From: the human T2T-CHM13v2.0 reference genome, Homo sapiens | Assembly: GCF_009914755.1 (NCBI RefSeq) | Contig: NC_060931.1 | Direction: 5' to 3' (one strand) | Length of the DNA: 64,000 nt | Part shown: positions 1 to 64,000 of the stretch, one piece after another | How positions within the stretch are numbered: position 1 is the first letter of the stretch | Layout of the letters: every line of letters begins with the position of its first letter | Notes under the pieces: generated by a model | What the model saw: the letters and a program-made list of their open reading frames with translations, nothing else | What the model was told of the DNA's origin: nothing | Databases searched by the model: none | Made by a program: the position numbers and the translations under genes

Positions 1-191
1 CAAAGAGGTTGTTGGGAGGCAGCAGTCGGGCCTGGAGACGCAGCCGGGAGGAAGAGCTGGGCCCGGAGAGGACGCCGGGAGGCCGCATGTGGGTCTGGAG
101 AGGCCGACTTGAGGAGGCCCGGCCTCTGCCTCCCTCAGGGCGGCCTCTGCAGGCCCAGCTGTTCCTCCTGGCTGCATCTCTCGGCCCAGCT

Positions 192-470
192 CCTGCCTCC
201 CAGCAGGCAAGCTCTTTTGGCTCAGCTCCCTCCAGCGTTTGTAGACCCCGAAGTTTCTGCAGCCAAGCTCTTCAGGCCCACATCCTGCCTCCCGGTGGCC
301 TGTACAGTCCCAGCTCTGGCAGCAGAAGAGCGTCAGCAGGCCCCGCTGTTGCCTCCCAGGGGCGTCTCCAGGCCCAGCTCTCGCCCCACCACGGCCTCCC
401 GCGGCCAAGTCCCTGCCTGCTCCCGGCAGCCTGCGTACGGCCCTGCTCCTCCCTCACGGTGGCCTGTTGA
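192..470 (+). repeat. Left arm of the imperfect inverted repeat flanking the minisatellite (teucer-like)
   Basis: Ends '...cctccctcacggtggcctgttga' at 470, the reverse complement of 'tcaacaggccaccgtgagggagg' starting at 796. The + ORF ending at 470 and the - ORF ending at 796 both finish SSLTVAC. Confidence 0.95.
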
Positions 471-765
471 GGCAGGGGCTCACGCTGACCTCTCTCGGCG
501 TGGGAGGGGCCGGTGTGAGGCAAGGGCTCACGCTGACCTCTCTCGGCGTGGGAGGGGCCGGTGTGAGGCAAGGGGCTCACGCCGACCTCTCTCGGCGTGA
601 GAGGGGCCGGTGTGAGGCAAGGGGCTCACGCTGACCTCTCTCTGCGTGGGAGGGGCCGGTGTGAGCCAAGGGGTCAGTGTGGGAGGGGCCGGTGTGAGGC
701 AAGGGGCTCACGCCGACCTCTCTCAGCGTGGGAGGAGCCGGTGTGAGGCAGGGACTCACGCCTCT
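468..765 (+). repeat. 48/49-bp G-rich minisatellite in every unit (TGAGGCAAGGGGCTCACGCTGACCTCTCTCGGCGTGGGAGGGGCCGGTG); resembles the primate 'ajax' 49-bp satellite
   Basis: Monomers start at 468, 516, 564, 613, 662, 695 and 744 (48, 48, 49, 49, 33 truncated, 49, then a partial). The tandem structure is read directly. The ajax name rests on my recall of the TELO_Comp description (49-bp array bounded by duplicated teucer sequence) and is unverified. Confidence 0.9.
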
Positions 766-795
766 GCGCAGGGTGCCAGCGGCATGAGTTGGGCA

Positions 796-1066
796 TCAAC
801 AGGCCACCGTGAGGGAGGAACTGGGCCGCACGCGGGCTGCCGGGAGGCCGCCGTGGGGGCGAGAGCTGGGCCTGGAGAGGCCCCTGGGAGGCAAGAGCGG
901 GACCTGCAGAGGCTGTTCTACCGCCAGAGCTGGGCCTGTACAGGCCACCGAGAGGCAGTAGGCGGGCGCGAAGAGCTTGGCTCGAGAAAGTTCGGGGCCT
1001 ACAAAGGCGGTTTTGAGCTGGGCAGGAGTTGAGCCCAAAGAGCTTGCTTACTTGCTGGGAGGCAGG
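796..1066 (-). repeat. Right arm of the imperfect inverted repeat (teucer-like), reverse complement of 192-470
   Basis: Manual alignment of the core (238-400 against the reverse complement of ~842-1005) gives about 22 differences in ~163 nt (~85% identity). The left arm carries an extra ~24 nt at ~401-424. TGTACA is mirrored at 301 and 937. Confidence 0.95.
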
Positions 1067-1290
1067 GCCGGGAGACGCTGACTTCAGGACGACTTGGGCC
1101 TGCAGAGGTCGCCAGGAGGCCCAAGCTGGGCGCGGAGGAGCCCACCGACCGGAGACCGTTTGGGGCCTGGAGACGCCATCGGAGGGCAGGAGCTGATCCT
1201 GGAGAGGCCACCGTGAGGCCTGACCTGGGCCTGGGGAGCTTGGCTTGAGGAAGCTGTGGGCCGACCAAGGCCGCCAGGAGATGGGCAGGC

Positions 1291-1525
1291 GCTGAGTCCA
1301 AAGAGGTTGTTGGGAGGCAGCAGTCGGGCCTGGAGACGCAGCCGGGAGGAAGAGCTGGGCCCGGAGAGGACGCCGGGAGGCCGCATGTGGGTCTGGAGAG
1401 GCCGACTTGAGGAGGCCCGGCCTCTGCCTCCCTCAGGGCGGCCTCTGCAGGCCCAGCTGTTCCTCCTGGCTGCATCTCTCGGCCCAGCTCCTGCCTCCCA
1501 GCAGGCAAGCTCTTTTGGCTCAGCT
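1291..1525. repeat. Second, shorter imperfect inverted repeat across each unit-unit junction (~1291-1374 pairs with ~1437-1525)
   Basis: The reverse complement of 1291-1374 (ggcgtcctctccgggcccagctcttcctcccggctgcgtctccaggcccgactgctgcctcccaacaacctctttggactcagc) aligns to 1437 onward (ggcggcctctgcaggcccagctgttcctcctggctgcatctctcggcccagctcctgcctcccagcaggcaagctcttttggctcagc). Confidence 0.85.
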
Positions 1526-4500
1526 CCCTCCAGCGTTTGTAGACCCCGAAGTTTCTGCAGCCAAGCTCTTCAGGCCCACATCCTGCCTCCCGGTGGCCTG
1601 TACAGTCCCAGCTCTGGCAGCAGAAGAGCGTCAGCAGGCCCCGCTGTTGCCTCCCAGGGGCGTCTCCAGGCCCAGCTCTCGCCCCACCACGGCCTCCCGC
1701 GGCCAAGTCCCTGCCTGCTCCCGGCAGCCTGCGTACGGCCCTGCTCCTCCCTCACGGTGGCCTGTTGAGGCAGGGGCTCACGCTGACCTCTCTCGGCGTG
1801 GGAGGGGCCGGTGTGAGGCAAGGGCTCACGCTGACCTCTCTCGGCGTGGGAGGGGCCGGTGTGAGGCAAGGGGCTCACGCCGACCTCTCTCGGCGTGAGA
1901 GGGGCCGGTGTGAGGCAAGGGTCTCACGCTGACCTCTCTCTGCGTGGGAGGGGCCGGTGTGAGCCAAGGGGTCAGTGTGGGAGGGGCCGGTGTGAGGCAA
2001 GGGGCTCACGCCGACCTCTCTCAGCGTGGGAGGAGCCAGTGTGAGGCAGGGACTCACGCCTCTGCGCAGGGTGCCAGCGGCATGAGTTGGGCATCAACAG
2101 GCCACCGTGAGGGAGGAACTGGGCCGCACGCGGGCTGCCGGGAGGCCGCCGTGGGGGCGAGAGCTGGGCCTGGAGAGGCCCCTGGGAGGCAAGAGCGGGA
2201 CCTGCAGAGGCTGTTCTACCGCCAGAGCTGGGCCTGTACAGGCCACCGAGAGGCAGTAGGCGGGCGCGAAGAGCTTGGCTCGAGAAAGTTCGGGGCCTAC
2301 AAAGGCGGTTTTGAGCTGGGCAGGAGTTGAGCCCAAAGAGCTTGCTTACTTGCTGGGAGGCAGGGCCGGGAGACGCTGACTTCAGGACGACTTGGGCCTG
2401 CAGAGGTCGCCAGGAGGCCCAAGCTGGGCGCGGAGGAGCCCACCGACCGGAGACCGTTTGGGGCCTGGAGACGCCATCGGAGGGCAGGAGCTGATCCTGG
2501 AGAGGCCACCGTGAGGCCTGACCTGGGCCTGGGGAGCTTGGCTTGAGGAAGCTGTGGGCCGACCAAGGCCGCCAGGAGATGGGCAGGCGCTGAGTCCAAA
2601 GAGGTTGTTGGGAGGCAGCAGTCGGGCCTGGAGACGCAGCCGGGAGGAAGAGCTGGGCCCGGAGAGGACGCCGGGAGGCCGCATGTGGGTCTGGAGAGGC
2701 CGACTTGAGGAGGCCCGGCCTCTGCCTCCCTCAGGGCGGCCTCTGCAGGCCCAGCTGTTCCTCCTGGCTGCATCTCTCGGCCCAGCTCCTGCCTCCCAGC
2801 AGGCAAGCTCTTTTGGCTCAGCTCCCTCCAGCGTTTGTAGACCCCGAAGTTTCTGCAGCCAAGCTCTTCAGGCCCACATCCTGCCTCCCGGTGGCCTGTA
2901 CAGTCCCAGCTCTGGCAGCAGAAGAGCGTCAGCAGGCCCCGCTGTTGCCTCCCAGGGGCGTCTCCAGGCCCAGCTCTCGCCCCACCACGGCCTCCCGCGG
3001 CCAAGTCCCTGCCTGCTCCCGGCAGCCTGCGTACGGCCCTGCTCCTCCCTCACGGTGGCCTGTTGAGGCAGGGGCTCACGCTGACCTCTCTCGGCGTGGG
3101 AGGGGCCGGTGTGAGGCAAGGGCTCACGCTGACCTCTCTCGGCGTGGGAGGGGCCGGTGTGAGGCAAGGGGCTCACGCCGACCTCTCTCGGCGTGAGAGG
3201 GGCCGGTGTGAGGCAAGGGGCTCACGCTGACCTCTCTCTGCGTGGGAGGGGCCGGTGTGAGCCAAGGGGTCAGTGTGGGAGGGGCCGGTGTGAGGCAAGG
3301 GGCTCACGCCGACCTCTCTCAGCGTGGGAGGAGCCGGTGTGAGGCAGGGACTCACGCCTCTGCGCAGGGTGCCAGCGGCATGAGTTGGGCATCAACAGGC
3401 CACCGTGAGGGAGGAACTGGGCCGCACGCGGGCTGCCGGGAGGCCGCCGTGGGGGCGAGAGCTGGGCCTGGAGAGGCCCCTGGGAGGCAAGAGCGGGACC
3501 TGCAGAGGCTGTTCTACCGCCAGAGCTGGGCCTGTACAGGCCACCGAGAGGCAGTAGGCGGGCGCGAAGAGCTTGGCTCGAGAAAGTTCGGGGCCTACAA
3601 AGGCGGTTTTGAGCTGGGCAGGAGTTGAGCCCAAAGAGCTTGCTTACTTGCTGGGAGGCAGGGCCGGGAGACGCTGACTTCAGGACGACTTGGGCCTGCA
3701 GAGGTCGCCAGGAGGCCCAAGCTGGGCGCGGAGGAGCCCACCGACCGGAGACCGTTTGGGGCCTGGAGACGCCATCGGAGGGCAGGAGCTGATCCTGGAG
3801 AGGCCACCGTGAGGCCTGACCTGGGCCTGGGGAGCTTGGCTTGAGGAAGCTGTGGGCCGACCAAGGCCGCCAGGAGATGGGCAGGCGCTGAGTCCAAAGA
3901 GGTTGTTGGGAGGCAGCAGTCGGGCCTGGAGACGCAGCCGGGAGGAAGAGCTGGGCCCGGAGAGGACGCCGGGAGGCCGCATGTGGGTCTGGAGAGGCCG
4001 ACTTGAGGAGGCCCGGCCTCTGCCTCCCTCAGGGCGGCCTCTGCAGGCCCAGCTGTTCCTCCTGGCTGCATCTCTCGGCCCAGCTCCTGCCTCCCAGCAG
4101 GCAAGCTCTTTTGGCTCAGCTCCCTCCAGCGTTTGTAGACCCCGAAGTTTCTGCAGCCAAGCTCTTCAGGCCCACATCCTGCCTCCCGGTGGCCTGTACA
4201 GTCCCAGCTCTGGCAGCAGAAGAGCGTCAGCAGGCCCCGCTGTTGCCTCCCAGGGGCGTCTCCAGGCCCAGCTCTCGCCCCACCACGGCCTCCCGCGGCC
4301 AAGTCCCTGCCTGCTCCCGGCAGCCTGCGTACGGCCCTGCTCCTCCCTCACGGTGGCCTGTTGAGGCAGGGGCTCACGCTGACCTCTCTCGGCGTGGGAG
4401 GGGCCGGTGTGAGGCAAGGGCTCACGCTGACCTCTCTCGGCGTGGGAGGGGCCGGTGTGAGGCAAGGGGCTCACGCCGACCTCTCTCGGCGTGAGAGGGG

Positions 4501-5309
4501 CCGGTGTGAGGCAAGGGGCTCACGCTGACCTCTCTCTGCGTGGGAGGGGCCGGTGTGAGCCAAGGGGTCAGTGTGGGAGGGGCCGGTGTGAGGCAAGGGG
4601 CTCACGCCGACCTCTCTCAGCGTGGGAGGAGCCGGTGTGAGGCAGGGACTCACGCCTCTGCGCAGGGTGCCAGCGGCATGAGTTGGGCATCAACAGGCCA
4701 CCGTGAGGGAGGAACTGGGCCGCACGCGGGCTGCCGGGAGGCCGCCGTGGGGGCGAGAGCTGGGCCTGGAGAGGCCCCTGGGAGGCAAGAGCGGGACCTG
4801 CAGAGGCTGTTCTACCGCCAGAGCTGGGCCTGTACAGGCCACCGAGAGGCAGTAGGCGGGCGCGAAGAGCTTGGCTCGAGAAAGTTCGGGGCCTACAAAG
4901 GCGGTTTTGAGCTGGGCAGGAGTTGAGCCCAAAGAGCTTGCTTACTTGCTGGGAGGCAGGGCCGGGAGACGCTGACTTCAGGACGACTTGGGCCTGCAGA
5001 GGTTGCCAGGAGGCCCAAGCTGGGCGCGGAGGAGCCCACCGACCGGAGACCGTTTGGGGCCTGGAGACGCCATCGGAGGGCAGGAGCTGATCCTGGAGAG
5101 GCCACCGTGAGGCCTGACCTGGGCCTGGGGAGCTTGGCTTGAGGAAGCTGTGGGCCGACCAAGGCCGCCAGGAGATGGGCAGGCGCTGAGTCCAAAGAGG
5201 TTGTTGGGAGGCAGCAGTCGGGCCTGGAGACGCAGCCGGGAGGAAGAGCTGGGCCCGGAGAGGACGCCGGGAGGCCGCATGTGGGTCTGGAGAGGCCGAC
5301 TTGAGGAGG

Positions 5310-6461
5310 CCCGGCCTCTGCCTCCCTCAGGGCGGCCTCTGCAGGCCCAGCTGTTCCTCCTGGCTGCATCTCTCGGCCCAGCTCCTGCCTCCCAGCAGGC
5401 AAGCTCTTTTGGCTCAGCTCCCTCCAGCGTTTGTAGACCCCGAAGTTTCTGCAGCCAAGCTCTTCAGGCCCACATCCTGCCTCCCGGTGGCCTGTACAGT
5501 CCCAGCTCTGGCAGCAGAAGAGCGTCAGCAGGCCCCGCTGTTGCCTCCCAGGGGCGTCTCCAGGCCCAGCTCTCGCCCCACCACGGCCTCCCGCGGCCAA
5601 GTCCCTGCCTGCTCCCGGCAGCCTGCGTACGGCCCTGCTCCTCCCTCACGGTGGCCTGTTGAGGCAGGGGCTCACGCTGACCTCTCTCGGCGTGGGAGGG
5701 GCCGGTGTGAGCCAAGGGGTCAGTGTGGGAGGGGCCGGTGTGAGGCAAGGGGCTCACGCCGACCTCTCTCAGCGTGGGAGGAGCCAGTGTGAGGCAGGGA
5801 CTCACGCCTCTGCGCAGGGTGCCAGCGGCATGAGTTGGGCATCAACAGGCCACCGTGAGGGAGGAACTGGGCCGCACGCGGGCTGCCGGGAGGCCGCCGT
5901 GGGGGCGAGAGCTGGGCCTGGAGAGGCCCCTGGGAGGCAAGAGCGGGACCTGCAGAGGCTGTTCTACCGCCAGAGCTGGGCCTGTACAGGCCACCGAGAG
6001 GCAGTAGGCGGGCGCGAAGAGCTTGGCTCGAGAAAGTTCGGGGCCTACAAAGGCGGTTTTGAGCTGGGCAGGAGTTGAGCCCAAAGAGCTTGCTTACTTG
6101 CTGGGAGGCAGGGCCGGGAGACGCTGACTTCAGGACGACTTGGGCCTGCAGAGGTCGCCAGGAGGCCCAAGCTGGGCGCGGAGGAGCCCACCGACCGGAG
6201 ACCGTTTGGGGCCTGGAGACGCCATCGGAGGGCAGGAGCTGATCCTGGAGAGGCCACCGTGAGGCCTGACCTGGGCCTGGGGAGCTTGGCTTGAGGAAGC
6301 TGTGGGCCGACCAAGGCCGCCAGGAGATGGGCAGGCGCTGAGTCCAAAGAGGTTGTTGGGAGGCAGCAGTCGGGCCTGGAGACGCAGCCGGGAGGAAGAG
6401 CTGGGCCCGGAGAGGACGCCGGGAGGCCGCATGTGGGTCTGGAGAGGCCGACTTGAGGAGG
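5310..6461. repeat. Short unit 5 (1152 bp), lacking three minisatellite monomers (48+49+49 = 146 bp)
   Basis: Anchor spacing 5301 to 6453 is 1152. At ~5660-5740 monomer 1 runs straight into the 33-bp truncated monomer. Confidence 0.95.
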
Positions 6462-9400
6462 CCCGGCCTCTGCCTCCCTCAGGGCGGCCTCTGCAGGCCC
6501 AGCTGTTCCTCCTGGCTGCATCTCTCGGCCCAGCTCCTGCCTCCCAGCAGGCAAGCTCTTTTGGCTCAGCTCCCTCCAGCGTTTGTAGACCCCGAAGTTT
6601 CTGCAGCCAAGCTCTTCAGGCCCACATCCTGCCTCCCGGTGGCCTGTACAGTCCCAGCTCTGGCAGCAGAAGAGCGTCAGCAGGCCCCGCTGTTGCCTCC
6701 CAGGGGCGTCTCCAGGCCCAGCTCTCGCCCCACCACGGCCTCCCGCGGCCAAGTCCCTGCCTGCTCCCGGCAGCCTGCGTACGGCCCTGCTCCTCCCTCA
6801 CGGTGGCCTGTTGAGGCAGGGGCTCACGCTGACCTCTCTCGGCGTGGGAGGGGCCGGTGTGAGGCAAGGGCTCACGCTGACCTCTCTCGGCGTGGGAGGG
6901 GCCGGTGTGAGGCAAGGGGCTCACGCCGACCTCTCTCGGCGTGAGAGGGGCCGGTGTGAGGCAAGGGGCTCACGCTGACCTCTCTCTGCGTGGGAGGGGC
7001 CGGTGTGAGCCAAGGGGTCAGTGTGGGAGGGGCCGGTGTGAGGCAAGGGGCTCACGCCGACCTCTCTCAGCGTGGGAGGAGCCAGTGTGAGGCAGGGACT
7101 CACGCCTCTGCGCAGGGTGCCAGCGGCATGAGTTGGGCATCAACAGGCCACCGTGAGGGAGGAACTGGGCCGCACGCGGGCTGCCGGGAGGCCGCCGTGG
7201 GGGCGAGAGCTGGGCCTGGAGAGGCCCCTGGGAGGCAAGAGCGGGACCTGCAGAGGCTGTTCTACCGCCAGAGCTGGGCCTGTACAGGCCACCGAGAGGC
7301 AGTAGGCGGGCGCGAAGAGCTTGGCTCGAGAAAGTTCGGGGCCTACAAAGGCGGTTTTGAGCTGGGCAGGAGTTGAGCCCAAAGAGCTTGCTTACTTGCT
7401 GGGAGGCAGGGCCGGGAGACGCTGACTTCAGGACGACTTGGGCCTGCAGAGGTCGCCAGGAGGCCCAAGCTGGGCGCGGAGGAGCCCACCGACCGGAGAC
7501 CGTTTGGGGCCTGGAGACGCCATCGGAGGGCAGGAGCTGATCCTGGAGAGGCCACCGTGAGGCCTGACCTGGGCCTGGGGAGCTTGGCTTGAGGAAGCTG
7601 TGGGCCGACCAAGGCCGCCAGGAGATGGGCAGGCGCTGAGTCCAAAGAGGTTGTTGGGAGGCAGCAGTCGGGCCTGGAGACGCAGCCGGGAGGAAGAGCT
7701 GGGCCCGGAGAGGACGCCGGGAGGCCGCATGTGGGTCTGGAGAGGCCGACTTGAGGAGGCCCGGCCTCTGCCTCCCTCAGGGCGGCCTCTGCAGGCCCAG
7801 CTGTTCCTCCTGGCTGCATCTCTCGGCCCAGCTCCTGCCTCCCAGCAGGCAAGCTCTTTTGGCTCAGCTCCCTCCAGCGTTTGTAGACCCCGAAGTTTCT
7901 GCAGCCAAGCTCTTCAGGCCCACATCCTGCCTCCCGGTGGCCTGTACAGTCCCAGCTCTGGCAGCAGAAGAGCGTCAGCAGGCCCCGCTGTTGCCTCCCA
8001 GGGGCGTCTCCAGGCCCAGCTCTCGCCCCACCACGGCCTCCCGCGGCCAAGTCCCTGCCTGCTCCCGGCAGCCTGCGTACGGCCCTGCTCCTCCCTCACG
8101 GTGGCCTGTTGAGGCAGGGGCTCACGCTGACCTCTCTCGGCGTGGGAGGGGCCGGTGTGAGGCAAGGGCTCACGCTGACCTCTCTCGGCGTGGGAGGGGC
8201 CGGTGTGAGGCAAGGGGCTCACGCCGACCTCTCTCGGCGTGAGAGGGGCCGGTGTGAGGCAAGGGGCTCACGCTGACCTCTCTCTGCGTGGGAGGGGCCG
8301 GTGTGAGCCAAGGGGTCAGTGTGGGAGGGGCCGGTGTGAGGCAAGGGGCTCACGCCGACCTCTCTCAGCGTGGGAGGAGCCAGTGTGAGGCAGGGACTCA
8401 CGCCTCTGCGCAGGGTGCCAGCGGCATGAGTTGGGCATCAACAGGCCACCGTGAGGGAGGAACTGGGCCGCACGCGGGCTGCCGGGAGGCCGCCGTGGGG
8501 GCGAGAGCTGGGCCTGGAGAGGCCCCTGGGAGGCAAGAGCGGGACCTGCAGAGGCTGTTCTACCGCCAGAGCTGGGCCTGTACAGGCCACCGAGAGGCAG
8601 TAGGCGGGCGCGAAGAGCTTGGCTCGAGAAAGTTCGGGGCCTACAAAGGCGGTTTTGAGCTGGGCAGGAGTTGAGCCCAAAGAGCTTGCTTACTTGCTGG
8701 GAGGCAGGGCCGGGAGACGCTGACTTCAGGACGACTTGGGCCTGCAGAGGTCGCCAGGAGGCCCAAGCTGGGCGCGGAGGAGCCCACCGACCGGAGACCG
8801 TTTGGGGCCTGGAGACGCCATCGGAGGGCAGGAGCTGATCCTGGAGAGGCCACCGTGAGGCCTGACCTGGGCCTGGGGAGCTTGGCTTGAGGAAGCTGTG
8901 GGCCGACCAAGGCCGCCAGGAGATGGGCAGGCGCTGAGTCCAAAGAGGTTGTTGGGAGGCAGCAGTCGGGCCTGGAGACGCAGCCGGGAGGAAGAGCTGG
9001 GCCCGGAGAGGACGCCGGGAGGCCGCATGTGGGTCTGGAGAGGCCGACTTGAGGAGGCCCGGCCTCTGCCTCCCTCAGGGCGGCCTCTGCAGGCCCAGCT
9101 GTTCCTCCTGGCTGCATCTCTCGGCCCAGCTCCTGCCTCCCAGCAGGCAAGCTCTTTTGGCTCAGCTCCCTCCAGCGTTTGTAGACCCCGAAGTTTCTGC
9201 AGCCAAGCTCTTCAGGCCCACATCCTGCCTCCCGGTGGCCTGTACAGTCCCAGCTCTGGCAGCAGAAGAGCGTCAGCAGGCCCCGCTGTTGCCTCCCAGG
9301 GGCGTCTCCAGGCCCAGCTCTCGCCCCACCACGGCCTCCCGCGGCCAAGTCCCTGCCTGCTCCCGGCAGCCTGCGTACGGCCCTGCTCCTCCCTCACGGT

Positions 9401-12400
9401 GGCCTGTTGAGGCAGGGGCTCACGCTGACCTCTCTCGGCGTGGGAGGGGCCGGTGTGAGGCAAGGGCTCACGCTGACCTCTCTCGGCGTGGGAGGGGCCG
9501 GTGTGAGGCAAGGGGCTCACGCCGACCTCTCTCGGCGTGAGAGGGGCCGGTGTGAGGCAAGGGGCTCACGCTGACCTCTCTCTGCGTGGGAGGGGCCGGT
9601 GTGAGCCAAGGGGTCAGTGTGGGAGGGGCCGGTGTGAGGCAAGGGGCTCACGCCGACCTCTCTCAGCGTGGGAGGAGCCGGTGTGAGGCAGGGACTCACG
9701 CCTCTGCGCAGGGTGCCAGCGGCATGAGTTGGGCATCAACAGGCCACCGTGAGGGAGGAACTGGGCCGCACGCGGGCTGCCGGGAGGCCGCCGTGGGGGC
9801 GAGAGCTGGGCCTGGAGAGGCCCCTGGGAGGCAAGAGCGGGACCTGCAGAGGCTGTTCTACCGCCAGAGCTGGGCCTGTACAGGCCACCGAGAGGCAGTA
9901 GGCGGGCGCGAAGAGCTTGGCTCGAGAAAGTTCGGGGCCTACAAAGGCGGTTTTGAGCTGGGCAGGAGTTGAGCCCAAAGAGCTTGCTTACTTGCTGGGA
10001 GGCAGGGCCGGGAGACGCTGACTTCAGGACGACTTGGGCCTGCAGAGGTCGCCAGGAGGCCCAAGCTGGGCGCGGAGGAGCCCACCGACCGGAGACCGTT
10101 TGGGGCCTGGAGACGCCATCGGAGGGCAGGAGCTGATCCTGGAGAGGCCACCGTGAGGCCTGACCTGGGCCTGGGGAGCTTGGCTTGAGGAAGCTGTGGG
10201 CCGACCAAGGCCGCCAGGAGATGGGCAGGCGCTGAGTCCAAAGAGGTTGTTGGGAGGCAGCAGTCGGGCCTGGAGACGCAGCCGGGAGGAAGAGCTGGGC
10301 CCGGAGAGGACGCCGGGAGGCCGCATGTGGGTCTGGAGAGGCCGACTTGAGGAGGCCCGGCCTCTGCCTCCCTCAGGGCGGCCTCTGCAGGCCCAGCTGT
10401 TCCTCCTGGCTGCATCTCTCGGCCCAGCTCCTGCCTCCCAGCAGGCAAGCTCTTTTGGCTCAGCTCCCTCCAGCGTTTGTAGACCCCGAAGTTTCTGCAG
10501 CCAAGCTCTTCAGGCCCACATCCTGCCTCCCGGTGGCCTGTACAGTCCCAGCTCTGGCAGCAGAAGAGCGTCAGCAGGCCCCGCTGTTGCCTCCCAGGGG
10601 CGTCTCCAGGCCCAGCTCTCGCCCCACCACGGCCTCCCGCGGCCAAGTCCCTGCCTGCTCCCGGCAGCCTGCGTACGGCCCTGCTCCTCCCTCACGGTGG
10701 CCTGTTGAGGCAGGGGCTCACGCTGACCTCTCTCGGCGTGGGAGGGGCCGGTGTGAGGCAAGGGCTCACGCTGACCTCTCTCGGCGTGGGAGGGGCCGGT
10801 GTGAGGCAAGGGGCTCACGCCGACCTCTCTCGGCGTGAGAGGGGCCGGTGTGAGGCAAGGGGCTCACGCTGACCTCTCTCTGCGTGGGAGGGGCCGGTGT
10901 GAGCCAAGGGGTCAGTGTGGGAGGGGCCGGTGTGAGGCAAGGGGCTCACGCCGACCTCTCTCAGCGTGGGAGGAGCCGGTGTGAGGCAGGGACTCACGCC
11001 TCTGCGCAGGGTGCCAGCGGCATGAGTTGGGCATCAACAGGCCACCGTGAGGGAGGAACTCGGCCGCACGCGGGCTGCCGGGAGGCCGCCGTGGGGGCGA
11101 GAGCTGGGCCTGGAGAGGCCCCTGGGAGGCAAGAGCGGGACCTGCAGAGGCTGTTCTACCGCCAGAGCTGGGCCTGTACAGGCCACCGAGAGGCAGTAGG
11201 CGGGCGCGAAGAGCTTGGCTCGAGAAAGTTCGGGGCCTACAAAGGCGGTTTTGAGCTGGGCAGGAGTTGAGCCCAAAGAGCTTGCTTACTTGCTGGGAGG
11301 CAGGGCCGGGAGACGCTGACTTCAGGACGACTTGGGCCTGCAGAGGTCGCCAGGAGGCCCAAGCTGGGCGCGGAGGAGCCCACCGACCGGAGACCGTTTG
11401 GGGCCTGGAGACGCCATCGGAGGGCAGGAGCTGATCCTGGAGAGGCCACCGTGAGGCCTGACCTGGGCCTGGGGAGCTTGGCTTGAGGAAGCTGTGGGCC
11501 GACCAAGGCCGCCAGGAGATGGGCAGGCGCTGAGTCCAAAGAGGTTGTTGGGAGGCAGCAGTCGGGCCTGGAGACGCAGCCGGGAGGAAGAGCTGGGCCC
11601 GGAGAGGACGCCGGGAGGCCGCATGTGGGTCTGGAGAGGCCGACTTGAGGAGGCCCGGCCTCTGCCTCCCTCAGGGCGGCCTCTGCAGGCCCAGCTGTTC
11701 CTCCTGGCTGCATCTCTCGGCCCAGCTCCTGCCTCCCAGCAGGCAAGCTCTTTTGGCTCAGCTCCCTCCAGCGTTTGTAGACCCCGAAGTTTCTGCAGCC
11801 AAGCTCTTCAGGCCCACATCCTGCCTCCCGGTGGCCTGTACAGTCCCAGCTCTGGCAGCAGAAGAGCGTCAGCAGGCCCCGCTGTTGCCTCCCAGGGGCG
11901 TCTCCAGGCCCAGCTCTCGCCCCACCACGGCCTCCCGCGGCCAAGTCCCTGCCTGCTCCCGGCAGCCTGCGTACGGCCCTGCTCCTCCCTCACGGTGGCC
12001 TGTTGAGGCAGGGGCTCACGCTGACCTCTCTCGGCGTGGGAGGGGCCGGTGTGAGGCAAGGGCTCACGCTGACCTCTCTCGGCGTGGGAGGGGCCGGTGT
12101 GAGGCAAGGGGCTCACGCCGACCTCTCTCGGCGTGAGAGGGGCCGGTGTGAGGCAAGGGGCTCACGCTGACCTCTCTCTGCGTGGGAGGGGCCGGTGTGA
12201 GCCAAGGGGTCAGTGTGGGAGGGGCCGGTGTGAGGCAAGGGGCTCACGCCGACCTATCTCAGCGTGGGAGGAGCCGGTGTGAGGCAGGGACTCACGCCTC
12301 TGCGCAGGGTGCCAGCGGCATGAGTTGGGCATCAACAGGCCACCGTGAGGGAGGAACTGGGCCGCACGCGGGCTGCCGGGAGGCCGCCGTGGGGGCGAGA

Positions 12401-15400
12401 GCTGGGCCTGGAGAGGCCCCTGGGAGGCAAGAGCGGGACCTGCAGAGGCTGTTCTACCGCCAGAGCTGGGCCTGTACAGGCCACCGAGAGGCAGTAGGCG
12501 GGCGCGAAGAGCTTGGCTCGAGAAAGTTCGGGGCCTACAAAGGCGGTTTTGAGCTGGGCAGGAGTTGAGCCCAAAGAGCTTGCTTACTTGCTGGGAGGCA
12601 GGGCCGGGAGACGCTGACTTCAGGACGACTTGGGCCTGCAGAGGTCGCCAGGAGGCCCAAGCTGGGCGCGGAGGAGCCCACCGACCGGAGACCGTTTGGG
12701 GCCTGGAGACGCCATCGGAGGGCAGGAGCTGATCCTGGAGAGGCCACCGTGAGGCCTGACCTGGGCCTGGGGAGCTTGGCTTGAGGAAGCTGTGGGCCGA
12801 CCAAGGCCGCCAGGAGATGGGCAGGCGCTGAGTCCAAAGAGGTTGTTGGGAGGCAGCAGTCGGGCCTGGAGACGCAGCCGGGAGGAAGAGCTGGGCCCGG
12901 AGAGGACGCCGGGAGGCCGCATGTGGGTCTGGAGAGGCCGACTTGAGGAGGCCCGGCCTCTGCCTCCCTCAGGGCGGCCTCTGCAGGCCCAGCTGTTCCT
13001 CCTGGCTGCATCTCTCGGCCCAGCTCCTGCCTCCCAGCAGGCAAGCTCTTTTGGCTCAGCTCCCTCCAGCGTTTGTAGACCCCGAAGTTTCTGCAGCCAA
13101 GCTCTTCAGGCCCACATCCTGCCTCCCGGTGGCCTGTACAGTCCCAGCTCTGGCAGCAGAAGAGCGTCAGCAGGCCCCGCTGTTGCCTCCCAGGGGCGTC
13201 TCCAGGCCCAGCTCTCGCCCCACCACGGCCTCCCGCGGCCAAGTCCCTGCCTGCTCCCGGCAGCCTGCGTACGGCCCTGCTCCTCCCTCACGGTGGCCTG
13301 TTGAGGCAGGGGCTCACGCTGACCTCTCTCGGCGTGGGAGGGGCCGGTGTGAGGCAAGGGCTCACGCTGACCTCTCTCGGCGTGGGAGGGGCCGGTGTGA
13401 GGCAAGGGGCTCACGCCGACCTCTCTCGGCGTGAGAGGGGCCGGTGTGAGGCAAGGGGCTCACGCTGACCTCTCTCTGCGTGGGAGGGGCCGGTGTGAGC
13501 CAAGGGGTCAGTGTGGGAGGGGCCGGTGTGAGGCAAGGGGCTCACGCCGACCTCTCTCAGCGTGGGAGGAGCCAGTGTGAGGCAGGGACTCACGCCTCTG
13601 CGCAGGGTGCCAGCGGCATGAGTTGGGCATCAACAGGCCACCGTGAGGGAGGAACTGGGCCGCACGCGGGCTGCCGGGAGGCCGCCGTGGGGGCGAGAGC
13701 TGGGCCTGGAGAGGCCCCTGGGAGGCAAGAGCGGGACCTGCAGAGGCTGTTCTACCGCCAGAGCTGGGCCTGTACAGGCCACCGAGAGGCAGTAGGCGGG
13801 CGCGAAGAGCTTGGCTCGAGAAAGTTCGGGGCCTACAAAGGCGGTTTTGAGCTGGGCAGGAGTTGAGCCCAAAGAGCTTGCTTACTTGCTGGGAGGCAGG
13901 GCCGGGAGACGCTGACTTCAGGACGACTTGGGCCTGCAGAGGTCGCCAGGAGGCCCAAGCTGGGCGCGGAGGAGCCCACCGACCGGAGACCGTTTGGGGC
14001 CTGGAGACGCCATCGGAGGGCAGGAGCTGATCCTGGAGAGGCCACCGTGAGGCCTGACCTGGGCCTGGGGAGCTTGGCTTGAGGAAGCTGTGGGCCGACC
14101 AAGGCCGCCAGGAGATGGGCAGGCGCTGAGTCCAAAGAGGTTGTTGGGAGGCAGCAGTCGGGCCTGGAGACGCAGCCGGGAGGAAGAGCTGGGCCCGGAG
14201 AGGACGCCGGGAGGCCGCATGTGGGTCTGGAGAGGCCGACTTGAGGAGGCCCGGCCTCTGCCTCCCTCAGGGCGGCCTCTGCAGGCCCAGCTGTTCCTCC
14301 TGGCTGCATCTCTCGGCCCAGCTCCTGCCTCCCAGCAGGCAAGCTCTTTTGGCTCAGCTCCCTCCAGCGTTTGTAGACCCCGAAGTTTCTGCAGCCAAGC
14401 TCTTCAGGCCCACATCCTGCCTCCCGGTGGCCTGTACAGTCCCAGCTCTGGCAGCAGAAGAGCGTCAGCAGGCCCCGCTGTTGCCTCCCAGGGGCGTCTC
14501 CAGGCCCAGCTCTCACCCCACCACGGCCTCCCGCGGCCAAGTCCCTGCCTGCTCCCGGCAGCCTGCGTACGGCCCTGCTCCTCCCTCACGGTGGCCTGTT
14601 GAGGCAGGGGCTCACGCTGACCTCTCTCGGCGTGGGAGGGGCCGGTGTGAGGCAAGGGCTCACGCTGACCTCTCTCGGCGTGGGAGGGGCCGGTGTGAGG
14701 CAAGGGGCTCACGCCGACCTCTCTCGGCGTGAGAGGGGCCGGTGTGAGGCAAGGGGCTCACGCTGACCTCTCTCTGCGTGGGAGGGGCCGGTGTGAGCCA
14801 AGGGGTCAGTGTGGGAGGGGCCGGTGTGAGGCAAGGGGCTCACGCCGACCTCTCTCAGCGTGGGAGGAGCCAGTGTGAGGCAGGGACTCACGCCTCTGCG
14901 CAGGGTGCCAGCGGCATGAGTTGGGCATCAACAGGCCACCGTGAGGGAGGAACTCGGCCGCACGCGGGCTGCCGGGAGGCCGCCGTGGGGGCGAGAGCTG
15001 GGCCTGGAGAGGCCCCTGGGAGGCAAGAGCGGGACCTGCAGAGGCTGTTCTACCGCCAGAGCTGGGCCTGTACAGGCCACCGAGAGGCAGTAGGCGGGCG
15101 CGAAGAGCTTGGCTCGAGAAAGTTCGGGGCCTACAAAGGCGGTTTTGAGCTGGGCAGGAGTTGAGCCCAAAGAGCTTGCTTACTTGCTGGGAGGCAGGGC
15201 CGGGAGACGCTGACTTCAGGACGACTTGGGCCTGCAGAGGTCGCCAGGAGGCCCAAGCTGGGCGCGGAGGAGCCCACCGACCGGAGACCGTTTGGGGCCT
15301 GGAGACGCCATCGGAGGGCAGGAGCTGATCCTGGAGAGGCCACCGTGAGGCCTGACCTGGGCCTGGGGAGCTTGGCTTGAGGAAGCTGTGGGCCGACCAA

Positions 15401-18400
15401 GGCCGCCAGGAGATGGGCAGGCGCTGAGTCCAAAGAGGTTGTTGGGAGGCAGCAGTCGGGCCTGGAGACGCAGCCGGGAGGAAGAGCTGGGCCCGGAGAG
15501 GACGCCGGGAGGCCGCATGTGGGTCTGGAGAGGCCGACTTGAGGAGGCCCGGCCTCTGCCTCCCTCAGGGCGGCCTCTGCAGGCCCAGCTGTTCCTCCTG
15601 GCTGCATCTCTCGGCCCAGCTCCTGCCTCCCAGCAGGCAAGCTCTTTTGGCTCAGCTCCCTCCAGCGTTTGTAGACCCCGAAGTTTCTGCAGCCAAGCTC
15701 TTCAGGCCCACATCCTGCCTCCCGGTGGCCTGTACAGTCCCAGCTCTGGCAGCAGAAGAGCGTCAGCAGGCCCCGCTGTTGCCTCCCAGGGGCGTCTCCA
15801 GGCCCAGCTCTCGCCCCACCACGGCCTCCCGCGGCCAAGTCCCTGCCTGCTCCCGGCAGCCTGCGTACGGCCCTGCTCCTCCCTCACGGTGGCCTGTTGA
15901 GGCAGGGGCTCACGCTGACCTCTCTCGGCGTGGGAGGGGCCGGTGTGAGGCAAGGGCTCACGCTGACCTCTCTCGGCGTGGGAGGGGCCGGTGTGAGGCA
16001 AGGGGCTCACGCCGACCTCTCTCGGCGTGAGAGGGGCCGGTGTGAGGCAAGGGGCTCACGCTGACCTCTCTCTGCGTGGGAGGGGCCGGTGTGAGCCAAG
16101 GGGTCAGTGTGGGAGGGGCCGGTGTGAGGCAAGGGGCTCACGCCGACCTCTCTCAGCGTGGGAGGAGCCGGTGTGAGGCAGGGACTCACGCCTCTGCGCA
16201 GGGTGCCAGCGGCATGAGTTGGGCATCAACAGGCCACCGTGAGGGAGGAACTGGGCCGCACGCGGGCTGCCGGGAGGCCGCCGTGGGGGCGAGAGCTGGG
16301 CCTGGAGAGGCCCCTGGGAGGCAAGAGCGGGACCTGCAGAGGCTGTTCTACCGCCAGAGCTGGGCCTGTACAGGCCACCGAGAGGCAGTAGGCGGGCGCG
16401 AAGAGCTTGGCTCGAGAAAGTTCGGGGCCTACAAAGGCGGTTTTGAGCTGGGCAGGAGTTGAGCCCAAAGAGCTTGCTTACTTGCTGGGAGGCAGGGCCG
16501 GGAGACGCTGACTTCAGGACGACTTGGGCCTGCAGAGGTCGCCAGGAGGCCCAAGCTGGGCGCGGAGGAGCCCACCGACCGGAGACCGTTTGGGGCCTGG
16601 AGACGCCATCGGAGGGCAGGAGCTGATCCTGGAGAGGCCACCGTGAGGCCTGACCTGGGCCTGGGGAGCTTGGCTTGAGGAAGCTGTGGGCCGACCAAGG
16701 CCGCCAGGAGATGGGCAGGCGCTGAGTCCAAAGAGGTTGTTGGGAGGCAGCAGTCGGGCCTGGAGACGCAGCCGGGAGGAAGAGCTGGGCCCGGAGAGGA
16801 CGCCGGGAGGCCGCATGTGGGTCTGGAGAGGCCGACTTGAGGAGGCCCGGCCTCTGCCTCCCTCAGGGCGGCCTCTGCAGGCCCAGCTGTTCCTCCTGGC
16901 TGCATCTCTCGGCCCAGCTCCTGCCTCCCAGCAGGCAAGCTCTTTTGGCTCAGCTCCCTCCAGCGTTTGTAGACCCCGAAGTTTCTGCAGCCAAGCTCTT
17001 CAGGCCCACATCCTGCCTCCCGGTGGCCTGTACAGTCCCAGCTCTGGCAGCAGAAGAGCGTCAGCAGGCCCCGCTGTTGCCTCCCAGGGGCGTCTCCAGG
17101 CCCAGCTCTCGCCCCACCACGGCCTCCCGCGGCCAAGTCCCTGCCTGCTCCCGGCAGCCTGCGTACGGCCCTGCTCCTCCCTCACGGTGGCCTGTTGAGG
17201 CAGGGGCTCACGCTGACCTCTCTCGGCGTGGGAGGGGCCGGTGTGAGGCAAGGGCTCACGCTGACCTCTCTCGGCGTGGGAGGGGCCGGTGTGAGGCAAG
17301 GGGCTCACGCCGACCTCTCTCGGCGTGAGAGGGGCCGGTGTGAGGCAAGGGGCTCACGCTGACCTCTCTCTGCGTGGGAGGGGCCGGTGTGAGCCAAGGG
17401 GTCAGTGTGGGAGGGGCCGGTGTGAGGCAAGGGGCTCACGCCGACCTCTCTCAGCGTGGGAGGAGCCGGTGTGAGGCAGGGACTCACGCCTCTGCGCAGG
17501 GTGCCAGCGGCATGAGTTGGGCATCAACAGGCCACCGTGAGGGAGGAACTGGGCCGCACGCGGGCTGCCGGGAGGCCGCCGTGGGGGCGAGAGCTGGGCC
17601 TGGAGAGGCCCCTGGGAGGCAAGAGCGGGACCTGCAGAGGCTGTTCTACCGCCAGAGCTGGGCCTGTACAGGCCACCGAGAGGCAGTAGGCGGGCGCGAA
17701 GAGCTTGGCTCGAGAAAGTTCGGGGCCTACAAAGGCGGTTTTGAGCTGGGCAGGAGTTGAGCCCAAAGAGCTTGCTTACTTGCTGGGAGGCAGGGCCGGG
17801 AGACGCTGACTTCAGGACGACTTGGGCCTGCAGAGGTCGCCAGGAGGCCCAAGCTGGGCGCGGAGGAGCCCACCGACCGGAGACCGTTTGGGGCCTGGAG
17901 ACGCCATCGGAGGGCAGGAGCTGATCCTGGAGAGGCCACCGTGAGGCCTGACCTGGGCCTGGGGAGCTTGGCTTGAGGAAGCTGTGGGCCGACCAAGGCC
18001 GCCAGGAGATGGGCAGGCGCTGAGTCCAAAGAGGTTGTTGGGAGGCAGCAGTCGGGCCTGGAGACGCAGCCGGGAGGAAGAGCTGGGCCCGGAGAGGACG
18101 CCGGGAGGCCGCATGTGGGTCTGGAGAGGCCGACTTGAGGAGGCCCGGCCTCTGCCTCCCTCAGGGCGGCCTCTGCAGGCCCAGCTGTTCCTCCTGGCTG
18201 CATCTCTCGGCCCAGCTCCTGCCTCCCAGCAGGCAAGCTCTTTTGGCTCAGCTCCCTCCAGCGTTTGTAGACCCCGAAGTTTCTGCAGCCAAGCTCTTCA
18301 GGCCCACATCCTGCCTCCCGGTGGCCTGTACAGTCCCAGCTCTGGCAGCAGAAGAGCGTCAGCAGGCCCCGCTGTTGCCTCCCAGGGGCGTCTCCAGGCC

Positions 18401-21400
18401 CAGCTCTCGCCCCACCACGGCCTCCCGCGGCCAAGTCCCTGCCTGCTCCCGGCAGCCTGCGTACGGCCCTGCTCCTCCCTCACGGTGGCCTGTTGAGGCA
18501 GGGGCTCACGCTGACCTCTCTCGGCGTGGGAGGGGCCGGTGTGAGGCAAGGGCTCACGCTGACCTCTCTCGGCGTGGGAGGGGCCGGTGTGAGGCAAGGG
18601 GCTCACGCCGACCTCTCTCGGCGTGAGAGGGGCCGGTGTGAGGCAAGGGGCTCACGCTGACCTCTCTCTGCGTGGGAGGGGCCGGTGTGAGCCAAGGGGT
18701 CAGTGTGGGAGGGGCCGGTGTGAGGCAAGGGGCTCACGCCGACCTCTCTCAGCGTGGGAGGAGCCAGTGTGAGGCAGGGACTCACGCCTCTGCGCAGGGT
18801 GCCAGCGGCATGAGTTGGGCATCAACAGGCCACCGTGAGGGAGGAACTGGGCCGCACGCGGGCTGCCGGGAGGCCGCCGTGGGGGCGAGAGCTGGGCCTG
18901 GAGAGGCCCCTGGGAGGCAAGAGCGGGACCTGCAGAGGCTGTTCTACCGCCAGAGCTGGGCCTGTACAGGCCACCGAGAGGCAGTAGGCGGGCGCGAAGA
19001 GCTTGGCTCGAGAAAGTTCGGGGCCTACAAAGGCGGTTTTGAGCTGGGCAGGAGTTGAGCCCAAAGAGCTTGCTTACTTGCTGGGAGGCAGGGCCGGGAG
19101 ACGCTGACTTCAGGACGACTTGGGCCTGCAGAGGTCGCCAGGAGGCCCAAGCTGGGCGCGGAGGAGCCCACCGACCGGAGACCGTTTGGGGCCTGGAGAC
19201 GCCATCGGAGGGCAGGAGCTGATCCTGGAGAGGCCACCGTGAGGCCTGACCTGGGCCTGGGGAGCTTGGCTTGAGGAAGCTGTGGGCCGACCAAGGCCGC
19301 CAGGAGATGGGCAGGCGCTGAGTCCAAAGAGGTTGTTGGGAGGCAGCAGTCGGGCCTGGAGACGCAGCCGGGAGGAAGAGCTGGGCCCGGAGAGGACGCC
19401 GGGAGGCCGCATGTGGGTCTGGAGAGGCCGACTTGAGGAGGCCCGGCCTCTGCCTCCCTCAGGGCGGCCTCTGCAGGCCCAGCTGTTCCTCCTGGCTGCA
19501 TCTCTCGGCCCAGCTCCTGCCTCCCAGCAGGCAAGCTCTTTTGGCTCAGCTCCCTCCAGCGTTTGTAGACCCCGAAGTTTCTGCAGCCAAGCTCTTCAGG
19601 CCCACATCCTGCCTCCCGGTGGCCTGTACAGTCCCAGCTCTGGCAGCAGAAGAGCGTCAGCAGGCCCCGCTGTTGCCTCCCAGGGGCGTCTCCAGGCCCA
19701 GCTCTCGCCCCACCACGGCCTCCCGCGGCCAAGTCCCTGCCTGCTCCCGGCAGCCTGCGTACGGCCCTGCTCCTCCCTCACGGTGGCCTGTTGAGGCAGG
19801 GGCTCACGCTGACCTCTCTCGGCGTGGGAGGGGCCGGTGTGAGGCAAGGGCTCACGCTGACCTCTCTCGGCGTGGGAGGGGCCGGTGTGAGGCAAGGGGC
19901 TCACGCCGACCTCTCTCGGCGTGAGAGGGGCCGGTGTGAGGCAAGGGGCTCACGCTGACCTCTCTCTGCGTGGGAGGGGCCGGTGTGAGCCAAGGGGTCA
20001 GTGTGGGAGGGGCCGGTGTGAGGCAAGGGGCTCACGCCGACCTCTCTCAGCGTGGGAGGAGCCGGTGTGAGGCAGGGACTCACGCCTCTGCGCAGGGTGC
20101 CAGCGGCATGAGTTGGGCATCAACAGGCCACCGTGAGGGAGGAACTGGGCCGCACGCGGGCTGCCGGGAGGCCGCCGTGGGGGCGAGAGCTGGGCCTGGA
20201 GAGGCCCCTGGGAGGCAAGAGCGGGACCTGCAGAGGCTGTTCTACCGCCAGAGCTGGGCCTGTACAGGCCACCGAGAGGCAGTAGGCGGGCGCGAAGAGC
20301 TTGGCTCGAGAAAGTTCGGGGCCTACAAAGGCGGTTTTGAGCTGGGCAGGAGTTGAGCCCAAAGAGCTTGCTTACTTGCTGGGAGGCAGGGCCGGGAGAC
20401 GCTGACTTCAGGACGACTTGGGCCTGCAGAGGTCGCCAGGAGGCCCAAGCTGGGCGCGGAGGAGCCCACCGACCGGAGACCGTTTGGGGCCTGGAGACGC
20501 CATCGGAGGGCAGGAGCTGATCCTGGAGAGGCCACCGTGAGGCCTGACCTGGGCCTGGGGAGCTTGGCTTGAGGAAGCTGTGGGCCGACCAAGGCCGCCA
20601 GGAGATGGGCAGGCGCTGAGTCCAAAGAGGTTGTTGGGAGGCAGCAGTCGGGCCTGGAGACGCAGCCGGGAGGAAGAGCTGGGCCCGGAGAGGACGCCGG
20701 GAGGCCGCATGTGGGTCTGGAGAGGCCGACTTGAGGAGGCCCGGCCTCTGCCTCCCTCAGGGCGGCCTCTGCAGGCCCAGCTGTTCCTCCTGGCTGCATC
20801 TCTCGGCCCAGCTCCTGCCTCCCAGCAGGCAAGCTCTTTTGGCTCAGCTCCCTCCAGCGTTTGTAGACCCCGAAGTTTCTGCAGCCAAGCTCTTCAGGCC
20901 CACATCCTGCCTCCCGGTGGCCTGTACAGTCCCAGCTCTGGCAGCAGAAGAGCGTCAGCAGGCCCCGCTGTTGCCTCCCAGGGGCGTCTCCAGGCCCAGC
21001 TCTCGCCCCACCACGGCCTCCCGCGGCCAAGTCCCTGCCTGCTCCCGGCAGCCTGCGTACGGCCCTGCTCCTCCCTCACGGTGGCCTGTTGAGGCAGGGG
21101 CTCACGCTGACCTCTCTCGGCGTGGGAGGGGCCGGTGTGAGGCAAGGGCTCACGCTGACCTCTCTCGGCGTGGGAGGGGCCGGTGTGAGGCAAGGGGCTC
21201 ACGCCGACCTCTCTCGGCGTGAGAGGGGCCGGTGTGAGGCAAGGGGCTCACGCTGACCTCTCTCTGCGTGGGAGGGGCCGGTGTGAGCCAAGGGGTCAGT
21301 GTGGGAGGGGCCGGTGTGAGGCAAGGGGCTCACGCCGACCTCTCTCAGCGTGGGAGGAGCCAGTGTGAGGCAGGGACTCACGCCTCTGCGCAGGGTGCCA

Positions 21401-24400
21401 GCGGCATGAGTTGGGCATCAACAGGCCACCGTGAGGGAGGAACTGGGCCGCACGCGGGCTGCCGGGAGGCCGCCGTGGGGGCGAGAGCTGGGCCTGGAGA
21501 GGCCCCTGGGAGGCAAGAGCGGGACCTGCAGAGGCTGTTCTACCGCCAGAGCTGGGCCTGTACAGGCCACCGAGAGGCAGTAGGCGGGCGCGAAGAGCTT
21601 GGCTCGAGAAAGTTCGGGGCCTACAAAGGCGGTTTTGAGCTGGGCAGGAGTTGAGCCCAAAGAGCTTGCTTACTTGCTGGGAGGCAGGGCCGGGAGACGC
21701 TGACTTCAGGACGACTTGGGCCTGCAGAGGTCGCCAGGAGGCCCAAGCTGGGCGCGGAGGAGCCCACCGACCGGAGACCGTTTGGGGCCTGGAGACGCCA
21801 TCGGAGGGCAGGAGCTGATCCTGGAGAGGCCACCGTGAGGCCTGACCTGGGCCTGGGGAGCTTGGCTTGAGGAAGCTGTGGGCCGACCAAGGCCGCCAGG
21901 AGATGGGCAGGCGCTGAGTCCAAAGAGGTTGTTGGGAGGCAGCAGTCGGGCCTGGAGACGCAGCCGGGAGGAAGAGCTGGGCCCGGAGAGGACGCCGGGA
22001 GGCCGCATGTGGGTCTGGAGAGGCCGACTTGAGGAGGCCCGGCCTCTGCCTCCCTCAGGGCGGCCTCTGCAGGCCCAGCTGTTCCTCCTGGCTGCATCTC
22101 TCGGCCCAGCTCCTGCCTCCCAGCAGGCAAGCTCTTTTGGCTCAGCTCCCTCCAGCGTTTGTAGACCCCGAAGTTTCTGCAGCCAAGCTCTTCAGGCCCA
22201 CATCCTGCCTCCCGGTGGCCTGTACAGTCCCAGCTCTGGCAGCAGAAGAGCGTCAGCAGGCCCCGCTGTTGCCTCCCAGGGGCGTCTCCAGGCCCAGCTC
22301 TCGCCCCACCACGGCCTCCCGCGGCCAAGTCCCTGCCTGCTCCCGGCAGCCTGCGTACGGCCCTGCTCCTCCCTCACGGTGGCCTGTTGAGGCAGGGGCT
22401 CACGCTGACCTCTCTCGGCGTGGGAGGGGCCGGTGTGAGGCAAGGGCTCACGCTGACCTCTCTCGGCGTGGGAGGGGCCGGTGTGAGGCAAGGGGCTCAC
22501 GCCGACCTCTCTCGGCGTGAGAGGGGCCGGTGTGAGGCAAGGGGCTCACGCTGACCTCTCTCTGCGTGGGAGGGGCCGGTGTGAGCCAAGGGGTCAGTGT
22601 GGGAGGGGCCGGTGTGAGGCAAGGGGCTCACGCCGACCTCTCTCAGCGTGGGAGGAGCCAGTGTGAGGCAGGGACTCACGCCTCTGCGCAGGGTGCCAGC
22701 GGCATGAGTTGGGCATCAACAGGCCACCGTGAGGGAGGAACTGGGCCGCACGCGGGCTGCCGGGAGGCCGCCGTGGGGGCGAGAGCTGGGCCTGGAGAGG
22801 CCCCTGGGAGGCAAGAGCGGGACCTGCAGAGGCTGTTCTACCGCCAGAGCTGGGCCTGTACAGGCCACCGAGAGGCAGTAGGCGGGCGCGAAGAGCTTGG
22901 CTCGAGAAAGTTCGGGGCCTACAAAGGCGGTTTTGAGCTGGGCAGGAGTTGAGCCCAAAGAGCTTGCTTACTTGCTGGGAGGCAGGGCCGGGAGACGCTG
23001 ACTTCAGGACGACTTGGGCCTGCAGAGGTCGCCAGGAGGCCCAAGCTGGGCGCGGAGGAGCCCACCGACCGGAGACCGTTTGGGGCCTGGAGACGCCATC
23101 GGAGGGCAGGAGCTGATCCTGGAGAGGCCACCGTGAGGCCTGACCTGGGCCTGGGGAGCTTGGCTTGAGGAAGCTGTGGGCCGACCAAGGCCGCCAGGAG
23201 ATGGGCAGGCGCTGAGTCCAAAGAGGTTGTTGGGAGGCAGCAGTCGGGCCTGGAGACGCAGCCGGGAGGAAGAGCTGGGCCCGGAGAGGACGCCGGGAGG
23301 CCGCATGTGGGTCTGGAGAGGCCGACTTGAGGAGGCCCGGCCTCTGCCTCCCTCAGGGCGGCCTCTGCAGGCCCAGCTGTTCCTCCTGGCTGCATCTCTC
23401 GGCCCAGCTCCTGCCTCCCAGCAGGCAAGCTCTTTTGGCTCAGCTCCCTCCAGCGTTTGTAGACCCCGAAGTTTCTGCAGCCAAGCTCTTCAGGCCCACA
23501 TCCTGCCTCCCGGTGGCCTGTACAGTCCCAGCTCTGGCAGCAGAAGAGCGTCAGCAGGCCCCGCTGTTGCCTCCCAGGGGCGTCTCCAGGCCCAGCTCTC
23601 GCCCCACCACGGCCTCCCGCGGCCAAGTCCCTGCCTGCTCCCGGCAGCCTGCGTACGGCCCTGCTCCTCCCTCACGGTGGCCTGTTGAGGCAGGGGCTCA
23701 CGCTGACCTCTCTCGGCGTGGGAGGGGCCGGTGTGAGGCAAGGGCTCACGCTGACCTCTCTCGGCGTGGGAGGGGCCGGTGTGAGGCAAGGGGCTCACGC
23801 CGACCTCTCTCGGCGTGAGAGGGGCCGGTGTGAGGCAAGGGGCTCACGCTGACCTCTCTCTGCGTGGGAGGGGCCGGTGTGAGCCAAGGGGTCAGTGTGG
23901 GAGGGGCCGGTGTGAGGCAAGGGGCTCACGCCGACCTCTCTCAGCGTGGGAGGAGCCAGTGTGAGGCAGGGACTCACGCCTCTGCGCAGGGTGCCAGCGG
24001 CATGAGTTGGGCATCAACAGGCCACCGTGAGGGAGGAACTGGGCCGCACGCGGGCTGCCGGGAGGCCGCCGTGGGGGCGAGAGCTGGGCCTGGAGAGGCC
24101 CCTGGGAGGCAAGAGCGGGACCTGCAGAGGCTGTTCTACCGCCAGAGCTGGGCCTGTACAGGCCACCGAGAGGCAGTAGGCGGGCGCGAAGAGCTTGGCT
24201 CGAGAAAGTTCGGGGCCTACAAAGGCGGTTTTGAGCTGGGCAGGAGTTGAGCCCAAAGAGCTTGCTTACTTGCTGGGAGGCAGGGCCGGGAGACGCTGAC
24301 TTCAGGACGACTTGGGCCTGCAGAGGTCGCCAGGAGGCCCAAGCTGGGCGCGGAGGAGCCCACCGACCGGAGACCGTTTGGGGCCTGGAGACGCCATCGG

Positions 24401-27400
24401 AGGGCAGGAGCTGATCCTGGAGAGGCCACCGTGAGGCCTGACCTGGGCCTGGGGAGCTTGGCTTGAGGAAGCTGTGGGCCGACCAAGGCCGCCAGGAGAT
24501 GGGCAGGCGCTGAGTCCAAAGAGGTTGTTGGGAGGCAGCAGTCGGGCCTGGAGACGCAGCCGGGAGGAAGAGCTGGGCCCGGAGAGGACGCCGGGAGGCC
24601 GCATGTGGGTCTGGAGAGGCCGACTTGAGGAGGCCCGGCCTCTGCCTCCCTCAGGGCGGCCTCTGCAGGCCCAGCTGTTCCTCCTGGCTGCATCTCTCGG
24701 CCCAGCTCCTGCCTCCCAGCAGGCAAGCTCTTTTGGCTCAGCTCCCTCCAGCGTTTGTAGACCCCGAAGTTTCTGCAGCCAAGCTCTTCAGGCCCACATC
24801 CTGCCTCCCGGTGGCCTGTACAGTCCCAGCTCTGGCAGCAGAAGAGCGTCAGCAGGCCCCGCTGTTGCCTCCCAGGGGCGTCTCCAGGCCCAGCTCTCGC
24901 CCCACCACGGCCTCCCGCGGCCAAGTCCCTGCCTGCTCCCGGCAGCCTGCGTACGGCCCTGCTCCTCCCTCACGGTGGCCTGTTGAGGCAGGGGCTCACG
25001 CTGACCTCTCTCGGCGTGGGAGGGGCCGGTGTGAGGCAAGGGCTCACGCTGACCTCTCTCGGCGTGGGAGGGGCCGGTGTGAGGCAAGGGGGCTCACGCT
25101 GACCTCTCTCGGCGTGAGAGGGGCCGGTGTGAGGCAAGGGGCTCACGCTGACCTCTCTCTGCGTGGGAGGGGCCGGTGTGAGCCAAGGGGTCAGTGTGGG
25201 AGGGGCCGGTGTGAGGCAAGGGGCTCACGCCGACCTCTCTCAGCGTGGGAGGAGCCAGTGTGAGGCAGGGACTCACGCCTCTGCGCAGGGTGCCAGCGGC
25301 ATGAGTTGGGCATCAACAGGCCACCGTGAGGGAGGAACTGGGCCGCACGCGGGCTGCCGGGAGGCCGCCGTGGGGGCGAGAGCTGGGCCTGGAGAGGCCC
25401 CTGGGAGGCAAGAGCGGGACCTGCAGAGGCTGTTCTACCGCCAGAGCTGGGCCTGTACAGGCCACCGAGAGGCAGTAGGCGGGCGCGAAGAGCTTGGCTC
25501 GAGAAAGTTCGGGGCCTACAAAGGCGGTTTTGAGCTGGGCAGGAGTTGAGCCCAAAGAGCTTGCTTACTTGCTGGGAGGCAGGGCCGGGAGACGCTGACT
25601 TCAGGACGACTTGGGCCTGCAGAGGTCGCCAGGAGGCCCAAGCTGGGCGCGGAGGAGCCCACCGACCGGAGACCGTTTGGGGCCTGGAGACGCCATCGGA
25701 GGGCAGGAGCTGATCCTGGAGAGGCCACCGTGAGGCCTGACCTGGGCCTGGGGAGCTTGGCTTGAGGAAGCTGTGGGCCGACCAAGGCCGCCAGGAGATG
25801 GGCAGGCGCTGAGTCCAAAGAGGTTGTTGGGAGGCAGCAGTCGGGCCTGGAGACGCAGCCGGGAGGAAGAGCTGGGCCCGGAGAGGACGCCGGGAGGCCG
25901 CATGTGGGTCTGGAGAGGCCGACTTGAGGAGGCCCGGCCTCTGCCTCCCTCAGGGCGGCCTCTGCAGGCCCAGCTGTTCCTCCTGGCTGCATCTCTCGGC
26001 CCAGCTCCTGCCTCCCAGCAGGCAAGCTCTTTTGGCTCAGCTCCCTCCAGCGTTTGTAGACCCCGAAGTTTCTGCAGCCAAGCTCTTCAGGCCCACATCC
26101 TGCCTCCCGGTGGCCTGTACAGTCCCAGCTCTGGCAGCAGAAGAGCGTCAGCAGGCCCCGCTGTTGCCTCCCAGGGGCGTCTCCAGGCCCAGCTCTCGCC
26201 CCACCACGGCCTCCCGCGGCCAAGTCCCTGCCTGCTCCCGGCAGCCTGCGTACGGCCCTGCTCCTCCCTCACGGTGGCCTGTTGAGGCAGGGGCTCACGC
26301 TGACCTCTCTCGGCGTGGGAGGGGCCGGTGTGAGGCAAGGGCTCACGCTGACCTCTCTCGGCGTGGGAGGGGCCGGTGTGAGGCAAGGGGCTCACGCCGA
26401 CCTCTCTCGGCGTGAGAGGGGCCGGTGTGAGGCAAGGGGCTCACGCTGACCTCTCTCTGCGTGGGAGGGGCCGGTGTGAGCCAAGGGGTCAGTGTGGGAG
26501 GGGCCGGTGTGAGGCAAGGGGCTCACGCCGACCTCTCTCAGCGTGGGAGGAGCCGGTGTGAGGCAGGGACTCACGCCTCTGCGCAGGGTGCCAGCGGCAT
26601 GAGTTGGGCATCAACAGGCCACCGTGAGGGAGGAACTGGGCCGCACGCGGGCTGCCGGGAGGCCGCCGTGGGGGCGAGAGCTGGGCCTGGAGAGGCCCCT
26701 GGGAGGCAAGAGCGGGACCTGCAGAGGCTGTTCTACCGCCAGAGCTGGGCCTGTACAGGCCACCGAGAGGCAGTAGGCGGGCGCGAAGAGCTTGGCTCGA
26801 GAAAGTTCGGGGCCTACAAAGGCGGTTTTGAGCTGGGCAGGAGTTGAGCCCAAAGAGCTTGCTTACTTGCTGGGAGGCAGGGCCGGGAGACGCTGACTTC
26901 AGGACGACTTGGGCCTGCAGAGGTCGCCAGGAGGCCCAAGCTGGGCGCGGAGGAGCCCACCGACCGGAGACCGTTTGGGGCCTGGAGACGCCATCGGAGG
27001 GCAGGAGCTGATCCTGGAGAGGCCACCGTGAGGCCTGACCTGGGCCTGGGGAGCTTGGCTTGAGGAAGCTGTGGGCCGACCAAGGCCGCCAGGAGATGGG
27101 CAGGCGCTGAGTCCAAAGAGGTTGTTGGGAGGCAGCAGTCGGGCCTGGAGACGCAGCCGGGAGGAAGAGCTGGGCCCGGAGAGGACGCCGGGAGGCCGCA
27201 TGTGGGTCTGGAGAGGCCGACTTGAGGAGGCCCGGCCTCTGCCTCCCTCAGGGCGGCCTCTGCAGGCCCAGCTGTTCCTCCTGGCTGCATCTCTCGGCCC
27301 AGCTCCTGCCTCCCAGCAGGCAAGCTCTTTTGGCTCAGCTCCCTCCAGCGTTTGTAGACCCCGAAGTTTCTGCAGCCAAGCTCTTCAGGCCCACATCCTG

Positions 27401-30400
27401 CCTCCCGGTGGCCTGTACAGTCCCAGCTCTGGCAGCAGAAGAGCGTCAGCAGGCCCCGCTGTTGCCTCCCAGGGGCGTCTCCAGGCCCAGCTCTCGCCCC
27501 ACCACGGCCTCCCGCGGCCAAGTCCCTGCCTGCTCCCGGCAGCCTGCGTACGGCCCTGCTCCTCCCTCACGGTGGCCTGTTGAGGCAGGGGCTCACGCTG
27601 ACCTCTCTCGGCGTGGGAGGGGCCGGTGTGAGGCAAGGGCTCACGCTGACCTCTCTCGGCGTGGGAGGGGCCGGTGTGAGGCAAGGGGCTCACGCCGACC
27701 TCTCTCGGCGTGAGAGGGGCCGGTGTGAGGCAAGGGGCTCACGCTGACCTCTCTCTGCGTGGGAGGGGCCGGTGTGAGCCAAGGGGTCAGTGTGGGAGGG
27801 GCCGGTGTGAGGCAAGGGGCTCACGCCGACCTCTCTCAGCGTGGGAGGAGCCAGTGTGAGGCAGGGACTCACGCCTCTGCGCAGGGTGCCAGCGGCATGA
27901 GTTGGGCATCAACAGGCCACCGTGAGGGAGGAACTGGGCCGCACGCGGGCTGCCGGGAGGCCGCCGTGGGGGCGAGAGCTGGGCCTGGAGAGGCCCCTGG
28001 GAGGCAAGAGCGGGACCTGCAGAGGCTGTTCTACCGCCAGAGCTGGGCCTGTACAGGCCACCGAGAGGCAGTAGGCGGGCGCGAAGAGCTTGGCTCGAGA
28101 AAGTTCGGGGCCTACAAAGGCGGTTTTGAGCTGGGCAGGAGTTGAGCCCAAAGAGCTTGCTTACTTGCTGGGAGGCAGGGCCGGGAGACGCTGACTTCAG
28201 GACGACTTGGGCCTGCAGAGGTCGCCAGGAGGCCCAAGCTGGGCGCGGAGGAGCCCACCGACCGGAGACCGTTTGGGGCCTGGAGACGCCATCGGAGGGC
28301 AGGAGCTGATCCTGGAGAGGCCACCGTGAGGCCTGACCTGGGCCTGGGGAGCTTGGCTTGAGGAAGCTGTGGGCCGACCAAGGCCGCCAGGAGATGGGCA
28401 GGCGCTGAGTCCAAAGAGGTTGTTGGGAGGCAGCAGTCGGGCCTGGAGACGCAGCCGGGAGGAAGAGCTGGGCCCGGAGAGGACGCCGGGAGGCCGCATG
28501 TGGGTCTGGAGAGGCCGACTTGAGGAGGCCCGGCCTCTGCCTCCCTCAGGGCGGCCTCTGCAGGCCCAGCTGTTCCTCCTGGCTGCATCTCTCGGCCCAG
28601 CTCCTGCCTCCCAGCAGGCAAGCTCTTTTGGCTCAGCTCCCTCCAGCGTTTGTAGACCCCGAAGTTTCTGCAGCCAAGCTCTTCAGGCCCACATCCTGCC
28701 TCCCGGTGGCCTGTACAGTCCCAGCTCTGGCAGCAGAAGAGCGTCAGCAGGCCCCGCTGTTGCCTCCCAGGGGCGTCTCCAGGCCCAGCTCTCGCCCCAC
28801 CACGGCCTCCCGCGGCCAAGTCCCTGCCTGCTCCCGGCAGCCTGCGTACGGCCCTGCTCCTCCCTCACGGTGGCCTGTTGAGGCAGGGGCTCACGCTGAC
28901 CTCTCTCGGCGTGGGAGGGGCCGGTGTGAGGCAAGGGCTCACGCTGACCTCTCTCGGCGTGGGAGGGGCCGGTGTGAGGCAAGGGGCTCACGCCGACCTC
29001 TCTCGGCGTGAGAGGGGCCGGTGTGAGGCAAGGGGCTCACGCTGACCTCTCTCTGCGTGGGAGGGGCCGGTGTGAGCCAAGGGGTCAGTGTGGGAGGGGC
29101 CGGTGTGAGGCAAGGGGCTCACGCCGACCTCTCTCAGCGTGGGAGGAGCCAGTGTGAGGCAGGGACTCACGCCTCTGCGCAGGGTGCCAGCGGCATGAGT
29201 TGGGCATCAACAGGCCACCGTGAGGGAGGAACTGGGCCGCACGCGGGCTGCCGGGAGGCCGCCGTGGGGGCGAGAGCTGGGCCTGGAGAGGCCCCTGGGA
29301 GGCAAGAGCGGGACCTGCAGAGGCTGTTCTACCGCCAGAGCTGGGCCTGTACAGGCCACCGAGAGGCAGTAGGCGGGCGCGAAGAGCTTGGCTCGAGAAA
29401 GTTCGGGGCCTACAAAGGCGGTTTTGAGCTGGGCAGGAGTTGAGCCCAAAGAGCTTGCTTACTTGCTGGGAGGCAGGGCCGGGAGACGCTGACTTCAGGA
29501 CGACTTGGGCCTGCAGAGGTCGCCAGGAGGCCCAAGCTGGGCGCGGAGGAGCCCACCGACCGGAGACCGTTTGGGGCCTGGAGACGCCATCGGAGGGCAG
29601 GAGCTGATCCTGGAGAGGCCACCGTGAGGCCTGACCTGGGCCTGGGGAGCTTGGCTTGAGGAAGCTGTGGGCCGACCAAGGCCGCCAGGAGATGGGCAGG
29701 CGCTGAGTCCAAAGAGGTTGTTGGGAGGCAGCAGTCGGGCCTGGAGACGCAGCCGGGAGGAAGAGCTGGGCCCGGAGAGGACGCCGGGAGGCCGCATGTG
29801 GGTCTGGAGAGGCCGACTTGAGGAGGCCCGGCCTCTGCCTCCCTCAGGGCGGCCTCTGCAGGCCCAGCTGTTCCTCCTGGCTGCATCTCTCGGCCCAGCT
29901 CCTGCCTCCCAGCAGGCAAGCTCTTTTGGCTCAGCTCCCTCCAGCGTTTGTAGACCCCGAAGTTTCTGCAGCCAAGCTCTTCAGGCCCACATCCTGCCTC
30001 CCGGTGGCCTGTACAGTCCCAGCTCTGGCAGCAGAAGAGCGTCAGCAGGCCCCGCTGTTGCCTCCCAGGGGCGTCTCCAGGCCCAGCTCTCGCCCCACCA
30101 CGGCCTCCCGCGGCCAAGTCCCTGCCTGCTCCCGGCAGCCTGCGTACGGCCCTGCTCCTCCCTCACGGTGGCCTGTTGAGGCAGGGGCTCACGCTGACCT
30201 CTCTCGGCGTGGGAGGGGCCGGTGTGAGGCAAGGGCTCACGCTGACCTCTCTCGGCGTGGGAGGGGCCGGTGTGAGGCAAGGGGCTCACGCTGACCTCTC
30301 TCGGCGTGAGAGGGGCCGGTGTGAGGCAAGGGGCTCACGCTGACCTCTCTCTGCGTGGGAGGGGCCGGTGTGAGCCAAGGGGTCAGTGTGGGAGGGGCCG

Positions 30401-32422
30401 GTGTGAGGCAAGGGGCTCACGCCGACCTCTCTCAGCGTGGGAGGAGCCAGTGTGAGGCAGGGACTCACGCCTCTGCGCAGGGTGCCAGCGGCATGAGTCG
30501 GGCATCAACAGGCCACCGTGAGGGAGGAACTGGGCCGCACGCGGGCTGCCGGGAGGCCGCCGTGGGGGCGAGAGCTGGGCCTGGAGAGGCCCCTGGGAGG
30601 CAAGAGCGGGACCTGCAGAGGCTGTTCTACCGCCAGAGCTGGGCCTGTACAGGCCACCGAGAGGCAGTAGGCGGGCGCGAAGAGCTTGGCTCGAGAAAGT
30701 TCGGGGCCTACAAAGGCGGTTTTGAGCTGGGCAGGAGTTGAGCCCAAAGAGCTTGCTTACTTGCTGGGAGGCAGGGCCGGGAGACGCTGACTTCAGGACG
30801 ACTTGGGCCTGCAGAGGTCGCCAGGAGGCCCAAGCTGGGCGCGGAGGAGCCCACCGACCGGAGACCGTTTGGGGCCTGGAGACGCCATCGGAGGGCAGGA
30901 GCTGATCCTGGAGAGGCCACCGTGAGGCCTGACCTGGGCCTGGGGAGCTTGGCTTGAGGAAGCTGTGGGCCGACCAAGGCCGCCAGGAGATGGGCAGGCG
31001 CTGAGTCCAAAGAGGTTGTTGGGAGGCAGCAGTCGGGCCTGGAGACGCAGCCGGGAGGAAGAGCTGGGCCCGGAGAGGACGCCGGGAGGCCGCATGTGGG
31101 TCTGGAGAGGCCGACTTGAGGAGGCCCGGCCTCTGCCTCCCTCATGGCGGCCTCTGCAGGCCCAGCTGTTCCTCCTGGCTGCATCTCTCGGCCCAGCTCC
31201 TGCCTCCCAGCAGGCAAGCTCTTTTGGCTCAGCTCCCTCCAGCGTTTGTAGACCCCGAAGTTTCTGCAGCCAAGCTCTTCAGGCCCACATCCTGCCTCCC
31301 GGTGGCCTGTACAGTCCCAGCTCTGGCAGCAGAAGAGCGTCAGCAGGCCCCGCTGTTGCCTCCCAGGGGCGTCTCCAGGCCCAGCTCTCGCCCCACCACG
31401 GCCTCCCGCGGCCAAGTCCCTGCCTGCTCCCGGCAGCCTGCGTACGGCCCTGCTCCTCCCTCACGGTGGCCTGTTGAGGCAGGGGCTCACGCTGACCTCT
31501 CTCGGCGTGGGAGGGGCCGGTGTGAGGCAAGGGCTCACGCTGACCTCTCTCGGCGTGGGAGGGGCCGGTGTGAGGCAAGGGGCTCACGCTGACCTCTCTC
31601 GGCGTGAGAGGGGCCGGTGTGAGGCAAGGGGCTCACGCTGACCTCTCTCTGCGTGGGAGGGGCCGGTGTGAGCCAAGGGGTCAGTGTGGGAGGGGCCGGT
31701 GTGAGGCAAGGGGCTCACGCCGACCTCTCTCAGCGTGGGAGGAGCCAGTGTGAGGCAGGGACTCACGCCTCTGCGCAGGGTGCCAGCGGCATGAGTCGGG
31801 CATCAACAGGCCACCGTGAGGGAGGAACTGGGCCGCACGCGGGCTGCCGGGAGGCCGCCGTGGGGGCGAGAGCTGGGCCTGGAGAGGCCCCTGGGAGGCA
31901 AGAGCGGGACCTGCAGAGGCTGTTCTACCGCCAGAGCTGGGCCTGTACAGGCCACCGAGAGGCAGTAGGCGGGCGCGAAGAGCTTGGCTCGAGAAAGTTC
32001 GGGGCCTACAAAGGCGGTTTTGAGCTGGGCAGGAGTTGAGCCCAAAGAGCTTGCTTACTTGCTGGGAGGCAGGGCCGGGAGACGCTGACTTCAGGACGAC
32101 TTGGGCCTGCAGAGGTCGCCAGGAGGCCCAAGCTGGGCGCGGAGGAGCCCACCGACTGGAGACCGTTTGGGGCCTGGAGACGCCATCGGAGGGCAGGAGC
32201 TGATCCTGGAGAGGCCACCGTGAGGCCTGACCTGGGCCTGGGGAGCTTGGCTTGAGGAAGCTGTGGGCCGACCAAGGCCGCCAGGAGATGGGCAGGCGCT
32301 GAGTCCAAAGAGGTTGTTGGGAGGCAGCAGTCGGGCCTGGAGACGCAGCCGGGAGGAAGAGCTGGGCCCGGAGAGGACGCCGGGAGGCCGCATGTGGGTC
32401 TGGAGAGGCCGACTTGAGGAGG

Positions 32423-33687
32423 CCCGGCCTCTGCCTCCCTCATGGCGGCCTCTGCAGGCCCAGCTGTTCCTCCTGGCTGCATCTCTCGGCCCAGCTCCTG
32501 CCTCCCAGCAGGCAAGCTCTTTTGGCTCAGCTCCCTCCAGCGTTTGTAGACCCCGAAGTTTCTGCAGCCAAGCTCTTCAGGCCCACATCCTGCCTCCCGG
32601 TGGCCTGTACAGTCCCAGCTCTGGCAGCAGAAGAGCGTCAGCAGGCCCCGCTGTTGCCTCCCAGGGGCGTCTCCAGGCCCAGCTCTCGCCCCACCACGGC
32701 CTCCCGCGGCCAAGTCCCTGCCTGCTCCCGGCAGCCTGCGTACGGCCCTGCTCCTCCCTCACGGTGGCCTGTTGAGGCAGGGGCTCACGCTGACCTCTCT
32801 CGGCGTGGGAGGGGCCGGTGTGAGGCAAGGGCTCACGCTGACCTCTCTCGGCGTGGGAGGGGCCGGTGTGAGGCAAGGGGCTCACGCTGACCTCTCTCGG
32901 CGTGAGAGGGGCCGGTGTGAGGCAAGGGGCTCACGCTGACCTCTCTCTGCGTGGGAGGGGCCGGTGTGAGGCAAGGGGCTCACGCCGACCTCTCTCAGCG
33001 TGGGAGGAGCCAGTGTGAGGCAGGGACTCACGCCTCTGCGCAGGGTGCCAGCGGCATGAGTTGGGCATCAACAGGCCACCGTGAGGGAGGAACTGGGCCG
33101 CACGCGGGTTGCCGGGAGGCCGCCGTGGGGGCGAGAGCTGGGCCTGGAGAGGCCCCTGGGAGGCAAGAGCGGGACCTGCAGAGGCTGTTCTACCGCCAGA
33201 GCTGGGCCTGTACAGGCCACCGAGAGGCAGTAGGCGGGCGCGAAGAGCTTGGCTCGAGAAAGTTCGGGGCCTACAAAGGCGGTTTTGAGCTGGGCAGGAG
33301 TTGAGCCCAAAGAGCTTGCTTACTTGCTGGGAGGCAGGGCCGGGAGACGCTGACTTCAGGACGACTTGGGCCTGCAGAGGTCGCCAGGAGGCCCAAGCTG
33401 GGCGCGGAGGAGCCCACCGACCGGAGACCGTTTGGGGCCTGGAGACGCCATCGGAGGGCAGGAGCTGATCCTGGAGAGGCCACCGTGAGGCCTGACCTGG
33501 GCCTGGGGAGCTTGGCTTGAGGAAGCTGTGGGCCGACCAAGGCCGCCAGGAGATGGGCAGGCGCTGAGTCCAAAGAGGTTGTTGGGAGGCAGCAGTCGGG
33601 CCTGGAGACGCAGCCGGGAGGAAGAGCTGGGCCCGGAGAGGACGCCGGGAGGATGCATGTGGGTCTGGAGAGGCCGACTTGAGGAGG
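32423..33687. repeat. Short unit 26 (1265 bp), lacking the 33-bp truncated monomer
   Basis: Anchor spacing 32414 to 33679 is 1265; 'gagccaaggggtcagt' is absent at ~32965. Confidence 0.95.
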
Positions 33688-36600
33688 CCCGGCCTCTGCC
33701 TCCCTCATGGCGGCCTCTGCAGGCCCAGCTGTTCCTCCTGGCTGCATCTCTCGGCCCAGCTCCTGCCTCCCAGCAGGCAAGCTCTTTTGGCTCAGCTCCC
33801 TCCAGCGTTTGTAGACCCCGAAGTTTCTGCAGCCAAGCTCTTCAGGCCCACATCCTGCCTCCCGGTGGCCTGTACAGTCCCAGCTCTGGCAGCAGAAGAG
33901 CGTCAGCAGGCCCCGCTGTTGCCTCCCAGGGGCGTCTCCAGGCCCAGCTCTCGCCCCACTACGGCCTCCCGCGGCCAAGTCCCTGCCTGCTCCCGGCAGC
34001 CTGCGTACGGCCCTGCTCCTCCCTCACGGTGGCCTGTTGAGGCAGGGGCTCACGCTGACCTCTCTCGGCGTGGGAGGGGCCGGTGTGAGGCAAGGGCTCA
34101 CGCTGACCTCTCTCGGCGTGGGAGGGGCCGGTGTGAGGCAAGGGGCTCACGCTGACCTCTCTCGGCGTGAGAGGGGCCGGTGTGAGGCAAGGGGCTCACG
34201 CTGACCTCTCTCTGCGTGGGAGGGGCCGGTGTGAGCCAAGGGGTCAGTGTGGGAGGGGCCGGTGTGAGGCAAGGGGCTCACGCCGACCTCTCTCAGCGTG
34301 GGAGGAGCCAGTGTGAGGCAGGGACTCACGCCTCTGCGCAGGGTGCCAGCGGCATGAGTTGGGCATCAACAGGCCACCGTGAGGGAGGAACTGGGCCGCA
34401 CGCGGGCTGCCGGGAGGCCGCCGTGGGGGCGAGAGCTGGGCCTGGAGAGGCCCCTGGGAGGCAAGAGCGGGACCTGCAGAGGCTGTTCTACCGCCAGAGC
34501 TGGGCCTGTACAGGCCACCGAGAGGCAGTAGGCGGGCGCGAAGAGCTTGGCTCGAGAAAGTTCGGGGCCTACAAAGGCGGTTTTGAGCTGGGCAGGAGTT
34601 GAGCCCAAAGAGCTTGCTTACTTGCTGGGAGGCAGGGCCGGGAGACGCTGACTTCAGGACGACTTGGGCCTGCAGAGGTCGCCAGGAGGCCCAAGCTGGG
34701 CGCGGAGGAGCCCACCGACCGGAGACCGTTTGGGGCCTGGAGACGCCATCGGAGGGCAGGAGCTGATCCTGGAGAGGCCACCGTGAGGCCTGACCTGGGC
34801 CTGGGGAGCTTGGCTTGAGGAAGCTGTGGGCCGACCAAGGCCGCCAGGAGATGGGCAGGCGCTGAGTCCAAAGAGGTTGTTGGGAGGCAGCAGTCGGGCC
34901 TGGAGACGCAGCCGGGAGGAAGAGCTGGGCCCGGAGAGGACGCCGGGAGGCTGCATGTGGGTCTGGAGAGGCCGACTTGAGGAGGCCCGGCCTCTGCCTC
35001 CCTCATGGCGGCCTCTGCAGGCCCAGCTGTTCCTCCTGGCTGCATCTCTCGGCCCAGCTCCTGCCTCCCAGCAGGCAAGCTCTTTTGGCTCAGCTCCCTC
35101 CAGCGTTTGTAGACCCCGAAGTTTCTGCAGCCAAGCTCTTCAGGCCCACATCCTGCCTCCCGGTGGCCTGTACAGTCCCAGCTCTGGCAGCAGAAGAGCG
35201 TCAGCAGGCCCCGCTGTTGCCTCCCAGGGGCGTCTCCAGGCCCAGCTCTCGCCCCACCACGGCCTCCCGCGGCCAAGTCCCTGCCTGCTCCCGGCAGCCT
35301 GCGTACGGCCCTCCTCCTCCCTCACGGTGGCCTGTTGAGGCAGGGGCTCACGCTGACCTCTCTCGGCGTGGGAGGGGCCGGTGTGAGGCAAGGGCTCACG
35401 CTGACCTCTCTCGGCGTGGGAGGGGCCGGTGTGAGGCAAGGGGCTCACGCTGACCTCTCTCGGCGTGAGAGGGGCCGGTGTGAGGCAAGGGGCTCACGCT
35501 GACCTCTCTCTGCGTGGGAGGGGCCGGTGTGAGCCAAGGGGTCAGTGTGGGAGGGGCCGGTGTGAGGCAAGGGGCTCACGCCGACCTCTCTCAGCGTGGG
35601 AGGAGCCAGTGTGAGGCAGGGACTCACGCCTCTGCGCAGGGTGCCAGCGGCATGAGTTGGGCATCAACAGGCCACCGTGAGGGAGGAACTGGGCCGCACG
35701 CGGGCTGCCGGGAGGCCGCCGTGGGGGCGAGAGCTGGGCCTGGAGAGGCCCCTGGGAGGCAAGAGCGGGACCTGCAGAGGCTGTTCTACCGCCAGAGCTG
35801 GGCCTGTACAGGCCACCGAGAGGCAGTAGGCGGGCGCGAAGAGCTTGGCTCGAGAAAGTTCGGGGCCTACAAAGGCGGTTTTGAGCTGGGCAGGAGTTGA
35901 GCCCAAAGAGCTTGCTTACTTGCTGGGAGGCAGGGCCGGGAGACGCTGACTTCAGGACGACTTGGGCCTGCAGAGGTCGCCAGGAGGCCCAAGCTGGGCG
36001 CGGAGGAGCCCACCGACCGGAGACCGTTTGGGGCCTGGAGACGCCATCGGAGGGCAGGAGCTGATCCTGGAGAGGCCACCGTGAGGCCTGACCTGGGCCT
36101 GGGGAGCTTGGCTTGAGGAAGCTGTGGGCCGACCAAGGCCGCCAGGAGATGGGCAGGCGCTGAGTCCAAAGAGGTTGTTGGGAGGCAGCAGTCGGGCCTG
36201 GAGACGCAGCCGGGAGGAAGAGCTGGGCCCGGAGAGGACGCCGGGAGGCTGCATGTGGGTCTGGAGAGGCCGACTTGAGGAGGCCCGGCCTCTGCCTCCC
36301 TCATGGCGGCCTCTGCAGGCCCAGCTGTTCCTCCTGGCTGCATCTCTCGGCCCAGCTCCTGCCTCCCAGCAGGCAAGCTCTTTTGGCTCAGCTCCCTCCA
36401 GCGTTTGTAGACCCCGAAGTTTCTGCAGCCAAGCTCTTCAGGCCCACATCCTGCCTCCCGGTGGCCTGTACAGTCCCAGCTCTGGCAGCAGAAGAGCGTC
36501 AGCAGGCCCCGCTGTTGCCTCCCAGGGGCGTCTCCAGGCCCAGCTCTCGCCCCACCACGGCCTCCCGCGGCCAAGTCCCTGCCTGCTCCCGGCAGCCTGC

Positions 36601-39600
36601 GTACGGCCCTGCTCCTCCCTCACGGTGGCCTGTTGAGGCAGGGGCTCACGCTGACCTCTCTCGGCGTGGGAGGGGCCGGTGTGAGGCAAGGGCTCACGCT
36701 GACCTCTCTCGGCGTGGGAGGGGCCGGTGTGAGGCAAGGGGCTCACGCCGACCTCTCTCGGCGTGAGAGGGGCCGGTGTGAGGCAAGGGGCTCACGCTGA
36801 CCTCTCTCTGCGTGGGAGGGGCCGGTGTGAGCCAAGGGGTCAGTGTGGGAGGGGCCGGTGTGAGGCAAGGGGCTCACGCCGACCTCTCTCAGCGTGGGAG
36901 GAGCCAGTGTGAGGCAGGGACTCACGCCTCTGCGCAGGGTGCCAGCGGCATGAGTTGGGCATCAACAGGCCACCGTGAGGGAGGAACTGGGCCGCACGCG
37001 GGCTGCCGGGAGGCCGCCGTGGGGGCGAGAGCTGGGCCTGGAGAGGCCCCTGGGAGGCAAGAGCGGGACCTGCAGAGGCTGTTCTACCGCCAGAGCTGGG
37101 CCTGTACAGGCCACCGAGAGGCAGTAGGCGGGCGCGAAGAGCTTGGCTCGAGAAAGTTCGGGGCCTACAAAGGCGGTTTTGAGCTGGGCAGGAGTTGAGC
37201 CCAAAGAGCTTGCTTACTTGCTGGGAGGCAGGGCCGGGAGACGCTGACTTCAGGACGACTTGGGCCTGCAGAGGTCGCCAGGAGGCCCAAGCTGGGCGCG
37301 GAGGAGCCCACCGACCGGAGACCGTTTGGGGCCTGGAGACGCCATCGGAGGGCAGGAGCTGATCCTGGAGAGGCCACCGTGAGGCCTGACCTGGGCCTGG
37401 GGAGCTTGGCTTGAGGAAGCTGTGGGCCGACCAAGGCCGCCAGGAGATGGGCAGGCGCTGAGTCCAAAGAGGTTGTTGGGAGGCAGCAGTCGGGCCTGGA
37501 GACGCAGCCGGGAGGAAGAGCTGGGCCCGGAGAGGACGCCGGGAGGCCGCATGTGGGTCTGGAGAGGCCGACTTGAGGAGGCCCGGCCTCTGCCTCCCTC
37601 AGGGCGGCCTCTGCAGGCCCAGCTGTTCCTCCTGGCTGCATCTCTCGGCCCAGCTCCTGCCTCCCAGCAGGCAAGCTCTTTTGGCTCAGCTCCCTCCAGC
37701 GTTTGTAGACCCCGAAGTTTCTGCAGCCAAGCTCTTCAGGCCCACATCCTGCCTCCCGGTGGCCTGTACAGTCCCAGCTCTGGCAGCAGAAGAGCGTCAG
37801 CAGGCCCCGCTGTTGCCTCCCAGGGGCGTCTCCAGGCCCAGCTCTCGCCCCACCACGGCCTCCCGCGGCCAAGTCCCTGCCTGCTCCCGGCAGCCTGCGT
37901 ACGGCCCTGCTCCTCCCTCACGGTGGCCTGTTGAGGCAGGGGCTCACGCTGACCTCTCTCGGCGTGGGAGGGGCCGGTGTGAGGCAAGGGCTCACGCTGA
38001 CCTCTCTCGGCGTGGGAGGGGCCGGTGTGAGGCAAGGGGCTCACGCTGACCTCTCTCGGCGTGAGAGGGGCCGGTGTGAGGCAAGGGGCTCACGCTGACC
38101 TCTCTCTGCGTGGGAGGGGCCGGTGTGAGCCAAGGGGTCAGTGTGGGAGGGGCCGGTGTGAGGCAAGGGGCTCACGCCGACCTCTCTCAGCGTGGGAGGA
38201 GCCAGTGTGAGGCAGGGACTCACGCCTCTGCGCAGGGTGCCAGCGGCATGAGTTGGGCATCAACAGGCCACCGTGAGGGAGGAACTGGGCCGCACGCGGG
38301 CTGCCGGGAGGCCGCCGTGGGGGCGAGAGCTGGGCCTGGAGAGGCCCCTGGGAGGCAAGAGCGGGACCTGCAGAGGCTGTTCTACCGCCAGAGCTGGGCC
38401 TGTACAGGCCACCGAGAGGCAGTAGGCGGGCGCGAAGAGCTTGGCTCGAGAAAGTTCGGGGCCTACAAAGGCGGTTTTGAGCTGGGCAGGAGTTGAGCCC
38501 AAAGAGCTTGCTTACTTGCTGGGAGGCAGGGCCGGGAGACGCTGACTTCAGGACGACTTGGGCCTGCAGAGGTCGCCAGGAGGCCCAAGCTGGGCGCGGA
38601 GGAGCCCACCGACCGGAGACCGTTTGGGGCCTGGAGACGCCATCGGAGGGCAGGAGCTGATCCTGGAGAGGCCACCGTGAGGCCTGACCTGGGCCTGGGG
38701 AGCTTGGCTTGAGGAAGCTGTGGGCCGACCAAGGCCGCCAGGAGATGGGCAGGCGCTGAGTCCAAAGAGGTTGTTGGGAGGCAGCAGTCGGGCCTGGAGA
38801 CGCAGCCGGGAGGAAGAGCTGGGCCCGGAGAGGACGCCGGGAGGCTGCATGTGGGTCTGGAGAGGCCGACTTGAGGAGGCCCGGCCTCTGCCTCCCTCAT
38901 GGCGGCCTCTGCAGGCCCAGCTGTTCCTCCTGGCTGCATCTCTCGGCCCAGCTCCTGCCTCCCAGCAGGCAAGCTCTTTTGGCTCAGCTCCCTCCAGCGT
39001 TTGTAGACCCCGAAGTTTCTGCAGCCAAGCTCTTCAGGCCCACATCCTGCCTCCCGGTGGCCTGTACAGTCCCAGCTCTGGCAGCAGAAGAGCGTCAGCA
39101 GGCCCCGCTGTTGCCTCCCAGGGGCGTCTCCAGGCCCAGCTCTCGCCCCACCACGGCCTCCCGCGGCCAAGTCCCTGCCTGCTCCCGGCAGCCTGCGTAC
39201 GGCCCTGCTCCTCCCTCACGGTGGCCTGTTGAGGCAGGGGCTCACGCTGACCTCTCTCGGCGTGGGAGGGGCCGGTGTGAGGCAAGGGCTCACGCTGACC
39301 TCTCTCGGCGTGGGAGGGGCCGGTGTGAGGCAAGGGGCTCACGCTGACCTCTCTCGGCGTGAGAGGGGCCGGTGTGAGGCAAGGGGCTCACGCTGACCTC
39401 TCTCTGCGTGGGAGGGGCCGGTGTGAGCCAAGGGGTCAGTGTGGGAGGGGCCGGTGTGAGGCAAGGGGCTCACGCCGACCTCTCTCAGCGTGGGAGGAGC
39501 CAGTGTGAGGCAGGGACTCACGCCTCTGCGCAGGGTGCCAGCGGCATGAGTTGGGCATCAACAGGCCACCGTGAGGGAGGAACTGGGCCGCACGCGGGCT

Positions 39601-40177
39601 GCCGGGAGGCCGCCGTGGGGGCGAGAGCTGGGCCTGGAGAGGCCCCTGGGAGGCAAGAGCGGGACCTGCAGAGGCTGTTCTACCGCCAGAGCTGGGCCTG
39701 TACAGGCCACCGAGAGGCAGTAGGCGGGCGCGAAGAGCTTGGCTCGAGAAAGTTCGGGGCCTACAAAGGCGGTTTTGAGCTGGGCAGGAGTTGAGCCCAA
39801 AGAGCTTGCTTACTTGCTGGGAGGCAGGGCCGGGAGACGCTGACTTCAGGACGACTTGGGCCTGCAGAGGTCGCCAGGAGGCCCAAGCTGGGCGCGGAGG
39901 AGCCCACCGACCGGAGACCGTTTGGGGCCTGGAGACGCCATCGGAGGGCAGGAGCTGATCCTGGAGAGGCCACCGTGAGGCCTGACCTGGGCCTGGGGAG
40001 CTTGGCTTGAGGAAGCTGTGGGCCGACCAAGGCCGCCAGGAGATGGGCAGGCGCTGAGTCCAAAGAGGTTGTTGGGAGGCAGCAGTCGGGCCTGGAGACG
40101 CAGCCGGGAGGAAGAGCTGGGCCCGGAGAGGACGCCGGGAGGCTGCATGTGGGTCTGGAGAGGCCGACTTGAGGAGG

Positions 40178-41442
40178 CCCGGCCTCTGCCTCCCTCATGG
40201 CGGCCTCTGCAGGCCCAGCTGTTCCTCCTGGCTGCATCTCTCGGCCCAGCTCCTGCCTCCCAGCAGGCAAGCTCTTTTGGCTCAGCTCCCTCTAGCGTTT
40301 GTAGACCCCGAAGTTTCTGCAGCCAAGCTCTTCAGGCCCACATCCTGCCTCCCGGTGGCCTGTACAGTCCCAGCTCTGGCAGCAGAAGAGCGTCAGCAGG
40401 CCCCGCTGTTGCCTCCCAGGGGCGTCTCCAGGCCCAGCTCTCGCCCCACCACGGCCTCCCGCGGCCAAGTCCCTGCCTGCTCCCGGCAGCCTGCGTACGG
40501 CCCTGCTCCTCCCTCACGGTGGCCTGTTGAGGCAGGGGCTCACGCTGACCTCTCTCGGCGTGGGAGGGGCCGGTGTGAGGCAAGGGCTCACGCTGACCTC
40601 TCTCGGCGTGAGAGGGGCCGGTGTGAGGCAAGGGGCTCACGCTGACCTCTCTCGGCGTGAGAGGGGCCGGTGTGAGGCAAGGGGCTCACGCTGACCTCTC
40701 TCTGCGTGGGAGGGGCCGGTGTGAGGCAAGGGGCTCACGCCGACCTCTCTCAGCGTGGGAGGAGCCAGTGTGAGGCAGGGACTCACGCCTCTGCGCAGGG
40801 TGCCAGCGGCATGAGTTGGGCATCAACAGGCCACCGTGAGGGAGGAACTGGGCCGCACGCGGGCTGCCGGGAGGCCGCCGTGGGGGCGAGAGCTGGGCCT
40901 GGAGAGGCCCCTGGGAGGCAAGAGCGGGACCTGCAGAGGCTGTTCTACCGCCAGAGCTGGGCCTGTACAGGCCACCGAGAGGCAGTAGGCGGGCGCGAAG
41001 AGCTTGGCTCGAGAAAGTTCGGGGCCTACAAAGGCGGTTTTGAGCTGGGCAGGAGTTGAGCCCAAAGAGCTTGCTTACTTGCTGGGAGGCAGGGCCGGGA
41101 GACGCTGACTTCAGGACGACTTGGGCCTGCAGAGGTCGCCAGGAGGCCCAAGCTGGGCGCGGAGGAGCCCACCGACCGGAGACCGTTTGGGGCCTGGAGA
41201 CGCCATCGGAGGGCAGGAGCTGATCCTGGAGAGGCCACCGTGAGGCCTGACCTGGGCCTGGGGAGCTTGGCTTGAGGAAGCTGTGGGCCGACCAAGGCCG
41301 CCAGGAGATGGGCAGGCGCTGAGTCCAAAGAGGTTGTTGGGAGGCAGCAGTCGGGCCTGGAGACGCAGCCGGGAGGAAGAGCTGGGCCCGGAGAGGACGC
41401 CGGGAGGCTGCATGTGGGTCTGGAGAGGCCGACTTGAGGAGG
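40178..41442. repeat. Short unit 32 (1265 bp), lacking the 33-bp truncated monomer
   Basis: Anchor spacing 40169 to 41434 is 1265; 'gagccaaggggtcagt' is absent at ~40720. Confidence 0.95.
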
Positions 41443-44400
41443 CCCGGCCTCTGCCTCCCTCAGGGCGGCCTCTGCAGGCCCAGCTGTTCCTCCTGGCTGC
41501 ATCTCTCGGCCCAGCTCCTGCCTCCCAGCAGGCAAGCTCTTTTGGCTCAGCTCCCTCCAGCGTTTGTAGACCCCGAAGTTTCTGCAGCCAAGCTCTTCAG
41601 GCCCACATCCTGCCTCCCGGTGGCCTGTACAGTCCCAGCTCTGGCAGCAGAAGAGCGTCAGCAGGCCCCGCTGTTGCCTCCCAGGGGCGTCTCCAGGCCC
41701 AGCTCTCGCCCCACCACGGCCTCCCGCGGCCAAGTCCCTGCCTGCTCCCGGCAGCCTGCGTACGGCCCTGCTCCTCCCTCACGGTGGCCTGTTGAGGCAG
41801 GGGCTCACGCTGACCTCTCTCGGCGTGGGAGGGGCCGGTGTGAGGCAAGGGCTCACGCTGACCTCTCTCGGCGTGGGAGGGGCCGGTGTGAGGCAAGGGG
41901 CTCACGCTGACCTCTCTCGGCGTGAGAGGGGCCGGTGTGAGGCAAGGGGCTCACGCTGACCTCTCTCTGCGTGGGAGGGGCCGGTGTGAGCCAAGGGGTC
42001 AGTGTGGGAGGGGCCGGTGTGAGGCAAGGGGCTCACGCCGACCTCTCTCAGCGTGGGAGGAGCCAGTGTGAGGCAGGGACTCACGCCTCTGCGCAGGGTG
42101 CCAGCGGCATGAGTTGGGCATCAACAGGCCACCGTGAGGGAGGAACTGGGCCGCACGCGGGCTGCCGGGAGGCCGCCGTGGGGGCGAGAGCTGGGCCTGG
42201 AGAGGCCCCTGGGAGGCAAGAGCGGGACCTGCAGAGGCTGTTCTACCGCCAGAGCTGGGCCTGTACAGGCCACCGAGAGGCAGTAGGCGGGCGCGAAGAG
42301 CTTGGCTCGAGAAAGTTCGGGGCCTACAAAGGCGGTTTTGAGCTGGGCAGGAGTTGAGCCCAAAGAGCTTGCTTACTTGCTGGGAGGCAGGGCCGGGAGA
42401 CGCTGACTTCAGGACGACTTGGGCCTGCAGAGGTCGCCAGGAGGCCCAAGCTGGGCGCGGAGGAGCCCACCGACCGGAGACCGTTTGGGGCCTGGAGACG
42501 CCATCGGAGGGCAGGAGCTGATCCTGGAGAGGCCACCGTGAGGCCTGACCTGGGCCTGGGGAGCTTGGCTTGAGGAAGCTGTGGGCCGACCAAGGCCGCC
42601 AGGAGATGGGCAGGCGCTGAGTCCAAAGAGGTTGTTGGGAGGCAGCAGTCGGGCCTGGAGACGCAGCCGGGAGGAAGAGCTGGGCCCGGAGAGGACGCCG
42701 GGAGGCCGCATGTGGGTCTGGAGAGGCCGACTTGAGGAGGCCCGGCCTCTGCCTCCCTCAGGGCGGCCTCTGCAGGCCCAGCTGTTCCTCCTGGCTGCAT
42801 CTCTCGGCCCAGCTCCTGCCTCCCAGCAGGCAAGCTCTTTTGGCTCAGCTCCCTCCAGCGTTTGTAGACCCCGAAGTTTCTGCAGCCAAGCTCTTCAGGC
42901 CCACATCCTGCCTCCCGGTGGCCTGTACAGTCCCAGCTCTGGCAGCAGAAGAGCGTCAGCAGGCCCCGCTGTTGCCTCCCAGGGGCGTCTCCAGGCCCAG
43001 CTCTCGCCCCACCACGGCCTCCCGCGGCCAAGTCCCTGCCTGCTCCCGGCAGCCTGCGTACGGCCCTGCTCCTCCCTCACGGTGGCCTGTTGAGGCAGGG
43101 GCTCACGCTGACCTCTCTCGGCGTGGGAGGGGCCGGTGTGAGGCAAGGGCTCACGCTGACCTCTCTCGGCGTGGGAGGGGCCGGTGTGAGGCAAGGGGCT
43201 CACGCCGACCTCTCTCGGCGTGAGAGGGGCCGGTGTGAGGCAAGGGGCTCACGCTGACCTCTCTCTGCGTGGGAGGGGCCGGTGTGAGCCAAGGGGTCAG
43301 TGTGGGAGGGGCCGGTGTGAGGCAAGGGGCTCACGCCGACCTCTCTCAGCGTGGGAGGAGCCAGTGTGAGGCAGGGACTCACGCCTCTGCGCAGGGTGCC
43401 AGCGGCATGAGTTGGGCATCAACAGGCCACCGTGAGGGAGGAACTGGGCCGCACGCGGGCTGCCGGGAGGCCGCCGTGGGGGCGAGAGCTGGGCCTGGAG
43501 AGGCCCCTGGGAGGCAAGAGCGGGACCTGCAGAGGCTGTTCTACCGCCAGAGCTGGGCCTGTACAGGCCACCGAGAGGCAGTAGGCGGGCGCGAAGAGCT
43601 TGGCTCGAGAAAGTTCGGGGCCTACAAAGGCGGTTTTGAGCTGGGCAGGAGTTGAGCCCAAAGAGCTTGCTTACTTGCTGGGAGGCAGGGCCGGGAGACG
43701 CTGACTTCAGGACGACTTGGGCCTGCAGAGGTCGCCAGGAGGCCCAAGCTGGGCGCGGAGGAGCCCACCGACCGGAGACCGTTTGGGGCCTGGAGACGCC
43801 ATCGGAGGGCAGGAGCTGATCCTGGAGAGGCCACCGTGAGGCCTGACCTGGGCCTGGGGAGCTTGGCTTGAGGAAGCTGTGGGCCGACCAAGGCCGCCAG
43901 GAGATGGGCAGGCGCTGAGTCCAAAGAGGTTGTTGGGAGGCAGCAGTCGGGCCTGGAGACGCAGCCGGGAGGAAGAGCTGGGCCCGGAGAGGACGCCGGG
44001 AGGCCGCATGTGGGTCTGGAGAGGCCGACTTGAGGAGGCCCGGCCTCTGCCTCCCTCAGGGCGGCCTCTGCAGGCCCAGCTGTTCCTCCTGGCTGCATCT
44101 CTCGGCCCAGCTCCTGCCTCCCAGCAGGCAAGCTCTTTTGGCTCAGCTCCCTCCAGCGTTTGTAGACCCCGAAGTTTCTGCAGCCAAGCTCTTCAGGCCC
44201 ACATCCTGCCTCCCGGTGGCCTGTACAGTCCCAGCTCTGGCAGCAGAAGAGCGTCAGCAGGCCCCGCTGTTGCCTCCCAGGGGCGTCTCCAGGCCCAGCT
44301 CTCGCCCCACCACGGCCTCCCGCGGCCAAGTCCCTGCCTGCTCCCGGCAGCCTGCGTACGGCCCTGCTCCTCCCTCACGGTGGCCTGTTGAGGCAGGGGC

Positions 44401-47400
44401 TCACGCTGACCTCTCTCGGCGTGGGAGGGGCCGGTGTGAGGCAAGGGCTCACGCTGACCTCTCTCGGCGTGGGAGGGGCCGGTGTGAGGCAAGGGGCTCA
44501 CGCCGACCTCTCTCGGCGTGAGAGGGGCCGGTGTGAGGCAAGGGGCTCACGCTGACCTCTCTCTGCGTGGGAGGGGCCGGTGTGAGCCAAGGGGTCAGTG
44601 TGGGAGGGGCCGGTGTGAGGCAAGGGGCTCACGCCGACCTCTCTCAGCGTGGGAGGAGCCAGTGTGAGGCAGGGACTCACGCCTCTGCGCAGGGTGCCAG
44701 CGGCATGAGTTGGGCATCAACAGGCCACCGTGAGGGAGGAACTGGGCCGCACGCGGGCTGCCGGGAGGCCGCCGTGGGGGCGAGAGCTGGGCCTGGAGAG
44801 GCCCCTGGGAGGCAAGAGCGGGACCTGCAGAGGCTGTTCTACCGCCAGAGCTGGGCCTGTACAGGCCACCGAGAGGCAGTAGGCGGGCGCGAAGAGCTTG
44901 GCTCGAGAAAGTTCGGGGCCTACAAAGGCGGTTTTGAGCTGGGCAGGAGTTGAGCCCAAAGAGCTTGCTTACTTGCTGGGAGGCAGGGCCGGGAGACGCT
45001 GACTTCAGGACGACTTGGGCCTGCAGAGGTCGCCAGGAGGCCCAAGCTGGGCGCGGAGGAGCCCACCGACCGGAGACCGTTTGGGGCCTGGAGACGCCAT
45101 CGGAGGGCAGGAGCTGATCCTGGAGAGGCCACCGTGAGGCCTGACCTGGGCCTGGGGAGCTTGGCTTGAGGAAGCTGTGGGCCGACCAAGGCCGCCAGGA
45201 GATGGGCAGGCGCTGAGTCCAAAGAGGTTGTTGGGAGGCAGCAGTCGGGCCTGGAGACGCAGCCGGGAGGAAGAGCTGGGCCCGGAGAGGACGCCGGGAG
45301 GCCGCATGTGGGTCTGGAGAGGCCGACTTGAGGAGGCCCGGCCTCTGCCTCCCTCAGGGCGGCCTCTGCAGGCCCAGCTGTTCCTCCTGGCTGCATCTCT
45401 CGGCCCAGCTCCTGCCTCCCAGCAGGCAAGCTCTTTTGGCTCAGCTCCCTCCAGCGTTTGTAGACCCCGAAGTTTCTGCAGCCAAGCTCTTCAGGCCCAC
45501 ATCCTGCCTCCCGGTGGCCTGTACAGTCCCAGCTCTGGCAGCAGAAGAGCGTCAGCAGGCCCCGCTGTTGCCTCCCAGGGGCGTCTCCAGGCCCAGCTCT
45601 CGCCCCACCACGGCCTCCCGCGGCCAAGTCCCTGCCTGCTCCCGGCAGCCTGCGTACGGCCCTGCTCCTCCCTCACGGTGGCCTGTTGAGGCAGGGGCTC
45701 ACGCTGACCTCTCTCGGCGTGGGAGGGGCCGGTGTGAGGCAAGGGCTCACGCTGACCTCTCTCGGCGTGGGAGGGGCCGGTGTGAGGCAAGGGGCTCACG
45801 CCGACCTCTCTCGGCGTGAGAGGGGCCGGTGTGAGGCAAGGGGCTCACGCTGACCTCTCTCTGCGTGGGAGGGGCCGGTGTGAGCCAAGGGGTCAGTGTG
45901 GGAGGGGCCGGTGTGAGGCAAGGGGCTCACGCCGACCTCTCTCAGCGTGGGAGGAGCCAGTGTGAGGCAGGGACTCACGCCTCTGCGCAGGGTGCCAGCG
46001 GCATGAGTTGGGCATCAACAGGCCACCGTGAGGGAGGAACTGGGCCGCACGCGGGCTGCCGGGAGGCCGCCGTGGGGGCGAGAGCTGGGCCTGGAGAGGC
46101 CCCTGGGAGGCAAGAGCGGGACCTGCAGAGGCTGTTCTACCGCCAGAGCTGGGCCTGTACAGGCCACCGAGAGGCAGTAGGCGGGCGCGAAGAGCTTGGC
46201 TCGAGAAAGTTCGGGGCCTACAAAGGCGGTTTTGAGCTGGGCAGGAGTTGAGCCCAAAGAGCTTGCTTACTTGCTGGGAGGCAGGGCCGGGAGACGCTGA
46301 CTTCAGGACGACTTGGGCCTGCAGAGGTCGCCAGGAGGCCCAAGCTGGGCGCGGAGGAGCCCACCGACCGGAGACCGTTTGGGGCCTGGAGACGCCATCG
46401 GAGGGCAGGAGCTGATCCTGGAGAGGCCACCGTGAGGCCTGACCTGGGCCTGGGGAGCTTGGCTTGAGGAAGCTGTGGGCCGACCAAGGCCGCCAGGAGA
46501 TGGGCAGGCGCTGAGTCCAAAGAGGTTGTTGGGAGGCAGCAGTCGGGCCTGGAGACGCAGCCGGGAGGAAGAGCTGGGCCCGGAGAGGACGCCGGGAGGC
46601 CGCATGTGGGTCTGGAGAGGCCGACTTGAGGAGGCCCGGCCTCTGCCTCCCTCAGGGCGGCCTCTGCAGGCCCAGCTGTTCCTCCTGGCTGCATCTCTCG
46701 GCCCAGCTCCTGCCTCCCAGCAGGCAAGCTCTTTTGGCTCAGCTCCCTCCAGCGTTTGTAGACCCCGAAGTTTCTGCAGCCAAGCTCTTCAGGCCCACAT
46801 CCTGCCTCCCGGTGGCCTGTACAGTCCCAGCTCTGGCAGCAGAAGAGCGTCAGCAGGCCCCGCTGTTGCCTCCCAGGGGCGTCTCCAGGCCCAGCTCTCG
46901 CCCCACCACGGCCTCCCGCGGCCAAGTCCCTGCCTGCTCCCGGCAGCCTGCGTACGGCCCTGCTCCTCCCTCACGGTGGCCTGTTGAGGCAGGGGCTCAC
47001 GCTGACCTCTCTCGGCGTGGGAGGGGCCGGTGTGAGGCAAGGGCTCACGCTGACCTCTCTCGGCGTGGGAGGGGCCGGTGTGAGGCAAGGGGCTCACGCC
47101 GACCTCTCTCGGCGTGAGAGGGGCCGGTGTGAGGCAAGGGGCTCACGCTGACCTCTCTCTGCGTGGGAGGGGCCGGTGTGAGCCAAGGGGTCAGTGTGGG
47201 AGGGGCCGGTGTGAGGCAAGGGGCTCACGCCGACCTCTCTCAGCGTGGGAGGAGCCAGTGTGAGGCAGGGACTCACGCCTCTGCGCAGGGTGCCAGCGGC
47301 ATGAGTTGGGCATCAACAGGCCACCGTGAGGGAGGAACTGGGCCGCACGCGGGCTGCCGGGAGGCCGCCGTGGGGGCGAGAGCTGGGCCTGGAGAGGCCC

Positions 47401-50400
47401 CTGGGAGGCAAGAGCGGGACCTGCAGAGGCTGTTCTACCGCCAGAGCTGGGCCTGTACAGGCCACCGAGAGGCAGTAGGCGGGCGCGAAGAGCTTGGCTC
47501 GAGAAAGTTCGGGGCCTACAAAGGCGGTTTTGAGCTGGGCAGGAGTTGAGCCCAAAGAGCTTGCTTACTTGCTGGGAGGCAGGGCCGGGAGACGCTGACT
47601 TCAGGACGACTTGGGCCTGCAGAGGTCGCCAGGAGGCCCAAGCTGGGCGCGGAGGAGCCCACCGACCGGAGACCGTTTGGGGCCTGGAGACGCCATCGGA
47701 GGGCAGGAGCTGATCCTGGAGAGGCCACCGTGAGGCCTGACCTGGGCCTGGGGAGCTTGGCTTGAGGAAGCTGTGGGCCGACCAAGGCCGCCAGGAGATG
47801 GGCAGGCGCTGAGTCCAAAGAGGTTGTTGGGAGGCAGCAGTCGGGCCTGGAGACGCAGCCGGGAGGAAGAGCTGGGCCCGGAGAGGACGCCGGGAGGCCG
47901 CATGTGGGTCTGGAGAGGCCGACTTGAGGAGGCCCGGCCTCTGCCTCCCTCAGGGCGGCCTCTGCAGGCCCAGCTGTTCCTCCTGGCTGCATCTCTCGGC
48001 CCAGCTCCTGCCTCCCAGCAGGCAAGCTCTTTTGGCTCAGCTCCCTCCAGCGTTTGTAGACCCCGAAGTTTCTGCAGCCAAGCTCTTCAGGCCCACATCC
48101 TGCCTCCCGGTGGCCTGTACAGTCCCAGCTCTGGCAGCAGAAGAGCGTCAGCAGGCCCCGCTGTTGCCTCCCAGGGGCGTCTCCAGGCCCAGCTCTCGCC
48201 CCACCACGGCCTCCCGCGGCCAAGTCCCTGCCTGCTCCCGGCAGCCTGCGTACGGCCCTGCTCCTCCCTCACGGTGGCCTGTTGAGGCAGGGGCTCACGC
48301 TGACCTCTCTCGGCGTGGGAGGGGCCGGTGTGAGGCAAGGGCTCACGCTGACCTCTCTCGGCGTGGGAGGGGCCGGTGTGAGGCAAGGGGCTCACGCCGA
48401 CCTCTCTCGGCGTGAGAGGGGCCGGTGTGAGGCAAGGGGCTCACGCTGACCTCTCTCTGCGTGGGAGGGGCCGGTGTGAGCCAAGGGGTCAGTGTGGGAG
48501 GGGCCGGTGTGAGGCAAGGGGCTCACGCCGACCTCTCTCAGCGTGGGAGGAGCCAGTGTGAGGCAGGGACTCACGCCTCTGCGCAGGGTGCCAGCGGCAT
48601 GAGTTGGGCATCAACAGGCCACCGTGAGGGAGGAACTGGGCCGCACGCGGGCTGCCGGGAGGCCGCCGTGGGGGCGAGAGCTGGGCCTGGAGAGGCCCCT
48701 GGGAGGCAAGAGCGGGACCTGCAGAGGCTGTTCTACCGCCAGAGCTGGGCCTGTACAGGCCACCGAGAGGCAGTAGGCGGGCGCGAAGAGCTTGGCTCGA
48801 GAAAGTTCGGGGCCTACAAAGGCGGTTTTGAGCTGGGCAGGAGTTGAGCCCAAAGAGCTTGCTTACTTGCTGGGAGGCAGGGCCGGGAGACGCTGACTTC
48901 AGGACGACTTGGGCCTGCAGAGGTCGCCAGGAGGCCCAAGCTGGGCGCGGAGGAGCCCACCGACCGGAGACCGTTTGGGGCCTGGAGACGCCATCGGAGG
49001 GCAGGAGCTGATCCTGGAGAGGCCACCGTGAGGCCTGACCTGGGCCTGGGGAGCTTGGCTTGAGGAAGCTGTGGGCCGACCAAGGCCGCCAGGAGATGGG
49101 CAGGCGCTGAGTCCAAAGAGGTTGTTGGGAGGCAGCAGTCGGGCCTGGAGACGCAGCCGGGAGGAAGAGCTGGGCCCGGAGAGGACGCCGGGAGGCCGCA
49201 TGTGGGTCTGGAGAGGCCGACTTGAGGAGGCCCGGCCTCTGCCTCCCTCAGGGCGGCCTCTGCAGGCCCAGCTGTTCCTCCTGGCTGCATCTCTCGGCCC
49301 AGCTCCTGCCTCCCAGCAGGCAAGCTCTTTTGGCTCAGCTCCCTCCAGCGTTTGTAGACCCCGAAGTTTCTGCAGCCAAGCTCTTCAGGCCCACATCCTG
49401 CCTCCCGGTGGCCTGTACAGTCCCAGCTCTGGCAGCAGAAGAGCGTCAGCAGGCCCCGCTGTTGCCTCCCAGGGGCGTCTCCAGGCCCAGCTCTCGCCCC
49501 ACCACGGCCTCCCGCGGCCAAGTCCCTGCCTGCTCCCGGCAGCCTGCGTACGGCCCTGCTCCTCCCTCACGGTGGCCTGTTGAGGCAGGGGCTCACGCTG
49601 ACCTCTCTCGGCGTGGGAGGGGCCGGTGTGAGGCAAGGGCTCACGCTGACCTCTCTCGGCGTGGGAGGGGCCGGTGTGAGGCAAGGGGCTCACGCCGACC
49701 TCTCTCGGCGTGAGAGGGGCCGGTGTGAGGCAAGGGGCTCACGCTGACCTCTCTCTGCGTGGGAGGGGCCGGTGTGAGCCAAGGGGTCAGTGTGGGAGGG
49801 GCCGGTGTGAGGCAAGGGGCTCACGCCGACCTCTCTCAGCGTGGGAGGAGCCAGTGTGAGGCAGGGACTCACGCCTCTGCGCAGGGTGCCAGCGGCATGA
49901 GTTGGGCATCAACAGGCCACCGTGAGGGAGGAACTGGGCCGCACGCGGGCTGCCGGGAGGCCGCCGTGGGGGCGAGAGCTGGGCCTGGAGAGGCCCCTGG
50001 GAGGCAAGAGCGGGACCTGCAGAGGCTGTTCTACCGCCAGAGCTGGGCCTGTACAGGCCACCGAGAGGCAGTAGGCGGGCGCGAAGAGCTTGGCTCGAGA
50101 AAGTTCGGGGCCTACAAAGGCGGTTTTGAGCTGGGCAGGAGTTGAGCCCAAAGAGCTTGCTTACTTGCTGGGAGGCAGGGCCGGGAGACGCTGACTTCAG
50201 GACGACTTGGGCCTGCAGAGGTCGCCAGGAGGCCCAAGCTGGGCGCGGAGGAGCCCACCGACCGGAGACCGTTTGGGGCCTGGAGACGCCATCGGAGGGC
50301 AGGAGCTGATCCTGGAGAGGCCACCGTGAGGCCTGACCTGGGCCTGGGGAGCTTGGCTTGAGGAAGCTGTGGGCCGACCAAGGCCGCCAGGAGATGGGCA

Positions 50401-53400
50401 GGCGCTGAGTCCAAAGAGGTTGTTGGGAGGCAGCAGTCGGGCCTGGAGACGCAGCCGGGAGGAAGAGCTGGGCCCGGAGAGGACGCCGGGAGGCCGCATG
50501 TGGGTCTGGAGAGGCCGACTTGAGGAGGCCCGGCCTCTGCCTCCCTCAGGGCGGCCTCTGCAGGCCCAGCTGTTCCTCCTGGCTGCATCTCTCGGCCCAG
50601 CTCCTGCCTCCCAGCAGGCAAGCTCTTTTGGCTCAGCTCCCTCCAGCGTTTGTAGACCCCGAAGTTTCTGCAGCCAAGCTCTTCAGGCCCACATCCTGCC
50701 TCCCGGTGGCCTGTACAGTCCCAGCTCTGGCAGCAGAAGAGCGTCAGCAGGCCCCGCTGTTGCCTCCCAGGGGCGTCTCCAGGCCCAGCTCTCGCCCCAC
50801 CACGGCCTCCCGCGGCCAAGTCCCTGCCTGCTCCCGGCAGCCTGCGTACGGCCCTGCTCCTCCCTCACGGTGGCCTGTTGAGGCAGGGGCTCACGCTGAC
50901 CTCTCTCGGCGTGGGAGGGGCCGGTGTGAGGCAAGGGCTCACGCTGACCTCTCTCGGCGTGGGAGGGGCCGGTGTGAGGCAAGGGGCTCACGCCGACCTC
51001 TCTCGGCGTGAGAGGGGCCGGTGTGAGGCAAGGGGCTCACGCTGACCTCTCTCTGCGTGGGAGGGGCCGGTGTGAGCCAAGGGGTCAGTGTGGGAGGGGC
51101 CGGTGTGAGGCAAGGGGCTCACGCCGACCTCTCTCAGCGTGGGAGGAGCCAGTGTGAGGCAGGGACTCACGCCTCTGCGCAGGGTGCCAGCGGCATGAGT
51201 TGGGCATCAACAGGCCACCGTGAGGGAGGAACTGGGCCGCACGCGGGCTGCCGGGAGGCCGCCGTGGGGGCGAGAGCTGGGCCTGGAGAGGCCCCTGGGA
51301 GGCAAGAGCGGGACCTGCAGAGGCTGTTCTACCGCCAGAGCTGGGCCTGTACAGGCCACCGAGAGGCAGTAGGCGGGCGCGAAGAGCTTGGCTCGAGAAA
51401 GTTCGGGGCCTACAAAGGCGGTTTTGAGCTGGGCAGGAGTTGAGCCCAAAGAGCTTGCTTACTTGCTGGGAGGCAGGGCCGGGAGACGCTGACTTCAGGA
51501 CGACTTGGGCCTGCAGAGGTCGCCAGGAGGCCCAAGCTGGGCGCGGAGGAGCCCACCGACCGGAGACCGTTTGGGGCCTGGAGACGCCATCGGAGGGCAG
51601 GAGCTGATCCTGGAGAGGCCACCGTGAGGCCTGACCTGGGCCTGGGGAGCTTGGCTTGAGGAAGCTGTGGGCCGACCAAGGCCGCCAGGAGATGGGCAGG
51701 CGCTGAGTCCAAAGAGGTTGTTGGGAGGCAGCAGTCGGGCCTGGAGACGCAGCCGGGAGGAAGAGCTGGGCCCGGAGAGGACGCCGGGAGGCCGCATGTG
51801 GGTCTGGAGAGGCCGACTTGAGGAGGCCCGGCCTCTGCCTCCCTCAGGGCGGCCTCTGCAGGCCCAGCTGTTCCTCCTGGCTGCATCTCTCGGCCCAGCT
51901 CCTGCCTCCCAGCAGGCAAGCTCTTTTGGCTCAGCTCCCTCCAGCGTTTGTAGACCCCGAAGTTTCTGCAGCCAAGCTCTTCAGGCCCACATCCTGCCTC
52001 CCGGTGGCCTGTACAGTCCCAGCTCTGGCAGCAGAAGAGCGTCAGCAGGCCCCGCTGTTGCCTCCCAGGGGCGTCTCCAGGCCCAGCTCTCGCCCCACCA
52101 CGGCCTCCCGCGGCCAAGTCCCTGCCTGCTCCCGGCAGCCTGCGTACGGCCCTGCTCCTCCCTCACGGTGGCCTGTTGAGGCAGGGGCTCACGCTGACCT
52201 CTCTCGGCGTGGGAGGGGCCGGTGTGAGGCAAGGGCTCACGCTGACCTCTCTCGGCGTGGGAGGGGCCGGTGTGAGGCAAGGGGCTCACGCCGACCTCTC
52301 TCGGCGTGAGAGGGGCCGGTGTGAGGCAAGGGGCTCACGCTGACCTCTCTCTGCGTGGGAGGGGCCGGTGTGAGCCAAGGGGTCAGTGTGGGAGGGGCCG
52401 GTGTGAGGCAAGGGGCTCACGCCGACCTCTCTCAGCGTGGGAGGAGCCAGTGTGAGGCAGGGACTCACGCCTCTGCGCAGGGTGCCAGCGGCATGAGTTG
52501 GGCATCAACAGGCCACCGTGAGGGAGGAACTGGGCCGCACGCGGGCTGCCGGGAGGCCGCCGTGGGGGCGAGAGCTGGGCCTGGAGAGGCCCCTGGGAGG
52601 CAAGAGCGGGACCTGCAGAGGCTGTTCTACCGCCAGAGCTGGGCCTGTACAGGCCACCGAGAGGCAGTAGGCGGGCGCGAAGAGCTTGGCTCGAGAAAGT
52701 TCGGGGCCTACAAAGGCGGTTTTGAGCTGGGCAGGAGTTGAGCCCAAAGAGCTTGCTTACTTGCTGGGAGGCAGGGCCGGGAGACGCTGACTTCAGGACG
52801 ACTTGGGCCTGCAGAGGTCGCCAGGAGGCCCAAGCTGGGCGCGGAGGAGCCCACCGACCGGAGACCGTTTGGGGCCTGGAGACGCCATCGGAGGGCAGGA
52901 GCTGATCCTGGAGAGGCCACCGTGAGGCCTGACCTGGGCCTGGGGAGCTTGGCTTGAGGAAGCTGTGGGCCGACCAAGGCCGCCAGGAGATGGGCAGGCG
53001 CTGAGTCCAAAGAGGTTGTTGGGAGGCAGCAGTCGGGCCTGGAGACGCAGCCGGGAGGAAGAGCTGGGCCCGGAGAGGACGCCGGGAGGCCGCATGTGGG
53101 TCTGGAGAGGCCGACTTGAGGAGGCCCGGCCTCTGCCTCCCTCAGGGCGGCCTCTGCAGGCCCAGCTGTTCCTCCTGGCTGCATCTCTCGGCCCAGCTCC
53201 TGCCTCCCAGCAGGCAAGCTCTTTTGGCTCAGCTCCCTCCAGCGTTTGTAGACCCCGAAGTTTCTGCAGCCAAGCTCTTCAGGCCCACATCCTGCCTCCC
53301 GGTGGCCTGTACAGTCCCAGCTCTGGCAGCAGAAGAGCGTCAGCAGGCCCCGCTGTTGCCTCCCAGGGGCGTCTCCAGGCCCAGCTCTCGCCCCACCACG

Positions 53401-55720
53401 GCCTCCCGCGGCCAAGTCCCTGCCTGCTCCCGGCAGCCTGCGTACGGCCCTGCTCCTCCCTCACGGTGGCCTGTTGAGGCAGGGGCTCACGCTGACCTCT
53501 CTCGGCGTGGGAGGGGCCGGTGTGAGGCAAGGGCTCACGCTGACCTCTCTCGGCGTGGGAGGGGCCGGTGTGAGGCAAGGGGCTCACGCCGACCTCTCTC
53601 GGCGTGAGAGGGGCCGGTGTGAGGCAAGGGGCTCACGCTGACCTCTCTCTGCGTGGGAGGGGCCGGTGTGAGCCAAGGGGTCAGTGTGGGAGGGGCCGGT
53701 GTGAGGCAAGGGGCTCACGCCGACCTCTCTCAGCGTGGGAGGAGCCAGTGTGAGGCAGGGACTCACGCCTCTGCGCAGGGTGCCAGCGGCATGAGTTGGG
53801 CATCAACAGGCCACCGTGAGGGAGGAACTGGGCCGCACGCGGGCTGCCGGGAGGCCGCCGTGGGGGCGAGAGCTGGGCCTGGAGAGGCCCCTGGGAGGCA
53901 AGAGCGGGACCTGCAGAGGCTGTTCTACCGCCAGAGCTGGGCCTGTACAGGCCACCGAGAGGCAGTAGGCGGGCGCGAAGAGCTTGGCTCGAGAAAGTTC
54001 GGGGCCTACAAAGGCGGTTTTGAGCTGGGCAGGAGTTGAGCCCAAAGAGCTTGCTTACTTGCTGGGAGGCAGGGCCGGGAGACGCTGACTTCAGGACGAC
54101 TTGGGCCTGCAGAGGTCGCCAGGAGGCCCAAGCTGGGCGCGGAGGAGCCCACCGACCGGAGACCGTTTGGGGCCTGGAGACGCCATCGGAGGGCAGGAGC
54201 TGATCCTGGAGAGGCCACCGTGAGGCCTGACCTGGGCCTGGGGAGCTTGGCTTGAGGAAGCTGTGGGCCGACCAAGGCCGCCAGGAGATGGGCAGGCGCT
54301 GAGTCCAAAGAGGTTGTTGGGAGGCAGCAGTCGGGCCTGGAGACGCAGCCGGGAGGAAGAGCTGGGCCCGGAGAGGACGCCGGGAGGCCGCATGTGGGTC
54401 TGGAGAGGCCGACTTGAGGAGGCCCGGCCTCTGCCTCCCTCAGGGCGGCCTCTGCAGGCCCAGCTGTTCCTCCTGGCTGCATCTCTCGGCCCAGCTCCTG
54501 CCTCCCAGCAGGCAAGCTCTTTTGGCTCAGCTCCCTCCAGCGTTTGTAGACCCCGAAGTTTCTGCAGCCAAGCTCTTCAGGCCCACATCCTGCCTCCCGG
54601 TGGCCTGTACAGTCCCAGCTCTGGCAGCAGAAGAGCGTCAGCAGGCCCCGCTGTTGCCTCCCAGGGGCGTCTCCAGGCCCAGCTCTCGCCCCACCACGGC
54701 CTCCCGCGGCCAAGTCCCTGCCTGCTCCCGGCAGCCTGCGTACGGCCCTGCTCCTCCCTCACGGTGGCCTGTTGAGGCAGGGGCTCACGCTGACCTCTCT
54801 CGGCGTGGGAGGGGCCGGTGTGAGGCAAGGGCTCACGCTGACCTCTCTCGGCGTGGGAGGGGCCGGTGTGAGGCAAGGGGCTCACGCCGACCTCTCTCGG
54901 CGTGAGAGGGGCCGGTGTGAGGCAAGGGGCTCACGCTGACCTCTCTCTGCGTGGGAGGGGCCGGTGTGAGCCAAGGGGTCAGTGTGGGAGGGGCCGGTGT
55001 GAGGCAAGGGGCTCACGCCGACCTCTCTCAGCGTGGGAGGAGCCAGTGTGAGGCAGGGACTCACGCCTCTGCGCAGGGTGCCAGCGGCATGAGTTGGGCA
55101 TCAACAGGCCACCGTGAGGGAGGAACTGGGCCGCACGCGGGCTGCCGGGAGGCCGCCGTGGGGGCGAGAGCTGGGCCTGGAGAGGCCCCTGGGAGGCAAG
55201 AGCGGGACCTGCAGAGGCTGTTCTACCGCCAGAGCTGGGCCTGTACAGGCCACCGAGAGGCAGTAGGCGGGCGCGAAGAGCTTGGCTCGAGAAAGTTCGG
55301 GGCCTACAAAGGCGGTTTTGAGCTGGGCAGGAGTTGAGCCCAAAGAGCTTGCTTACTTGCTGGGAGGCAGGGCCGGGAGACGCTGACTTCAGGACGACTT
55401 GGGCCTGCAGAGGTCGCCAGGAGGCCCAAGCTGGGCGCGGAGGAGCCCACCGACCGGAGACCGTTTGGGGCCTGGAGACGCCATCGGAGGGCAGGAGCTG
55501 ATCCTGGAGAGGCCACCGTGAGGCCTGACCTGGGCCTGGGGAGCTTGGCTTGAGGAAGCTGTGGGCCGACCAAGGCCGCCAGGAGATGGGCAGGCGCTGA
55601 GTCCAAAGAGGTTGTTGGGAGGCAGCAGTCGGGCCTGGAGACGCAGCCGGGAGGAAGAGCTGGGCCCGGAGAGGACGCCGGGAGGCCGCATGTGGGTCTG
55701 GAGAGGCCGACTTGAGGAGG

Positions 55721-56969
55721 CCCGGCCTCTGCCTCCCTCAGGGCGGCCTCTGCAGGCCCAGCTGTTCCTCCTGGCTGCATCTCTCGGCCCAGCTCCTGCC
55801 TCCCAGCAGGCAAGCTCTTTTGGCTCAGCTCCCTCCAGCGTTTGTAGACCCCGAAGTTTCTGCAGCCAAGCTCTTCAGGCCCACATCCTGCCTCCCGGTG
55901 GCCTGTACAGTCCCAGCTCTGGCAGCAGAAGAGCGTCAGCAGGCCCCGCTGTTGCCTCCCAGGGGCGTCTCCAGGCCCAGCTCTCGCCCCACCACGGCCT
56001 CCCGCGGCCAAGTCCCTGCCTGCTCCCGGCAGCCTGCGTACGGCCCTGCTCCTCCCTCACGGTGGCCTGTTGAGGCAGGGGCTCACGCTGACCTCTCTCG
56101 GCGTGGGAGGGGCCGGTGTGAGGCAAGGGCTCACGCTGACCTCTCTCGGCGTGAGAGGGGCCGGTGTGAGGCAAGGGGCTCACGCTGACCTCTCTCTGCG
56201 TGGGAGGGGCCGGTGTGAGCCAAGGGGTCAGTGTGGGAGGGGCCGGTGTGAGGCAAGGGGCTCACGCCGACCTCTCTCAGCGTGGGAGGAGCCAGTGTGA
56301 GGCAGGGACTCACGCCTCTGCGCAGGGTGCCAGCGGCATGAGTTGGGCATCAACAGGCCACCGTGAGGGAGGAACTGGGCCGCACGCGGGCTGCCGGGAG
56401 GCCGCCGTGGGGGCGAGAGCTGGGCCTGGAGAGGCCCCTGGGAGGCAAGAGCGGGACCTGCAGAGGCTGTTCTACCGCCAGAGCTGGGCCTGTACAGGCC
56501 ACCGAGAGGCAGTAGGCGGGCGCGAAGAGCTTGGCTCGAGAAAGTTCGGGGCCTACAAAGGCGGTTTTGAGCTGGGCAGGAGTTGAGCCCAAAGAGCTTG
56601 CTTACTTGCTGGGAGGCAGGGCCGGGAGACGCTGACTTCAGGACGACTTGGGCCTGCAGAGGTCGCCAGGAGGCCCAAGCTGGGCGCGGAGGAGCCCACC
56701 GACCGGAGACCGTTTGGGGCCTGGAGACGCCATCGGAGGGCAGGAGCTGATCCTGGAGAGGCCACCGTGAGGCCTGACCTGGGCCTGGGGAGCTTGGCTT
56801 GAGGAAGCTGTGGGCCGACCAAGGCCGCCAGGAGATGGGCAGGCGCTGAGTCCAAAGAGGTTGTTGGGAGGCAGCAGTCGGGCCTGGAGACGCAGCCGGG
56901 AGGAAGAGCTGGGCCCGGAGAGGACGCCGGGAGGCCGCATGTGGGTCTGGAGAGGCCGACTTGAGGAGG
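55721..56969. repeat. Short unit 44 (1249 bp), lacking one 49-bp monomer
   Basis: Anchor spacing 55712 to 56961 is 1249; one monomer fewer in 56071-56319. Confidence 0.95.
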
Positions 56970-59900
56970 CCCGGCCTCTGCCTCCCTCAGGGCGGCCTCT
57001 GCAGGCCCAGCTGTTCCTCCTGGCTGCATCTCTCGGCCCAGCTCCTGCCTCCCAGCAGGCAAGCTCTTTTGGCTCAGCTCCCTCCAGCGTTTGTAGACCC
57101 CGAAGTTTCTGCAGCCAAGCTCTTCAGGCCCACATCCTGCCTCCCGGTGGCCTGTACAGTCCCAGCTCTGGCAGCAGAAGAGCGTCAGCAGGCCCCGCTG
57201 TTGCCTCCCAGGGGCGTCTCCAGGCCCAGCTCTCGCCCCACCACGGCCTCCCGCGGCCAAGTCCCTGCCTGCTCCCGGCAGCCTGCGTACGGCCCTGCTC
57301 CTCCCTCACGGTGGCCTGTTGAGGCAGGGGCTCACGCTGACCTCTCTCGGCGTGGGAGGGGCCGGTGTGAGGCAAGGGCTCACGCTGACCTCTCTCGGCG
57401 TGGGAGGGGCCGGTGTGAGGCAAGGGGGCTCACGCTGACCTCTCTCGGCGTGAGAGGGGCCGGTGTGAGGCAAGGGGCTCACGCTGACCTCTCTCTGCGT
57501 GGGAGGGGCCGGTGTGAGCCAAGGGGTCAGTGTGGGAGGGGCCGGTGTGAGGCAAGGGGCTCACGCCGACCTCTCTCAGCGTGGGAGGAGCCAGTGTGAG
57601 GCAGGGACTCACGCCTCTGCGCAGGGTGCCAGCGGCATGAGTTGGGCATCAACAGGCCACCGTGAGGGAGGAACTGGGCCGCACGCGGGCTGCCGGGAGG
57701 CCGCCGTGGGGGCGAGAGCTGGGCCTGGAGAGGCCCCTGGGAGGCAAGAGCGGGACCTGCAGAGGCTGTTCTACCGCCAGAGCTGGGCCTGTACAGGCCA
57801 CCGAGAGGCAGTAGGCGGGCGCGAAGAGCTTGGCTCGAGAAAGTTCGGGGCCTACAAAGGCGGTTTTGAGCTGGGCAGGAGTTGAGCCCAAAGAGCTTGC
57901 TTACTTGCTGGGAGGCAGCGCCGGGAGACGCTGACTTCAGGACGACTTGGGCCTGCAGAGGTCGCCAGGAGGCCCAAGCTGGGCGCGGAGGAGCCCACCG
58001 ACCGGAGACCGTTTGGGGCCTGGAGACGCCATCGGAGGGCAGGAGCTGATCCTGGAGAGGCCACCGTGAGGCCTGACCTGGGCCTGGGGAGCTTGGCTTG
58101 AGGAAGCTGTGGGCCGACCAAGGCCGCCAGGAGATGGGCAGGCGCTGAGTCCAAAGAGGTTGTTGGGAGGCAGCAGTCGGGCCTGGAGACGCAGCCGGGA
58201 GGAAGAGCTGGGCCCGGAGAGGACGCCGGGAGGCCGCATGTGGGTCTGGAGAGGCCGACTTGAGGAGGCCCGGCCTCTGCCTCCCTCAGGGCGGCCTCTG
58301 CAGGCCCAGCTGTTCCTCCTGGCTGCATCTCTCGGCCCAGCTCCTGCCTCCCAGCAGGCAAGCTCTTTTGGCTCAGCTCCCTCCAGCGTTTGTAGACCCC
58401 GAAGTTTCTGCAGCCAAGCTCTTCAGGCCCACATCCTGCCTCCCGGTGGCCTGTACAGTCCCAGCTCTGGCAGCAGAAGAGCGTCAGCAGGCCCCGCTGT
58501 TGCCTCCCAGGGGCGTCTCCAGGCCCAGCTCTCGCCCCACCACGGCCTCCCGCGGCCAAGTCCCTGCCTGCTCCCGGCAGCCTGCGTACGGCCCTGCTCC
58601 TCCCTCACGGTGGCCTGTTGAGGCAGGGGCTCACGCTGACCTCTCTCGGCGTGGGAGGGGCCGGTGTGAGGCAAGGGCTCACGCTGACCTCTCTCGGCGT
58701 GGGAGGGGCCGGTGTGAGGCAAGGGGGCTCACGCTGACCTCTCTCGGCGTGAGAGGGGCCGGTGTGAGGCAAGGGGCTCACGCTGACCTCTCTCTGCGTG
58801 GGAGGGGCCGGTGTGAGCCAAGGGGTCAGTGTGGGAGGGGCCGGTGTGAGGCAAGGGGCTCACGCCGACCTCTCTCAGCGTGGGAGGAGCCAGTGTGAGG
58901 CAGGGACTCACGCCTCTGCGCAGGGTGCCAGCGGCATGAGTTGGGCATCAACAGGCCACCGTGAGGGAGGAACTGGGCCGCACGCGGGCTGCCGGGAGGC
59001 CGCCGTGGGGGCGAGAGCTGGGCCTGGAGAGGCCCCTGGGAGGCAAGAGCGGGACCTGCAGAGGCTGTTCTACCGCCAGAGCTGGGCCTGTACAGGCCAC
59101 CGAGAGGCAGTAGGCGGGCGCGAAGAGCTTGGCTCGAGAAAGTTCGGGGCCTACAAAGGCGGTTTTGAGCTGGGCAGGAGTTGAGCCCAAAGAGCTTGCT
59201 TACTTGCTGGGAGGCAGGGCCGGGAGACGCTGACTTCAGGACGACTTGGGCCTGCAGAGGTCGCCAGGAGGCCCAAGCTGGGCGCGGAGGAGCCCACCGA
59301 CCGGAGACCGTTTGGGGCCTGGAGACGCCATCGGAGGGCAGGAGCTGATCCTGGAGAGGCCACCGTGAGGCCTGACCTGGGCCTGGGGAGCTTGGCTTGA
59401 GGAAGCTGTGGGCCGACCAAGGCCGCCAGGAGATGGGCAGGCGCTGAGTCCAAAGAGGTTGTTGGGAGGCAGCAGTCGGGCCTGGAGACGCAGCCGGGAG
59501 GAAGAGCTGGGCCCGGAGAGGACGCCGGGAGGCCGCATGTGGGTCTGGAGAGGCCGACTTGAGGAGGCCCGGCCTCTGCCTCCCTCAGGGCGGCCTCTGC
59601 AGGCCCAGCTGTTCCTCCTGGCTGCATCTCTCGGCCCAGCTCCTGCCTCCCAGCAGGCAAGCTCTTTTGGCTCAGCTCCCTCCAGCGTTTGTAGACCCCG
59701 AAGTTTCTGCAGCCAAGCTCTTCAGGCCCACATCCTGCCTCCCGGTGGCCTGTACAGTCCCAGCTCTGGCAGCAGAAGAGCGTCAGCAGGCCCCGCTGTT
59801 GCCTCCCAGGGGCGTCTCCAGGCCCAGCTCTCGCCCCACCACGGCCTCCCGCGGCCAAGTCCCTGCCTGCTCCCGGCAGCCTGCGTACGGCCCTGCTCCT

Positions 59901-62164
59901 CCCTCACGGTGGCCTGTTGAGGCAGGGGCTCACGCTGACCTCTCTCGGCGTGGGAGGGGCCGGTGTGAGGCAAGGGCTCACGCTGACCTCTCTCGGCGTG
60001 GGAGGGGCCGGTGTGAGGCAAGGGGCTCACGCCGACCTCTCTCGGCGTGAGAGGGGCCGGTGTGAGGCAAGGGGCTCACGCTGACCTCTCTCTGCGTGGG
60101 AGGGGCCGGTGTGAGCCAAGGGGTCAGTGTGGGAGGGGCCGGTGTGAGGCAAGGGGCTCACGCCGACCTCTCTCAGCGTGGGAGGAGCCAGTGTGAGGCA
60201 GGGACTCACGCCTCTGCGCAGGGTGCCAGCGGCATGAGTTGGGCATCAACAGGCCACCGTGAGGGAGGAACTGGGCCGCACGCGGGCTGCCGGGAGGCCG
60301 CCGTGGGGGCGAGAGCTGGGCCTGGAGAGGCCCCTGGGAGGCAAGAGCGGGACCTGCAGAGGCTGTTCTACCGCCAGAGCTGGGCCTGTACAGGCCACCG
60401 AGAGGCAGTAGGCGGGCGCGAAGAGCTTGGCTCGAGAAAGTTCGGGGCCTACAAAGGCGGTTTTGAGCTGGGCAGGAGTTGAGCCCAAAGAGCTTGCTTA
60501 CTTGCTGGGAGGCAGGGCCGGGAGACGCTGACTTCAGGACGACTTGGGCCTGCAGAGGTCGCCAGGAGGCCCAAGCTGGGCGCGGAGGAGCCCACCGACC
60601 GGAGACCGTTTGGGGCCTGGAGACGCCATCGGAGGGCAGGAGCTGATCCTGGAGAGGCCACCGTGAGGCCTGACCTGGGCCTGGGGAGCTTGGCTTGAGG
60701 AAGCTGTGGGCCGACCAAGGCCGCCAGGAGATGGGCAGGCGCTGAGTCCAAAGAGGTTGTTGGGAGGCAGCAGTCGGGCCTGGAGACGCAGCCGGGAGGA
60801 AGAGCTGGGCCCGGAGAGGACGCCGGGAGGCCGCATGTGGGTCTGGAGAGGCCGACTTGAGGAGGCCCGGCCTCTGCCTCCCTCAGGGCGGCCTCTGCAG
60901 GCCCAGCTGTTCCTCCTGGCTGCATCTCTCGGCCCAGCTCCTGCCTCCCAGCAGGCAAGCTCTTTTGGCTCAGCTCCCTCCAGCGTTTGTAGACCCCGAA
61001 GTTTCTGCAGCCAAGCTCTTCAGGCCCACATCCTGCCTCCCGGTGGCCTGTACAGTCCCAGCTCTGGCAGCAGAAGAGCGTCAGCAGGCCCCGCTGTTGC
61101 CTCCCAGGGGCGTCTCCAGGCCCAGCTCTCGCCCCACCACGGCCTCCCGCGGCCAAGTCCCTGCCTGCTCCCGGCAGCCTGCGTACGGCCCTGCTCCTCC
61201 CTCACGGTGGCCTGTTGAGGCAGGGGCTCACGCTGACCTCTCTCGGCGTGGGAGGGGCCGGTGTGAGGCAAGGGCTCACGCTGACCTCTCTCGGCGTGGG
61301 AGGGGCCGGTGTGAGGCAAGGGGGCTCACGCCGACCTCTCTCGGCGTGAGAGGGGCCGGTGTGAGGCAAGGGGCTCACGCTGACCTCTCTCTGCGTGGGA
61401 GGGGCCGGTGTGAGCCAAGGGGTCAGTGTGGGAGGGGCCGGTGTGAGGCAAGGGGCTCACGCCGACCTCTCTCAGCGTGGGAGGAGCCAGTGTGAGGCAG
61501 GGACTCACGCCTCTGCGCAGGGTGCCAGCGGCATGAGTTGGGCATCAACAGGCCACCGTGAGGGAGGAACTGGGCCGCACGCGGGCTGCCGGGAGGCCGC
61601 CGTGGGGGCGAGAGCTGGGCCTGGAGAGGCCCCTGGGAGGCAAGAGCGGGACCTGCAGAGGCTGTTCTACCGCCAGAGCTGGGCCTGTACAGGCCACCGA
61701 GAGGCAGTAGGCGGGCGCGAAGAGCTTGGCTCGAGAAAGTTCGGGGCCTACAAAGGCGGTTTTGAGCTGGGCAGGAGTTGAGCCCAAAGAGCTTGCTTAC
61801 TTGCTGGGAGGCAGGGCCGGGAGACGCTGACTTCAGGACGACTTGGGCCTGCAGAGGTCGCCAGGAGGCCCAAGCTGGGCGCGGAGGAGCCCACCGACCG
61901 GAGACCGTTTGGGGCCTGGAGACGCCATCGGAGGGCAGGAGCTGATCCTGGAGAGGCCACCGTGAGGCCTGACCTGGGCCTGGGGAGCTTGGCTTGAGGA
62001 AGCTGTGGGCCGACCAAGGCCGCCAGGAGATGGGCAGGCGCTGAGTCCAAAGAGGTTGTTGGGAGGCAGCAGTCGGGCCTGGAGACGCAGCCGGGAGGAA
62101 GAGCTGGGCCCGGAGAGGACGCCGGGAGGCCGCATGTGGGTCTGGAGAGGCCGACTTGAGGAGG

Positions 62165-63510
62165 CCCGGCCTCTGCCTCCCTCAGGGCGGCCTCTGCAGG
62201 CCCAGCTGTTCCTCCTGGCTGCATCTCTCGGCCCAGCTCCTGCCTCCCAGCAGGCAAGCTCTTTTGGCTCAGCTCCCTCCAGCGTTTGTAGACCCCGAAG
62301 TTTCTGCAGCCAAGCTCTTCAGGCCCACATCCTGCCTCCCGGTGGCCTGTACAGTCCCAGCTCTGGCAGCAGAAGAGCGTCAGCAGGCCCCGCTGTTGCC
62401 TCCCAGGGGCGTCTCCAGGCCCAGCTCTCGCCCCACCACGGCCTCCCGCGGCCAAGTCCCTGCCTGCTCCCGGCAGCCTGCGTACGGCCCTGCTCCTCCC
62501 TCACGGTGGCCTGTTGAGGCAGGGGCTCACGCTGACCTCTCTCGGCGTGGGAGGGGCCGGTGTGAGGCAAGGGCTCACGCTGACCTCTCTCGGCGTGGGA
62601 GGGGCCGGTGTGAGGCAAGGGGGCTCACGCTGACCTCTCTCGGCGTGGGAGGGGCCGGTGTGAGGCAAGGGGCTCACGCTGACCTCTCTCGGCGTGAGAG
62701 GGGCCGGTGTGAGGCAAGGGGCTCACGCTGACCTCTCTCTGCGTGGGAGGGGCCGGTGTGAGCCAAGGGGTCAGTGTGGGAGGGGCCGGTGTGAGGCAAG
62801 GGGCTCACGCCGACCTCTCTCAGCGTGGGAGGAGCCAGTGTGAGGCAGGGACTCACGCCTCTGCGCAGGGTGCCAGCGGCATGAGTTGGGCATCAACAGG
62901 CCACCGTGAGGGAGGAACTGGGCCGCACGCGGGCTGCCGGGAGGCCGCCGTGGGGGCGAGAGCTGGGCCTGGAGAGGCCCCTGGGAGGCAAGAGCGGGAC
63001 CTGCAGAGGCTGTTCTACCGCCAGAGCTGGGCCTGTACAGGCCACCGAGAGGCAGTAGGCGGGCGCGAAGAGCTTGGCTCGAGAAAGTTCGGGGCCTACA
63101 AAGGCGGCTGGGAGCTGGGCAGGAGTTGAGCCCAAAGAGCTTGCTTACTTGCTGGGAGGCAGGGCCGGGCGACGCCGACTTCAGGACGACTTGGGCCTGC
63201 AGAGGTCGCCGGGAGGCCGAAGCTGGGCGTGGAGGAGCCCACCGACCGGAGACCATTTCGGGTCTGGAGACGCCATTGGAGGGCAGGAGCTGATCCTGGA
63301 GGCCACCGTGAGGCCTGACCTGGGCCTGGGGAGCTTGGCTTGAGGAAGCTGTGGGCCGACCAAGGCCGCCAGGAGATGGGCAGGCGCTGAGTCCAAAGAG
63401 GTTGTTGGGAGGCAGCAGTCGGGCCTGGAGACGCAGCCGGGAGGAAGAGCTGGGCCCGGAGAGGACGCCGGGAGGCTGCAAGTGGGTCTTTAGAGGGCGA
63501 CTTGAGGAGG
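62165..63510. repeat. Terminal unit 49 (1346 bp): one extra monomer, +1 G, a 2-bp deletion and a divergent 3' tail
   Basis: Extra monomer within 62515-62862. Departs from the array consensus at 63108 (ggcggctggga vs ggcggttttga). 'ctggaggcc' replaces 'ctggagaggcc' at ~63300. Confidence 0.92.
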
Positions 63511-64000
63511 TTCTGGGCCCGGAGAGGCCGCCGGAAGGGAAAAACTGGGCCTGGAAAGGCCGTTTTGAGGAATGAGCCCCATGGGCCTGAAGAGGCCACT
63601 GGCAGGTGGGAGCTGGGCCTGCGGAAGTGGCCGAGAGGCAGGAGTTTTGGACTCGGGAGGCCGCAGTGAGGCGAGAGGTAGCTGGGCGTGGAGAGTCCGC
63701 TGTGAGGCCGATGGTGGGCCTGTGCAGGCCTTTGCGAGGCAGGAGCTGGCCCTGGACAGGCCGACTTGATGACAGTCTGGGCCTGCAGAGGCCGCCGGGA
63801 GGAAGAGCTGGGCCTGGAGAGGCCGACTGGAGGAAGTCCAGAGCCTGAAGAGGATGCAAAGCAGCAAACACTAGGCCTGGAAAGGCTGCCCTGAGGCACG
63901 GGCTTGGCCTACAGAGGCCACTGGGAGGCAGGAGCTGGGCCCGCAGAGGTTCCCGAGAGCGGGGAGCATTGCCCCAGGAGGCCACGGTGAGAAAGAGGTG
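63511..64000 (+). repeat. Non-amplified right flank made of a degenerate ~32-36-bp GC-rich subrepeat (core GAGCTGGGCCTGGAGAGGCC), continuing the teucer-like sequence
   Basis: GGGCC-type cores at ~63515, 63547, 63583, 63615, 63684, 63716, 63748, 63779 and 63810. The same motif family builds the unit arms, but this stretch is not part of the 1298-bp unit. Confidence 0.85.

What the first reader, a model, noticed from the sequence alone, without database searches (positions are those of the whole stretch)
192..1066. Every unit is a large imperfect palindrome: ~275-bp stem with a ~325-nt minisatellite loop
Seen: 192-470 and 796-1066 are reverse complements (~85% in the core), and the left arm ends where the minisatellite begins. 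In tandem, each right arm can also pair with the next unit's left arm (796-1066 with 1490-1768). Inference: a read-through transcript could fold into dozens of long dsRNA stems (possible ADAR, Dicer or MDA5/PKR substrates), and single-stranded DNA could fold back during replication. The ~15% arm divergence, against <1% between units, shows the inversion is much older than the amplification.
Basis: partly seen in the sequence, partly recalled or inferred. Interest (0 to 1): 0.7.

Follow-up and report, generated by a model that had tools for sequence, protein, structure and literature searches.

The report
Mirror-image arms in human ajax-teucer repeat
Each of the 49 copies of a known 1.3-kb human repeat in this window has two mirror-image arms around a small satellite, likely the leftover of an old DNA-copying error in ape ancestors; it is predicted to fold into long RNA hairpins if transcribed, but no function is shown.

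Summary
All 49 units have arms of 279 and 271 nt that are reverse complements (89.5% of ungapped columns, 77.9% with gaps) around a 179-375 nt loop. By place, period and layout this is the published chr7 ajax-teucer super-repeat of TELO_Comp (Hoyt preprint). The text I could read calls teucer 'duplicated', never inverted. (1) The arms are a decayed 32-bp minisatellite; the left arm is one inverted block between forward blocks. (2) The loop is structured: each 49-bp ajax monomer is a 17-pair hairpin whose halves weakly resemble teucer on opposite strands, so ajax may be the amplified fold-back tip. (3) Great-ape gene models cross the same inversion junction (13 of 28), and 0 of 6 monkey models do. 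The stem folds strongly in silico, but unbroken helices reach only 24-26 bp, and nothing suggests selection on pairing. Best reading: a neutral template-switch relic, later amplified. A dsRNA role is untested.

The parts
1..63510 (.). Tandem array of ~1298-bp units (ajax-teucer super-repeat); it begins left of the window; 49 complete palindromes inside
   Evidence: identity and the hub's coordinates
119..473 (-).
   Evidence: monomer scan gives only reverse-strand peaks here; alignment
474..792 (+). ajax 49-bp minisatellite loop: five full monomers with hairpin cores at 479-519, 527-567, 576-616, 625-665 and 707-747, plus one shortened monomer and a degenerate last one
479..519 (+). ajax monomer hairpin: 18-nt arms, 5-nt loop, 17 pairs (4 of them G-U) and one A-C mismatch; candidate ancestral fold-back tip
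   Evidence: -30.2 kcal/mol as RNA, z -3.66, 1 of 500 shuffles as low; pair types read from the printed structure
793..1119 (+).
1120..1416 (+). Further forward teucer-type monomers up to the outer junction; weak pairing with the next left arm
115..118 (.). Outer inversion junction, forward to reverse (same as 1413-1416); possible 3-nt microhomology (inferred); shared with orangutan, gorilla, chimpanzee and bonobo gene models
63511..64000 (+). Right flank beyond the last unit: forward 32-bp monomers continue with no inversion
295..961 (+). Predicted RefSeq intron (GT-AG, weak sites, no pyrimidine tract) whose two ends lie in the paired arms about 13 nt out of register
   Evidence: hub table; (295 pairs with 948, 961 faces 282)

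Best explanation
Each unit is an inverted block of an old 32-bp minisatellite (teucer) facing its forward partner across the 49-bp ajax satellite, likely a neutral relic of a replication template switch in an ape ancestor that was probably multiplied later by unequal exchange. Steps: (a) shown: forward-inverted-ajax-forward layout, and a specific match between the two arms; (b) shown at the level of gene models: the layout exists in great apes; (c) inferred: a nascent strand switched to the opposite strand and back, helped by the short inverted repeat inside each monomer (e.g. 869-882); (d) inferred, moderate support: the tight inner fold-back (18-nt arms, 5-nt loop) was then repeated head to tail to become ajax; (e) inferred: unequal exchange between the direct forward blocks on both sides, plus homogenisation, produced the near-identical array. 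Hairpin RNA would be a by-product wherever both arms are transcribed, likely held down by methylation.
For: Monomer orientation flips at ~118 and across ajax; period 32 in both arms and in the flank. The arm match far exceeds generic monomer similarity. Ajax halves pair with each other and score above shuffles against a teucer profile built only from monomers outside the unit: + strand 4/300 and 8/300, - strand 8/300 and 5/300. Of 36 named proteins (28 great ape, 2 human, 6 Old World monkey), 13 ape models read gap-free or nearly so across the outer junction, 3 Pan models read right arm, then inverted left arm, then forward block on one strand, and 11 hominid models carry the uninverted right-flank join, so both direct copies exist. 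Translated arm-versus-arm identity is 61-70%, like human-monkey identity in the neighbouring block (65-74%) and below human-orangutan (82-88% in junction-spanning models). No sign of selection: wobble-compatible mismatches are 2 on + and 9 on - (p 0.065; extended arms 5 and 10, p 0.30). 8 of 9 array variants in the arms break a pair. Variant density is 9/668 in arms and 9/630 elsewhere. Hoyt et al. report ajax hypermethylated and concerted evolution of pericentromeric arrays.
Against: The outer junction is not a tight fold-back: the forward block runs ~300 nt past the point mirrored by the left arm. The native left end of the array is outside the window. A gapped best-hit test supports teucer ancestry for one ajax half (12/500) but not the other (205/500). 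The ape and monkey evidence is predicted proteins, which may be spliced, frameshifted or from other paralogues; only 6 are from monkeys and none from gibbons. The commonest arm variant (138, 7 of 48 units) restores a pair. Tests of selection have little power with 27-42 mismatches and 9 variants. RefSeq predicts transcripts on both strands.
Confidence: 0.62

Rival explanations
1. One reading: the array or its paralogues is transcribed through both arms and is a biologically relevant dsRNA source (ADAR-edited, diced, or sensed by MDA5/PKR).
For: MFE -765.8 (+) and -718.9 (-) kcal/mol, z -38.5 and -23.3 against 25 shuffles each; 233 and 256 arm-arm pairs with probability >0.9; about 80 paired adenosines per unit. 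Arm length is close to an Alu (~280 bp), and short loops mark immunogenic inverted Alus (PMC12695637 passages). No AATAAA or ATTAAA on either strand in 64 kb. Predicted RefSeq transcripts lie on both strands (hub table). Ajax hairpins are much more stable on + than on -.
Against: Longest unbroken helices are 24-26 bp. No selection signal. No Rfam family at its gathering score. Ajax is reported hypermethylated. The + strand RefSeq models splice out most of the within-unit stem. Six lncRNA names that I recall as TELO_Comp paralogues had no hit in 5 supplementary files of one dsRNA study, and a paper search with such names found nothing; both are weak negatives.
Confidence: 0.13
2. The arms were already diverged paralogous blocks of the minisatellite region, and an ordinary inversion or an inverted insertion brought one next to the other; no fold-back, and arm divergence overstates the age of the inversion.
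For: The region has a complex history of direct duplication: two monkey models carry the neighbouring block twice in the same orientation. An orangutan model holds an all-forward arm-like stretch that resembles the left arm, including the piece missing from the right arm. The outer junction is offset by ~300 nt.
Against: The arms are symmetric about ajax to the base, with their best run (24 bp) at the loop, and weak complementarity continues into ajax. Ajax itself is a small fold-back.
Confidence: 0.17
3. The symmetry matters at the DNA level: it sets protein-binding motifs (CTCF-like) in alternating orientation, or forms hairpins that drive the array's instability.
For: A preprint reports teucer rich in CTCF motifs, with a modest DiMeLo-seq signal. 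In my scan all 7 hits followed block orientation: reverse in the left arm, forward elsewhere.
Against: With two recalled consensus patterns at 2 mismatches the counts were 4 and 3 per unit, against 1.6 +/- 1.4 (max 8) and 0.8 +/- 0.9 (max 3) in 100 shuffles: not clearly above chance. Arm lengths are invariant in 49 of 49 units, so no palindrome-centred deletion reaches the arms. As DNA the ajax hairpin is weak (z -1.84 and -0.59).
Confidence: 0.08

Closest known systems
ajax-teucer super-repeat of TELO_Comp, chr7:56,525,533 (Hoyt et al., bioRxiv 10.1101/2021.07.12.451456)
   Same: [quoted passage not shown]
   Different: The text read has no 'palindrom', 'hairpin', 'stem-loop' or 'dsRNA', and its two uses of 'inverted' concern other things. 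The inverted block, the 32-bp substructure and the ajax hairpin are not described there. Figures, supplements and the Science version were not seen.
Inverted triplication by template switching (ODIRA; DUP-TRP/INV-DUP), PMC10766183
   Same: A central inverted copy between direct copies; junctions at short interrupted inverted repeats (passages).
   Different: Here the segment is only ~350 bp, lies inside a minisatellite, is millions of years old, has one offset junction, and the inner junction appears tandemly amplified.
Inverted Alu pairs as ADAR1/MDA5 substrates (PMC12695637)
   Same: Arms of about 280-340 nt, imperfect pairing, short loop.
   Different: Not transposon-derived, GC-rich (67-68%), repeated in tandem so that alternative and nested pairings exist; transcription and editing not shown.
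FLJ44672 / DUF4705 (PF15788) predicted proteins
   Same: Translations of the C-rich strand of teucer match the family above its cut-off; relatives carry this name in apes and monkeys.
   Different: The family matches on both strands of the unit because of the inversion, which points to translated repeat rather than a real protein domain (inference).

Membership tests
TELO_Comp ajax-teucer super-repeat | Variable array of a 49-bp satellite | tested here: met
   period 49; loop 179-375 nt
TELO_Comp ajax-teucer super-repeat | Satellite bounded on both sides by a duplicated sequence | tested here: met
   the nearest duplicate is inverted
TELO_Comp ajax-teucer super-repeat | Tandem teucer-ajax units at the chr7 56.5-Mb locus | tested here: met
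   49 units; the published start lies ~18.5 kb left of the window by the hub's coordinates (assembly versions differ)
TELO_Comp ajax-teucer super-repeat | Match to the published ajax and teucer consensus; TELO-A subunit downstream | not testable with these tools
   no repeat library is held; no own genome
Template-switch inverted triplication (ODIRA type) | Inverted copy between two direct copies | tested here: met
   the left direct copy is seen inside the array and in ape gene models, not at the native left end
Template-switch inverted triplication (ODIRA type) | Both junctions at closely spaced short inverted repeats | tested here: inconclusive
   inner junction: 18-nt arms with a 5-nt loop; outer junction offset by ~300 nt
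Template-switch inverted triplication (ODIRA type) | Three copies of equal age, made in one event | not testable with these tools
   needs DNA of ape and monkey loci
Inverted-repeat dsRNA substrate of ADAR1/MDA5 (IR-Alu-like) | Arms of a few hundred nt with a short loop that fold into a long stem | tested here: met
   (prediction only; helices broken every 26 bp or less)
Inverted-repeat dsRNA substrate of ADAR1/MDA5 (IR-Alu-like) | Both arms in one transcript, with A-to-I clusters or sensor binding | not testable with these tools
   no read data; supplement search by recalled names negative
Known structured RNA or miRNA family (Rfam) | Score at or above the gathering threshold | tested here: not met
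   14 matches in 100-1800, all below gathering; the best are plant miRNA models hitting the junction hairpin
Foldback transposon / MITE | Terminal inverted repeats distinct from the flanking DNA | tested here: not met
   the arms are made of the same 32-bp monomers as the flank
Foldback transposon / MITE | Target-site duplication | not tested
   not examined

The most novel reading that the evidence does not exclude
The ajax satellite was born from the hairpin tip of an ape-specific fold-back in the teucer minisatellite, and the resulting hairpin-in-hairpin unit, spread to the TELO_Comp loci of 10 chromosomes and amplified about 60-fold here, is a methylation-silenced, non-Alu reservoir of long dsRNA that ADAR1 edits or MDA5 senses when it is derepressed.
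Probability: 0.1. Interest if true: 0.72.

Novelty: new member of a known kind. Interest (0 to 1): 0.35.

Why it matters
The array is already catalogued, so the gain is anatomical. It would correct 'duplicated teucer' to 'forward-inverted-forward'. It offers a traceable origin for a human satellite (an amplified fold-back tip, about even odds). It warns that FLJ44672/DUF4705 models and RefSeq introns here may be repeat artefacts. It also names a multi-mapping, non-Alu inverted repeat that standard editing and dsRNA pipelines would likely discard and that is easy to test by mapping to one unit. Without RNA evidence it is a modest structural note.

Tried and rejected
Chance or generic monomer similarity: rejected. 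Hairpin-specific repair signature: arm mismatches are rich in transversions (16 of 27; p 0.007 against an assumed 2:1 transition ratio), but so are direct paralogues (9 of 17) and monomers against their consensus (47 of 85), so it is not hairpin-specific. Outer junction as a new human breakpoint: rejected, shared with apes. Known RNA family: none. CTCF-like motifs: not clearly above chance with recalled patterns. Canonical G-quadruplex motif with loops up to 7 nt: none on either strand. A protein search with an ORF crossing left arm, ajax and right arm gave 18 hits, none named, and was not analysed. 20 of 56 hits lacked a name and were left out of all counts. Own genome and earlier findings were not available. 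The Science version of Hoyt et al. is not held. Paper searches gave nothing on this element; one search listed 3 expression papers that name FLJ44672 once (listing only). Warburton 2008 passages on chr7 do not list this array.

Full report
1. Observation. The window is a tandem array of a 1298-bp unit that ends near 63,510. BLAST extends them to 133-473 and 793-1119. The local score is 302, against a maximum of 41 in 500 dinucleotide shuffles and 200 in 500 shuffles of 32-nt blocks; forward windows mostly or wholly beyond the right arm score 71-118. All 49 units have arms of 279 and 271 nt with 227-231 matches, and all length variation lies in the loop. Units differ by 0.14% on average (48 units).

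2. Identity. The hub places the window at chr7:56.544-56.608 Mb. Hoyt et al. [quoted passage not shown] They report tandem teucer-ajax arrays at chr7:56525533 that evolve as one super-repeat, hypermethylation of ajax, and concerted evolution of pericentromeric arrays. Place, period and layout match; I could not compare consensus sequences. Only two genomic papers in the library name teucer. The preprint's main text has no 'palindrom', 'hairpin', 'stem-loop' or 'dsRNA'. The second paper (10.64898/2026.07.18.739380; passages) reports CTCF motifs in teucer and does not mention its orientation. Figures, supplements and the Science version were not available and may show the inversion.

3. Anatomy. 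Both arms, the rest of the unit and the flank beyond the array have their strongest or second-strongest periodicity at 32. A monomer profile finds forward monomers from 788 to ~1416 and in the flank, and only reverse monomers from 128 to ~478. So the unit is forward block, inverted block (119-473), ajax, forward block, with two orientation switches. The outer switch, at 115-118, gives the weaker palindrome 1162-1642 (67.7%). Each monomer carries a 5-bp inverted repeat around 4 nt (for example 869-882; read from the sequence), a ready microhomology between the strands.

4. The loop. The first ajax monomer folds as RNA into a hairpin with 18-nt arms and a 5-nt loop: -30.2 kcal/mol, z -3.66, 1 of 500 shuffles as low. 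The - strand gives z -1.84, and as DNA z is -1.84 and -0.59. The five non-Watson-Crick positions are all transitions (four G-U, one A-C; read from the structure), as expected from decay of a once perfect inverted repeat. Against a profile made from 14 monomers outside the unit, ajax scores above shuffles on both strands (4/300 and 8/300 on +, 8/300 and 5/300 on -). A gapped best-hit test supports one half (12/500) and not the other (205/500). I therefore put the origin of ajax from the fold-back tip at about even odds.

5. Age. A search with the 250-aa minus-strand ORF returned 56 proteins among the 7992 candidates scored. 36 carry names (28 great ape, 2 human, 6 Old World monkey; none from New World monkeys or gibbons), and only these were analysed. 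Thirteen ape models read from the inverted arm across the outer junction into the forward block; for orangutan P0005, 21 of 25 and 23 of 26 residues match on the two sides. One of them has a 12-residue duplication near the junction. Three Pan models read right arm, inverted left arm and forward block on one strand. Eleven hominid models show the uninverted join to the right flank. None of 6 monkey models shows the inverted join; upstream of it they match the left arm at 3-8 residues of about 22, against 17-18 for the four junction-type ape models scored this way. Translated, the two arms are 61-70% identical, like human-monkey identity in the neighbouring block (65-74%) and below human-orangutan (82-88% in junction-spanning models). 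K2P distance between arms is 0.11-0.15. This brackets the inversion between the monkey-ape and orangutan splits (roughly 30 to 15 million years; dates recalled). These are predicted proteins, so the bracket is provisional. The last right flank is identical to interior units over 793-1010 and then differs by 17 substitutions and 2 gap columns. That fits either a hybrid unit made by unequal exchange between two direct copies or an edge left behind by homogenisation; either way, <1% does not by itself date the array.

6. RNA. The within-unit fold has 271 (+) or 280 (-) arm-arm pairs, at -765.8 and -718.9 kcal/mol. The cross-unit fold has 231 and 242. Two units fold into a nested cross-unit rod on + and a mixed form on -. 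The longest unbroken helices are 24-26 bp, below the ~30 bp usually quoted for PKR (recalled). z-scores are -38.5 and -23.3 against 25 shuffles each. The geometry resembles inverted Alu pairs, for which short loops go with immunogenicity (PMC12695637; passages). Evidence of function is absent. Wobble-compatible mismatches do not favour + (2 versus 9). 8 of 9 array variants in the arms break a pair, while the commonest (7 units) restores one. The arms are not depleted of variants. No Rfam family passes its threshold. Six recalled names of paralogous lncRNAs are absent from 5 supplementary files of that dsRNA study (I did not check which tables those files hold). The RefSeq models are predictions over near-identical repeats. 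The recurring + strand intron 295-961 has weak splice sites and both ends inside the stem; it could be stem-assisted splicing, a reverse-transcriptase skip or a misaligned paralogue.

7. Mechanism and comparison. The layout matches an inverted triplication made by switching to the opposite strand and back at short inverted repeats (PMC10766183; passages), at miniature scale. The inner junction fits well; the outer one is offset by ~300 nt. Best explanation (0.62): a neutral template-switch relic in a minisatellite, then tandem growth of the tip into ajax, then unequal exchange and homogenisation. Rivals: inversion of already diverged paralogous blocks (0.17), a biologically relevant dsRNA source (0.13), a DNA-level role (0.08).

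8. Verdict. The feature is real and lies in a known array. Its palindromic, hairpin-in-hairpin anatomy was not found in the searchable literature. Function is unshown. Interest 0.35.

Noticed in passing
window 4896-5645 (-) and 1296-1895 (+): Pfam DUF4705 matches above its cut-off on both strands of the unit (48.8 and 50.3 bits), always on the C-rich reading of teucer; the family and the FLJ44672-like models are likely translated repeat. No paper in the library names DUF4705.
   Followed up: partly
window 295-961 and the same place in many units: The predicted + strand intron has both ends in the paired arms ~13 nt out of register; the exon 962-1592 is in turn roughly the cross-unit hairpin.
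   Followed up: partly
window 30296-30426 and 31594-31724 (-): These predicted 131-nt introns lie wholly inside ajax and equal 49 + 82 nt, the two periods found by TRF; likely copy-number differences aligned as introns.
   Followed up: no
window 63108-63497: The last right flank differs from interior units at 17 substitutions, in patches, after 218 identical bases.
   Followed up: partly
window 31126-40179: The variant at unit position 138, which restores a pair, is carried by 7 of 8 consecutive units (25-29, 31, 32): a local spread by unequal exchange or conversion.
   Followed up: partly
arms 133-473 / 793-1119 and flank 63512-63965: Differences in this element are rich in transversions, many G<->C, in arms, direct paralogues and monomers alike. 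Where arms differ at a CpG, the right arm keeps it more often (12 versus 3). Unexplained.
   Followed up: partly
window 5437-6078 (+): In the short unit (146 nt of ajax missing) one 213-codon stop-free frame runs through left arm, ajax and right arm; its 18 database hits were all unnamed.
   Followed up: partly
whole window: No AATAAA or ATTAAA on either strand in 64 kb.
   Followed up: no
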